64,000 nucleotides of DNA from Psilocybe cubensis (lineage: Eukaryota). Shown here piece after piece: positions 1 to 64,000 of this stretch. Made by a program: the position numbers and the translations under genes. Each line of letters begins with the position of its first letter. The first letter of the stretch is position 1. A model generated the notes under the pieces. That model did no database searches, had not been told where the DNA came from, and worked only from the letters and a program-made list of their open reading frames with translations. Where the stretch lies: assembly GCA_017499595.2 (NCBI GenBank), contig CM039005.1, positions 682,001 through 746,000 on the forward strand, given 5' to 3'.

Positions 1-3000
1 CCCCGATGAATCTGGGCTAGCCTCTGAGTGGTTTTCCTGGTCACGGTGTGCATTTCGACCCATATGAATACCCTCACGTACACCACGACACTCTCGATTC
101 CTTCCATCCTCCATCGAAGGTGAATTTGAACACGAATTCACAGGGTTGGGATTGACCAATGCCATCGGAGACGGGAGGCTATCAGGCGGGGAAAATATCC
201 AGCTAGGAGAGCGATACATATCGCGAATGAACGTCGCATTCCCAACCTCTCTCGCTCTTGGCGTCGGCATTGATAACACAGTAGGTGTCCCCTGGGACGC
301 TGGGGCCTCCAAAGATCCGTGCTGAGGATTTGACAAAGACATCACAGAACAGCCCCCCGACGACTCCTGTTTCGCACCTCCATTCTTCGCCTTCAACCCC
401 ACCCTCTGTGCCTGCCCCAGCCCAAGTCCACGATTTAAATTCAGACTCAGAGCATTCGTAATCCCCCCATGGAAAAATTGATTACAACTTGGTGCAAACG
501 ACCTCACCGACACCTTGGATGGCACGCCCGATGGGATATTATACGTGAACCCAATCCCGCTCCCGCTTTGCTGTATCCCCATTGGTAGATCATCGATCCT
601 CTCTGCATGGCGAGATTTTGAACCTCCTTGTCCTTGTCCTTCATGTCCTTGTCCTTGCCCATGGCCATGTCCCTGTCTCAAAGCCCCACTCGACTTCGGC
701 TTTTGCTTCAACCTCTTTTGAAACGACGCCGTGCTCAGACTAAACAACCTCTGCGCATGGATCGCCGAGCGATACTTCCTCAGCTTCGGCACCTTGCCAT
801 GCGTAAACGGGATATTATTGCTCGAGCCGCCAAACTCCTGCTCCGTCACAATAGACACGGACGACTGCTGTTCCTCTTGGTCAAGCTCTGCCCAAAATCG
901 CGATACTTTGTCCGTTGGCCGAATCTGCGCATGCACAGGAGGAGGTTGCTGGCGTTGCTCTACGCCCAAGGACACGGTCGCGGAAAGAGACATCGAGGTT
1001 TCATCGCGCTCAGATTCCACATGTCCTGTACTCGCAGACAACGAAACAGGTTCATCGTCCTCGTGCAAAGCCTCTGCAATTGTTGAGATAGAAAGCGGCC
1101 TAAAGATCTCAGATGCGTTCGCTAGTTCCGAAATAGTAATCCGGCTCCTCGCGTTCGAAGTACCCGTCGGCGTCGTCGCAGGGTGGATCAGATTCCTTGA
1201 GAACGCAGGAGGGAATGCCACCTCATTCACAGATGGCGCATCCCGTTGATGTGAATCAGATTGGGTCTGAAAAACTGCACGGTCGACTTCCATTGCTGTT
1301 CGTCGAAACGAGGGTGCTAGACACGGATCAGCTATTGCCACACAGAAGATCAAACTATAGACAAACCATCAACTTGTTTAGCAGCGACCTGGTCCCAGTC
1401 ACTATCCTCAGATTAATTTGACATTGAGTTCAAAATGCGAAATGAAGCAACGCACACAAGCGCAAAATAACCATGAGATTTGATCTTCTCCATGGACCAC
1501 CTAAGAGACGGATTTCGTTGCAAACACTATTCGTTATGTAGCAATCAGATTTATCCTTATACACGCCAAAATATCTCACCTTTGTTATCAAATCTCTAGC
1601 CATGGGATGGACGAGTCTCAAAGATTCTGTAGGGACCGAAAATACCACCACGCGATCATACAACCAGCGAGGATCATCAGCAACGTCCCGCTCTCCGTAC
1701 GGATGCTACATAGCCGTCACGCCACCCATAAACATCCGCGTAGGAGACAGAAAAGAGGCTCACGCACCGTGCCAAACATCATAAAATAACACAACATCCC
1801 AAAGGACCAGCAGTCCACCGCCGAATCCAGCTCCCACCCAAGGAAAATCTCTGGTGCGCGGAACTCGCTCATCGTATCTCCAAAGCCGACATTGCACGAC
1901 ACGCCATGTGGGCGGGTGGTCTGGGGGAACGACTCGGCGCGGGAGAAGTGGGTGATCACGATGTGGCCGTCGGTGTCGAGAGAAACGGAGCGAGGGTCGA
2001 GGTCTTTGTGCATGATACCCGCGTTGTGCAGGCTCAAAATCGCGCATACCTGTGCAGAGTGCTATAAATTAATGTATAAGTCTTACTTGAGAAAGAACAT
2101 ACTAGTTCTGAAGCGTAAAATGTTGCCTTGTGAGAACCTAACGGTCCATGATGGTTCACCAAGTCCAACAGGGTACCCGCTACATATGTGTCCTTGTAAC
2201 ACGTATCATAACTTTGAAACCTTTAGAAAGCCTTTGAGTAACTCACTAAGACGATGTAGACATACTCCTCGTTTCGAAATGACCATCTTATGGTTTCAAC
2301 GAAAGGAGTAGAAAGGCTAGCCAACATCTCCAAGACGACTTTCTCAGACCAAGATGAGTCATTTCTAGTCTGTTTCCTCTTGATAACGTATCGCTGGCCA
2401 TTGTCCTTCCTAGTACACACGCCTACTTTGAACGCAGGTCCTACATTGGAGCATATATCTGTCTTCACGATGTCAAAATCGGCAAGACATGCGCTTGGCT
2501 ATCCGTATAATTCAGTACAAGTAATGATCAGGGGAAAGTAACTGACCACTTGGAGGACACTAGGCTCTTCGTGGATCGTCGACAAATCAAAGGCGTTTGC
2601 CCGCTTAGGAGACACCACCACAATTTCCTGTAAGTCCGTTAAATCGCGCATACATTTACACTTTTGTGATGTTGCGAACCTCAATTTCATCGTGTTTCCA
2701 CTCAGGATCAATATGCTTGACATTTGGATAATTCTGCGGGGCGGTCAAAAAGACGAAGAAATGAACATTATTTATATCATACCTCAATTTCATAGCTAGC
2801 TTCGAAACTCCTCGATATCCTGTTCTTTTGCTCCTGGGGTATGTGTAGCCCCAGGCTATCGAAAAGATCTGAGAACTTTTGCTATATCATATATCAATAC
2901 AAAGAAGGATCATATTGGGAAAATGCCAACAGAAAATGGAACAGTGTCGTCTAGGTCTGCGACTTCAAGGCGAGGTGACGTGGATGTTTCATCGAGGTGT

Positions 3001-3119
3001 CCAATGGAAGGTGGCGCGAGCGATTCCTGAAAGAAGAATCAATAGATTGTAAAATCTGCAAGGAGAAGGCAACGCACCCTGTCACAGTCAGCTTGTCCGT
3101 CGATGGACCTCAAGGTCAT
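1..3119 (-). CDS. Multi-exon AGC-like protein kinase with degenerate catalytic motifs (probable pseudokinase) and long low-complexity C-terminus running off the window edge
   Basis: Exon ORFs give YVIKRK, PFVETIRWSF, HNAGIMHKDLDPRS, GHIVITHFS, EFRAPE, AVDCWSFG and ARDLITK, then an AGC-type H-x-YF...DWDQV tail. Putative ATG at 3119 joins through GT-AG introns; no stop found before position 1. Confidence 0.75.
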
Positions 3120-3666
3120 ATTAGAACAAAAGGAGAAGGGCGGGCACCCCCAAGGTAACGCAAGGGAGAGTTATGGCGTCGGAGCTTGGAAGATGGCAGG
3201 CAGGATTTCAGGCCCAAATTTCGATGGTATAGTTTGGCAAAGTTTGGAATGGCAAACACGGACGTGGAAACGAAATTTAAAGAACGAATACCTCTTGCTA
3301 GAAACAGCGTTCTAATATCTACACAGTGCGGGTTGAAATTGATAAAAGATATGTCTAATGCATTTTATCAATACAAAACCCCAAACCGAGAAAGCAAGCG
3401 GCACACCTACGGCCAATTGGTCAGAAACACCTTCACGAATCTCTGGGTTTAGTCAAAACCCGTTCACTCTATAAAGCAGAATCCAGCAAGTCAAAACATT
3501 AATGAGGTACAATTCGTTTTTAGAATTTCGTATTTTGCTCTCCCCAATAGCAGAGCAGTCGAGGGTATATCTTTGATATCGAATACAACGAGCTATATGC
3601 ATTTAATTGATAAATAAACTTGAAGGAAATCAGAAGAGCATCCAGCCAGACAGAGTAGAAGCACAC

Positions 3667-4406
3667 CTATAACTCTTCAAGAACCTTTTTTGTTGCTTCT
3701 ACAATAATCTCGTGCTCGACATTATGCAGTTTCGTCTCATACGCCTCCAAGCTCTCGCCTGCCACAAACGCGACCTCGCGCACAACAAGCGGCTCTCCCC
3801 TATCCACATCCTTCACCACCCGATGCACCATAGCTCCAGAGTGCGTAATCTCACCCTTCGTGAACGCCTCATACGCGCGCTCAATCGCACTCGCACCATC
3901 AAACTGGCCAGGTAGCGCAGGGTGCAGGTTGATCACAGGGATCGGCTTCAGCACTGGTGTGTCCTCCACCACCTTGCGCCCATCAAGAAGTTCCAGGAAT
4001 GTCTCACTGAGGATATGCATCCAGCCAGCGAGCACAACGATGTCCGGTTTAGCGCGCAAAACGATCTTTGCTACCTCTGCGTCATAGTCCTCTCTCGTCT
4101 TTCCCGGATTCTGCTTCACGTACGTCGCAAGCGCCAGATACGCAGTCGGGATCGGCGGAGTGGCCTGTGCTGCCCGCGTCAGCCCATACGCAGCCTTGCG
4201 ATTCGATACCACCAAGACGATCTCAGCATTTGGCAGTGCAGGCGTGTTGAGTGCATCGATCAACGCCTGGAGGTTGCTGCCTATAGGAGATGGTGGGTTT
4301 TGTCCATGTCGGAAATTGTTCCCGCAAAAACATTCAGGCGCGAAATACCTGAGCCAGATATGAGCACCACGATCCTTCGTTTCGATTGTGCTGCCGTCGA
4401 CGACAT
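3667..4406 (-). CDS. ADE8: Phosphoribosylglycinamide (GAR) formyltransferase
   Basis: ATG 4406 gives MSSTAAQSKRRIVVLISGSG; intron 4348-4281; then SNLQALID, VVSNR, VVLAGWMHIL, INLHPALPGQFDG and SGAMVHRV..VDRG, the canonical PurN/Ade8 motifs. Confidence 0.95.
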
Positions 4407-4613
4407 GGCGGGTGAAAGAGAAAGATTTTGCGTGACTATTTGAGTAATTCTTACCAAATAGAGACATCATTCAAAAAATGATAAATTATTGATCTCCGGA
4501 TCTCCGTCTTCGTCAACCATCACTATTTAAAATCTCCTTTTCCACCACATACTAAGATCAACTACACAACTATCTATTCAATACAAACTACACCTAATCA
4601 TTCTTTAAAAACA

Positions 4614-5823
4614 ATGCCTCTAAGCATCTCTGACATATCTTCAGACATCTCAGGCTCCCCACCGAGACTAGACCCAAGCACGCTCTCCCTCCTCGACTCA
4701 TTCTTCTCCGAAAAAGCAGAAGCAGACCGCAAGTTCCAAGAACTTGCAGCCGAGCGCGCCGCAGCCCAAGTCGCCGGCCTAGCACTAGAGGAGGACATCG
4801 AGTCCGACGAAACCAAGCCAATGGTCAGCGTCTCCGACTTCAAACTCGCATTCGGCGAAGATTGGCAGCTTAGCCAATTCTGGTAAGTCTCTTCCAGCGT
4901 TAATCTGTCAGACAACCATTTTGTTGTCCAGCGGAAACCCCCCATGGCCTACTCGGGAAAATGGGCTTCACAAAACTGGAGGCAGGAAGGAAAGGTCGTC
5001 CTATTCATCTTCTATGAGCCAATTTGCCGTGTGCTGGGGACGCCAACCTGATCAGGCCTGACGCTGGACTCCAGATTGGATAGTCATGGACCGCAGGATA
5101 AAATCCGGTATCGGACGACCCACAACCCACAGGCCCACCACCACCTACGTCTTTCAGTTTCATAACAAATCACTCAGGGCAAGCTTCCCGCCCATCCGAT
5201 CCAAACCTTCAAATCTAACCTCTTGCCTCTTTTTTTAAAAACCAGGTACTCGGAGTCATTCGCAACCAACCTCGCCTCGCGCCTACACGCTCTCTGCACG
5301 CCCAACACCCACATAGCCTTTCTCTGCTGCCCAACCGCCTTCGTCGCATTTGAGCACATGAAACCTCTCACAAACTCCAAGCTGCTCGAATACGACCAGC
5401 GCTTCGCGGTGCTCTCTCCCAAGAAATTTGTGCCATACGACATCGACGACGCAGACGTATTCCCGGAGGCCATGCGCGGAAAAGTAGACATCGCCGTCGT
5501 CGATCCGCCATTCTTGAACGAGGTACGCATGACTTTCCCAATTTCGCACTCTTACTTGCTTCGACTGTTTCTCACCAATTCCTACCTTATATCAGGTGAC
5601 GAACAAAAAAGTCGTTCAGACCCTCAAACAACTCCTCCATCAAAGGAGCAAACTCATAGTGCTTACGTCCGTCTCTGTAGAGGACGTCCTCGCGAAGCTG
5701 TACTCCGAACCGCCACTGGGCCCGCTGCGCCGTACAGCAATCGATCCTGAGCATGGCCGGCTCGCGAATGATTTCGCATGTTGGGGGTCATGGGACGGGG
5801 CCGAGAAATTTGGCAAGGACTGA
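4614..5823 (+). CDS. EFM5: eEF1A lysine methyltransferase (EFM5/N6AMT2 family), 3 exons (4614-4882, 5246-5522, 5596-5823)
   Basis: EDWQLSQFW|YS, IAFLCCPTAF, LLEYDQRF, VVDPPFLNE and H-GRLANDF are family motifs; GT-AG junctions keep the frame. Confidence 0.9.
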
Positions 5824-6195
5824 AGAAACACCAGAAAAGTCTGAGATGATTTATAACGATATAAGTTATATTTATGGAGGGAGGGAAATTAGAAATATAT
5901 TGTACACGCACACATATTAACCTAGGTAAATAACTGGACGGATGCACATTGCACATTAAATGGTAGATTACAAACACACCGAATTTTATATTTGCCTATA
6001 TCTAATTTGTGTGTGGGGCTGGTGTTTGATAGTTCATTCAATGTCAAGCAATATAAGTCAAGTACAATACTCTCTCGAATTTTCCTGACATCAATATTAC
6101 TGCCTCATTCTGGAAAACATATTAAAAGTGCTGTCATGATTACCACCATAGGGACTGATAACAAGAACAAGTCGAGTACTATATGTTGGTATTTT

Positions 6196-7976
6196 TCATA
6201 GAAAATGAATGTGTTTCGGGCAGGTTTCGGGCATCAACTTTCGAAAGGAAACATCAACTAGCTTGAAAAGGGAGCGACGAAGCTTGAAAAGGGAGCAACG
6301 AATTTGCGACGAGGCGAGAAGCGCAGACCACAATATCGGTGTTTTCCATGTCCATACTCTTGAATTTAACGCCCGAAGCCCTGATGCGCTCAATCAATAA
6401 AGCAATATCCGGCCGTGAAATCTGGCGTAGAGCGCGGTCAACGTCGCCGCTTCGTAGTTGAACCCGTACTGATGCCAACGCCCGTGCGTAATCATTCCCA
6501 ACGCCATCCTGAATTGTAGGGCATTTTCCCCGAGCAAGAACAGCTTCGCATAGTTTTGACCAAACGAGGCCTGATATGTTATGGGTAGCGATAGTTAACA
6601 CCTGTAGATGTGGAAAGAGAGCGTCGGCTGATGTATCGGTCAGAGCGGAAAGAAAATCGCATCCTATACTTGCATTTTCCCGGTCTCCATAGAGCTGCAT
6701 GTATAAATGTGTAATGCCTCGAAGGCGTTCATACCAGAGGGGTGGAAGGGGACCCTGGTTTGCATTGAATATAGATTTATCAAGTGTGGCTGCGGATCGA
6801 TCCATGAATTTAACGAGTTTGTCTAAAGTTGCCGCTGATGAGTAATATTCATACTCAAATGTCTTTAGTGAAGGGAGGGTGAGATGTATGAGTACATCTC
6901 CAAAATCCATGCCCATGTCTATATATTTGAGAGATTGGTGTACGATAGGAGCCGAAGGCAATGGATAATCAATAAACCCCCAAATCGAAGGTTTGTGTCA
7001 ACACGTATTGAATGGAACATTCGGTTAGCTTAGGCGCATGGCAAATGATGTGCAGCAAGTCACCAAGTTGTATAATCTACGCGTGTAGGCGGGTGAGATT
7101 GGCGAAGTGGAGAGGAACATAGCTCAAGCGCAATCTGTTGACGGCGAGATTTCTGGGAGCTAGAGGGTGTTTCATATCAATTGACACCGCCGGCAATTCC
7201 AATGTGTCCATTCCAATGATGTTTATTTCAAGAGTATCCACTTGAAGAACGGCATCCATATTGTGGAATAGATCATTCAAATGGTCCCATATTCCCAGAA
7301 ATCTGACCCTATTCCAGCGCGTAGCGTGAGATCGAAGGAGCTTACAGAGTTGCTTAATCAAGAGATATTCGTCTGAATTTAACTCCGATCGCGAGAAATG
7401 TTGGTTTGAACGTAAGTGGTAATTACCAGAGAGACTAATGTCCAATGGTGCTGTGGAGGATCTTTGTAGCCACTGTTTGAAAAGGTGGATATTTGACCGA
7501 TCACAGTGTTTGACACCGAAGGTGGACCATAGCTGAACAAGACCTAAGGTGATATCGCGCCAACCTTTGCAGACAACGCCCAAGAGCAGGGGGCCAACAG
7601 TCGGCAGCAAAGTTGGCCTACCCCAAATATCCTTGCGTCGTGGTAGTACCATGGAGCCCGCGACCAGATGAAAAATGTCACCAATAATGTCCAGAGGCAA
7701 TCGATTCGTGAGTTGATCGTGCTGGCGATTGACCCTGCTTTTCACTTCCTGCCGTCGTCGTAGGAGGGAATCAAGTTGTTGTTGAACAGCGTCGATTTTC
7801 TCGTTCAGCGCGAGAAGATCTGTGCAGGCATCGCAGAGTCGAGAAAGACATTTGGGTGTTGAATCGATGTTGTGAATGAACGCACAATTGGCTGTGAGAC
7901 AGCATCGATTGCACACTATAGGAGGTGTATGTCCCGTATCGGAATTTTCTGTAAACACAGAGTCAGCGATGTACAC
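6196..7976 (-). pseudogene. F-box-like/LRR-like protein of the agaricomycete expanded family, disrupted
   Basis: NRQHDQLTNRLPLDIIGDIF...PLLLGVVCKGWRDI...LWS motif. In-frame TAG at 7077-7079, frameshift near 6975 into ORF 6254-6961, and a short tandem duplication near 6260-6296. Confidence 0.7.
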
Positions 7977-8461
7977 AATGGTGCTATGGAGAAGTTTGTT
8001 CGAGGTGCCTGTTGGTGGACCTGCAAGAGTGCCGACCTAAACACCGTGCCTCCAGCGAGGCGGAGCCTGTCGGAGCCTGAAAATTTCACAAGGCCGGCTT
8101 TTGCTCTAACACGTTCCAGGACAGCATAGATACTGTCCAGCTTGAAGGCAGAAGCCAATGCATATTATACCAGAGTTTACCCCGCGGGCCCTAACAGGAC
8201 CTAACCCATCCGCCCTCTGGAGTCGGGTTGGGATCAATGCACCGTAGTCGAATACTGCGCCAAGGTTCGCTCGCTAAGACTCGCAGTCGCCAGCGGCACC
8301 GACGATCGCCAAAGTTGCATGTGGCGGCAGCTAATGACGTTGACTCACCACCGTGACCTCAAAAAGGATGTTATCATAGCTTAGCCATCGATATCGAACG
8401 CTCCACACCCACATTGCCCACCACAACCTCGGTTTATTGTTCGTCATAAGCATAAGCTGAA

Positions 8462-9528
8462 ATGTCACCTCAAAACAAATTGACAGATCACAAAATCCTG
8501 ATCTTCGATGTCTATGGAACATTGGCGGTGCGTGAATTCAGTTTAGCCCCTATCGCGGTGTTGCTAATCAGACTCTTCTATAGGACTGGGAGTCAGGAAT
8601 TCATAACGCTCTCAAGCCTCTACTGGAACGATATCCCGCCTCTAAAACATGGTCACGCCAGGAAGCTCTCACAGCATTTGGCTCAGTCGAGTCTGATCTG
8701 CAAGTGCAGTATCCCGAGATGATCTACAGCGAGCTCCTGGCAAAAGTGCACGAACGCTTGGAAGATAGGCTGAAAGCTCAATCTGGCGTTGCGTCCAGCG
8801 AAAACCCTTTCCTAGCTCCAGGTGAGGCAGAGGTCACCTCCGGCGCGGGAGCAGGGTCAAGTGGATCTGCAGGTGCAGAAACACAGGCTGCCGCAGCCTC
8901 GCCCGGCAGTGACGATGAGCACAAAGCTTTTGGTGCATCAATCCAGAACTGGACCATATTCCCCGACACCTGCGCCGCGCTCCAACGGCTCGCGAAACAC
9001 TTCAAGCTCGTTGTACTTTCCAACGTTGACCGTGACTCCTTCCGCCACACGCATGCGCTGCTCTCCGAGGGTCCCACTCGCGACACCATCACCTCTGACA
9101 TCAGGACATACACGTACCCCGATCCCAATCCCGACCGGTTCTGGCACCCTCAAGAGGCCAAAGGTTCAAAATCGCCTTTCACGTTGATTGTCACGGCGCA
9201 GGATGTCGGGTGCTATAAGCCCGCGTTGGGAGGATTCCGCGCGATATTGGAGTACGCCAAAGCACATCCGGAGCTGTTTGGTGACCTTGAGCTGGCAGAG
9301 GGCGAAGATGTTAAGGAAAAGGCATTGTCCGTCGCGCAGAGCATACCCCACGACCACGTCGCAGCGAAGAACATCGGGATGCGCAGCGTATGGATTGACA
9401 GGCAGAGCGCGGTGACGTGTAATGTTGATCCAGACGGGCCCGGCGCAAAAGAGAAATGGAGCTGGAAGTTTGAAACATTGGGAGAGATGGCAGACGCTGT
9501 CGAAAAGGAATTGGCTGCAAGTACATAG
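8462..9528 (+). CDS. HAD-superfamily hydrolase (haloacid dehalogenase type II-like)
   Basis: ILIFDVYGTLA|DWESGI (intron 8528-8583), FPDT, LVVLSNVD, TAQDVGCYKP, VAQSIPHDH and SVWIDR. Confidence 0.9.
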
Positions 9529-10175
9529 GAAACCTGTTTGTAAATGGGGAACAAATGGATTTCAAGCGGTGTTACCCCCTACGTTTGAATCCCGTGCAGC
9601 AAATGGAATGACCACCAAACCAATCCATACTGAATGGCCAAGCACCCCCAGTTGAACCTATCAGAACGAAATTTGAGTAAGTCGACTCAGTACAATGATA
9701 TCAAAGCCCATCAGCTTTCCGTTCTTGACCAAGAGTACGAGCGGTTCCTCCCGATTTTGTCTCTGCCAGGCAAAGATAGTCGGGAATATACCAGAACGCA
9801 CTACAAGGTCTGGGGTTTCAACGAGGGTCGCGATATTACACCGGAATCCCTCTCCAGAGTGTGAAAGTCTGCATCGTTTGGGGTGCATACAAAATGAGAG
9901 CAATGAAAAGTTGGTGAGACGTACCGATCCTGCATCCAACCTCACACCGCAGAGTCATCGATGTTCAACATTTTCTTGATTTTCATCTCTATCGCAAGGC
10001 TAAAACGATGTTGAAGGTCTGCCGTTGCATCTCGTCGGTATCCAAGCATGAGTTCCGTTGCAACAGGTGTTCTCTGAGTATCGGTATTATCCGAAGCCTT
10101 GTAACCTTATTTTCCCGCTGCGCAAGGCTGCGCATTACGGCTGAAATCGATTCCTACCACGTCGCACTTAGCTTA

Positions 10176-11816
10176 ATGACCGAACACCACCCTGTTCCTG
10201 GACAATCTCAAAACGATGCCTTACCATCGGAGGCGTACTGGAGTATCCAAGCCTGCAAAATGTCCAACGGGTCTTGCTGTTCCCTTTGTAGCCAATACCA
10301 GAACCTCGATGAGCAGGTTACATTGCCTCGGAAACGTCAACTGCGCACTGAAATCAACCGTCATCACGACCCCATATCCCGATTTCTTCCTTACGAATTG
10401 ATAAGCAAGATTTTCAAGTTCTACGTCGAGGATGACTTTCGAGACCTAGAGGAGCAGAAAGATTGGAGAAATTTCCGCATTACCAACTCGCCGCTAATCA
10501 TTGCATCCATATGCTCAACTTGGCGCAGCGTTGCAATGTCTTCCCCGCAGCTATGGACACACATCCAAATGATACTGCAGGAGTTCTGCCGCCCCCTGGA
10601 TAAACTAGATGTTCTAAACAGGTGGATATCGTTGTCTGGAAACCAGACCGTGTCGCTATTTGTGGTATGTGAAGCGCCTAAACTCATTCCAGACCGTCGG
10701 CGGACGCAATACAAACGCGTTATTGCTGGACTGAACGCCATTTCACATCGCTGGCGAATCCTGCGTCTGTCCTGTTCTCATGCCGCACTTTATCAAATGT
10801 TTTCTGGAAATGTGCAGGGTATGCCGAATCTTTGTGGTTTATCCATCGAGAACTCTATCGAGCCGGACTACGATGATCGCGTTGTATTCCGGACAGATAA
10901 TGGACACAAGCCGCGTCCCTGTGAGGTTCGCCTGATAAGGGTTCCACTTATCTGCCTCGATATAATCTGGAACCAAGTCACCAGAATTAATATATCACAA
11001 TCTGAGTTATCACTCAACGAATGGCGCGAGCTAATGCGTCAGGCCTCGCAATTGTTGGAGTGTGAATTGACTGACATTTTTTTTGCTCCGGTTCTATTGA
11101 ACTTGGACATGACCATGCCCAAGCACCCAAAAGTTGGCAATCATACGCTCAGAAAAGTCAAAATCGGACAGTGTTCTGGAGACCTAGAATATTTTTTCAC
11201 AAAGTTCTCTGCCCCCAATCTCACACAGCTCCTGCTTGAAAAAGCAGGCTCCGTCAAAAACTGGAACTCGATTCGGACTGTTGTCGAGGCTTCTGGTCCT
11301 CAGCTAACGACACTCGGAATTATCATTCATGCAGACGGATGGGATTACGTTTCACTGCTCTCGTTATTGTCTAACACGCCGGTCCTCGAAGATTTACGGA
11401 TTAATGCTCAAATACGATATGATCCAGTCCAGCTTTTCCACATAATAGCCAAGTCTTCGACGCTCGACGTGGACATCCGTCGACCACAAATCCTTCCTGT
11501 GCTACGATCCTTTAGGTATCAAGGCTATAAAACATGGGACGGTTCATTCTGGGAGTTTCTTCCCTATTTTATCAACAGATCAGATCCTGAGAACCCTTGT
11601 TCAAAATCTTGCCCTCTTGACAGTCTAGAGCTCACAACCTGGGATGACGACTACAGGAGCAAGAAAGAAAACGTCCTAGCATCAATATGTCCTAGCAGGG
11701 AAGTCGTTCATCGTATTTCGTTACTGTCGTCTTCAGGGACAACGATTCGTCTTATCCACAATGATATTCACATATTGGCTGCCTCAATACGACATCACTG
11801 TCCTGTTATGGCCTAG
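10176..11816 (+). CDS. F-box-like protein with LRR-like C-terminus (copy A), intronless
   Basis: INRHHDPISRFLPYELISKIF...SPLIIASICSTWRSVAMSSPQLWTHI. The ORF is open from 10008, but the ATG at 10176 is the first one shared in frame with the duplicate copy within this window. Confidence 0.8.
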   Translation: MTEHHPVPGQSQNDALPSEAYWSIQACKMSNGSCCSLCSQYQNLDEQVTLPRKRQLRTEINRHHDPISRFLPYELISKIFKFYVEDDFRDLEEQKDWRNFRITNSPLIIASICSTWRSVAMSSPQLWTHIQMILQEFCRPLDKLDVLNRWISLSGNQTVSLFVVCEAPKLIPDRRRTQYKRVIAGLNAISHRWRILRLSCSHAALYQMFSGNVQGMPNLCGLSIENSIEPDYDDRVVFRTDNGHKPRPCEVRLIRVPLICLDIIWNQVTRINISQSELSLNEWRELMRQASQLLECELTDIFFAPVLLNLDMTMPKHPKVGNHTLRKVKIGQCSGDLEYFFTKFSAPNLTQLLLEKAGSVKNWNSIRTVVEASGPQLTTLGIIIHADGWDYVSLLSLLSNTPVLEDLRINAQIRYDPVQLFHIIAKSSTLDVDIRRPQILPVLRSFRYQGYKTWDGSFWEFLPYFINRSDPENPCSKSCPLDSLELTTWDDDYRSKKENVLASICPSREVVHRISLLSSSGTTIRLIHNDIHILAASIRHHCPVMA

Positions 11817-11998
11817 TCATAGTAAAAGAAAGGTTATGAAGCAAAATGGGGAGCGCACTGAGCACTCCAATTCTGCAAATTGTAAACATGATCAATTGAT
11901 CTTTAGACCAGAATGTATAGGATATATCTGAAAAATGAACCGGCATTGATCAAACCCTGTAATTTTTACTTTCACCTCTTTAGCTTCTGGCCAAGAAC

Positions 11999-12073
11999 TC
12001 TACACATCTGTGTAGGCCTTCCCCTCCGGTCTGCGCTGACGGTTTGGCCCCCGTCGGCGGTCCTGGATGCTCA
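11999..12073 (+). pseudogene. Relic single module of the Cys-rich peptide family (mirror copy near 62000-62076, minus strand)
   Basis: Translates as STHLCRPSPPVCADGLAPVGGPGCS, matching the family motif CxxxCxxxPPxCPxGLAPVGGPGCW; no signal peptide or continuation. Confidence 0.6.
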
Positions 12074-12789
12074 GTTCCGATTGAAGTTTGGTCAAGGGAA
12101 GGGAATGATGCATCATTGTCGATGGTGACCCTGCTGAGAAGGTTGATACATTGTGTAAAGGCAAGTGGTGTTCTGGAAGGACAGAGAACAACTACTTTCG
12201 ATTTGCGGCGACGAATTGGCTCCTAGCTTCTGGAAGCTGCAAGAAGAAATTTTTGGCAGTGTGTAATGAGTCAACGAGCTTGGGTGCCCTCGTGTAAGTC
12301 ATGGATTTCGGCTCGGCTCCAGGAGCGACTCCGACTTTGCTTCCAACGTGTCTGGCGAGCGGTAGGTTATAACTACTGTACATTGAAGGTTCATTTTCGT
12401 TGAAACGAATTTGATAGAATATCTTACCGAGACAGGGATAATCGGAATGATGGACGTTGTTGAAACGAAATGCTTTGGGCATAGGACTACATAGAACGAC
12501 CAAAATGCAGCGGAGGTTGAGAACTTTGATCCTGAGTAAACGAACTTTTGCTTTACCAGTTGCTAACGTCAAAGGCAAAGGCAAAGGTCGATAGCTAGTT
12601 TAAATTAGAGCGTCTTTGTACCTCTCTAAGTTCACCAATCAGATTTCCGTATGGATTCTATTGGTGGGCCAACGTCATTTTTTACAACTTGCGGCGTTGC
12701 AGCATATAATAGCCGCACTGAATGGGAGGAATCGATTAGATCTTAAGCTCAAAGGAGTTGCATGGTAGACCACACAGCATAAAAGGCTG

Positions 12790-13074
12790 ATTGCCGCCTC
12801 GATTCTTTTATTTGTCTCTACTACAGCAGCGACAGACGACAAACTCCCCTGTTCACGCGAGTGTAACTTGGCCGCGCCAACCTGTCCCGCAGGTTCAGCT
12901 CCCATTGGTGGACCTGGATGCTGGGGAAATGTAAACTGCTGCGAAGTTCCAGACCCTGAACGCATAATGGCCTGTACATTGGCATGCTTCCCATCTCCTC
13001 CACGATGTGGAGGGAATACGTTTGCCTTTGCACCTACCGTTGGTGGTTGCTGGAACTGTTGCTCGTTCGTTTGA
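12790..13074 (+). pseudogene. Cys-rich secreted peptide copy lacking transcription start region, 5'-UTR and start codon
   Basis: IAASILLFVSTTAATDDKLPCSRECNLAAPTC...CWNCCSFV* is fused directly to the TATA-like CATAAAAGGCTG; the segment present at 61151-61285 in the intact paralogue is deleted. Confidence 0.8.
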
Positions 13075-13305
13075 GACTTCTGAGTACGAAGAAATAACAA
13101 ACTGCAATAATTTGGCATCAGAGGAGAACTCTTTAAATTCGCAATATTATCCTAAACATACTCATCTACCTTGCAAAAATTCAAAACTGTAATCTGAAGT
13201 TGAATTGTTCAATGAACAGGTATGTGCAGGTTTTCCGCCTGTTCATACAGTAGCCTATAATATGTGGTACTTAACAGCGCGAGAGAAATGACATTATCTG
13301 CGAAT

Positions 13306-13466
13306 CTATACCATCTCAACACCATTGACTGTACTGCCATCTTGCCATCAAAAGGTAATTCCTGATGTAACGTTGGCCATGTTACCTCTGACACCATCTA
13401 CTCTTCTATTTTTCTCCGACGCAATTCTAGCAACAATTATTATCAGAGACAAGCCCTTGAACAGGA
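13306..13466 (-). pseudogene. Relic last exon of the multi-TM gene (homologous to ~60483-60643)
   Basis: Reverse complement aligns with the GLSPTIIAARIALEK...TVNGIETI* exon; ORF 13209-13397 parallels ORF 60552-60740. Confidence 0.75.
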
Positions 13467-13472
13467 CTCGCT

Positions 13473-14210
13473 ATTGTTGGATTGTGCATTGAATGAATCT
13501 TTTTTTGCTCCGGTTCCATTTAACGTGAACAAACCCAAGCACTCAAAAATCAACAGACCGAGAATATTTTTCTACAACACTTTTTGCACCCAGCCACACA
13601 CAGCCTGGCTCCTGTCTAAAAAAGCAGGCTCCCTCACCAACTGGCATAGCATTCAGGCTGCTGTTCAGGCTACGTGTCAGCAGCTAGCGACACCTGGAAA
13701 TTCTCATTCATCCCAACTGGTTGTCGTAGGATGGCATACGATCCGCTGCTCTCATTAATGTAGGCTAATGCACCGCTCCTCGAAGATCCACGGATTATCG
13801 CTGAAATTCGACATGATCCAATCCACCTTTTTCATGTAATTGCCAAATCTTCGACGCTCAGCGGGGACATCTATCGACCTCAGTTTCTTCCTGTACTACA
13901 ACCCTTTCGGTACAAAGGCTATAAAACATGGGACCCCTCATTTTGGAATATTCTGCCCTCTTTTATCACCAGATCAAATCCTGAGAACACTAGTTCAAAA
14001 TCTTGCCCTCTTGACAGTGTAGAGCTCACAACCTGGGATAAAGACTACAGAAGCAACAAAGAAAACGTCCTAGCATTGATACGCCCTAGCAGGGAAGTCG
14101 TTCATCGTATTTCGCTACTTTCATCTTCATGGACAACGATTCGTCTTATCCACAATGATATTGACATATCGGCTGCCTCAATACGATATCACTCTCCTGA
14201 TATGGCCTAG
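13473..14210 (+). pseudogene. Degraded 3' half of the F-box-like gene (copy B)
   Basis: Aligns to ~11050-11816 with indels and stops; shares the ending ATGGCCTAGTCATAGTAAAAGAAAG. Confidence 0.8.
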
Positions 14211-15253
14211 TCATAGTAAAAGAAAGATTATGAAGTAAAATGGGTAGCGCACCGAGCACACCAATTCTGCGATTCATAAACACGAAAAGTCTGATCTTTA
14301 GACCAGAATATATAGCAGTGGTCTGGAGAAGTGGAAAATGTGAAGCTTAGCGGCAGTTCTAATTGCTATATGAGAAACCAGACGATTTTGAACCCATATT
14401 TCATCGACGTCGGACTCAAATGGTCACCGATATGAAGCTAAATTTATCATGAGTGAGGCCTAGTGAGGCATGGATATGCCGACACCGTTGACGTTTGGTC
14501 CTCTGTATATGGATGTCGCGCCGTTGGCAGTGTTGACCGTTTTGAGAAGGTTGACGCAACATGTAAAGGCAAGAGGTGTTCTGGAAGGACAGCGAACCAC
14601 CATCACTGTCGATCTGAGGCGGAGAAGTCGCCTCCTATTACGTCTGGAAGCCGCAGCAAGGAAAATATAAGGTAACGAGCTTAGGTGCCGTAGTTTACGG
14701 CTTGGTTCTAGGAGGGGCTCACTGTATGCTTCCAAGGCGCCTGGCGAGCGGTAATCTATAGCTGCTGTAAATTGAGGATTCGTTTGGCGTTGAAGACAAA
14801 CGATGTGATGGAATACCTTGCGAGACAACATTCGAAATGATGAACGTTGTTGGAACGAAGCATTTTTGGCACAGAATTGCATAGAACGACCGAAATGTAG
14901 AGATTGAGAATTCTGACCCGTAAGAGCCCCTAAGCAAAGAAATTTCGGCATTCTGAGTCGCTAACCTCGAAGGAGAAGACAAAAGTCGAAGGTTAGATTC
15001 GATTAGGAACCGAATAGAGCGTCGTTTTACCTGTTCAAGTTCACGGAACTACATGATAGGGCATACCACACGCTATAAAAGGCTGGAGGAACACTACTTC
15101 ATTCCCCAGTCTTGACCACAAGTACCCACCGGTGCGTACACATCCACTTTTTAACTTGTTTTAGTGGGCCACCGCGGAGCGTGGCATGACGAGTCTTTAC
15201 GATTCAGCGTCACGCTTTGTAATAATATAATATATATATAATATAATATAAAT

Positions 15254-16227
15254 ATGTCCAACTTTGACGTGGATATCGGTGCAATGGACGAAGTGATATT
15301 CAGACTCCAAGGCATAGTTAGCGACAAGATGCTACCACCAATGGCAAAGCCTGCTTCGTACGTCCACTCCATTGAGGTGAATTAATTACAAATGAGGACT
15401 GTTACAGCCGCGACAGAACGGTCAAGCAACAACCATATTTACGTACCGCCATTGCTATCACGGGACTCGGAGACATTGTGTTCAATAAGGTGATGGAAAA
15501 GCTAGAAGAAGTTTTCCTCCGTTTTGCAAACAATTTTCCCGCGGACAGCGTCAGCGGCTATGACCCAGTTCTTCACAAAGACACGGGTTTCAATGTTTTC
15601 CATGCGCATAGCCAATATTTCACGAAGGTATCCGCATATCAAGACAAATCTGACAACATAGGTTTTCATCCCCTGGTCGACCCTGATAACGTATTGGCGT
15701 CCATGGTAGGGGACAGTTTCATCCACGCAATTGATAACAAGGTACAGTTTCTTCGTCGGGAGATACTTCCTGACGGAACAGCCAGGTATGTTTAGAAAAT
15801 ACCAACAACACATCACAACCAAACTAATTCATGTTGCAACAGATATTATTCTTATAATCCTGCCTCCATACGAATTGGAGACATTGTCGAGATCAGTGTT
15901 GCCTTTGTCGCATTTCCTGCCCAAGGAAACAAGTACAAATTTGTTGTCGCTCTTCGCGGAATACTTGTCTTGGACCAGGAGGCAAGAGAGGTAAGCAATG
16001 TTACATTGAACAGTCTCATAGCCATTCATAACTTCCAACAGAAAGCTGATATTCTTAGAATGCGGTCGCGCTATACTCCAGCAAAAAGACAGGTTGCTGT
16101 TTTGTGTAGGACAAAGAGGCAGCTGTACAAAGGTCAGATTGACATTGAAGACACGCAACAGAGGATGGCACGTATGCGCTTAAATGAGGACACAGTCCAC
16201 AATAGCAATACTATGTCCCAAGATTAA
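15254..16227 (+). CDS. Multi-exon hypothetical cargo protein of the Helitron-like element
   Basis: MSNFDVDIGAMDEVIFRLQGIVSDKMLPP exon, ORF 15478-15795, YNPASIRIGDIVEISVAF...LRGILVLD exon and final exon to 16227, separated by GT-AG introns. Confidence 0.6.
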
Positions 16228-16364
16228 TACATATGTACATAGAAAGACAAGGATATCATAAATGTGCTGAACGAACAATCAATCCATTTGCGTGAACATT
16301 GTAAATAACAAGGAATAATTTGTCAAGTCATTTTCATGACAGAAATTATCTGAAGGTGTTAGTT

Positions 16365-16555
16365 GGCACCCCATGGGAGAATCCTGCGTACACTGTACGC
16401 AGAATATTCCCACACTCGGCTGAATATCGGCGAGGAAGTCCGTGGGAGAATTCTGCGTATACTGTACGCAGAATATTCCCACACTCAGCTGAATATCGGG
16501 AGAGGTTGACCGTGGGAATATTCTGCGTACACTGTACGCAGGATATTCCCACGCT
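16365..16555. repeat. Three ~70-bp tandem units, each with a ~41-bp palindrome; related palindromes at ~18313-18355 and ~18610-18650
   Basis: GTGGGAATATTCTGCGTACA-C-TGTACGCAGGATATTCCCAC and variants. Confidence 0.85.
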
Positions 16556-16633
16556 CATCCGCAAGTCAAACTTACAAATTAAGACAAAAAGAATGAGGAC
16601 AAGAACACAAGTTTATTTCGAACAAAAATTTGA

Positions 16634-19605
16634 CTAAGGATGGAAGAAATTACAAATATCCATTCCACAAGAGGCTTTGTGGTTGAGGGCGATGCAACCA
16701 AAAAATATCTGCCTTTCTGGATAGCAAATACAAAACAGTTGCATGTACACGGTCATCTTTTTGCCTCCATTACAGGAATTAAATTGACAAATACTAAAAC
16801 TAAAGAGCACACACCTTATACCCCTTTCCCAGGATTTGATAGCTTTTTTGACACGCTTGTGTAATTGGTAAACATCTGCCGCTGTGTAGTGAAAATCTAA
16901 TGCGATACCGCTGATGCGACGGACACCAAAATGCAAACAATCAAATTCATTGAGCAACAATGCCCACGAATTGGCTTCAACAAAGGAAGTCTGATTTGCT
17001 TTGGGTAAAAGAGGCAAAGAATAAACCCAACAATGCCTGTCGCCAACCCGTCTAATCCCAGGAGAGAACAACTCTGGATCAGGATCGTAATCCAGCACAA
17101 CGAGAACATGACCACGAGATGAACTATACCCAACATTTACGTTGTCCCTGATAGACTGTATCCTGCTTTGGATATGGCGGTCCATTTTCAAAGTTTGCGA
17201 TGGAATGGAAAGAACAAATTTCAAGCCACGGGAATGATATTTTGCAAGAAATTTTTGCGCGCGCTTGAGGTCGGCAGAAGGTTGCAACAGAGAGACTTGA
17301 TGTCCAAAGGTAGCATTTGGATACAAGCTGTACACCTTCTCAAAGGTAACAAAATTCATGACGCCGGCTGCAGTAGAACAAAATTGAAGTTAACATTGTT
17401 TTGACACATGACATTGGGGACATACTGCTATGATACCCCAAAATGCACTCTACCACCGATTGACAAGTCGTAATCAGTTGGACAAAAGAACCTTGGCACC
17501 ATAGGTTAACGACCACTCCAGTGGTATTGTAATGTCGATGAAGAGGATGTTTCTGAAGGACGATTTTTTCCATTTTCAAAATTTTTTCCGCTGTGGTGTT
17601 GTCCGGATATTTGGGATGCGGCATGATAGTAAATCCAATGGACATCATCCAAGAAAGAACGGGAAGAGCATATCTATGCTTGACATACATGTCCATGTCA
17701 CCCGGAATCCATATATTAGCACGATTGATTACGAAACTTTATGTAAGTAAAGCGAGTTCTTTTATCCCCACAACCCACTGTACAAAAATATGTCCTTGCC
17801 AATTGTCCCCATCAGTAAATCATTGATGCCATCAAAATTGCGTGATTAATACCGGTTTTTTACTTAACTGGTATGCTTGACTTAATAATTGGTTACTATC
17901 ATAGAATTTCTGTTAGTTTTTGTTCCTACCAAGGGGATATGGAAATTAAAATACTAGATATTAGCTAGGTAGATAGGTTAGCTGCCATATGGTAGAAAAC
18001 AAAATTAGATACTATTACATTATGACTTTTTAATTGCAAGTTAAACATTTTGACGCAGATAATCATCGCTCATAACCAAAAATTTTATAATAATGACCTC
18101 ATTCAACTGATTTAAGGCCATTAATTAGTCACAATCAATTACATACCAACTGTTTTGCATGCTTTATACACCTCTAACAGCAAGTAGAGGTAAATAGAAT
18201 GCTTTATTGTTATCAAAAAAAATTTAGCATGAATGACTAGCAGACTGTGGTGGCATAGAATAAAGAATAATAAACATTATGTATCTAGCTATTATCTTTA
18301 ATGCCACTTCAAATAACTTGTCATATTAAACTTGTTGTGCTGTTCATACTGGCCATGAATTAATAAGCAGACTGTGGGAATAACTTGCATATAGTGTATG
18401 CAAGTTATTCTCACGGTTGCCGCACTTTGCATTGAGCAACTTGAACTTCTCTGGTAATTCCTGATATATTACTGAGATGCATTGCATATACTTTAGGTAA
18501 AATACAAGTATTTTTGGCAATAATAATTATTTTCAGTCCTAGTTTAGATGATCTTATTATATTTTACTTGCTGTGGTGTTTGTACTGGCCGTGAATTAAT
18601 AAGCAGGTCGTGGGAATATCCTGCGCACACTGTACGCAGGATATTCCCACGGTCACTACACTCAATTTGCATTGAGCACTGGCCACTTTGGTCAAGAGAT
18701 GGTCATTTTGAATAATGTTTTCCATGCATTGAATGTATTTTGGGGAAGAAATAATGCACTAACACTTGCAAATTATGCTTGAAATATGTTTCCACACAGC
18801 CAATTGTGTTCACAGCAACATCAAACTATGCCAAAAAGAAATATGCGCACCAAACAAATGTTTTTGCACACAATATTGTTTCACTCTTGATGTACTTTTC
18901 AAAAATAAGAAAATTATATTTATGGGAAATATGTCCCCACTTGGGCAGCCATACACATGAGCATTCTTCCATCAGTTTTCCATATGGGATTCTCCCAGCA
19001 GATCTGGAATTCTTCAATATTTAGCAGGTATGAAAATTATAATAGACAAGTTCTTCCTTACAATTAGGCCTTATAACCTGTGCAGCTATTTTTTGTGTCT
19101 GACACAACTAAGCTTGTAGTAGACCTAAGTCATAGTAATTAATCATAACCTTGCCCAGTATCTGGCTGTGCATTCAGAACATATTAATATATATTAACTA
19201 TGTTATATAAATCTAGATTAAAAAATATTTTATACAATTGTGAGATGTAAAGTCTTGTCATGCCACGCTTTGCGTTGGACCACTAAAACAAGTAAAATGC
19301 AAAATGGTGGAACCTGAAATAACCAGGCCAGTCTTGAACTGGAGAAGACGAAACAGCAAATGTTTATTGGGTTTGAAGATAGGAGCAAATAAATTTTTGG
19401 GACAGAAGGCGCGGCGCATATAGCCCGAAATGCGGTCGTTTAGCTCCTTGCAAGTCCAAGAGAAACGGTAGAGGGTTTTCAGATCCATCTGATCCATGTA
19501 CACATCGTCCATGGGAGGCGGAAAGACTCTAAAAAATAAGTAATAACCAAATGAGATAAAACAGTGAACATACTGTTGGAAACGGGGGGATAACGCGGAA
19601 GCCAT
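16634..19605 (-). pseudogene. Hypothetical cargo gene split by the nested element (ISGS...DMDMY motif protein)
   Basis: ...LLQFKTGLVISGSTILHF (ORF 19258-19605) joins INRANIWIPGDMDMYV... (into ORF 17340-17696) when 17729-19292 is removed; further exons lie in ORF 16634-17359. The 3' end is approximate. Confidence 0.65.
17729..19292 (+). mobile_element. Nested AT-rich non-autonomous element of the same Helitron-like family, in the opposite orientation
   Basis: 5' end TTACGAAACTTTATGTAAGTAAAGCGAGTTCTTTTATCCCCACAACCCA matches the reverse complement of 20227-20276. 3' end GTAAAGTCTTGTCATGCCACGC...CCACTAAAACAAG matches the reverse complement of 15155-15200. Inserted between A and T with no TSD. 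Confidence 0.8.
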
Positions 19606-20324
19606 GGGTAAAACAGTATGGAGAAAAGTGCATTGTCTATACTACGTCAATAAATATATTAACCGTAAGCCGATAGACGCCCGACGTAGGGGAAGAACAA
19701 ATTGGTATGCGTGAGAAACGATCATGAATCAGAAAATCAAATTCAAATAGTACAGAACGCCCAAAACCCAAGAACGCGTAATTATTTCTATTTGAACTCT
19801 GATTGATGAAGCTACCGATATCAAGGAACGTGTGTGCCTGCACAGTTCTATTTCCAACCTTTCAGACCCATAGTTCAAAGAGTGCATTTGTTCCATCTCT
19901 AAGTATTAGTACAATATATAAGCACGTTGGCTAGACGGTTCCACATGGTTTTAAAAATTAAACAACAACGCAAAAAAGTGAATTGAGTAGGACTATTGTT
20001 GTTGGGTATAATTAATTTTATGGAAATGCACATTCACATTGCGATCAAAACAAATCAAAAACAACCTTTAAAGTAACCAATGGTAAAAAGAAGTCGTAGA
20101 ATGAATTGGAAAGGGGTTGCTTAGGGGGTCCGGTGACCGCTTAAGGAAAATACCGATAGCGGTAACGACATTGATCGCATCAATAATATTTTGATGGGGA
20201 CAATTGGCGAGGACATTTTTGCTCGCTGGGTTGTGGGGATAAAAGAACTCATCTTTACTTACGTAAAGACTCGTAACTGACCGTTCTGGTGACGATGCTT
20301 CTGACAGATTTGTACGAAGAAAAC

Positions 20325-20624
20325 ATGAAATACTCAGCTATCGTCGCCTCAATTCTTGTATTCGTCTCTGCTACAGCAGCGACAGAAGAAAAACTCCCTT
20401 GTTCACGCGAGTGCAACCTCCGCCCGCCAACTTGTCCCACAGGTTTGGCTCCCGTTGGTGGACCTGGATGCTGGGGAAATGTGAAATGCTGCGACGTTCC
20501 CGATCCCAAGCGCCTAATGATCTGCACGAAGGCATGTTTCCCATCGCCCCCGCAATGTGGAGGGGATTCGTTTGCCTTCGCACCTAGCGAAGGAGGTTGC
20601 TGGAACTGTTGCTCGTACTTGTAA
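20325..20624 (+). CDS. Small secreted cysteine-rich protein (99 aa, 12 Cys, two tandem 6-Cys modules)
   Basis: Signal-peptide-like MKYSAIVASILVFVSATAA, then CSREC..C..CWGNVKCC and CTKAC..C..CWNCC; paralogues at 54027 and 60866. Confidence 0.9.
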   Translation: MKYSAIVASILVFVSATAATEEKLPCSRECNLRPPTCPTGLAPVGGPGCWGNVKCCDVPDPKRLMICTKACFPSPPQCGGDSFAFAPSEGGCWNCCSYL

Positions 20625-20998
20625 TTGTAAAACATTTGTATCAGAGGAGAACTCTTTAAATTCGCAATCAAACATACTCTTTTACTCGCCAAAAATTGCT
20701 GAAATTAAATTATTTGATGAACAGGTATGACCAGACTTCCGTCCTGTTCCCACAGTATGCTATAATATTCCAAAAGATCATGATTACATTGGTCACGGTA
20801 GTGAATTGACCAAGTTGTGGTCAGATGCAGAAAGGATATACGAGGACGTATTGGTATCTCACTTGTAAGCTGTGCCGATGCTAATGTATAGCATGTACAA
20901 TGCTTAGGCTATTACATTGCTGGTGCCAACGAACTTGCAAGAGGCGTAATGCTGCAGAATTCATTCTTGAACCTTTAAAGACCAACATCATATCTCGT

Positions 20999-22227
20999 CT
21001 ATTCACGGGGAAGATCAGGGACAGGAAAGTCCTTCTCCATATGCTCCGTCTAAACGCACCAATCAATGAATCAATACACTCACCCCATTTTAAAAGAAAA
21101 AAAAAACTCTCACATAATATCTAAAATGCACACCCCTCCCAACCCTCGTAATCTCCTCTACCTCCTTCTCCGTCAACAGCCCCGGAGGCAACGACGCAAT
21201 CTCTCCAAGCTTTTTCACCCGCTCCGCATTCCCGCTGGCCGTAACCACCACCACGCCCCTCGCACGCGCCCACAACATCAGCACCGTACTCTTCTCAACC
21301 TGCTTTCCCAGTGCATCCGAGAGCCGGGACGCGATGCGTTGGAGAATGGGTGCGAGCGGTCCCCCGCCGCTTGGGTGACGTAGGAGCGGAGTGAGGGTCC
21401 CGTAGGATGCTGTAACGATGCCGTGGCGCGCGTGTAGATCGAGGAGGGGTTGAAGGTGCGCGAGTGTGTATGGGTGGTACTCGATCTAAGTGTTCAATAT
21501 GAGCATGAGCTCCGGTATAATGCAGCACGACGCGCATACACACGCGCATGTAGACGCGCATATAGACACGCATACACGCGCGCATATAGACGCGCATACA
21601 CGCACACGCACCTGGTTAACAACTGGCGTATACCTCGCGCCCTCTAAAATCTCCTCTAAATCCTGTGGGCGGAAGTTGCTCACGCCTATACTCTTCAACT
21701 TCCCCTGCTCCTTGAAGTCTTCGAGGACGTGCCACAAAGCCTTGAGCTCTCCCGGTCGGGCGACGAAGGGGTTGTGGATGAGGTATAGGTCCGGGATGGA
21801 GCCGAGGCGGTCGAGCGAGGCCTGGATTGACGCGGGTACGGCGGAGAGGGGGAGGGGTGTGTCATTTTCGGTGCATGAGACTGCGAGATTAGGTTAAAGG
21901 GTAAGTACAGCGTCATACCATACCATAGCAGCAGGCGCGCGAGCACAACGCATATACGCAATTAAACAGACGGGAACAAAAGCACTCACTCTTCGACGTC
22001 ACATACACATCCTCCCTTTTCAAACCCGCGAGGCGGATCGCCTCGCCCGTCTCACGTTCATTCTCATACAGCTGTGCGGTATCGATATGGCGCACACCGC
22101 CAGCCAGCGCAAGGTGTCCGCACTCGACTGCGTTGCGTCGCGCACCGCCTGTACCGTTGCCCCATGCAAGCCAGGGGATGGATGTCCCGTCGAGCAGAGG
22201 GAAAGATTCGATGGGTGGGATTGTCAT
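20999..22227 (-). CDS. Aldo-keto reductase, 4 exons
   Basis: IPWLAWGNGT, GVRHIDTAQLYENERETG, VYVTSK, DLYLIHNP, GKLKSIGVSNF, PVVNQ|IEYHP; last exon TEHMEKDFPVPDLPRE*. Confidence 0.92.
21527..21611. repeat. Intronic purine-pyrimidine microsatellite-like repeat (ACGCGCAT/ACAC units)
   Basis: Lies within AKR intron 21486-21611. Confidence 0.8.
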
Positions 22228-23282
22228 AGCTTGTTACTTGATGGTTGTGGAATGTGGGCAAGAGTTGGAACTTGGTTATAATACGGATGTCTACGGTGTG
22301 TTCGGGGGATCCGGCCTATCGACTGGGTAGTAAAGCAGGTATAATGTACCTTACATCCCAATGAAACTTATACCCTGCATTCCCGCAAATAAAGTACCCT
22401 ACATTCCGATGTCTATAATGGGTTATTGGAAGGAAAAATTGTTCTCGGAAGCGCCATTATCTGGGTTAACGGAAATTTTTTCCACTGGCATCATATCAAT
22501 TGAGGCATGAGCATCATTCTCACTCATGTGTTGGAGAGCTTTCTGTTAATGTGCTCATAGAAATTGTGGTGTACGCCTCGATTTTCAGTAGAGTGTAAAG
22601 GTTTGCGGTTGGATTCACTTTAGGATGCCGAACGAAACTTTGGCCCAAGCATCATTTTCATGAACGCGTCAAAGTCTGCGCTAACGATCACTTTGCACGG
22701 GTGACACAAATTGTGGCCTGGAGCTTCATTTTGTCCTAACATGTCAATCTCTCGGTCAAATTTGATTTATTATGCAGATAGAAACTTTGGTGTGAGCATA
22801 TCAAAATTTGGCCAGAGCATTATTTTCATTCATATGTCAAAGTCTGCGATAACACCCATTTTGCAACAAGCGTCACAGAGATTGCAGCTGGAGCATCATT
22901 TTTTCTAGTAACACCTCAAATCTTTCGGTGCAACCCCTTTACTATCCACCCTAAATATTGGTCTGAGCACCATTCATCCTTCAAATACTCAATTTCGCTC
23001 TCAGAATCACTTTCAAACATCTTGGTCTAAGCGTCCGTCATACAGCGGAGGTGGTATCCACATTCAACTTTAGGGTTACGCACAGACCTCAAATTGTTGA
23101 GGACGTCTTTCACTCATTCGGAATCACACATGGTATTATCCATTAACCACAGAACCAGCGAGCAGTTAGAATCCTGCAGAATGTACAAATGCATATTTAA
23201 TACACAGTGATTCAAAATGATTCTTTTGGCACCAATTCTTGAGTTGCCATGATTTGATGCACGGGGTGACGGGCCACATACG

Positions 23283-24016
23283 GGCCACCTTTTGATTGCC
23301 CCGCGAGAAATGGTGCACAGGCCACCTTTTGATTGCCCCGCAAGAAATGGTGCACAGGCCACCTTTTGATTGCCCCGCGAGAAATGGTGCACAGGCCACC
23401 TTTTGATTGCCCCGCGAGAAATGGTGCACAGGCCACCTTTTGATTGCCCCGCGAGAAATGGTGCACAGGCCACCTTTTGATTGCCCCGCAAGAAATGGTG
23501 CACAGGCCACCTTTTGATTGCCCCGCGAGAAATGGTGCACAGGCCACCTTTTGATTGCCCCGCGAGAAATGGTGCACAGGCCACCTTTTGATTGCCCCGC
23601 AAGAAATGGTGCACAGGCCACCTTTTGATTGCCCCGCGAGAAATGGTGCACAGGCCACCTTTTGATTGCCCCGCGAGAAATGGTGCACAGGCCACCTTTT
23701 GATTGCCCCGCAAGAAATGGTGCACAGGCCACCTTTTGATTGCCCCGCGAGAAATGGTGCACAGGCCACCTTTTGATTGCCCCGCGAGAAATGGTGCACA
23801 GGCCACCTTTTGATTGCCCCGCGAGAAATGGTGCACAGGCCACCTTTTGATTGCCCCGCAAGAAATGGTGCACAGGCCACCTTTTGATTGCCCCGCGAGA
23901 AATGGTGCACAGGCCACCTTTTGATTGCCCCGCGAGAAATGGTGCACAGGCCACCTTTTGATTGCCCCGCGAGAAATGGTGCACAGGCCACCTTTTGATT
24001 GCCCCGCGAGAAATGG
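23283..24016. repeat. Minisatellite, ~20 x 37 bp
   Basis: Unit GGCCACCTTTTGATTGCCCCGC(G/A)AGAAATGGTGCACA; A variant in units 2, 6, 9, 12 and 16; no spacers. Confidence 0.97.
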
Positions 24017-24238
24017 CGTACCGGCCATATATTAACCATGTTCCAGAACTGAATCCTCTGCGTCAATTTTTATACTAGCATAAATATAATGCATGTTGAC
24101 CAAAATTCGGCAGCCACACATATTTGTTCTCTCCCCGGATATCCTGTCAAAAATACTCTAAACCATGCATTTGACACATCTGCGGTTTCTGTGGTTGGAG
24201 ACAAACAATGTTGATTTAAATTTTTAACTACAGGCTAA

Positions 24239-27200
24239 CTAATGACCTTGCTTTTTTTCTAACTTTTGAATCTGCTGCCTGTTCCAAATCGAAAAGAAAA
24301 CCCTCATGTACATCACTGCTCTGTCCTGTGACATATAGCTCACAGCCTTTCGAATCTTGGAAATCCCACTGTTTCCACATTCTGCAGCACTAGAATTTAG
24401 TCTGAGCAGATTTGGATTTTCTGCACAGTAAGATGAAAGAAAACAGGCTTCACCACATTTATGTTCACTTGAGTGAAATATGTCGATGGCGAAGAGTGTG
24501 TCCTTGAAGAAGTCTGGTTCCCGTAACATGCAATAAGGCTGTAAAGCACAAGCAAAATCGTATACCACGACTTTTGGAGCCTTTTTCCAGCGTGTGAATA
24601 TTGCCGAGAACACATCGTTTCTTCCCTCCGCCGCTCGGATACAGTGAAATCCATAGCAAATGCTATGGGTGCACCAAACACACATAATCCCGCCGGTTAG
24701 TCGCTTTTTTGAATAGGTGGAGTAGTATTTTCGGCATATGTCTTCGTCAATTTCTGCGCTTCCCAAGTCATATCCTGACTCGTATGGCAAATTTGGATAT
24801 TGTGGACGGTCACGAATGGCCGGCATGGCGTAGCAACATCCTGTCTATTTAAAATCTCGTTTGAAATTTCATTTAACATTATATGACAACTCACCTTGAG
24901 CCAATCATCCATAAATAAATTCTCTTGTAAAACATTGCTTACAACAGCAGGTCCATCGTGAACCTTTAATAGTGTGTAGACCACAGTAACCCGGACGTAT
25001 AGCCATTTACAGACCCCTAGAACCTGATTTGTGAGCGTCCCCATGGTAAGTTCATGCTTAATTAACAGATGGAGAGCCGGGATATATCGCAGCAAATGAA
25101 CATTGCTGAGATAAGGACGTCTGATGAATGTTCGAAGGTTGTCCAGGCAGGAAAATGCTATAAATTGCAGCACATTTTCATCCGAAGACAGCTATAATTA
25201 AAGTTGTTATAATGAGTCGTTTAATATATGGAATACCGAAATACCTGGATGAAAAATTTGGAATACACATCATGCGCATTCCTTTTACCCAAAACAGTAG
25301 CCATCCCAAAGTGGATATCGAAGAGTTCTCCAACGGAAGGGTCCAGGGCCATCAATTTCCGGACTAGCTCGGGAATTTGAGTCAAGCGCTCAACCATTCG
25401 GCGGTTTCGTTCATACTCGGGGCTTCCCTCCGGATGAGTGGCGTCAGAAATGGTGGTTAATTGTGGCCCCTGCAGAATATAACGAATTAAAAGGCGCAAG
25501 GAGCGGTTTGGAATGGCTTGCAGATTGGGTAACGGCCGGACATCTGGTCTAGAGATAGAATTCTCCCCTATTGTAGTCGGGGGACGTAGAGTTGGCATCA
25601 GGTTTTTGCGGCTAAATGACACCGTGACGCCGTCCCATATAGTTGAATCAGGGGTCGGGCCACAGGATGGGCATACCATGTCGGGTCCAAAGTCTATAAG
25701 TCGGGCGTAAGAGAACCAGCTCGATCGAAACAACTTCTCGTTTGCAAACGGAATAGGGGAGTTCCTTGCTTGGTATTGGCGAGAAACAGTCTGCACCCAG
25801 GAAATAAAAGGGGTTTCTGACGACGAAAATGCGCTGGTGTAATCATCAAGGAGCTCATGGGTGAACAAGCTCCGGTTATTGAAATTAAAAATCCCTTGTG
25901 AGCTACAATCTGGCCCAATACATCGATGGGTGCATTTACCGCATTTTTGCAACGTTATAACTGCTTTGAACGCCCGTGTAAGAGTATAAATGGTACACTC
26001 CTTTTCGATTGTAGGTTCAAGAGCTTTGAAACGCTCACGTGGGGTTGTACAACAGCAAGAATCATTCGTCGACAGGGAGATAATCGTTGGAGGAATGTCA
26101 AATGTCACTCTTGGCATTGATGGAGGATCGGATGCGACTCTTGACCAGCCCGGCGGTGGGAGAGGGCGATATGAAACCGATTCAGCAATACCTGCCATTG
26201 TACGCAGAGCCGTACCTATGAAGATAGGTTTGTAGTTAAGTACTCGAACCTTTCAATAGATAATCAAGCTTACCATTGTATTGTAATCCTGTGTCGCCAT
26301 CCTTGCCTACATTGTCGTCTTGAGCATCACAGTTGCCTGTCAAATATTGCTGCAATGTATGCCGCGCCGATACAATATGTGAGCACGAGGATGCCCCACT
26401 GTCCTTGTTGCATTTCCAAACTCCCGCTCCGGTGTCGTCTCCCTGATGTTCGACCACGGCACGGTTCTTGATTGTTGAAAATCGAGTAAATGATGGTGTT
26501 GAGAAGTAATTCATGTACTGTCCATCTTTTATACTCTCGTGCCTTGAAAATAAGAAAGTTGTCTGATCTGTATCTACCAGGATAGCATATGAACACGGTA
26601 TGTTGAATCCATATCAAACAATCTAAGTTCTCACTACCTTTTTCTACCTCAAAAGCCTGGTTTTCCGAACCTACACCAGCATTCTGATCAATGAAGCGTG
26701 AATGGAAACATGAACTTTGCCCATTGGCAGCCGGGCACAAACAAACAGAAGTGAAGATGCCGTCAATCTCCACTCGGAGTACATGGTACCACAGCCGCTA
26801 TTGATGTATGAGAGGGAAATTTAACTTTGCGAGAATCTGAAATGACTTACGGTTGATTCCCCCCTCAAAATATTCCACCCATTTACCACAAATAACCGAC
26901 TGGTCAGTTGAAACAGGCCGCATTCCTCTGCCAAAACAGCATCCAAGAAAAGCGAATAATTTTCATCAAAATTAGGCAGAAGTCGTGTATCTATGTCGTC
27001 ATCTGTAGCTTCAAGCTCCTGATTTGAGGTTTCCAAAACATTGGGCTCGGGAAAATCAGTGAAAGTTGCTGGTGTTGATTGTTGGCCTGGCGTGTGTTCT
27101 GTGTTTTGTGCCTTCCCTTGCCGGTCAGCAACCTTGGTCCGCTTTACTGGACCTGAAACCTTTCTCTTTTTGCGAATTGGAGTAGTAATAAGTTCGCAGT

Positions 27201-27285
27201 CTTGGGGTTTAACAGGTGCATACTGGATTGTGGAGGGAGATTCTGGTGGAAGTGCGTATACAATCGGAGGAGGTGAGTCATACAT
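24239..27285 (-). CDS. KDZ (Kyakuja-Dileera-Zisupton) transposase, HMGXB3-like/CxC4-type, multi-exon
   Basis: Cys clusters (CxC...CxH, CGKC...IGPD...GIFNFNN, CPSCG..P..IWDGV), then TGGIMCVWCTHSICYGFH..EGRNDVF, VVYDFAC, IDIFH..H and NSSAAECGN, typical of the KDZ catalytic core. Confidence 0.85.
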
Positions 27286-27684
27286 GTTACTTGGAAGAGA
27301 CAGTGAGTGCCGGCGGGTATAGCGTGTGCGACCTACAGCACACTTAAATTATGGCTGTGAGCGCAGTTTTGATATCCTTGTCCAGCACTTACAATGTTGC
27401 CTGTGAACCATTTTCATATGGTTATCCAGCCCCTAAGATGTTGCGTGTGAGCTATTTTATATGCTTGGCCAGCGCTTGAAAGTATGTTTGTGACCTCATT
27501 TTCACTTCCTGGTCAGAAAGACGATATCATCCGAAGTTTTTTTAGCAGATCAACAAATCCGGCAGAGTACAAGGTTAGACATGGGGCAGAAAATCCTTCC
27601 ATAAGATCATTTTGGCGTATTATTTAAGGTTGTTCCATTCCGAAATTCTACGGTGTGTTCCCCACTCTCCTTCCTTCTCATACA

Positions 27685-28979
27685 ATGGGTCGCAAAGAGT
27701 CTAGTCTCATTACCAAGAGAAAGGTAGTTTCTACTGACTGTCTATAATGTTCATGCTAACAGATATGACAGAAACAATTTTCCAATGCCGCTGCAGCCTC
27801 TAGAACACCACCTCGTGCCTCCAAACGGAAGACAGTATGTTCATCTCCTAGATGCATGCTCTGCCACTGCTCTGAATACAGTGCTCGCTGGGTATAGACG
27901 TCAACACCTATTGAGCCCCAACGTCAGGCCCAGAAGTGCCAGAAGTGTCCTGGGAGGCCTCTTCGAGCCCAATGCGAGCATACCAAGCGCGGAAAGGAGT
28001 ATCTGGCGCGTCAAGCTGCATTAAATGTGAGTTTTTCTTTAGATACTGTCCTATTATTTGCTTATGGCGTCGCAGGAACTTGAGGATGATTCGGACAATG
28101 AGTCCAGCTCAGACAGTTCCAACAGCAATGTCGGGCCTGGCCCCTCTACCTCACTGGCATTCAACAATGCAGGCCCTTCCACTCCTGACATCTTTGCATC
28201 CGCGAGCACACCCGCATCACACAGTGTCGTTGCCACTCCCACCCCCGCATCAGCACGTTCTGGCAACATGGGTGTGCTCACCTCATCGCATCTTGCCCAA
28301 CTATCTGCTCGCACGGGAAGTACCACCAGTGCGAGCCTCTCATCAGCGTCCGCCTCATCTTCTCGTCAAGCGCGCCGCACCAGTGCCAGAGACCCATACA
28401 ACGGCTTTGTTGAAGGAGCTTACCGTGGATCGGAAATCTATCGTGAGTGGTCTGGTCATTCTTAAAAATCACACTGGTTGTCTCTGAAATCCGATCTTTG
28501 GCTCCAGAAATTGTGCGCGGCCATGCGCTACCTTCACCTATTGCCGACAATACTCGGGCTGTACGGAGGTTTACGAGTACAATCAACTCGATTGTCGAGA
28601 AGGTTGGGTTTTTTAAACTGCTGTAAAAACATTCTAAACTGATTGTTTTTAGTGCGAGGACTTGTCTAGACAAACTTCGTGTTGGCTTTTTATCGGTGCC
28701 CAGCACTCGACAGCTCGATCTCCCGCCATCAGTTATGCCTCACCACGCCTTCGTCGAGATGCTGCAGAGCAGGTAGGAAATATTGGGACTCAGTTTTCCA
28801 GTATCACTCGTAATTTGATTCAGGCCCGCACTCAGGAAAATGCGGACCTCCAACGCCAACTTGATCAATCTCGTCTTGACGCACAGCAAATGGCGCAATC
28901 ATTGGAGAAAGCGGCTCAGACTCAGAAAGAGTTAGATAAACAGTTGAAGCGTTATCAGCGTATCCACGGCCTTCTTTAA
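27685..28979 (+). CDS. Multi-exon hypothetical cargo protein (basic N-terminus, CxxC..CxH motif, Ser-rich linker, C-terminal coiled coil)
   Basis: MGRKESSLITKRK exon, KCQKCPGRPLRAQCEHTK segment, ORF 28058-28465 and ORF 28662-28979. Exon structure uncertain; may be disrupted. Confidence 0.55.
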
Positions 28980-29016
28980 CATAGCCAGTCGTACACTATT
29001 TCATAGCCATATACCA

Positions 29017-29527
29017 TTAATCAGAATCAATCAGCGAATCATCCCTGTTTTCATCATCGGTCTCATCCTCGTCCTCGTCCCCCTCCTCCTCGGGATCAGG
29101 CCCGTCATCGAGATTGTTGTGCAGTCTACGGAGAAAATGTTCGATCATATAGCAACTGGAGTCGGGGACGTCGGCACATTTGAAGATCATGTAATGGTCA
29201 AAATCCTCCGGCTCAATCGGTGCAAATGCATCGAATTCTTTCCAATCAAACCTCTTGGCTCCCAGTCTGACAGCCCGAAGAAGTGGAACCTCGGACGCCC
29301 GGGTCAAATGACAGAGATGAGAATCATCTCCATATACAAAGTGGCCATTTTTTGCTCGGATGTACCACATAAATGGTAGGCGAGGTGTAAGCTGAACAGT
29401 TCATTAATGGATATTGATAGGAACGGACAGAGCATTCATTACTTACTGATGAGAATACGTGGATATTGATGGTTGAACGTTGAACGCATTCGTCCCTTCG
29501 ACAGTCAGGATTAGCGCAGAGTTCCAT
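29017..29527 (-). CDS. Small hypothetical cargo protein with acidic tail
   Basis: MELCANPDCRRDEC... exon plus ORF 29017-29370 ending in a D/E-rich tail; probable intron ~29390-29447. Confidence 0.45.
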
Positions 29528-30871
29528 GCGAAAGGCTGTGATTCAAATTTCTTGGGTAGCTGGGGAGTAATATGCTGCACTGTCGTTCCTTGGGCTCCCC
29601 CAGATGTCCCTTTTTATGTTGTTTGGAATATCCTGTGTCAATGATTGCTCGGTACCTTCTTGTCCTAGCCACCAGGTCCCACATGGCCATCCCAGTGCAG
29701 TCACAATCATGCATGATGAGTCGGCACATTCATCTATTTGCAATTTGCACTCATATGACACAAGCTGGGCACTCACACTAAGGCAATAAGCCCACAAAAC
29801 CTCATGGCGGGGCGCTTAACAAATACATAGACTTGACCCTACCAGCGCACTGGGTTTGGAATTAGTCTCAAAGCTATGAAGTATACTATAACCACAGATA
29901 TCACCTTTGGAACTGACATCAATAAAAGGTGGTCCCACAATGACTATAAGGAGCTTTCTATGATGTCAAAGCGTGTGTCGGCGGCCATGCTGCGGAAAAA
30001 CTCTAATTGCAATGCACCCGAAGACATGTTGCATTCCTGCGGGCATATGGGCCAAACACCCGAATTCATAAGCGAGAAGAAGCCAGTTAATCAGCCTTAA
30101 TGAGCAGCTTGGCAAGCTGAAACTCAGCTTCAAGGTGGCCTGGTATTCCCTCTACTCTGACTGAAAGGCTATCTCAAGCTAGTAGACGTTTGTATGGTAC
30201 AATCTTAGTGGTGTGCATTGATACACCTGAGTGCTATTTTTTGACAAAGTTAACCAATTGTGCCACAATCCCGGGAACAATCACTGGCATTGTCGGAAAT
30301 AGCCTGGCCTTGGTACGGGTCTAGAAGGGTCCAGCCCATCACGCGGTGTTCAAGCCGTCAGGTTATGTCAGACATGGTCTGTGCGTCACGTTCCAATATA
30401 GGCGGCAAATACGTGTCCACCAGGGCCGGTCGTATACATGATGAATGTGACCACCAACTTGTGCTTCAGGTAAGTACATCATTCGATAGTCACAAACCGG
30501 GTCGCATACTAAGAATTTGTCCTGTTTGATAGTCACAAACCAGGTCGTATACTAAGAACTTGTTCTGTGAGGTCGCATACATGCTGTAAGGTCGCATACC
30601 TGCTACCAGTTTGTACAGTATTTTTGTTGTCTGTGCCAATGTAATACATATGAAATGTACCAATTCCTTTTTATGTTTACCTATATCATAAAATGAGAAT
30701 TATCCAGGGATATAGCCCGTGCAAAGCGACAAGGCCACGGCTTGAAATCAAACTGGCGTCAATTTGCTGTATTGCAAGCGAGCGCCTAATTAGAATAATT
30801 CGCAACCTGGCCATAAATCACACCCTGCCACTTGACCTCACCCTTACTTACACAATCTTCCTGCTTCTCTC

Positions 30872-33800
30872 ATGGAAGGATCAGCCAGCTCCTGCCGAGT
30901 TGGTCCGGATGGGTTGACCAAACAGCAGAGATATTTGCAGAAGTAGGTCTCTCAATTGCTTTGGTTCTCTGACCTTTATTGATTGCTTTACCCTTAGAAA
31001 TCGGCAGAAAATCAATGCAAAGAATGCGGTCCGAAATCGTCTTCGCAGGCAGCAAGAGTCAGAGCTTCTAATCAGCCGTATAGAACATAAAATCTAACTA
31101 AGTGAGCACAGGAAATTACTGAGGCAAGAAGAGGCCGAAATAGCAAACACCCTGGAGGTTGATAGCGAGGACGTTATTATTTCAGAGTCTAGGGTAGAAC
31201 AACCTCAACGGGACAGTGCCAGTAAGTCTCAACTATCAAGTTTGGGGCAGCATATATATATATATTGAATAGCTATGTATACTGCTACGGCAGTATCTGT
31301 GGATCAATCCACACAAACTGAACTTGGTGAGCCGTACTTTATATTCAATCGTGATTTACATCTGGTCCTGACCACTGTGAAGAAAACCCCGACCAGCCAA
31401 GGCCTGAGGGGTATTATACATCCCAGGAATATTATGCATCACAAGAGTTCGACGACTTGATGCATGAAAAGCTGATGAAATTGGAGCGTCTGGATCGAGC
31501 AAAGAAGGCCGAGGAGGCTTTCGAGAAAGGTATTCAAGAATACGAAGATTTCTCCAAGGCCCTGAAACAACGATGGACCATTCACTCAGGGTGGAAATAC
31601 CCTCGACGATTTAAAGGCAGTAGATTGGAAGAGCGATGCCGACAGCTTCAAGGTTTCCTACAAGAGGCAGACGAGCTGAATTGCAATCTTCTGCAAGAGA
31701 CACCTCCCAGTGAGCCCGAATGGTTTGAAATATTTCTTCAGGTTCGCGAGATTGTAGCAAAACGAGGTCATCTACAAGTAGTATATCACACACTCATGGA
31801 TACAGTGTAGACACCAATGTGATTGACTTGATTCAGTATGAAGTAGCGACCAATTTACATGTTCTGGCAGTATCTACAAAGCTCGAGATACGTCTCAGGT
31901 GTATGCGCAATGCGCAAATTGCTGTCACCGGAGACCCTAACCACCTCACCAGCATCCACAAGCTGTAGAAACTTGTTAACGGCGTCGGTCCTAGTTGGGA
32001 GGGCTTTGGTTTGGGAACCACGAATCCCTTGGATGTTGAGATGCACAATGCTGCCTTGGGGGCGACTAAACAATAGGTAAGGTTCTGTTTGAGATAAAGG
32101 TTTGATTTCAACTTACTACGTCGAAGAAAAGATGCCTGGCTCCCGACCAACAATGACTAGGGTCCATGTTCCAACCTCAGGAGTTGCTATGCCACAAAAT
32201 CAGTCATTGAAGCGGTGGAGAGCAGCAGATTGCACGTACATGGATCTTCAGGACGAAATCCAGTACAGGTGGATACATCTTCACGATTTAGCACGGTACG
32301 AACCGGGGGAACAACCTCTACCACCTCCCCACGCTCCAACGCCGAATAGAAATGGGCTTTAGCAATCAATTCCGATGGGCAAAACAGTGCATGACCACCA
32401 GAGATTCCGGTGTAATTATCAAGTGCGGCAGCCCTAAGAACAATGTTTTATAAGCATAACTGGATAGACACAATGAGTATGTACGTACCGTCCTTGAACT
32501 GGGCCAGGGCGGCGACCAACTACCACACTGTACCAGCGTTCCACCTCGGGGGGGAGAAAGTGTCCGGGACGTAAGCATGTTGTTCCAGCAACATGACAGG
32601 TGCAATCTACAACACCGTCAGTATATAGATCTTTTGAAGCATGTAGTGAGCTTACCTGAGTTCAAGACAGAAAGTTGTTTTTCCATCGCAGCGAGCGAGA
32701 AACATGTACACCCTGGATCAGAACAGATGAATAAGTCAGTTAATTTGCCAGCTATCATGCCTCCCACGTACTGTTTTTCGCAAGCTGAGACATAAGTCAA
32801 GGGTTGGGGAATTCAAGAAAGCGAAGTTGTAAGGGAAAGAGTGCTCCTGGCTGACGCCGCCAACGATGTATCCTTTAAGTTCCTGTGGTTCAGCAATGAT
32901 GACCCATTCGGTCGTCCAAACGGGGATAATTTGTGGATCTTCTGATGGGAACCAAAGCGGGCACAGATGTCCATACGCCTTGAGGTCCGATGAAGGTTTG
33001 CAAAATGCATGGCATCCGATGCATCGCTCAACATTGTCTTGGAGTCGAGACCATCCGAAGTAGTCCAGCGATAGAAGGTAAGAATTTCACATTCCGAATT
33101 GCTTCAGAAACTTTGCGAACTTCCGCTAGCATCAATCTTTACGTCGCGCAGCCAGAATTTTCTTTACGTCGTGCAGCCAGAATTTATGGAGGGGGACCTT
33201 GGTGTGTTTTTGAATTGTTTCGCTGTACGGATTGGCCTACTTAACTGTTATTTTTAGCTATCGCAGCTGCCAATATTAGGCTGGAGACAGCGACTGCCGC
33301 CTGGCATCGCATTCACAAGAAACGCAGGGAGAATCGCCCTGCAAATTGGGAGGACATTCATAAGGAGTTCAAGGACGCCAAAGAATCATTGACCGCTCTT
33401 CTCAAAGGTAGGTCCCACTATGTATAATTCACCAATGAATCAACTAACCTTGTTGTCTATATCAAGATCGCAAAAGTAAAGAGATCAATCAAGAGACTCT
33501 CGACAGCGTTTCAAATCTGGAAACAACCGCAGGCTTCATGGTATGCTAGTTTTTGTATGAAAAAGTGTTCCTTATTGCCTCATTTATTGCCCTTAGTCAA
33601 CCAGCTCAGCGACCAGTTATTTAGCTGCTATAGTTGCATCCACTATCTCCAAGGTTCCTCTTGCGCCTGTGGAACAAACTACGGGAGCCCCAGCTACTAT
33701 TTTACAACCTAAGACATGGGATCGTACAATTGTAAGTCATTATTGTACTTGTGGATATGCTACTAATGCGACAAATTTTCTCATTCAGATCGATGAAAAT

Positions 33801-36000
33801 CAAGTCGAGGAAACTATGCCAGCGGAGAAAGAGCCAGTGACCGGCCCTCCCAGAAAGGTCGGTAATCGCTATGTTAATATGCATTAGGCCACTCACTAAC
33901 TGCTGATTTGCTTTAGGATGACGAACCTTGTGCGCCTACCAACAGTGTGGTGTACAAAGGCCCAGTGACGGAATCTGCTATCAAGGTCAGTCATTACGGT
34001 GTTATATTTTCCATGGACAATGAATGAACTAAATATTTTACTCACCAATCACGTAGTCCACCGTTGATGATGCCAACATCGATCCGGTTTTGAAAGCGCT
34101 CTCGCTACCGTCCCAGTCAGCCGACACGTCTATTCGCCATGAGATGACTATCGAGATATCTGGATTCCCGGCTGGAGTTGTTAATGCAGCAACGCCACCT
34201 CACCAGGATCTCATATCCGGCGACGCACGTCCAATTCAAATTGATTCCGGGAGGCGAGAAGCGTTGGGTTCAAATGGAGAAGCACCAATTTTGAATGTGA
34301 GTTTTACAGGACTGTATTGTGACGAACATGGACTCATTTGGAATCCAGATTGTGGGTGGGTCAACCATGTTCCCCATTCCTCCAAACCTTCAGAAGGAGT
34401 TAGACCAGTGCACCGCAGAGAGTTCAGGTCTCTTACAGAAGATTCACACACTAGAAGAAGAACTGTGTGCGCCAGCACAGCGCACAATGGACGAGATACG
34501 TTTGAAGCTGAGAGAGATTGACTCGGGCTATGCTGCTATTTACGCTGTTGAGAAAAGAGTCAGCGAAATACAAAACATTATTGCTGAAGGAGAACGATCC
34601 TTTACTGCCAACGAACGACGCAAACATCTCCTCAAGAGGAAAGAGATCCTCGACAAGCAGCGAGATGAGGGCGAGGCGGAGTTCTCGAGGCTGACAGTGG
34701 CAGATCTTCCTGAGTATCAGCGGAAGAGAAATCTTCTCATGGCAGAGATCGATGCCGTCAAGCTAGAGCTTCAGCAACTGGCATCCTCCAAGTCCAAGAA
34801 AGCTTCAAAGGGAACAACCATTCGGTCAAAGTTTGCCAAGGCTTCTAGACAGGCTAGAATTACGAAATCTTCCGGCGGCGACAAGGCATTTAGCAGGGCT
34901 AACACCACAGAAAACGGGTCTGGGGATGATGATGAATCGTCGTTGTCTGAGGGGTCATTTGAAGGTGATGGGGAGGGTAGCAAGTCCTCAAAGCGCAAAT
35001 CGAGCACCAAATTCGATCCCACTATTGGCAGGAAGAGGACCAAGGCTCAGCGTCTCATGCTGGAGGTTGTTTACAGCGATGAGCTGAAGGAGGAGGAGGA
35101 GGCAAATGCGACGGGCCTTCAAGAGTTTAGGGTCGATGAGTGGGATTGTGAGGAAGATATGAAGGAGGAGGCCAATTGGGCAGCTATGACACCAATTCAG
35201 CGGGTTGAATATTGTGGTAAGCTGCCTCTCTTGTTGATTAGATTTTTCTTTGACTGATTTACTGCATTGTAGATGATATTGTGCGCTCTATTGCCCGCTT
35301 TGAGAAGACAGGAAACTTGCAGGATTTCCGTCCAAAATATCGTCGATCACTTCGTCATGTCCAATCTCTACTTCCTGAGAAGTGCTTCGAATCAAGACGC
35401 GTGGCTATCGCCATTCACATGACCTCGCATGGTAATCTCATCTGCCGTTTCCATAAAAGGTACCCGAAAACCAAATTTTTCGACAACGGACCAGGCCTTT
35501 ACAGAGTTCGGGGAGTCCCTAAGAAACCCGTATATCGATACCGAGTCGAGGATGCAGCAACGCCCCTGAGGGAAACAGGTTATATGTCATGCGGATGCTT
35601 GATTGACGATGTCTTGCTGGAGTTTTACTTTTGGAAGACTCTAACCATTTCATCGCCACTTCCATCGCTACAGGGGTTAGAGGAACCCATGAAAGGGGAT
35701 GTCTTTGAGCCGCGGCATCGATCCTTCCTGATCAAAGTATTCAAAGAACAGTCTTTGCTCACAGCGGACGACATCTACGACCCTAACCGACCCAGAGACA
35801 TTCGCAAGTTTGAACGAGAGGTGAGATTGTTGGATTTGAGTATCACCAGGCTTGCGAAGAAGTGGGAAGAGAAGACGGGAATTGAAATGAGGATAATTTT
35901 TCCGCAGAGAGAAGCAGAGCTGGAAAGGATGAGACGGGAGGCGGCTGAGGCAGCAACAAAGCAAGGTCAGGCTGGAGAGTCGAGCGCTATGTCCCAGTAA
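30872..36000 (+). CDS. One or more multi-exon hypothetical cargo genes (coiled-coil-rich; C-terminal Cys/His-containing domain)
   Basis: MEGSASSCRVGPDGLTKQQRYLQK start and short GT-AG introns; long coding-like ORFs 31457-31810, 34319-35257 and 35281-36000. The number of genes and the integrity of 32100-33300 are unresolved. Confidence 0.5.
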
Positions 36001-36614
36001 TTAGCTTTTATATAGAGTTGAAATTTGTAGTGAGGAAATTTATTGGCATTCGAAGTAAACTTGTACTGTATAGACCAAGTAGACGACAATAAGATACTGG
36101 CTTTTTGCCACATGCAAAATTTTATGTGTTGACGATAATGTGGTACACGCAACATTTATAATCTGTATTGTATATTATGCCATATGCAGGAGTTTAGCTG
36201 GACACTCAAATATTGTCTCATGCCACATTCTGTGGTTAACCAAGTTATATGGTGTATGCCACATTTTCGAGGTTAGGAGAGATTTCTGGCATATGCCTGA
36301 GTTTAGCCACACGACCGTTCTCTCTTCATTTCTGTATTTCATCTGAATTTGATGAAGTCCATCGGCAAATGCCAGCCGGTAACGCGGCATTTTGTTTCAC
36401 TATCCGGGACATTCGTACCGCCTCACCACCACGGTTCCAGGCCATTGACAGCCTACCGCGTCGCGCAATATGGAGAATTTGAGGACTCCTTCGACGAAGG
36501 ATACGATGCCGACGACGAAATGTAGGAATTAGCTTACCATGCATGGAGGGACACGTGAAATTGTTACCTGTAATAGTTGAAAAATCCAGTAATTGTTGGA
36601 CATATTCCGCTACG

Positions 36615-38135
36615 GGACACATTTCGTGTCTCTCACACAAATTCCGGTGTACGAAGAATTGTGACTCCAACACCAAATCCTGGCGCACGAAAGATTGTGA
36701 GTCCCTCACCAAATTCTCGCGCTCACCACATTTCGCGGCTCTCACACAAATTCCGGTGCACGAAACATTGTGAGTCCTTCACACACATTCTGGCGCTCAC
36801 CACATTTCACAGCTCTCACACTAACTCAGGTGCATCCCTCACACAAATTCTGGTGCTCACCACATTTCGAGTCCCTTGCACAAATTCTGGCACTCCGCTC
36901 TTTTCGAGTCCCTCATACAAATTCCGCTGCGTGACACATTTCGAGTCCCCTCACACAGACTCTGGAACTCCCCACATTTCACGTCCCTCACACAAATCCC
37001 GGTGCACGAAACATTGTGAGTCCTTCACACAAATTCTGGCACTCACCACATTTCAATTCCCTCACACAAACTCAGGGGCATCCCTCACAGCGTCCCCTCA
37101 CAAATTCCACTGCACAACACATTTCGTGTCTCTCACACATATTCTGGTGCACGAAACATTGTGAGTCCCTCACCAAATTCTCGCGCTCACCACATTTCGC
37201 GGCTCTCACACAAATTCCGGTGCACGAAACATTGTGAGTCCTTCACACACATTCTGGCGCTCACCACATTTCACAGCTCTCACACTAACTCAGGTGCATC
37301 CCTCACACAAATTCTGGCGCTCACCACATTTCGAGTCCCTCGCACAAATTCTGGCACTCCGCTCTTTTCGAGTCCCTCATACAAATTCCGCTGCGTGACA
37401 CATTTCGAGTCCCTCATACAGATTCTGGAACTCCCCACATTTCGCGTCCCTCACACAAATCCCGGTGCACGAAACATTGTGAGTCCTTCACACAAATTCT
37501 GGCACTCACCACATTTCAATTCCCTCACACAAACTCAGGGGCATCCCTCACAGCGTCCCCTCACAAATTCCACTGCACAACACATTTCGTGTCTCTCACA
37601 CATATTCTGGTGCACGAAACATTGTGAGTCCCTCACCAAATTCTCGCGCTCACCACATTTCGCGGCTCTCACACAAATTCCGGTGCACGAAACATTGTGA
37701 GTCCTTCACACACATTCTGGCGCTCACCACATTTCACAGCTCTCACACTAACTCAGGTGCATCCCTCACACAAATTCTGGCGCTCACCACATTTCGAGTC
37801 CCTCGCACAAATTCTGGCACTCCGCTCTTTTCGAGTCCCTCATACAAATTCCGCTGCGTGACACATTTCGAGTCCCTCATACAGATTCTGGAACTCCCCA
37901 CATTTCGCGTCCCTCACACAAATCCCGGTGCACAAAACATTGTGAGTCCTTCACACAAATTCTGGCACTCACCACATTTCGATTCCCTCACACAAACTCA
38001 GGGGCATCCCTCACAGCGTCCTCTCACAAATTCCACTGCGCGACACATTTCGTGTCTCTCACACATATTCTGGTGCACGAAACATTGTGAGTCCCTCACC
38101 AAATTCTCGAGCTCACCACAGTTCGAGTCCCTGAC
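36615..38135. repeat. Higher-order tandem repeat: ~3.2 x 463 bp built from diverged ~36-37-bp monomers
   Basis: Equivalent starts at 36697, 37161, 37624 and 38087; monomers such as TCACACAAATTCCGGTGCACGAAACATTGTGAGTCCT. Confidence 0.92.
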
Positions 38136-38534
38136 CTGACTTCGGGTGCACGTAACATCTAGGGTCGTCCTCAGCAATTTCGGCTGTGCCCAGAAATTTT
38201 AACCTTCCGAGACCATGGCAGTGTTGTCTTGCTTGATATCAAACTATGACAACATTTATTGAGCCCACATGTAATGAGGCCCATTCCATGCCATACAGCA
38301 GCCCGGGAGTGGATCAACAAGCTTATCATAGAATGTTTCAGCAGATTAAATTGGAAATGCGGTAGGTGCGGACATTTGAGTGATAAATTATGTTTGCCGT
38401 GAGCAAGATATTTAGGTCTTGATGACTGTTTTAGGAAGATGGAATGTACGGTTCATGGTTAGCAGGCATGTAGGGTCTACATCTATGAGGACTGTAAGGT
38501 ACATTATACCGTATTTCTATATGGCCGATTTGCG

Positions 38535-39000
38535 GGGGATCCTCCTGAAAAACAAGATTACATTAGTATTGCGTCACAGATAGGATTTGATTACAGTCAT
38601 AATTCGTACGCCATCGGGGTGATCTGGGAAACATGACATGGCGATCCTAATGCCTGGGAGTCCCTCCAAATCCCCAATCGAATTCCAATCCCTTCAAAGA
38701 AAGCCACATGGCCATTTACCATTGGACACGTAAGGATTTTTAGGATTTGCTCGTTCTGTAAAAAGAAACGGGAAACAGTGTATCCGGACCGGTATACCCG
38801 GACGCTCTGACTCTCTCTGACCTTCTCTGACTGCAAAGGGGAGTTATCATGCAAAGGGAGTTGTGGGTATTCTAAATATGAGTTTGGTAGATGGGAAAAA
38901 GGCTATCTATTCAGTCAAGTCATAAATTAGACCTCAGTACCGAAAAAGTGTATATCACATATTCTAACGGAGTGTGAGGCCTGATTCCACGGAGTGATAC
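38535..39000 (+). repeat. Dispersed non-coding repeat; diverged copy at ~43535-44240 (interrupted by the MITE) and a partial copy at ~48700-48850
   Basis: Shared blocks CATGGCCATT..GGATTTGCT..GTTCTGTAAAAAGAAA, GCAAAGGGAGTTGTGGGTA and GACCTCAGTACC..GTGTATATCACATATT..AACGGAGTGTGAGG. Confidence 0.75.
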
Positions 39001-41247
39001 ACCCTTAATCAGATAATCTGCAACATGATGGATAAGAAAAGAACAACAGAAGTCGCTTACTTATCTTACTGCGCCATCTCTACATTTAACTTGGGATATT
39101 CCTCATACGCTCCCGGATCTCTGCATCTAGCTCGGTGGCCGAGGATGTTATAAAACGGGGACAGCAATTGACATACTTGGTACGCGTTTTGCTTTTCCCA
39201 GGAAACAAATTTATACAGAATGAGTTAACGTATGACTCAGTTCCAGCCATTGTCGGTGGAATCACGGACGAACCAGAATTCGGTCATCTACCAGTTGTGA
39301 CTCACAACAGGCTTTGCATACACACAAACACACGCACACGTGTTACTCACGCCGCCACTGAAATGAAGCAAATGATAATAGCAAGTGGTTTCTTCATTAA
39401 ATATCAATATGTGCATATAGATGTAACAGCCCGTTAAAAACTTGAAAGAGTGTTGCTTCCAATGCGCTCGATGCTCATTAACACTTAAGCTTAGGCGCCC
39501 AAATACCAAATAAAAGGAGTGACGTCATATCAAAAATATCTATCGCGTATAGCCAATCAGGCTGTAGAATACGTACCCTCGTGTAACTATCTTTAAATAA
39601 ATAAATGCCTCTCTTCTGTTTTTCCCTGGGAAGAAGCACTTGCAGGGGTCTAATCCCAAGCATATGAGGGCAGAGTGGTGAGAACCTCTCGCTAACCAAG
39701 GCAGCGTATCTGCTTCCTGGGCCCTGTATTGATATTAACAATGACAGTACATCAGGGTTTACCGGTTACCCACGGCCTTCAGAAACAATATTTTTCGGCT
39801 GTGTGTGTCTTTTACTCCAGCAGACTGCTTGCGCTATCTATCCTAAACGATGCAATTAAGTTACTTTGTACTAAATGCAACAAAATTGTGGAGAATATTA
39901 ATACTTTAATTTTGTGAGAGTTGTACAGTATATAGCCGGTCAGTGGCTAGTTGGTGAGTGGCGTAGGAAGTCTTGCGCTGTTCCCGAAAAACACCGAAGA
40001 CGCAACCCGCTATCAAAATGTCACATTGGAGGTGTTTGGCTTCAACTGGGTTAAAAACGCCTTGAGGCTCGAACAAATATTACTCCCATGGCATGGGAAT
40101 CATGGAATGGATCCGTGACTCATCGAAGAATCATCGATTGGACCAGAAACAGTGCTTTCGACAATCGATATGAGAATCTGGAAGACATAAATAAGTCCAC
40201 CAAACGTAGAGGATGCGCCATTCAACTCCCCTTTCAAATTTGCATTTTACATCATACCCTCGACGCTTCCCATCCAGCATGTCCAACACCGACCATCCCT
40301 TCTGGACGAATTTTCCCCCCACCGGTCCCCACTATGACCCGCATCCGAACGCAGATGTTGTACGACTTCATTCCTGCCCTTCTTCTGTTTAAACGTCGAG
40401 TTAATATCAAACATCTAGCGCCGAAACGATAACCTTGGGTTAAAGCCTCAAAAGCTCAATGTAAAAAATCTTGTTCTTCAATGTGTACTTTCCTGTACAC
40501 TGATCCATCTTAAATTCCAAACAGGAGAATATTCTTTTCTTTGTTGGCGGCACTGCGCACGTTGGTCTTCTGATCAACATCTTTGAGTCCGCAAGGAATG
40601 GGGTAAGTGGTTATTAATATGGCAGTTTGGATCTGTCCTCATGAATGTTGCAGTGTATTGTAATTTGGGGATAAGACTAGGCGAGAGTTAATGAGCCAGC
40701 AGTACACTTGCTTTGTTACCAGGTAAAGTTTTATTAACCTTGTTATGTTCCTATAATCTTGACATTATCAACCACTACTCTTCAAACTATTAGCCTACCT
40801 CTTTCTGCAACCGCACCTCAACTTGATTGAAGCAATACCACAAAGGAAATGCAATAGTGAAGATGCCCGTATTACATAGTGTTAATATCTGTATCCTTTG
40901 GTCTGTGATACCCCCCAGTTAATTGAATTCCAATATGTTGTTCTGTAAACTATGGCAGTTTACAAATGAGATTCACATTCCATATTTTATATCAGTTCAC
41001 AGTTTTGTTGCACTTGCTCCCTCTTACCTGAATCCTCCTGAGTAATTCCACCACATATCTTAGACTGATGGTCTACCTCCCACCAGCAGTGAGAGGGAGA
41101 TTACTGTACTGCCGCAGGATTGTCGTTTGCTTTGCCATCAGACGGTTACACGGACTGGCGGTCTTAACCGGGGAAATGTCACGCTCGTATTATTTGTCTA
41201 ATTTTACACGCGTACGTCAACACCAATCTTACTTGGTTCAACTATCA

Positions 41248-42682
41248 ATGGTTCCCAATGTTCGACCCACCACAATACTTGCCCTTGGTGCTTTCACCTT
41301 CGTCGTGACAACCAGTGCTCTTTCTCTATTTTCCATCAAACAGTCCAAGAAAAAGGCTGTCAAATGGCCCCGTCGTGAAAAGGTATGAAATTGTCCTGCA
41401 GAACATTGTTAGGGCCAGGAATAATTTATTTTATACGTCAGCTACCCAGAGACCTCGAGACTTGGAAGTTCCTCGTCATCGAAGACTACATGGACGCATG
41501 GAATGAGCTCCGCCCTCTTCTCGCGCAGCATAACCTCGAGCTCTGGAGAACCACGATAGGACAACAGCTCTGGGAGCACGACCTGCCTCCGCATGGCGAC
41601 AACTTTCTCTACCTGACCAGTCACGACACGCCGAGTAAATCCCTGGTAAACTGGTGTAGATTCAGCGTGCTGACGGTGTGTCTGCACCACGCTGCGCGCA
41701 TGGATGGAATTCGCGATGTCGTTCTCCGCGTCGTTTCCTTATCAGCCGGAGATACAGGCCAGACGCATCTACGAATACTGAAGCGCCTGGCATCACCCCC
41801 TGATCAGCTGCTAAGCAGCAACCACATCCTACCAATATTACAAGAGATTTACTTTGAGGATATAGTCATTATAGCCGTCCCGAAGCTTATTTATAATGTT
41901 CGCGAGGTGCTACGCTACAGAAAGTCAAATTCGGTTGAGGACGCGCTGTACATGGTAGTTCAGGCTTTTGAGGCGGGTTCATGGTGTTTCTACTACCCCT
42001 GGTTCGAACACACATTGACTAAGTGGCGATAATTTACAGGCAACTGCGTATATTCACCAAAAATTCATTGCGCACCGTGTAAGTGTTCCTGTTCACCTTA
42101 AGGTCGGATATTTCGTCTTAATGCAATCTTACATACCATCATCACAGGACCTATATCTCCCCAACTTTATGGTCGAATGGATGCCAGAGTCTCTCTCAAA
42201 ACGCACGACCGTGGCTCGGCCAAGGGTATATATGATCGACTTCGAAACAGCCGTTGACTTCCTCCCGGACTCCATAGAGGCGGATAGAGTGTGCACGACA
42301 TTCCACCGGGATCTAGACCAATTCGGGCGATACATCGCACCGGAACTTCGAACGAAGGAGCCATATTGTCCTTTCAAGTTGGATATGTGGCAGTTGGGTG
42401 AAGATCTTCGGATCAATCTTGTGGTGTGTTTTTCAGCTGGAATGTCCTCAGTATACGTACAAATGACGATGCCGTTATCTGATAAATGTTTTATAGACCG
42501 GATTGGATGAGGTTGATGGATTGTGGCAGGCCCTTTGCATGCCTAATCCTCAAGACCGCATGAATGCTGACACGGCGCTTAAAACTCTCGACGATTACCT
42601 TCGCAAAACTCCCTCTATCGATCTCCACAGGGAGATTTTAAACCCGTTGGATGCCAATGAACCCATTTTTTTATATAACTGA
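41248..42682 (+). CDS. Atypical protein-kinase-like protein with N-terminal hydrophobic anchor (copy 1), 5 exons
   Basis: MVPNVRPTTILALGAFTFVVTTSALSLF, DVVLRVV, NHILP, IAHR|DLYLPNF, VYMIDFETA, YIAPE, PFKLDMWQLG and P.DRM. Confidence 0.85.
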
Positions 42683-43902
42683 ACATATCGACTTTCCCCC
42701 AAGACCACTGAAGTACTGAACGCTCATCTATTGGCTATTGGTTTTATTTGCTTTGTCTTTTGCATTTGGGTCGCCTTTATCCACTCACACTCCTTTACTG
42801 TCTTAGCTTTATCTGTGGCATTTCCAGCGCGTGAGCATTGATTGTGTCTTGCCATTTTGTCAATTCTCCATTTGTAACAGCAAGACAGCCATTGCTTAGT
42901 ACAATAATTAAGACGCTTCTCTTTTTTACGTGTATATAACATTTAAAATCTATATGAATATTTATTTTCTAGTTTCGCAAGTAGAGGAGTGGAGTTCGGC
43001 ACCTTTCATTCTGACAAAACGAATAAGCGACATTCACCCAGAGTGCCGTCTCAAAATTATAAAGGGGTACGCTGCTTTCTAGCTAGTAATTTCTTTAAAA
43101 AAAATCTCGTTTATTCTCGTATTGTAGCATACCATGTGTTAGAGAATATCACAGCATCTTAGCAAAGGGCAATCGAGTAGCTGCAATAAGTTCAAGAACA
43201 ACAAAAGAGGCCGAGACCGGACTCTGAGCACAAGCGTGCTAAAATATCACTAGCAAACAGTGCGGGCGGGTGTGTAAAGGAATAAAAAAGGTAGAAAAGT
43301 GTACGTCTAGGCGCAAGGTTAAGCTCAAGGTCGTCTGATAAAACTGTAGCTGTGCGAGTCAACTGCAAGCCTGTAAGCTATAACTGTCAGATGCTGCTCG
43401 TAATGCGATCTGTCGGAGGCCGGGTATTTCTTTTTCTTTTTCTTCTTTTTTTCACTTGACGGGCAGTTACCTCTGACCTCCAAGGGTGTTAAGGGCGTTG
43501 TGGGAGACACCAGGTGTATAATGAGGATCTCCGCGATGCGTGGGGGATCCGGCTTAAAATAATATTACATGTTGTTAGTATGATGGAGTCACAGATGGGA
43601 ATTCATTACAGTCATATTTTGTGCGCCACTGACGTTCGACGTGACCTGTGGAATTGTCAATGGAATGGCGACCCTGTGCCCGGAGCCTCACCAAAAATCC
43701 CCAGTCTAATCCGTCCAAAAAGGTCGCATGGCCATTGACCGGTGACCATTGTCCCAGCAATGTTTTTTTAGGATTTGCTACGCGTTCTGTAAAAAGAAAA
43801 GAGGAACCAAAGAGGAACCAGGTGTGTTCCCGGACCACTGTATCCGGCCGAGTGCACCCGAATTTACCTCTGACTCTCTAATTGCAAAGGGAGTTGTGGG
43901 TA

Positions 43903-44116
43903 CACGGCTTGCGCTCGTGCATATTTTCCAGAAAAATATCTATCAGTAATTATGTTTCCTGTTCATTTTTGACATATTTGCCTGGAATATAGACTTCGGG
44001 GTTGCCTAATCAGGGAACCCCGAAGTCTATATACGTCAAAAATACGTCGAAAACGAACAGGAAACATAACTGCCAATACATATTTTGCTGGCAAATATGT
44101 ATGAGCGCCAGCGGTG
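43903..44116. mobile_element. 214-bp foldback MITE with 3-bp TSD (GTA)
   Basis: CAC...GTG ends; whole element is an imperfect palindrome with core TATAGACTTCGGGGTT/AACCCCGAAGTCTATA. GTA at 43900-43902 and 44117-44119. Absent from the paralogous site at ~38868. Confidence 0.8.
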
Positions 44117-44679
44117 GTAGTAACTCTTACTTTCGTTGAGGTTGGAAAAAGGCTAGGTTATAAATTGGACCTCAGTACCAAAAAGGTGTATATCACATAT
44201 TTTAACGGAGTGTGAGGTCTGATTCCAAAGAGTGATATGCTGCTATACTCTCCAACACATGGTATGCCACAATACGAGAATAGACGAGATTTTTTTTTTT
44301 AAAAAAAAAAAGACTAACTAGAAAGCATCGTACCCTATGAAATTTTGAGACGGCACTCTGGGTAAACATCGCTTATTCGTTTTGTCAGAATGGAAGGTGC
44401 CGAACACCACTCCCCACCTTGCTAAACTAGAAAATAAATATTCATATAGATTTTTAAATGTTATATACACGTAAAAAGAGAAAAGTCTTGAATATTGTAC
44501 TAAGCAATGGCTGTCTTGCTGTTACAAATGGAGAATAGACAAAATGGCAAGGCACAATCAATGCTCACGCGCTGGAAATGCCGCAGATGAAGCTAAGACA
44601 GTAAAGGAGCGTGAGTGGATAAAGGCAACCCAAATGCAAAAGACAAAGCAAATAAAACCAATAGCCAATGGATGAGCGT

Positions 44680-46150
44680 TCAGTACTTCAGTGGTCTTGG
44701 GGGAAAGTCGATATGTTCAGTTATATAAAAAAAGGGTTCATTGGCATCCAACGGGTCCAAAATCTCCCTGTGGAGATCGATAGAGGGAGTTTTACGAAGG
44801 TAATCGTCGAGAGTTTTAAGAGCGGTGTCAGCATTCATGCGGTCTTGAGGATTAGGCATGCAAAGGGCCTGCCACAATCCATCAACCTCATCCAGTCCGG
44901 TCTATATATTATTTATCAGAGAACGACATCGTCATTTGTACGTGTACTGAAGACATTCCAGCTGAAAAACACACCACAAGATTGATCCGCAGATCTTCGC
45001 CCAACTGCCACATATCCAACTTGAAAGGACAATATGGCTCCTTCGTTCGAAGTTCCGGTGCGATGTATCGCCCAAATTGGTCTAGATCCCGGTGGAATTT
45101 CGTGCACACTCTATCCGCCTCTAAGGAGTCCGGGGGGAAGTCAACGGCTGTTTCGAAGTCGATCATATATACCCTTGGTCGAGCCACGGTTGTGCGTTTT
45201 GAGAGAGACTCTGGCATCCATTCGACCATAAAGTTGGGGAGATATAGGTCCTGTGATGATGGTATGTAAGATTGCATTAAGACGAGATATCCAATCTTAA
45301 GGTGAACAGGAAAACTTACACGGTGCGCAATGAATTTTTGGTGAATATACGCAGTTGCCTGTAAATTATCGCCACTAAGTCAATATGTGTTCGATACAGG
45401 GGTAGTAGAAACACCATGAACCCGCCTCAAAAGCCTGAACTACCATGTACAGCGCGTCCTCAACCGAATTTGACTTTCTATAGCGTAGCACCTCGCGAAC
45501 ATTATAAATAAGCTTCGGGACGGCTATAATGACTATATCCTCAAAGTAAATCTCTTGTAATATTGGTAGGATGTGGTTGCTGCTTAGCAGCTGATCAGGG
45601 GGTGATGTCAGGCGCTTTATTATTCGTAGATGCGTCTGGCCTGTATCTCCGGCTGATAAGGAAACTACGCGGAGAACGACATCGCGAATTCCATCCATGC
45701 GCGCAGCGTGGTGTAGACACGCCGTCAGCACGCTGAATCTACACCAGTTTACCAGGGATTTATTCGGTGTGTCGTGAGTGGTCAGGTAAAGAAAGTTGTC
45801 GCCGTGCGGAGGCAGGTCGTGCTCCCAGAGCTGTTGTCCTATCGTCGTTCTCCAGAGCTCGAGGTTGTGCTGCGCAAGAAGAGGGCGGAGCTCATTCCAT
45901 GCGTCCATGTAGTCTTCGATGACGAGGAACTTCCAGGTCTCGAGGTCTCGAGGTAGCTGATTTACAAAATGGGTTATTCCTGGCTGTGGCAATGTGCTGA
46001 AGGACAATTTCATACCTTTTCACGACGGGGCCATTTGACAGCCTTTTTCTTGGACTGTTTGATGGAAAATAGAGAAAGAGCACTGGTTGTCACGACAAAG
46101 GTGAAAGTACCAAGGACAAGTAATGTGGTGGGTCGAACATTGTGAACCAT
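44680..46150 (-). CDS. Atypical protein-kinase-like protein (copy 2)
   Basis: ORFs 45375-46013, 44909-45277 and 44680-44877 are nearly identical to copy 1; ATG at 46150. Confidence 0.85.
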
Positions 46151-46896
46151 CGATCGTTGAAACAAGTAGTTATGGTTGTGGGAGAATTTAAGGTTGGTGT
46201 TGACGTACGTACGAGAAATACAGTAAATGCGAACGTGACATTTCCCCGGTTAACCCCGTCAAAGCGGTTTCGTTGATGAGTTGCCAAGTAGCCTTATCAC
46301 ATCCTTTAGGGCCATGCAAGCAATTTTGCGTGTACAGCAGCGGTACAAAACCGAAAATCATTTTTCTGAAGGCTGTGGGTAAACCCTGATGTCCTTTAAT
46401 ATCAATACACCGCCCAGGAAGCAGATACGCTGCCTTGGTTAGTGAGGTTCCCACCACTCCGCCCTCATATGCTTGGGATTAGAACCCTGCAAGTGCTTCT
46501 TCTCAAGGAAAAACAGAAGAGAAGTATTCATTTAAAATTAGTTACATGAGGGCTCTACGTATTCTACAGCCTGATTGGCTAGACGCGACAGATATTTTGA
46601 TATGACGTCACTTCTTTTCTGGTATGTGGGCGCCTACGTGTTTATGAACATCGAGCAAATTGGAAGCAACATCCTTTTGTATTTACCCACAGCCTTCAGA
46701 AAAATGATTTTCGGTTGTGTAACGCTACTATACAGGCGAAATTGCTTGCATCGCCCTAACGAATGCGATAACTTTGTAACTCATCAACGAACCTGTTTTG
46801 GCGGGGTTAACCGGGGAAATGTCACGTTCGCATTTACTGTATTTCGCGTACGTACGTCAATTCTCCCACAACCATAACCACTTGGCTCAACTATCG

Positions 46897-48386
46897 ATGG
46901 TTCACGGTTCTCGACCCACCTCACTAATTGTCCTCGCTGCTTTCACCTTTGTCGTGACAGCCAATGCTCTTGCTCTATTTTCCATCAAACAATCCAAGAA
47001 AAAGGCTGCCAAATGGCCCCGTCGTGAAAAGGTGTGAAGTTGTCCCTCAGCGAAGACGAGGCATAATTTATTTTCTACGACAGCTACCCAAAGATCTTGA
47101 GACCTGGAAGTTTTTCACAATCAAAGAATACATGGAAGCATGGAACGAGCTCCGCCCTCTTCTCGCGCAGCATAACCTCGAGCTCTGGAGAACCTCGGCG
47201 GGGCAACAGCTCTGGGACCGCGACCTGCCTCCACAGGGCGACAACTTCTTCTACCTGACCAGTCACGACTTTCCGAATAGCTCCCTGGCAAGATGGTCCC
47301 ATTTCAGCGTGCTGACGGCGTGTCTGCACCACGCTGCGCGCATGGATGGAATTCGCGATGTCGTTCTCCGCGTCGTTTCCTTATCAGCCGGAGATACAGG
47401 CCAGACGCATCTACGAATAATAAAGCGCCTGGCATCACCCCCTGATCAGCTGCTAAGCAGCAATCACATACTACCGATATTAAAAGAGATTTACTTTGAG
47501 GATATAGTCATTATAGCCGTCCCGAAGCTTATTTTTGATGTTCGCGACGCGCTGCGCCATGTAAAGGATAACTCGGTCGAAGACGGGCTGTACATGGCGC
47601 TCCAGGCTTTTGAGGTGCGTTCACTGTGTTTCTGCTACCCCTGTATCGAACACACATTGACTAAGTGGCGATAATGTACAGGCTACTGCGTACATTCACC
47701 AAAACCTCATTGCGCACCGTGTACGTTTTCCTGTTCACCCGTTCTGTTCACTTTGAAGATCAAAAGTCTTGTCTTAATGGAGTCTGACATACCGTCATCA
47801 CAGGATTTATATTTAACTAACTTTATGGTCGAATGGATGCCAGAGTCTCTCTCAAAGCGCACGACCGTGGCTCGTCCAAGGGTATACATGATCGACTTCG
47901 AAACTGCCGTTGACTTCCCCCCGGACTCCTTAGAGGCGGATAGAGTGTGCACGACATTCCACCGGGATCTAGACCAATTCGGGCGATACATCGCACCGGA
48001 ACTTCGAACAAAGGAGCCATATTGTCCTTTCAAGTTGGATATGTGGCAGTTGGGCGAAGATCTGCGGATTAACCTTGCGGTGCGTGTTTTTCAGCTGGAA
48101 TGTCTTCATTACACGTACACGTACATGTACAAATGACGATGTTGTTAAATTCTCTGATATATGATTTTTAGACCGGATTGGATGAGGTTGATGGATTGTG
48201 GCAGGCGCTTTGCATGCCTAATCCTCAAGACCGCATGAATGCTGACACGGCGCTTAAAACTCTCGACGATTACCTTCGCAAAACTCCCTCCATCAATCTC
48301 CACATGGCGATTTTGGACCCGTTGGACGCCAATGAACCCATGTATATATACGACTGAACACATCGACTTTCTCCCACCTCCACTGA
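46897..48386 (+). CDS. Atypical protein-kinase-like protein (copy 3)
   Basis: ORFs 46964-47674 and 47753-48136; same exon layout, more diverged in the N-lobe. Confidence 0.85.
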
Positions 48387-49062
48387 AGTACCAAGTACTG
48401 AACGTTGAGCGTTGAACGTTGAACGCTCATCCATTGGTTAGATTTATTGCTCTTATTTGCTTTGTATGTATCTTTGCACTGCTTTCGTTCGCTGTATCTA
48501 CGGGTCTGGGTCGGGTTCGGGTCGCCTTTGTCCATTCAGGCTGCTTCACAGTATTAGTTTTATCTTTGCTATCTTGTCTTTTGCTCTTTGTTATACATAG
48601 TAATATTTGATAGCCTATCAACAGCCATTGCTTAGTACATACATGATTTCTTTGCAGGTTTCTCTTCGGTAAAAAGAATTAGAAAGGAGAAGAGGGAAAA
48701 GCAGGAGTCACGTATCCAGGATGTCCGAGGACCACTTTAATTTCTCCGGGTCGAGCCGAGTGCACCCGGACGTGCGCTATCAGGCGCTATCCCACTTACC
48801 TCTCTGACCTCTGAGCTCTCTGAAGTGCAAATAGTATATGCGAGTTGTCCAAAATCGTATCTGACGCACGTCTATGAGTTAATAAAATTGAAGGGACGAA
48901 ACGCAGATGAACTGTTCATCTAGCTATAGTTGAACAATGCAGCTGAACGGTTCATCTAGTTGGAGGTGAACAATGCAGAGGGTAATACCTATCCAGTCGG
49001 AAAAAAATGGCAGAGGAAAAATAGCAAAAATAGCATTATTATTATAAAAGACAAAACAGAGA

Positions 49063-50137
49063 CTAGAACGGCAGTTTGGGTGGTTTGGTGTATCGAGAGG
49101 GTCTGAGTGGATTCGGCTTTCTCTTCTTGTAATACTATACACACAGTAAAAGTCAGTTCACAAACAATCATATAAAACCCCAAAGAAAAAAGAAAACATA
49201 CACTCTTGTACCTCTCGATACGCGCCGGCATATCGCGCATGAGGATAGCATGCCTCCTCGCCCGTCCAGCCGCCTTGCGCTCCCAAAGATGGCCCTTGAA
49301 CATCCTCTTCTTACCCGAATACAACCGCGTACCAAGCTCCGCGCCCGGCGTCGTCTTGCCCCCTCTCCCCTTACCCGCCCCCGTGCCCGCCCAGAGCACC
49401 GGCACCTTCCACGCCGTATTCTCCTCGACCTTCGCCTGCAGCCCAATCTCCCCGATCCGCTTCTTCGCGCTGGACACTGCCTCCTGTGTCTTTTTGATCC
49501 GCTTCTCGAGGGCGCGTTTGGTTTTGCTGACTTGGCGGTGTGCAGCGCGCCGTTGGGCGACGTCGGCGGGTGATATGTTGTCAGAGGCGGATTCAGCTTC
49601 GAAGGAAGCGAGCTGGCCTGCGTCGTATTCGGCGGTGACACCCACCAGGCTCTCCTTCATCCCCGCCAGCGAGACGCGCAGCGCAGCAACCTTCGCCTCG
49701 AGCGCTGCCTTCTCCTTCTTCAGCTCAGCAGCGGCGTCCACGTGCGATACAGCGAGCTTCGACATCTTCTCCTCCAGCTCCCGCTGTGCGAGCGGCATCG
49801 CAGCTCTCACCCTCTCCGCGCGGAGCTCCGCCGCGAACTTCTTCGGTCCGGGTGGGAGCAGGTCCAGCGTCCCGCTGACCTGCGCCTTCTTCACCAGCTC
49901 CGCCTGGCGCCGCAACGAGTACTTCGCGCCGAGCCATTTACGCGCGTGCGGGTGCTTTTTAGGGAGGAAGGGGTTCGGGAGACTGATAGCGTTTTCTGCG
50001 GTGCTGGAGGTGGTGGTGGAGGCGGGGGGTTCGGGGAGAGGCCCGAATTTGCGGAGGTGTTTGTAGAGCCCTGCGATTTCCTTTGTGCGGAAGAGCCGGA
50101 TGGCGTCGAGCGCGGATTTTTGGACGGGCGTCGTCAT
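49063..50137 (-). CDS. MRPL25: Mitochondrial large-subunit ribosomal protein mL59 (Mrpl25-like)
   Basis: LPNPFLP..W...KYSLRRQAELVKKA and MFKGHLWER..MPARI motifs; intron 49201-49135; last exon YYKKRKPNPL..KLPF*. Confidence 0.85.
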
Positions 50138-50703
50138 GCCTGCTTCTGCTGCTGATGATACTCCTAACCTAAGGAGAGCACGTAGGGAGCAGAGGCGTGG
50201 TGCTACGCTTTTCAACCCTTGGGCGGTGGAGTAGGTTAGGTAGTGTTCGGGACAGCGAATGAACGACGCGATCAAACTTTTTCGGGTATTTGGTGGCTCG
50301 GGTGATGCCAAACAACGCGTATTTCGAACCTTAACCCTACATGTACATCATTGACATGGACAGGAAGGATTCGAATTTTCGTCCTTCGTTTGACTTTGTT
50401 CACTACCATCACAATGAATTGCGTCGAAACTATTACTGCCTATCTAACGTCTCTTGAACTCCTGATTAGCAGTAGATGTACAGGCAAAAGTCGTTATGTT
50501 CGCTCTGACTTGATGACAAGCGCTAAGACTGGGCAAATATGGCTGCGACTCCACGTGAACTATATCACTCTTCCAAGCTCTTGGAACTTAAGAGTCGGAA
50601 TCCACTTAAACAAGCGCATCTTAGTCTGTAGCTGATCTCATCACAATCGCCTCTCATCACATCCATCGATTCCCTAACCTCTCTCTTAACCAACCTACCC
50701 ACA

Positions 50704-51517
50704 ATGTCCTCCACAAAACAAACACTAACCGCCTACCTCCTCTCCCTCTCCAAACCACAAACCGACCACCCTTTTTTAAAATCCGCCAAATCCGGCACAC
50801 TGCCCCTACACACCCTCGGGCTCTGGCTCGCCCAAGACAGAATCTACGCCGCCCACGCCTACCCGCGCTTCATCGGCGCGCTCATCGCGCGCATCCCCTT
50901 CCTCTCCTCCCACTCCCTCCGCCACTCCCTTGCAACACCGAATAAGGAGGAAGAGGGGAATCAGCGCGTGTTGAGGGTTTTAGTAGCGTGTTTGGATAAT
51001 ATTGTGAGAGAGGTGGGGTTTTTTGGGGAGGTGGATGCCAAGTTCGCGTTGGGTCTTGGTGTGGGTGTGAGTGAGGGGGGATATGAAGAGAGGAAGGAGA
51101 CGAGGGATTATACAGCCGAGATGGCGCGCGTGTCGCTTACGGGCTCGTTCGAAGAGGGCATCGTCTTCTTATGGGCGATGGAACAGGTGTGTAACCGTCA
51201 AGCTCACCCCATCTTATCTCATCTTATCTTATCCTATCACACCGCAGGTCTACTTGGAAGTATGGACATCCATCCACACCTCCCTCACCTCCCTCCCTCC
51301 CTCCTCCTCTCCCTCTCCCTCTCCCTCCACACCCGCACTCCTAGCCTTCGCCGATAACTGGACCTCCCCCGCCTTCCACTCCTTCGTGCAGGATCTCAGA
51401 GATCTAGTAGACGCATTTGGGATCGAGCCCGGTACGGAGCGCTGGGCGCGCGCTGTGGGAGTTTGGGAGCGGGTTGGGGAGCTTGAGGAGGCGTTTTGGC
51501 CTGATGTTGATCATTGA
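50704..51517 (+). CDS. TenA/THI-4 (heme-oxygenase-like fold) family protein
   Basis: HPFL...WLAQDRIYAAHAY, NIVREVGFF, LWAMEQ|VYLEVW (intron 51187-51247), FADNWTSPAF and LEEAFWP. Confidence 0.85.
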
Positions 51518-51924
51518 TCGTCGCTCGTTGATCGTTGATCGTCGACGGTTTATGGTTTATGGTTGGATAGGATAGTGGATAGTACATTCAAAATATGTAG
51601 GGCTCAGTTCAGTTGCGGTGAACAGGTAAATCCAGTCATGTTCATGACCAACAAGAAAATAAAACTGCCACTGCGTAGGCTCTCCCCAATCTCCCATCTC
51701 TCATATTCATTATCATCAGTAATGTGGACGGTAATTCGACTTTGGAGCGGCATAGTACTCTTCTCAGATCTTCTGACACACACACAGAACTTCAAATTTC
51801 GAACATAGAACATTGGCAGACCACTTGCATACACTCCAAAATTGCAATCGAGAAGAAGAAGTAGTATACTCTTCAAGACTTGAAGACTTGAATTTGGATC
51901 CAGCAGAATGCAAAAGAAGGTATG

Positions 51925-52674
51925 TATGACACGATTTTCCGTTGAAAATGCGAAGTGTCTGGCTTGAGATTTTGGTCACTACAAAAATAGCAAGGTTAGA
52001 ACCTTAGTACGTAAATCGGTGTCAGGTTTCATAATGAACTACTTGGTCGTTAGTGCATACACCCTGAGTCGAACAACATACTTTGGTGTGGTTGTACTGC
52101 GCCCTAGGCATACTTTAGTATCAGATGGTTTTCTTGTAAGTAATGTAGTACTACCCGGATTACATGAACATATATACCAAGTCTAATTCCCTTTCACAAA
52201 ACCGTTGTAATCATTTCTCAAATTTCTTCGTTTCCAACTTATTCCGGCTGCTTCGGCTTTGAAATAATTCGTATAGATGTACCGGAAACACCCACAGCAA
52301 GACATATACTGTGTTATTATGCTTTGCCGTGGATAGGCCAATATAAAATTAGTTTAATGTACAATTTTCTGGAATTATTTTGCCCTTAAATATCTGTTGA
52401 AATACCTGCTTTAGGGAAGCCATCTTCAGAGATATCACCCTAAGGCAATACCAACATGTACACTGTTGGTTTTGATCAAACCACGACTTGACCACGGCTT
52501 TACCACGACACGAGATTAAATTTCCCACGGTCTGTGCTAATTTTATCAGAATCCTGGGTAATAGGCTGTTCGCACACTCAAAATGTAAGTACTACAACGT
52601 AAGAAAAGGTCCGAAACTAGTGAGTACAACTCCATTTCTGAGTGTTCGCATTTTCAACGGAAAATCGTGTCATA
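51925..52674. mobile_element. 750-bp non-coding TIR element (MITE) with perfect 30-bp TIRs
   Basis: TATGACACGATTTTCCGTTGAAAATGCGAA at 51925-51954 and its reverse complement at 52645-52674; flanked by GGTATG on both sides. Confidence 0.85.
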
Positions 52675-52676
52675 GG

Positions 52677-53440
52677 TATGACACGATTTTCCGTTGAAAA
52701 TGCGAACATTTAGAAGTAGCATTGTACTGACTAGATTCCGGCCTTTCCTTATACTGTAGTACTTAATTTTTGAATGTGTGAACATCCAAGTACCTGGTAT
52801 TTAGTTAAATTTAGCACAGACCATGGTAAATCTAAACTTGTGTCGTGGTCAGGTCGTGGTCAGGTCGTGGTCAGGTTGTGGTTTTGATAAAAACCTACAG
52901 CTTACATGTAGGTAATGATATAGGGAGAATCCCTCTGAATATGTGCATACCTACGGCAGCCGTTTCAGTAGATAATTAAGCTTTTATTTATTCCAAAAAA
53001 TCTGCCATTCTTCTGACTTTCTATCGGCCTATGCACGGCAAAGCATAATTCTGGGAAATCCATCCTGCCGTGGATGTTTCCGGTACAATTACATTTTCCA
53101 TTATGAAGCCAAAGAAGCCGAGACAGGTTGGAAATGAGAAGATATCAGGGAATCTGGGAAATAATCTTGAGGATTATATAAAAGATAATTGGCCTTGATT
53201 TATGTTGATGTCAGCCCTATAGTACTGTATTGATATTAAGAAAACTATTCCATACGTCAGTACAGACCAAGGCCCCAGTACGACCACACCAAAGTGTGTT
53301 GTTCGACTCAGGGTGTATGCACTAAGAACTAAGTAGCACATTACGAAACCTAACACTAATGTACGTACCAAGGTTCTGGACTTGCTATTTTTGTATTGAC
53401 CAAACCCTGTGTCTCGCCGTTCAACTGCCATTCGTATAAT
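52677..53440. mobile_element. Second, diverged copy of the same MITE in inverted orientation, distal TIR decayed
   Basis: Starts with the same TIR; the interior aligns in reverse with 51970-52640 (e.g. AGTGCATACACCCTGAGTCGAACAACA). Confidence 0.75.
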
Positions 53441-54026
53441 CTATCGGCCGTGTCCGAACAAGTGAACGTCGGAGGTGCGAGCCACCGATGTCGAAGACGA
53501 AGACTCGAAGACCTCAACCAAAACCAAACATACTTGTACGGACGATAGCTAGACCGTGGGAGACCTTCAAGGTGGGGCTAACCTAGAGGTACTAAAAAGC
53601 TAAACCGGTTATTTCTGGTCAAGCTAGGACATTCTTTGTTTTTAGGAGTGCTACTCATGGTGTACTTCATTAAGTATGTGTGGTCGACCAAAGAACGCAG
53701 TAATAGCTGGCTCCAATGTTTAGAATCCCTTGGGGCCCTAGATTAGTCGCAGCGTGCGGTCAAGCTTCAAGCTTCAAATCCAGTCATCCCTTCAACAACT
53801 AAAAAGTTAGGGCACTGTGATGGAGATACCATCTCGGTTCGTCTCGTATAAGACGCAGTGAAAGTGTACATGTACACCCAGTTCTTAACCCAGTACTACC
53901 AACTTCGGTGAGCACACACTCCAACATCAAATTATCATTCTCAACACACTCCCACTGACTCTTCCTTGTCGCCCCAGATTTTTCTTCCAAAAAAATCAGC
54001 ACAACCAACAGAAAAAATCAACAACA

Positions 54027-54320
54027 ATGAAATACTCAGCTGGCATCACCACCACCGCACTTATCCTCGGCGCATCCTTCACCGCCGGCCAAATATGCAC
54101 GCAGGAGTGCAACTCCTCTCCGCCTACCTGTCCCGCGGGACTGGCTCCCGCGGGCGGGCCAGGATGCTGGGCGAATGTCGGGTGCTGCAGGGTGCCTGAT
54201 CCGAGCCGCGATATGGCGTGCACGCGGATTTGTGCGTCTGGCCCGCCCAAGTGTGGTGGAGATACGTTTGCGTTTGCGAAGCAGGAGGGAGCGTGCTGGA
54301 GTTGTTGCTGGTTTTTGTGA
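54027..54320 (+). CDS. Small secreted cysteine-rich protein (97 aa, 12 Cys), divergent paralogue
   Basis: Signal-like MKYSAGITTTALILGASFTAG; CTQEC..CWANVGCC and CTRIC..CWSCC modules. Confidence 0.9.
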   Translation: MKYSAGITTTALILGASFTAGQICTQECNSSPPTCPAGLAPAGGPGCWANVGCCRVPDPSRDMACTRICASGPPKCGGDTFAFAKQEGACWSCCWFL

Positions 54321-57300
54321 TGAGTGATGAGTGATGAGTACGAGTGGGTGAGGGGAAGGGTTGTAGATGTAGTTTTGTGTTGAGTTGATGCAGAGGAAAC
54401 TCTTTAAATTTGCGGCAATGGTACACATTTGACAAAAAAAGAGGCATGGTTTTCAGCGAAAATGTGGACCATTTGCTTACCGGGCACGTTCAGCGCCAGC
54501 TCCTCCTGTGTATCTGCACAAAGGTGTCTTCAAGGTTCGGGAACACTGGTATGATTGTAATTGTTACCTCTGGGTCCTTAGAGGTCCGCAACGGTTGATG
54601 AAAGGTCGATATAGGGGTTACGCGCTACGCGCCCGTGCCGCATCGCGTTCGAAAATCAGTCGAACCGGAAGAACCCGAACCCAACGCCACGTCGACATGT
54701 GTGCCCATTCCTTCAAGTTCAATTCATATGGGTTCAATTAAGTTAGCGAGTACTTTCTGCTCCTTTCTCGTTCACCGCACCATCAGTGAGTTGAATCGCT
54801 CCTTGTCAATTTAAAACGGTCACTTGAATGAAACGCATACCCCTCTGAACCAGTCATCCCATCTGTATCTGTAATCGATTAATCCATCGGCTGTCTACGT
54901 TCCCTCTTCTCTCAACGAATTTTGCTGGGTTCGTTTGAATCTCTTCTGTTCTGGACCCTTTTCAACTCACCCTCATACCGAGTCATCGCGTCAAGACGAT
55001 CAAGTTATACGCATCATGAATGATCATCTGAATCTCTTTCTGAAACTTGTAACTTGCAAAACAGAAATATTCCGATTTTGATCTCCAGAGCATTATTCTC
55101 TAACTTCAACTTCAACGAGGGACGTTATCGGTACTACCCTCTCACATCTATGATCTGTCCACAAGGGACATAACATAAGACATAATCAGCGGTTCGTCCT
55201 CTTCCCGCCCATACGCCCGTCCGCCGCCCAGCGCTTCGCGGGCGATGAAAGTGTACTACAGCCCACGGCGCAGCGCATCCGAAGACGAAGTGGAAAAGCA
55301 TGCCAGAACTCATGGCTGAGGACGACGAGTGGTTTAGAGCGGATGTTGTGGGTCTGAAGGTAGCGCCCGGGGGTAGGTTTTTTTTATCACGGTTTTGTCG
55401 ACGGCGTGCCCTGTCCAGCGGACCTATGTGAAGGTGTGGGATCTCGGGAGACCCGGCGACACACACGCACACGCAGACACAGACACAGGCTGAGGCGAAA
55501 TTGTTGGCGACACATGTCAACAAGCACAGTTATCAGTTATATCAGGGAACACCAGTGACCAGATCAGGTATCCTCGTATTGTTGAAGTTTACCTCGGACT
55601 CGAAGTAGGTGCTTGGTTTGGACATACACACTTTTGGAGGGATTGGCTGACCTGGATGCGCCGACCCAGGATTGACATCTTCCAGATCTTCCCCGAGGAT
55701 CCGGATCCACATTTCAAGTATGTCACCCATGTATACGTCTGCGCGGAACAAAGTGGGTATGTGCGAAATCCGTTTTGTCTGTGTGTATGGCGAGCGCGTC
55801 GTTTTTTTTGGTCGCGGTCGTGCCGGTGACGAAGCGGCGTTACCTGCCCTGCTGCTTCGAGGAACATGAGCCAGGTCCAGTTGGTTATATTGTCGTATTC
55901 TCGTGCGGGACTTTACGGATGGCTTGGTGGCAATACGCACCGAGACAGATGGTATCGTTGGCACAGTGCGTATATCTGCGAACATGTTACTCCTCATGAA
56001 CGTACCGAAGTATTAACCATTCAGCGCAGTGCATTACCAAAGGCCACTGTGTTATAAGAGCTAGGTTGGACACTAAAGAAGCTCGTTTGTGGGATATACC
56101 GACAAGAGAGTCGTGCGTTGATGATGTGTTTCTCTGGCACAGTCATCCCACCGGCTCTGGTGGGACCACGACGCCACTGACCAGCAAACTGGATTGTGTG
56201 TAGTCTACAAGGCCATGTGCAGCTGCTGTCGCACTGGCACTGTGATGCTGATTCCCTGCTCGTCTTGTACAGACTAGATCCCTGTTTCAGCCAGTGGTAT
56301 AGAGTTGACATAGTATTCATTAAATTGTAGTTTACATTGTTACAGCATTCTATTGGGTAGTATCTGGTGAGAAGCTACTGATCCATTTCTTAAAGCTTCT
56401 TCTGTATGGCGGCTGATTTTCAGCGGATGGCGGGACTCCTCTTGCAAGTGCTCCCATGATTATTTGAAGTCGACTTCTTTCCAATCGTGGGAATCACGGG
56501 TGGTTCGGCAATGCGGCAGTTTCAGGGGCGCCACCGCGCCGGTGTCGATGAAAACTTTTCTCATGCAGCACATAGCACATTCTTTCCCAACAACCTCGAC
56601 AGGCCTCGGTGGTATTGATCTAAGCAAATTATAGAGTCGTCGACAAGAATAACACGTTGTAATTAATCAACAGGCAAAGATTGAAAGCCTGTAAGATTGC
56701 TGGATGGGAGGCCGGGAGCAGTTACTGAGAATCGACCGAGAAACTCCTTTCATCCAATCGCCTCTGTAACAGAGATTCTACTGATGATAGTTGTGCCAAT
56801 AGAATGACAGAGCTGTTCTCGAGGCCGATGAACCCTTACCTGTGTCTATCGCGGCGCTCAAGTTCACTGTCACTTACTATTTCCGCGGACAGGCTCATTG
56901 CCTTTTGACCTTTGGTTGCCTTTTGTAGGACATTCTCTACCACCAGTATGGAAGACTTTATCAAGCTATACCCCTGGATTTAATAGTCTGATGTATTTTG
57001 GGCAACGCGCACTGTCGGCATACCTCGGCTTTTTTATGGCGGAGATCATGTCCATCTGATGGCTTCCTTTGTGGTTTGTTCGGGGTTGTTGTTGGGTAAC
57101 TCACAGGTATGCGCAGTTTACCATCGGTTGCAAATATTTCGTCTATTTTTGACGACAGTTAATCACACTTCGATCAACTGAATGGTGATCTGGGATACAT
57201 AGTCGATGGATACACGCTCTACAAGTATATCTACACTTCACCGCCAGTATTTTTCTCACTCATAGAGGCACAATTAGATTTTGATCTTCTTCTCAAATTG

Positions 57301-57589
57301 ACGAGAGAAGGCACGGTCGTCTGGAAGCAGGATTTTCACAGCTAATAATCTCCGTTGAATTGCAGAAGCTTCAACACCAGTATGAACCAATCAAGTCCGA
57401 ATTCCAATCATAAACAATGTGACATCGCCAAGGGAAGAGATAACAGCTGGTGAGATGTCAGGGTGGCGACTGTGGAAGGCTTCGTCGACGTATGTCAAAA
57501 AGTGACTGATTATTACAGACCTAAGAAATTTGTATATGAGCAAGCTCGAAAAACGACAACTGCCCGTCCATGTCAGTGGGCTCACAACC

Positions 57590-58912
57590 ATGTCGACAGG
57601 CGACCTCCCCATTGCGATTCCCCTGGGATTCCAGATATCGCTGACTAGCGCCCAACTTAACTCTGCGATTGTTTTTACATTCCTTTCGGGTATGTGTCGT
57701 AATTGCTATCTCCAATTGGGTTTTGCAACCACAGTCGATAGACTGATGCTCTTTCTCTGACAAAGGGATATATTCGATGATATACTTGGGCACAATGTAT
57801 CTTCAAAGTATGTCCTTTATAACTAAAACCTTATTTTCATGTAACTAATGCTACAACCTATCAATTTGTCAACGTGTAACTACGTAGTTTTCACCCTGCC
57901 AAAACCGGCACGCAACGTAATAGTCTTATTTTCACTGTCTCTTCTCTACACTCTTTGTATGGTGCAACTAGGCCTTCAATGGTACTACTCCAATCTTGTT
58001 TTCATTCTTCAGGGAGAGACCCGGGTATCCATGTTTATAGCTGTTCTGAATCGTGGATCCGTTCCCTTGTTTATACTCTTCCAAACAACGTTCTGTCTTA
58101 TGTTTATTATTTCGGATGCATTGCTGGTACGTTGACATTGCGCCCTCACCATGTGTTGTAGGATTCCTAAATTTCACGCATCGTATAGATCTGGAGGTGC
58201 TACCATGTGTGGGGGCGATCACTCAGAATCATCGTCCTTCCTTTGATGTTCATTCTGGCGGAAACAGGCAAGTTGAATTATCCCATAGTCCTCACTCCGA
58301 GATCGTTTGCTTGGCGCTGACCACGAATATTTCTAGGGCTATCAATATCACTTACAGTGTTAGGATCAGAGGAGTCAGACGAGGTCATTCCAACCACATT
58401 CAAAAACATCACTGGTCCACAGGCGTTCGTATCGTTTGGAACCACGTCGCTCTGCACTGTACTCATAGGGTACAAAATTTATTCCTCGGGGAGATCAGTC
58501 TCATATCATGGAAAGAAGACTTCCGGATCGCCATTTAACCACATCATCAGAGTGATTGTCGAGTCAGCGGCGATATACTCGCTCATTCTCCTCGTGTATG
58601 CGGTTCAAGCAACGCTTCCCATTTCTATCGACAGTCTCTTGCACTCTCCGTTGCTGGTTGAGGGTTATTATATGCAGCCAATTACAGTTGCTATTGCGGT
58701 TAGTTTGCTACTATGCAAAGCTGTACCCCATGCTAACATTACTTTCGTTTTACTACCAGGGTATGGCGCCTACTGTAATTGCCGCAAGGATCGCAATGAC
58801 GTACAGCACAAAAAGTACTGAGGTAGACTCGAACTCTAGCTTGGATTCTCGTATGAGTTTTTCGAGACGCCGCTTGGGAAATGATGCTTTGAATGACAAT
58901 GAGATGAGATGA
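57590..58912 (+). CDS. Multi-pass (about 7-TM) membrane protein of an agaricomycete-expanded uncharacterised family, ~6 exons
   Basis: LNSAIVFTFLSG, ISDALL|IWRCYHVWG, T.LIGYKI, VIVESAAIYS and GMAPTVIAARIA, separated by hydrophobic segments. Confidence 0.85.
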
Positions 58913-59303
58913 GTTTATGTTTGGATTTAATTTGTATATTTATGTCTGTCCCAAGTCGTATCTCTGAGCATGTGTAGTTTAAGACTAATGATAAATCCAC
59001 GTCAATGGACGATTTACGGTGACTCATATTTCAGTCACTATCGAAGCTTCTTTTTCTAAATATCAGTGAGAGAGCCTATACAAAGACTACTCGTGGTAGT
59101 CCAAAATTCAGAAGGCACTTACTTTGATGAGTGTAGAGATGTCGAAATGACATTGAGTAAATTTTCCCACTTCTTAACATTGATGTTGTGATGAGATGTC
59201 AACTTGGTACCTTGAGTGATGGTTGTCGCTGGCGCTAACTTGGATCAGCCTTTATAAAAGCATAATGTGCTCGAAAACGCGGTAGCTTTGCACATCATCT
59301 ACC

Positions 59304-60643
59304 ATGGACTCCGATATGTCTCAACATACTCAAGTCGTTCTAATAAGTGCCGATCTTAATTCAGCAATCTTAAGCGCTTTTCTTACTGGTAAGCATCATT
59401 GGTGTATATTCTGACAAAATTCACCAGGTACTAAATGGTTACATTGATTAGGGATATACTTTATGGTGTATACATGGACAATGTATCTCGAATGTATGTT
59501 TATCTGTAGTTTTATCACCTTCGGTTATTGAAAAAAACCTTTTGGGAGTAGTCAAGATTCCCTGGGGTCCCTCCCGAAGGCTTAGTCGGGTCATCGTCCT
59601 TTCAACACTTTCATTTCTCTGTTTCCTTGCTTTCGTACAACTTGCACTCCAGTGGTACTACACCAACCTTATATTTGTTCAAAACAACGCCAGTCAATTG
59701 TCAATGTTTATGACAGTTCTGGATAGAGGATCGTTGCAGCTCTCTGTAATCTTTCAGATGTCTTTCTGTCTTATGTTCCTAGTATCAGATGGCCTCCTGG
59801 TACGTATACTAAATTATAAAGATGTCAAAAGATATATCATGTTAATGTCGTGTAATTTCAAGATTTGGAGATGCTATCAGGTCTGGGGCAGGTCAATAAG
59901 AATAATCACCCTGCCTTTAGCATTCCTACTCACACAAGCTGGCAAGTAATGACCCCTTAGGCATCAATACCGCTGATATTTACACTCAGACTCCTTGCTC
60001 AATTTAGGTCTCGCTGCAGCACTCATATCCGAGTCCGCGATCCAATCTTCTGAAGCGGCACCCACTCTCTTTAAAAGACTTACTGGTATCCAAGCCTTCG
60101 CCTCGTTTGGGACAACGGCACTCTGTACAGCGTTGATAGGGTACCGAATTTGCTCCTCCGCAAGTCCTATTCACACATCCACAAATTCTGTTGATCAAGC
60201 TCAAGATCAATCACTCGATCAATCACTTCTATCAGTGTGCGATCAAGATTCTAAGGCAGAAGCGAAGATAATCTACCGGATTGCCAAAATTCTGGTGGAG
60301 TCAGCAGCACTGTACTCCCTTATGACATTAATATACGCAGTCCAGGCTGTGGTGCCTATTTCTTCAGAAAAGCTAATACAGTCACCGCTCATTGTTGAGG
60401 GGTACTACATACAAACCACAATTGTCTACGTCGCGGTATGCCGACCCTTCCTTTACAACCAATGTGCGGCTTACCCAACTGTTCCTGTTCAAGGGCTTGT
60501 CTCCGACAATCATTGCCGCTAGAATTGCGTTGGAGAAGAACAGAAGGATAGATGGTGTCAAAGGTAACATGGCCAACGTCACATCAGGAATCACCTTTCG
60601 AAGGCAAGATGCCAGTACAGTCAATGGTATTGAGACGATATAG
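59304..60643 (+). CDS. Tandem paralogue multi-pass (about 7-TM) membrane protein
   Basis: LNSAILSAFLTG, VSDGLL|IWRCYQVWG, ILVESAALYS and GLSPTIIAARIA; same intron positions as 57590-58912. Confidence 0.85.
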
Positions 60644-60865
60644 ATTCTCAGATAATGTTGTTTTTCTCCCGTTGTTAAGTACCGTATATTATAGGTTAAT
60701 GTGTAAACAGGCTGAAATTCTGCACATACCTGTTCATTGAACGATTCAACTTCAGCTTACAGTTATGAATTTTTGCCAGGTAGATGAGTATGTTTAGGAT
60801 AATATTGCGAATTTAAAGAGTTCTCCTCTGATGCCAAATTATTGCCGTTTTATCTTCCTTCATAA

Positions 60866-61165
60866 TCAAAAGTACGAGCAACAGTTCCAGCAACCTCCAT
60901 CGGTTGGTGCAAATGCAAACGTATCCCCAGCACATCGCGGGGGCGATGGGAAGCATGCCCGGGTACAGGCCATTGGACGCTCAGGGTCTGGAACGTCGCA
61001 GCAGTTCACATTTCCCCAGCATCCAGGTCCACCAATGGGAGCTAAACCTGCCGGACAGGTTGGCGGGCGGAGGTTACACTCGCGTGAACAAGGGAGTTTT
61101 TCGTCTGTCGCTGCTGTAGCAGACACGAATAAAAGAATCGAAGCGACAATAGTTGAGTATTTCAT
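60866..61165 (-). CDS. Small secreted cysteine-rich protein (99 aa, 12 Cys), copy with intact promoter
   Basis: MKYSTIVASILLFVSATAA...CSREC...CTRAC...CWNCCSYF; TATA-like CATAAAAG at ~61290-61297 and a putative 5'-UTR intron (GTGAGT...ATAG). Confidence 0.92.
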   Translation of the reverse strand: MKYSTIVASILLFVSATAATDEKLPCSRECNLRPPTCPAGLAPIGGPGCWGNVNCCDVPDPERPMACTRACFPSPPRCAGDTFAFAPTDGGCWNCCSYF

Positions 61166-62258
61166 GTTTTCTTTGTACAGATCTATCAACATCGTCATCA
61201 GAACGGTCATTAAAAAGTGACTAGTGAATGGGCACTCACTGGTGGATACTTGTGGTAGAGACTGGGGAATAATTTCGTGTTCCTCCAGCCTTTTATGCTG
61301 TGTGGTCTACCATGCAACTCCTTTGAGCTTAAGATCTAATGGATTCCTCCCATTCAGTGCGGCTATTATATGCTGCAACGCCGCAAGTTGTAAAAAATGA
61401 CGTTGGCCCACCAATAGAATCCATACGGAAATCTAATTGGTGAACTTAGAGAGGTACAAAGACGCTCTAATTTAAACTAGCTATCGACCTTTGCCTTTGC
61501 CTTTGACGTTAGCAACTGGTAAAGCAAAAGTTCGTTTACTCAGGATCAAAGTTCTCAACCTCCGCTGCATTTTGGTCGTTCTATGTAGTCCTATGCCCAA
61601 AGCATTTCGTTTCAACAACGTCCATCATTCCGATTATCCCTGTCTCGGTAAGATATTCTATCAAATTCGTTTCAACGAAAATGAATCTTCAATGTACAGT
61701 AGTTATAACCTACCGCTCGCCAGACACGTTGGAAGCAAAGTCGGAGTCGCTCCTGGAGCCGAGCCGAAATCCATGACTTACACGAGGGCACCCAAGCTCG
61801 TTGACTCATTACACACTGCCAAAAATTTCTTCTTGCAGCTTCCAGAAGCTAGGAGCCAATTCGTCGCCGCAAATCGAAAGTAGTTGTTCTCTGTCCTTCC
61901 AGAACACCACTTGCCTTTACACAATGTATCAACCTTCTCAGCAGGGTCACCATCGACAATGATGCATCATTCCCTTCCCTTGACCAAACTTCAATCGGAA
62001 CTGAGCATCCAGGACCGCCGACGGGGTCCAAACCGTCAGCGCAGACCGGAGGGGAAGGCCTACACAGATGTGTAGAGTTCTTGGCCAGAAGCTAAAGAGG
62101 TGAAAGTAAAAATTACAGGGTTTGATCAATGCCGGTTCATTTTTCAGATATATCCTATACATTCTGGTCTAAAGATCAATTGATCATGTTTACAATTTGC
62201 AGAATTGGAGTGCTCAGTGCGCTCCCCATTTTGCTTCATAACCTTTCTTTTACTATGA

Positions 62259-63899
62259 CTAGGCCATAACAGGACAGTGATGTCGTATTGAGGCAGCCAA
62301 TATGTGAATATCATTGTGGATAAGACGAATCGTTGTCCCTGAAGACGACAGTAACGAAATACGATGAACGACTTCCCTGCTAGGACATATTGATGCTAGG
62401 ACGTTTTCTTTCTTGCTCCTGTAGTCGTCATCCCAGGTTGTGAGCTCTAGACTGTCAAGAGGGCAAGATTTTGAACAAGGGTTCTCAGGATCTGATCTGT
62501 TGATAAAATAGGGAAGAAACTCCCAGAATGAACCGTCCCATGTTTTATAGCCTTGATACCTAAAGGATCGTAGCACAGGAAGGATTTGTGGTCGACGGAT
62601 GTCCACGTCGAGCGTCGAAGACTTGGCTATTATGTGGAAAAGCTGGACTGGATCATATCGTATTTGAGCATTAATCCGTAAATCTTCGAGGACCGGCGTG
62701 TTAGACAATAACGAGAGCAGTGAAACGTAATCCCATCCGTCTGCATGAATGATAATTCCGAGTGTCGTTAGCTGAGGACCAGAAGCCTCGACAACAGTCC
62801 GAATCGAGTTCCAGTTTTTGACGGAGCCTGCTTTTTCAAGCAGGAGCTGTGTGAGATTGGGGGCAGAGAACTTTGTGAAAAAATATTCTAGGTCTCCAGA
62901 ACACTGTCCGATTTTGACTTTTCTGAGCGTATGATTGCCAACTTTTGGGTGCTTGGGCATGGTCATGTCCAAGTTCAATAGAACCGGAGCAAAAAAAATG
63001 TCAGTCAATTCACACTCCAACAATTGCGAGGCCTGACGCATTAGCTCGCGCCATTCGTTGAGTGATAACTCAGATTGTGATATATTAATTCTGGTGACTT
63101 GGTTCCAGATTATATCGAGGCAGATAAGTGGAACCCTTATCAGGCGAACCTCACAGGGACGCGGCTTGTGTCCATTATCTGTCCGGAATACAACGCGATC
63201 ATCGTAGTCCGGCTCGATAGAGTTCTCGATGGATAAACCACAAAGATTCGGCATACCCTGCACATTTCCAGAAAACATTTGATAAAGTGCGGCATGAGAA
63301 CAGGACAGACGCAGGATTCGCCAGCGATGTGAAATGGCGTTCAGTCCAGCAATAACGCGTTTGTATTGCGTCCGCCGACGGTCTGGAATGTGTTTAGGCG
63401 CTTCACATACCACAAATAGCGACACGGTCTGGTTTCCAGCCGACGATATCCACCTGTTTAGAACATCTAGTTTATCCAGGGGGCGGCAGAACTCCTGCAG
63501 TATCATTTGGATGTGTGTCCATAGCTGCGGGGAGGACATTGCAACGCTGCGCCAAGTTGAGCATATGGATGCAATGATTAGCGGGGAGTTGGTAATGCGG
63601 AAATTTCTCCAATCTTTCTGCTCCTCTAGGTCTCGAAAGTCATCCTCGACGTAGAACTTGAAAATCTTGCTTATCAATTCGTAAGGAAGAAATCGGGATA
63701 TGGGGTCGTGATGACGGTTGATCTCAGTGCGCAGTTGACGTTTCCGAGGCAATGTAACCTGCTCATGGAGGTTCTGGTATTGGCTACAAAGGGAACAGCA
63801 AGACCCGTTGGACATTTTGCAGGCTTGGATACTCCAGTACGCCTCCGATGGTAAGGCATCGTTTTGAGATTGTCCAGGAACAGGGTGGTGTTCGGTCAT
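62259..63899 (-). CDS. F-box-like protein (copy C), near-identical to 10176-11816
   Basis: Four amino-acid differences visible between the translations (D/H, L/S, S/A, L/H). Confidence 0.8.
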   Translation of the reverse strand: MTEHHPVPGQSQNDALPSEAYWSIQACKMSNGSCCSLCSQYQNLHEQVTLPRKRQLRTEINRHHDPISRFLPYELISKIFKFYVEDDFRDLEEQKDWRNFRITNSPLIIASICSTWRSVAMSSPQLWTHIQMILQEFCRPLDKLDVLNRWISSAGNQTVSLFVVCEAPKHIPDRRRTQYKRVIAGLNAISHRWRILRLSCSHAALYQMFSGNVQGMPNLCGLSIENSIEPDYDDRVVFRTDNGHKPRPCEVRLIRVPLICLDIIWNQVTRINISQSELSLNEWRELMRQASQLLECELTDIFFAPVLLNLDMTMPKHPKVGNHTLRKVKIGQCSGDLEYFFTKFSAPNLTQLLLEKAGSVKNWNSIRTVVEASGPQLTTLGIIIHADGWDYVSLLSLLSNTPVLEDLRINAQIRYDPVQLFHIIAKSSTLDVDIRRPQILPVLRSFRYQGYKTWDGSFWEFLPYFINRSDPENPCSKSCPLDSLELTTWDDDYRSKKENVLASICPSREVVHRISLLSSSGTTIRLIHNDIHILAASIRHHCPVMA

Positions 63900-64000
63900 T
63901 AAGCTAAGTGCGACGTGGTAGGAATCGATTTCAGCCGTAATGCGCAGCGGGAAAATAAGGTTACAAGGCTTCGGATAATACCGATACTCAGAGAACACCT

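Follow-up and report, generated by a model that had tools for sequence, protein, structure and literature searches.

Helitron2 (HLE2) elements (Bao and Jurka 2013, PMC3627910; Li et al. 2024, PMC11417382) carry, as described in the first of these papers, short asymmetric inverted repeats of 8-15 bp, of which the 5' copy lies 0-2 bp from the end and takes part in a hairpin, and the 3' copy is subterminal and upstream of a second hairpin; they begin with a T, cause no target duplication and have non-autonomous derivatives. Insertion between T and T is the usual outcome (PMC11417382), a preference and not a strict rule. In Fusarium oxysporum FoHeli1/2 and FoHeliNA (Chellapan et al. 2016, PMC5148889) have hairpins at both ends, a repeat that lies 30-50 bp in from the 3' end, a one-T ambiguity in the target (TNAT^A) and nested self-insertion, for which the opposite orientation has also been modelled. 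The DINE-1/HINE elements, non-autonomous Helentrons (Thomas et al. 2014, PMC4067079), are deletion derivatives of larger partners, with 12-15-bp subterminal repeats, a 3' palindrome and, in some, an RPA gene; Helentrons have an AP endonuclease in the transposase and T-runs at both ends. Agaric Helitrons with genes of unknown function are exemplified by HELPO1 of Pleurotus ostreatus (Castanera et al. 2014, PMC4289320), and some of these genes lie beside RepHel in other basidiomycetes.

The element considered here, listed with its features in Table 1, lies in a 64-kb stretch of Psilocybe cubensis contig CM039005.1 (the window, to which all coordinates refer) and is confirmed as a real mobile element. 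An empty allele is present in the reads as a joint that skips 5122 bases (18 and 12 reads in two genomic runs, and one contig in a third), and loose-ended reads with unlike flanks pile up in the two runs at 15154 (343 and 307 reads) and at 20276 (233 and 313 reads). The coordinates and terminal anatomy proposed in an initial annotation of this DNA are thus borne out. That annotation had defined the termini by a paralogous empty site near 61.2 kb; the site is real, but because it is only ~80% identical and has small indels at the junction it fixes the ends by itself only to within a few bases, and it is the reads that give them exactly. Read depth is ~700 over the element versus ~27 over the left flank, a ratio of 26 in both runs, while the count of bases read over a 46.6-Mb genome gives 19-20, so that the copy number is ~19-26. 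The family is young, recently amplified and polymorphic among strains.

Table 1. Features of the element and its surroundings (window coordinates)
Feature	Position	Strand	Details
Outer element	15155..20276	-	5122 bp; 5' end 20276, 3' end 15155; one shared T may shift either end
5' asymmetric terminal inverted repeat	20262..20274	-	13 bp, exact; 2 bp from end
3' asymmetric inverted repeat	15189..15201	-	13 bp, exact; 34 bp inside 3' end
5' hairpin	20252..20269	-	includes part of 5' repeat; z -2.64, 5/200 shuffles as good
3' hairpin, GC-rich, weak	15168..15185	-	between repeat and CAAG end; z -1.15, 25/200 shuffles as good
Paralogous site without element	61190..61240	-	~80% identical; small indels at junction
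Gene A, 271 aa, 4 exons	15254..16227	+	exons 15254-15357, 15408-15785, 15843-15990, 16042-16227
Three ~40-bp palindromes between 3' ends of genes A and B	16374..16553	.	z -4.7, -9.1, -10.4; 0/200 shuffles each
Gene B, downstream part, three exons	16650..17728	-	from P0035 residue 74; tblastn with P0035, P0012
Gene B, upstream part	19293..19605	-	F-box-like start and ISGS half of motif
Inner family member	17729..19292	+	1564 bp; opposite to outer; splits gene B; no duplication
Inner 5' repeat, decayed	17731..17743	+	9/13 match partner
Inner 3' repeat	19246..19258	+	then a hairpin-like stretch and the CAAG end
Two palindromes inside inner copy	18371-18417, 18609-18651	.	z -12.0, -10.4
Host TATA-like box and 5' region	15074..15154	+	TATA motif at 15074; cut off from gene by insertion
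Host gene, 99-aa cysteine-rich protein	20325..20624	+	signal-peptide-like start; element in 5' leader

Very probably the element is a non-autonomous HLE2 composite of P. cubensis, a deletion derivative of a larger gene-rich element. Its 13-bp repeats, described by the initial annotation as asymmetric, are exact and occur at only two places in the window when up to two mismatches are allowed; one in 3000 random pairs of 60-nt stretches gave a 13-bp inverted match. Both the length of the repeat and the position of its 5' copy fall within the HLE2 ranges given above; the 3' copy lies deeper than the ~20-30 bp given in PMC3627910, the distance in FoHeli1/2 being 38-51 bp (PMC5148889). The GC hairpin that had been reported between the 3' repeat and the terminus exists and has a similar stem at the equivalent position of the inner copy, yet taken alone it is no better than shuffled sequence; a stronger hairpin, at the 5' end, which involves the 5' repeat as in HLE2, had not been listed. 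The ends, TTACG...AAAACAAG as the annotation had them, are correct when read on the minus strand, with a 5' terminal T and a 3' CAAG. They differ from the 5'-TC and CTRR-3' of Helitron1, which has no inverted repeats, and from those of HELPO1, which terminates in CT[A/G]G and inserts at A^T; there is no T-run at the 3' end, whereas HINEs have T-runs at both ends and no coding capacity. No target duplication is found, only a single base being common to the two ends, across copies and at the inner site alike. Insertion was at a single T rather than the usual TT of HLE2; the outer target can be read as T^T, and at this one site five bases fit either side of the joint. The element is non-canonical only with respect to Helitron1, since HLE2 is already a described group and for P. 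cubensis the HELIANO survey records 16 entries of HLE2 and four of HLE1 (PMC11417382, Table S10).

The read junctions also bear on two explanations that do not involve a Helitron. Cut-and-paste transposition by a DDE enzyme might take the form of a PIF/Harbinger-like element with a TTA/TAA duplication, as TTA flanks the outer element on both sides at this site, or of a terminal-inverted-repeat element spanning 15155-19292 with 46-bp repeats, as 15150-15200 shows 86% complementarity to 19247-19297 across 51 nt. The 343 and 307 reads at the 3' end nevertheless diverge after one shared base, as do those at the inner site, depth continues beyond 19292 to 20276, and the 46-bp repeat is accounted for by the 3' ends of two opposed copies; lacking a fixed target duplication, a DDE transposon is contradicted by the read data and we regard it as very improbable. 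Spread of the copies by segmental duplication has some appeal in a window that holds other large duplications (10065-12789 versus 61286-64000, for example, at 99%), but the copies have sharp common boundaries with unlike flanks, the empty allele is exact, and the 14 loci are spread across 10 contigs, all of which speaks against it; contradicted by the same junctions, it has a negligible chance of being correct. Duplications or differing boundaries in other copies, named in the initial annotation as what would overturn its reading, were sought and the reads show one shared base and common boundaries. Its description of a gene-carrying, non-autonomous Helitron2-type family is supported by the terminal features, the shared boundaries and the absence of duplication.

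No transposase had been noted, and we find none: six-frame translation shows neither a Walker A motif nor a complete HUH motif, there is no Pfam match, and a Pif1-type helicase query has no match in the window. Because neither Rep nor helicase is encoded the element is non-autonomous. One may then ask whether it is moved by some other HUH enzyme, as Replitrons are, or by an unrecognised transposase, possibly the product of gene B. Neither the window nor three metagenome loci (see below) yielded a RepHel linked to these ends, B has no confirmed fold, and the CAAG end resembles those of IS91. The ends, however, match Helitron2; the amplified copies carry a broken B, in which there is no HUH motif; and Replitrons, which have short direct terminal repeats by definition and a helicase-less Rep, with no fungi listed in the passages of PMC10288648 covered, are a poor fit to copies sharing one base at their ends and having no Rep motif. 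Such a mover we consider improbable, if less so than a DDE enzyme, and we retain the HLE2 assignment.

The two convergent intron-containing genes of the initial annotation are both present and spliced, but a nested 1564-bp member of the same family, which had been missed, splits gene B. Its ends resemble those of the outer element (79% over 140 bp at the 5' end, 87% over 46 bp at the 3' end), one repeat position covaries, being altered in both of its arms relative to the outer repeat, and its target, TGAT^A with a single T, fits the TNAT^A rule of FoHeli1/2 (PMC5148889). The insertion parts codon 73 of P0035 from codon 74 and adds no bases: by tblastn residues 1-73 of P0035 map to 19512-19294 and residues 1-89 of P0012 to 19605-19294, and in both of these proteins the frame is unbroken. 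A joint from 17728 to 19293, with the inner copy absent, is seen in 36 and 37 reads of the two runs, amounting to ~5% of reads. No genes were found inside the inner copy, and its palindromes, up to 94% identical to 16507-16553, belong to the same family as those between genes A and B.

Autonomous HLE2 elements encode a RepHel of the HLE2 clade (DUF6570). By analogy with known Helitron biology, from which the following steps are inferred, a RepHel supplied by another copy would recognise the hairpin and repeat that mark the 5' end (20276), nick, and peel off one strand until stopped by the repeat, hairpin and CAAG of the 3' end; the peeled strand would probably close into a circle, to be joined to a target nicked beside a T. 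No end-to-end circle joint occurs among the 15 listed of the 36 read joints. At some time a small family member would have inserted into gene B in opposite orientation and, because its repeats are decayed and the signals at which it would stop are carried by the opposite strand, the 5.1-kb composite would be copied whole, which accounts for the presence of the inner copy in ~95% of reads.

As a Helitron2 derivative the element is ordinary; what stands out is its gene pair. Gene A has GT-AG introns and no internal stop, and its product is identical to P0001 at 267 of 271 positions but lacks the first 55 residues of P0013, a full-length family member. The fold was predicted for P0013 and not for the truncated protein of the window. 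The model (pLDDT 88.7) matches ASFV CP312R (E 3.7e-6) and T7 gp2.5 (E 2.5e-4) in Foldseek, and comparisons by VIA give Z 10.6 to gp2.5 (rmsd 4.6, 169 aligned), Z 9.5 to Enc34 SSB (rmsd 4.0, 146 aligned) and Z 4.0 to RPA (rmsd 4.6, 95 aligned); 125 viral models match at E<=0.001. Protein A is accordingly predicted to be an SSB of the T7 gp2.5/giant-virus type with an extended OB fold, its best structural matches being T7 gp2.5, Enc34 SSB and ASFV CP312R (PDB 1je5, 5odk and 8hw5), from which it differs in showing 9-12% identity and in being encoded by a spliced fungal gene. No sequence match was found in phage genomes (tblastn), PHROGs or the PDB, four viral-contig scans returned nothing, and 103 family members gave no match to RPA or PF21473 domains. 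The family is a large one of unannotated agaric proteins, with 605 representatives at E<=0.001.

HLEs have been reported with RPA and PF21473, unlike the gp2.5-type gene predicted here. Coating of ssDNA is the role proposed for RPA where Helitrons of plants and animals carry it, and judging from the modelled fold and this analogy protein A would most likely, in our moderately confident view, coat the displaced strand during transposition. Should the fold hold, a large unannotated agaric family would constitute a virus-type SSB on rolling-circle transposons, a solution unlike the RPA of Helitrons in plants and animals, and would have a bearing on a viral or plasmid origin of the accessory genes that Helitrons carry. 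In the literature covered, which lay outside Repbase and most subscription journals, we found no fungal Helitron with a gp2.5-type SSB or NTase gene.

For gene B, to whose downstream part P0011 is 100% identical across a 184-aa query, we lean toward an F-box protein with a Pol-beta-type nucleotidyltransferase-like part. The homologue L001 has an F-box Pfam match (E 6e-5). The nucleotidyltransferase part is offered as a lead only, and draws on a GS...DxD motif whose GS and second D are invariant in 7/7 aligned rows (but degenerate in P0195 and P0196), on a feature score of 0.91 in the Atlas, toward a cluster that is 34% Gad2, and on a sub-threshold Pfam match in one homologue (E 0.0084). A single-sequence model of B reached only pLDDT 37, too low to be of use. 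Profile searches of the PDB with proteins A and B, searches of Pfam, NCBIfam and PHROGs with the P. cubensis proteins, and an Rfam search gave no significant match. In the 5.1-kb subfamily gene B is dead.

Are A and B then merely passengers, without a role in transposition? The multiplied form has a broken B (~95% of reads) and an A shortened by 55 N-terminal residues, accessory genes frequently occur as fragments and are dispensable (HELIANO, PMC11417382), and intact A frames may reflect youth alone; on these grounds passive cargo is a real, if not our preferred, possibility. On the other hand an SSB fold, as modelled, suits ssDNA transposition, and intact copies could provide the proteins in trans. 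An A tag adjoins B in 14 of the 16 listed P. cubensis B locus tags, on 10 contigs, and the two are fused in five gene models from other agarics, Coprinopsis and Candolleomyces (P0050, P0061, P0082, P0195, P0196), a recurrence that argues against chance passengers; from such comparisons A and B appear to be a conserved agaric pair and not arbitrary cargo. One P. cubensis locus, JR316_0004007-0004011, has a full-length A together with an intact B and a further B paralogue. In metagenome locus L002, too, the A homologue is followed by a long palindrome.

A first metagenome scan confirmed none of 153 candidates, possibly because an intron adjoins the search motif, and a second confirmed at least three loci among the 599 candidates listed. 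In one of the three, L003, an open-ended 821-aa ORF with a PIF1 domain (E 1.4e-23) is followed 7.3 kb downstream by the B homologue, the stretch ending before the Rep part; the other two show no helicase. The termini of the outer element were seen in none of the three, and matches to the 13-bp repeat in L003, with 2-3 mismatches and no terminal context, were rejected as chance.

The modelled fold of A suggests that mushroom Helitrons keep virus-type helper genes. A broader picture, which we put forward tentatively, is that mushroom-forming fungi host a gene-rich Helitron2 clade with a core kit of a phage/giant-virus-type SSB, in place of RPA, and an F-box NTase related to Gad2, a phage anti-defence protein. 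Both would be of viral origin and unannotated, and would protect ssDNA and perhaps also work against silencing by the host, with the 5.1-kb family as a reduced member that still spreads the SSB gene. Because the fungus can be cultivated and its elements are young and polymorphic, experiments on circles, on the choice of target and on the SSB role are feasible.

At the insertion site the element separates the gene for a small secreted-type protein, which has no Pfam match, from its promoter, making the locus a candidate for strain-specific differences in expression. A contig from run X19, which we guess to be of RNA origin, joins 15102-15151 to 20274-20591.

Read on its own strand, the outer element starts with TTACG at 20276 and ends with AAAACAAG at 15155. 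Its exact 13-bp inverted repeat (15189-15201 and 20262-20274) matches no other site in the window at ≤2 mismatches, and among 3000 random 60-nt pairs only one held a repeat of this length. The repeat and end sequences are as the initial annotation had described them. The 3′ GC hairpin that was also proposed does fold, but with chance-level strength (equalled by 25 of 200 shuffles), while a 5′ hairpin into which part of the 13-bp repeat folds is equalled by 5 of 200. The empty paralogous site from which the boundaries had been drawn exists at 61.2 kb but is diverged, with indels at the junction, and the exact ends come from reads.

Copy-level evidence was obtained from 4 of the 19 listed public read runs and from protein clusters. 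The family has many copies: median depths in two raw genomic runs are ∼700 within the outer element and ∼27 on its left side. The resulting ratio of 26 becomes 19-20 when the reference is the number of bases read divided by a genome size of 46.6 Mb, and 14 against the right flank of run X16, where paralogues inflate depth. The ends are discrete, with loose ends stacking, among the matches listed, at 15154 (343 and 307 reads in the two runs) and at 20276 (233 and 313), and since their consensus agreement is only 0.39-0.40 the flanks are unlike from copy to copy. A joint omitting exactly 5122 bases (18 and 12 reads in the two runs and one contig of run X19) establishes that the insertion is polymorphic: some strains or alleles lack it. 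At this joint five bases are assignable to either side, and just one base past the element is common across copies; a target duplication is thus ruled out in favor of local microhomology. The target has a T. No circle joint (ends joined) is present among the 15 of 36 read joints listed. In X16, 587 of 931 listed differences are C>T or G>A, which is expected for methylated repeats. Subfamilies exist, as ∼250 reads have a different sequence ahead of 18679 (region 18455-18679) and ∼100 omit 119 bp within gene B (17551-17671).

Coordinates of the element, its genes and other features of the window
Feature	Position	Strand	Remarks
Outer element	15155-20276	-	5122 bp
Gene A	15254-16227	+	271 aa, three GT-AG introns, open frame
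Gene B	19605-16650	-	split
Inner copy	17729-19292	+	1564 bp
Palindromes	16374-16553, 18371-18651		five, strong, ∼40 bp; z -4.7 to -12.0 (shuffles)
Inverted duplication	10065-12789, 61286-64000		99.2%; includes long F-box-like ORF
Tandem array	23280-24027		74-bp unit
ORFs	24239-27348		presumably Kyakuja-Dileera-Zisupton transposase-like
Nested tandem array	36600-38181		degenerate
Tripled gene region	41156-48391	alternating	85-93%; presumably kinase-like
Inverted or self-complementary stretches	43903-44116, 51921-53404		long

A second family member, not mentioned in the initial annotation, is nested in the outer element in inverted orientation. Its ends are 79% identical to the outer ones over 140 bp (5′) and 87% over 46 bp (3′), and the two share internal palindromes. 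The inner repeats agree at 9 of 13 positions, with one position that departs from the outer repeat in both arms, a single covarying pair. We found no genes of its own in the inner copy. It breaks gene B where codons 73 and 74 meet in the intact homologue P0035; gene B is dead in this subfamily and dispensable in cis. In reads without the inner copy (36 and 37, or ∼5% of depth) the joint leaves out 1564 bases exactly and shares one base, and as depth does not rise over it the inner copy is now mostly a passenger. Between 15155 and 19292, an inverted repeat of 46-51 bp was considered as a TIR and rejected, being the 3′ ends of two opposed copies. Read joints 15155/18914 and 20275/19504 locate additional element ends within other copies, pointing to further self-insertions. 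A 35-bp segment of the inner copy (18919-18953) has doubled read depth and is bordered on either side by ∼650 loose ends, constant ahead of it and varied behind; here a different high-copy repeat family has its end.

The termini show the Helitron2 features set out by Bao and Jurka (PMC3627910) and resemble those described for FoHeli1/2, where a one-T ambiguity and self-insertion are likewise seen (PMC5148889). According to the HELIANO text, insertion of the Helitron2 group (HLE2) is usually at TT and ssDNA-binding passengers are RPA and PF21473, with 16 HLE2 and 4 HLE1 (Helitron1 group) elements listed for P. cubensis in its supplement (PMC11417382). No transposase is seen in the outer element, and its assignment as a gene-carrying, non-autonomous Helitron2-type element was correct; it works like one, formal membership awaiting a RepHel (Rep-helicase transposase) partner with the same ends. 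By analogy with Helitron biology, a RepHel acting in trans would nick the 5′ end, one strand would be displaced up to a stop at the 3′ repeat and hairpin, and this strand would probably circularise and be joined beside a T at the target. The inner copy, inverted and decayed with its signals on the other strand, would be read through, and protein A would coat the displaced strand.

The interest of the outer element rests on its accessory gene pair. Both genes are 98-100% identical to annotated P. cubensis proteins, and the window is agaric fungal DNA. The main gene A cluster has 18 members and the family 605 representatives at E≤0.001; of the wider family, the 18 proteins whose source was looked up are all from agarics, in the genera Agrocybe, Pholiota, Galerina, Panaeolus, Coprinopsis, Coprinellus, Candolleomyces, Ephemerocybe and Tetrapyrgos. 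The full-length protein P0013 (JR316_0004008) and most homologues have 55 additional N-terminal residues, and with just 99 bp ahead of the gene A start the window copy is truncated. Pfam searches with 103 family members gave no family matched by more than 1 of the 103. The P0013 model (AlphaFold, 103 sequences, pLDDT 88.7) ranks ASFV CP312R (E 3.7e-6), T7 gp2.5 (2.5e-4) and Enc34 SSB at the top in Foldseek, and of 125 viral models at E≤0.001 the best 50 are mostly from giant viruses. VIA-align superimposes model residues 67-285, a region retained in the truncated form, on gp2.5 with Z 10.6 (rmsd 4.6, 169 aligned), against Z of 9.5 for Enc34, 8.3 for CP312R and 4.0 for RPA. The literature searched (outside Repbase, and for papers other than HELIANO without supplements) yielded no report of a gp2.5-type SSB on fungal Helitrons. 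The gene model P0044 (JR316_0006589), in which a retrotransposon integrase zinc-finger piece is fused to gene A, is one copy struck by a retroelement.

Intact versions of gene B are P0035, P0012 and P0036, and its homologues have ISGS...DxD and HSTxxMN motifs in common; one (metagenome locus L001) has an F-box over the Pfam cut-off. PDB searches with B gave no significant match. Its Atlas feature match is 0.91 to a mostly viral cluster, 34% Gad2, a phage protein described with a predicted nucleotidyltransferase domain (10.1101/2023.05.01.538930), and a nucleotidyltransferase-type identity may be taken as a lead.

Genes A and B travel as a pair: an A tag adjoins 14 of the 16 B locus tags counted (15 of a 20-member cluster plus P0194), spread over 10 contigs, the other two being a second piece at a counted locus and a tag with no listed A neighbour. 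In Coprinopsis and Candolleomyces five gene models are A-B fusions, implying a tandem arrangement in those cases, as opposed to the convergent one in the window. The locus with JR316_0004007 (intact B), JR316_0004008 and JR316_0004011 (a 43% B paralogue) is a candidate for a larger parent. None of the three metagenome loci with A or B homologues has the outer element's termini, and no helicase was recognised at L001. At L003 a B homologue (31% over 153 columns) lies 7.3 kb downstream of an open-ended 821-aa ORF with a PIF1 domain, which reads as the putative tail of a Helitron RepHel, with the Rep part beyond the stretch read. At L002 a 79-bp palindrome (L002:4800-4878) just downstream of the gene A homologue recalls those after gene A in the window.

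A TATA-like box (15074) and a gene for a 99-aa cysteine-rich protein (20325) flank the outer element, and an X19 contig (X19 being RNA is our guess) begins at 15102 and crosses the empty site; the insertion is thus probably in the 5′ leader of this host gene, and it probably placed gene A behind the host promoter. The gene belongs to a small family of cysteine-rich secreted-type proteins, without Pfam match, at 20325-20624, 12790-13263, ∼60860-61170 and 54098-54321; in the 12.8-kb copy the start is gone.

Follow-up and report, generated by a model that had tools for sequence, protein, structure and literature searches.

The window, by which we mean the whole 64,000-nucleotide stretch of DNA analyzed here, carries three intact genes and one start-less copy of a family encoding small cysteine-rich peptides, together with a module relic and its mirror copy (Table 1). 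Copies A, B, and C each comprise an ATG, a hydrophobic N terminus, 12 cysteines, and a stop codon. When each peptide was searched against the window by tblastn, the other three were recovered (E values of 1e-29 to 1e-56). A module HMM run against all 2025 six-frame ORFs of the window (at least 20 aa) detected the four genes at E values of 1e-22 to 1e-25 and the two relics at 2e-8 and 6e-8; no further family members were detected in this ORF set, all other ORFs scoring at E ≥ 0.5. A sequence-only reading of the same DNA had placed three copies and a pseudogene at the positions listed for A, B, C, and D, and all four were recovered there, D with its 12-cysteine body and without an in-frame ATG. 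Finding four such copies is far beyond chance.

Copy D is distinguished from copy C by 135 missing nucleotides (61151-61285, equivalent to codons 1 to 5 and 120 nt upstream), as located from the repeat junctions, with the boundary at 12789/12790. The homologous 5' stretch is retained in copy A, indicating that the difference arose by deletion in D. Copy D is therefore probably a recent pseudogene.

We compared the mature parts of the copies pairwise by the Nei-Gojobori method. All 12 cysteines were conserved in the four copies of the codon alignment. The dN/dS ratio was 0.24 for A versus C (dS of 0.38), 0.32 for A versus D, 0.29 for C versus D, and 0.12 for A versus B, the last with saturated dS; four sequences are too few for single-site testing, and these values describe the mature peptide as a whole. 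Ratios of 0.12 to 0.32 indicate coding genes under purifying selection rather than chance ORFs. We regard the window genes as genuine, each with a single exon, and as those of a mushroom-type (Agaricomycete-like) fungus.

Table 1. Peptide gene copies, their parts, and other features of the window
Feature	Position	Strand	Description
Copy A, intact gene	20325-20624	+	99 aa plus stop; signal-like N terminus, two 6-Cys modules, 10-residue linker; basis: ORF, translation, AlphaFold
Copy A, signal-like N-terminal segment (~residues 1-20)	20325-20384	+	Kyte-Doolittle hydropathy and low pLDDT; cleavage site inferred
Copy A, module 1 (residues 26-56)	20400-20492	+	C-x3-C-x6-C-x11-C-W-x4-CC; 3-residue insertion before CC relative to family consensus
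Copy A, module 2 (residues 67-96)	20523-20612	+	C-x3-C-x6-C-x13-C-W-x-CC; 2-residue insertion in long loop relative to consensus
Copy B, intact gene	54027-54320	+	97 aa plus stop; most divergent, 56-57% identity to A and C
Copy C, intact gene	60866-61165	-	99 aa plus stop, from second in-frame ATG; 84% identity to A
Copy D, start-less	12790-13074	+	Complete 12-Cys body, no in-frame ATG; codons 1-5 and 120 nt upstream deleted
Module relic	12002-12070	+	C2 to C4 only, no CW-x-CC end; within inverted repeat; tblastn E of 2e-5; module HMM E of 1.6e-8 on ORF 11984-12223
Mirror copy of module relic	62005-62073	-	Other arm of inverted repeat; tblastn; module HMM on ORF 61852-62091
Inverted duplication, arms	10127-12789 and 61286-63948		Copies D and C at inner ends
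Long ORF, one arm	9918-11816	+	632 aa; no Pfam match
Long ORF, other arm	62259-63998	-	No Pfam match
Partial copies of long ORF	13555-14315 versus 11180-11920 and 62155-62895		81-86% identity; adjoins copy D
AT-rich segment	18001-20000		GC of 0.36, versus 0.44-0.52 elsewhere; directly upstream of copy A
Tandem array	23132-24171		37-nt unit, ~28 copies, 98-100% core identity; adjoins KDZ-transposase CxC4 ORF
CxC4 domain of KDZ transposases	25221-26252	-	Pfam match
Tandem repeat	36674-38173		Period of ~463 nt, at least 3 copies, 91-99% identity
GC-skewed segment	36001-38000		GC skew of -0.295; coincides with ~463-nt tandem repeat
Element of ~1.4-1.7 kb, three copies	41230-42926, 44473-46168, and 47059-48391		Two inverted at 95%, one direct at 86-92% identity

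The surroundings look like a repeat-rich Agaricomycete chromosome arm. In addition to the KDZ-transposase domain, Pfam identified a mitochondrial ribosomal protein mL59, a formyl transferase, and a TENA/THI-4 protein in the window. A large inverted duplication has copies C and D at its inner ends. Its arms are 100% complementary over 2663 nt according to the repeat finder and 99.7% identical by blastn over overlapping stretches. At exactly the point where copies D and C have their 5' ends, identity between the arms falls to 88%; this step could mark a gene-conversion or recombination boundary, or it could be an assembly artefact. Copies A and C share only ~50 nt of upstream and ~140 nt of downstream sequence. 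Together, the inverted duplication and the shared flanks of the copies point to a family that has spread by local segmental duplication.

Several other repeats were observed along the window. The long ORF that lies in each arm of the inverted duplication recurs as partial copies next to copy D, and the peptide genes and this Pfam-less ORF seem to duplicate together. Two tandem repeats of different unit length were found, one beside the transposase ORF and one within a strongly GC-skewed segment. The element of ~1.4 to 1.7 kb contains ORFs of 217 to 238 aa without a Pfam match; it may represent a duplicated gene or a mobile element of no assigned class.

A repeated module shared with other fungal proteins

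An exhaustive phmmer search of 1.84 billion representatives with copy B returned 9 proteins (E values of 1.4e-8 to 4.4e-4), all of which contain several copies of one motif. Of 3766 candidates searched with a profile (A1) constructed from the four window copies and four of these relatives, 48 proteins matched at E ≤ 0.001 (best E value of 4e-47). An organism name was attached to 22 of the 48, and every one of the 22 was fungal: 15 from Agaricales genera, 6 from Aspergillus, and 1 from Conidiobolus coronatus. The 15 names comprise Psilocybe, Agaricus, Amanita, Crepidotus (two), Cyathus, Macrolepiota (two), Crassisporium, Leucoagaricus, Agrocybe, Galerina, Gymnopilus (two), and Panaeolus, all of which we take to be Agaricales. 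A search among longer proteins yielded 4 matches in 7998 candidates, including an 8-module protein of Aspergillus stella-maris (363 aa) and AN8544 of A. nidulans (299 aa). A word-indexed search with peptide A gave no candidate sharing three 5-residue words, indicating that the window's own peptides are absent from that collection. The source names of the homologues are annotation labels only: "hypothetical protein," "small cysteine-rich protein," "cell wall cysteine-rich protein" (on two of the names), and the automatic "4Fe-4S ferredoxin-type domain-containing protein."

The unit of this family is a 28-residue module, C-x3-C-x6-C-x11-C-W-x-C-C, present in 1 to 8 copies per protein in Agaricales, Aspergillus, and Conidiobolus. 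Among 95 modules parsed from 50 homologues (3 of the 50 gave no module under the pattern), 85 had the cysteine spacing 3-6-11-2-0, that is, C-x3-C-x6-C-x11-C-x2-CC. Across 86 canonical modules the six cysteines were invariant, and four further positions were nearly so (P10 in 98%, G20 in 97%, W25 in 99%, and G26 in 93%). Consistent with this pattern, the proline before C3, the glycine in the long loop, the tryptophan after C4, and the cysteine columns were invariant across 29 aligned sequences. Every conserved noncysteine position in the 86 modules is thus Gly, Pro, or Trp, no catalytic-looking residue is conserved among them, and the conserved positions are structural. Linkers between modules (n = 58) are rich in Pro (19%), Thr (12%), and Ser (8%), which suggests a beads-on-a-string layout.

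The window peptides depart from this consensus in a regular way. Each of their modules deviates by one insertion, x4 in place of x before the CC pair in module 1 and x13 in place of x11 in module 2, and the spacings given in the sequence-only reading (C-x3-C-x6-C-x11-C-W-x4-CC and C-x3-C-x6-C-x13-C-W-x-CC) were confirmed in all four copies. The six CxxxC loops that it had listed are likewise all present: CSREC (in three copies), CTQEC, CTKAC, CTRAC, CTRIC, and CTLAC. Identity between window peptides and homologues is 30 to 40% over the whole protein. The two modules are joined by 10 residues without the Pro/Thr spacer, and the peptides end directly after the last CC without an anchor signal. 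These data indicate that the window peptides are divergent members, and a local expansion, of an uncharacterized fungal family of secreted cysteine-rich repeat proteins.

The expected leader is also recognizable. The Kyte-Doolittle maximum of copy A over 10 residues is 3.10 at residue 5, and the same segment has a pLDDT of 49 to 53 in the structure model, as expected for a cleaved leader. Hydrophobic N termini were found by a crude hydropathy test in 3 of 3 intact window genes and in 38 of 53 homologues, signal peptides being judged throughout by hydropathy and eye only; most of the homologues that failed the test look like mis-called N termini or fragments. The earlier claim of a signal-like N terminus therefore holds by hydropathy for the three intact genes, and the descriptive part of that reading, a fungal family of secreted two-module 12-cysteine peptides, stands. 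For the mature window peptides the calculated pI ranges from neutral to acidic (4.6 to 6.3), and they contain no more Lys and Arg than Asp and Glu (K+R ≤ D+E).

No described domain was recognized in these proteins. An hmmscan against Pfam-A at E ≤ 10 found no family for any of the four window peptides, hydrophobin, CFEM, and cerato-platanin included. At the same threshold 8 of 9 homologues matched nothing, and the ninth matched only the irrelevant zf-FCS (E value of 5). Sequence searches of the PDB, with a single peptide and with profile A1, returned only chance-level matches (best E values of 0.34 to 0.6, to a phospholipase D, an antibody VH, and HCV E2). Our literature searches found no description of the 28-residue module.

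The modules are similar across a wide taxonomic distance. Each of 23 Aspergillus modules (from P0006, P0009, P0011, P0017, P0018, P0026, P0051, and P0052) has a best Agaricales match at 71 to 86% identity (median of 79%), which is as high as the identity between different Agaricales proteins (median of 71%). The named matches are patchily spread over Agaricales, Aspergillus, and one Conidiobolus. The similarity between Agaricales and Aspergillus modules points either to horizontal transfer or to extreme constraint.

Predicted structure and candidate functions

We modeled copy A with AlphaFold2 from an alignment of 29 sequences, and module 2 alone from an alignment of 22. The copy A model had a mean pLDDT of 81.9, with block means of 90 to 94 for residues 31 to 99, and consisted mostly of loops with short strands. 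Module 2 alone reached a pLDDT of 87.9 with three short strands. Each module is thus predicted, with confidence, to fold compactly, with loops and three short strands. In Foldseek, which is weak on tiny domains poor in secondary structure, neither the whole copy A model nor the module 2 model matched a PDB entry at E ≤ 0.001. Above this threshold the whole-protein model gave 8 irrelevant matches (E values of 5.7 to 9.7), and the module 2 model gave 3, all of them to tachystatin A or B (E values of 3.4 to 7.5; probability ≤ 0.09; TM of 0.38 to 0.42). In the ESM Atlas, the entries retrieved with peptide A and with the Agaricus bisporus homologue stayed below the lead threshold: the top feature score was 0.81, and TM did not exceed 0.31.

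We consider it highly likely that the window genes belong to the repeat family described above and encode a secreted disulfide mini-domain. The best overall explanation, to which we give about an even chance, is that the product is a secreted, disulfide-locked, two-module binding protein. The leader would route the peptide through the ER, where each module would be expected to form three disulfides from its six cysteines. The mature peptide of ~77 residues would then act outside the cell as a rigid, protease-resistant binder with two heads and no enzymatic activity. The beads-on-a-string layout of the relatives, the wall-related labels on two of them, and the lack of conserved catalytic-looking residues fit such a role. 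By analogy with the tandem small binding modules of other secreted fungal proteins, a candidate ligand would be a hyphal wall or extracellular matrix constituent, or the surface of a partner organism. Binding of a wall or matrix ligand is our preferred guess at the activity, but a tentative one that we hold to be less likely than not. The short linker, without a Pro/Thr spacer, and the missing anchor signal make wall association weaker for the window peptides than for the Aspergillus proteins.

The literature on named members is sparse. The only naming of a member that our searches found is AN8544, which the accessible portion of its source lists as a table entry among poorly characterized genes down-regulated on suberin. 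The phrase "cell wall cysteine-rich protein" was found once, in a table that lists an A. flavus gene, which may or may not belong to the family. Literature matches for the Agaricus bisporus "small cysteine-rich protein" concern cerato-platanins and hydrophobins.

A second reading, which we regard as rather unlikely, is that the genes encode secreted defence peptides, antimicrobial or anti-fungivore, acting as a knottin-like toxin or as a membrane- or chitin-binding agent. A locally duplicated, divergent family of small secreted proteins would fit a defence role equally well, and the family is multicopy and lies in a repeat- and transposon-rich stretch. The product is predicted to be small, stable, and disulfide-rich, and the sole Foldseek neighbors of module 2, the tachystatins, are horseshoe-crab antimicrobial peptides. 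However, the tachystatin matches are nonsignificant and are leads at most. The calculated pI is unlike that of most cationic antimicrobial peptides, a mild argument against this role. In addition, knottins have the cysteine order C-C-CC-C-C, whereas here the order is C-C-C-C-CC, with the pair at the end.

The Pin-II analogy and less probable alternatives

The most attractive claim of the sequence-only reading was that these peptides are Pin-II-like double-headed serine-protease inhibitors with a diversifying P1 residue. Pin-II inhibitors have eight cysteines (four disulfides) per repeat and a reactive loop of the form C-[PT]-[RKL]-x-C, in which the third residue is P1; canonical inhibitors arise convergently, and their loops vary. 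As a rival explanation, the window peptides would be double-headed canonical inhibitors, related to Pin-II or convergent with it, the CxxxC loop being reactive and its third residue acting as P1 (R/K for trypsin-like targets).

Part of the evidence fits such a role. The third loop residue in the intact genes is R, R, and Q in module 1 and K, R, and R in module 2. Up to the CC pair, the cysteines are spaced much as quoted for Pin-II in the earlier reading. The scaffold is predicted to be small, rigid, and disulfide-rich with short strands, there are two heads, and local gene duplication is typical of defence families.

Against this, the comparisons by sequence and fold gave no support. No match to Pin-II (Prot_inhib_II) was obtained from Pfam at E ≤ 10 for any of the four window peptides, the single zf-FCS hit being the only Pfam match among the 9 homologues, and the PDB held no sequence match. 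The AlphaFold and Foldseek comparison, which the earlier reading had also suggested, placed no protease inhibitor among its 11 weak PDB matches (8 for the whole protein and 3 for module 2). Six cysteines, as opposed to eight, were counted in all eight window modules and in all 95 parsed homologue modules, bearing out the earlier observation that Pin-II cysteines are missing.

The loop itself, taken across the family, also tends to argue against a reactive site, although the eight window loops have R, K, or L as third residue in seven cases and Q in one. Family-wide it most often reads CTAVC (13 modules), CLAVC (10), or CAAVC (8). For the proposed P1, the 86 canonical modules, drawn from 50 homologues, give counts of 35 for A, 12 for T, 10 for D, and 8 each for K and L. 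At the fourth loop position V occurs in 57 of the 86 modules and looks structural, unlike a reactive site. Diversification of P1 did not hold up either: the third residue is mostly basic in the intact genes, the only L is in start-less copy D, and three copies have the same module 1 loop. With dN/dS below 1 overall, diversifying selection on the peptide as a whole is not indicated. Taken together, these comparisons leave cysteine spacing as the sole basis of the Pin-II analogy; neither sequence nor fold nor the loop as seen across the family lends it support. We therefore regard the double-headed inhibitor as unsupported and quite unlikely. Very unlikely, in our judgment, is a combined version in which the CW-x-CC module is a new disulfide-rich fold and the basic CxxxC loop of the window subfamily has become a canonical inhibitor loop, derived from an older wall- or matrix-binding family; if that were true, the window peptides would be the first double-headed inhibitors in fungi to have converged on plant Pin-II.

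Two further rivals concern processing and metal binding. We think it highly improbable that the gene product is a Kex2-processed precursor, cut at a conserved linker Arg (P-D-P-x-R) into two single-module signal peptides. An Arg does occupy the same place in the linker of all four window copies, with a dibasic K-R there in copy A, and K-R also precedes two modules of the 8-module A. stella-maris protein and occurs once in a spacer of AN8544. However, only 1 of 4 window linkers is dibasic, [KR]R was found in just 5 of 58 family linkers (two of the five within degenerate segments that contain Cys), and basic pairs are absent from most linkers, which are spacers rich in Pro and Thr. As a feature of the family, Kex2 processing was rejected on the count of 5 in 58. 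A cysteine-rich protein binding Zn or Cu is the least credible reading of all: the high cysteine density and the ferredoxin-type UniRef label on several homologues would suit it, but the label is automatic, the leader would send the peptide into the oxidizing secretory pathway, no Pfam ferredoxin match appeared at E ≤ 10, and no His or Asp ligands are conserved.

Secreted small cysteine-rich proteins make up a large and mostly unexplained share of fungal secretomes. The window genes are now tied to a definable 28-residue domain that is confidently modeled, lacks both a Pfam entry and a solved relative, and retains ~70 to 86% module identity between Agaricales and Aspergillus. The domain is a concrete target for a new domain family, and A. 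nidulans AN8544 offers a genetically tractable member for the study of function. The main result is the correction of an attractive analogy with Pin-II.

Comparison with known systems

The Pin-II inhibitors (MEROPS I20; Pfam Prot_inhib_II) share with the window peptides an arrangement of repeated small disulfide-rich units, a superficially similar C-x3-C ... C-x2-CC pattern, and, in some of the fungal modules, a basic or Leu residue in the CxxxC loop. They differ in that the window family is fungal rather than plant and has six cysteines per unit, its loop does not appear to be conserved as a reactive site across the family, and neither sequence nor fold provides a match. Tachystatins A and B, which are inhibitor cystine knots, resemble the modules in size, three disulfides, and three short strands (here predicted only); the order of single and paired cysteines differs, and the TM values of 0.38 to 0.42 are nonsignificant.

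Two groups of fungal proteins are similar in more general terms. The Kex2-processed repeat proteins (KEPs), as described in the accessible part of the literature on them, are likewise secreted precursors with repeated units, and a few members of the present family carry K-R before a unit. In contrast to the short linear cores described there, the units of the present family are predicted folded domains of 28 residues, and dibasic sites are confined to 5 of 58 linkers. PriA, Cfl1, and Dha1, which carry the SIGC domain, are also secreted, cysteine-rich basidiomycete cell-surface proteins. On the portion of the published description available, SIGC is a single C-terminal domain of ~80 residues and not a 28-residue repeat, and a putative link with the present module gained no support from it.

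The closest known systems are the fungal CW-x-CC repeat proteins themselves: the Agaricus bisporus H97 "small cysteine-rich protein" (P0008), the two proteins labeled "cell wall cysteine-rich protein," from Aspergillus stella-maris (P0051) and A. karnatakaensis (P0018), and AN8544 of A. nidulans (P0052). They share with the window peptides the six cysteines, P10, G20, W25, and an N-terminal hydrophobic leader, and they are matched by the profile at E values down to 4e-47. The window peptides differ from them in a loop whose third residue is basic rather than Ala, in the module insertions, in a linker of 10 residues, and in an overall identity of 30 to 40%.
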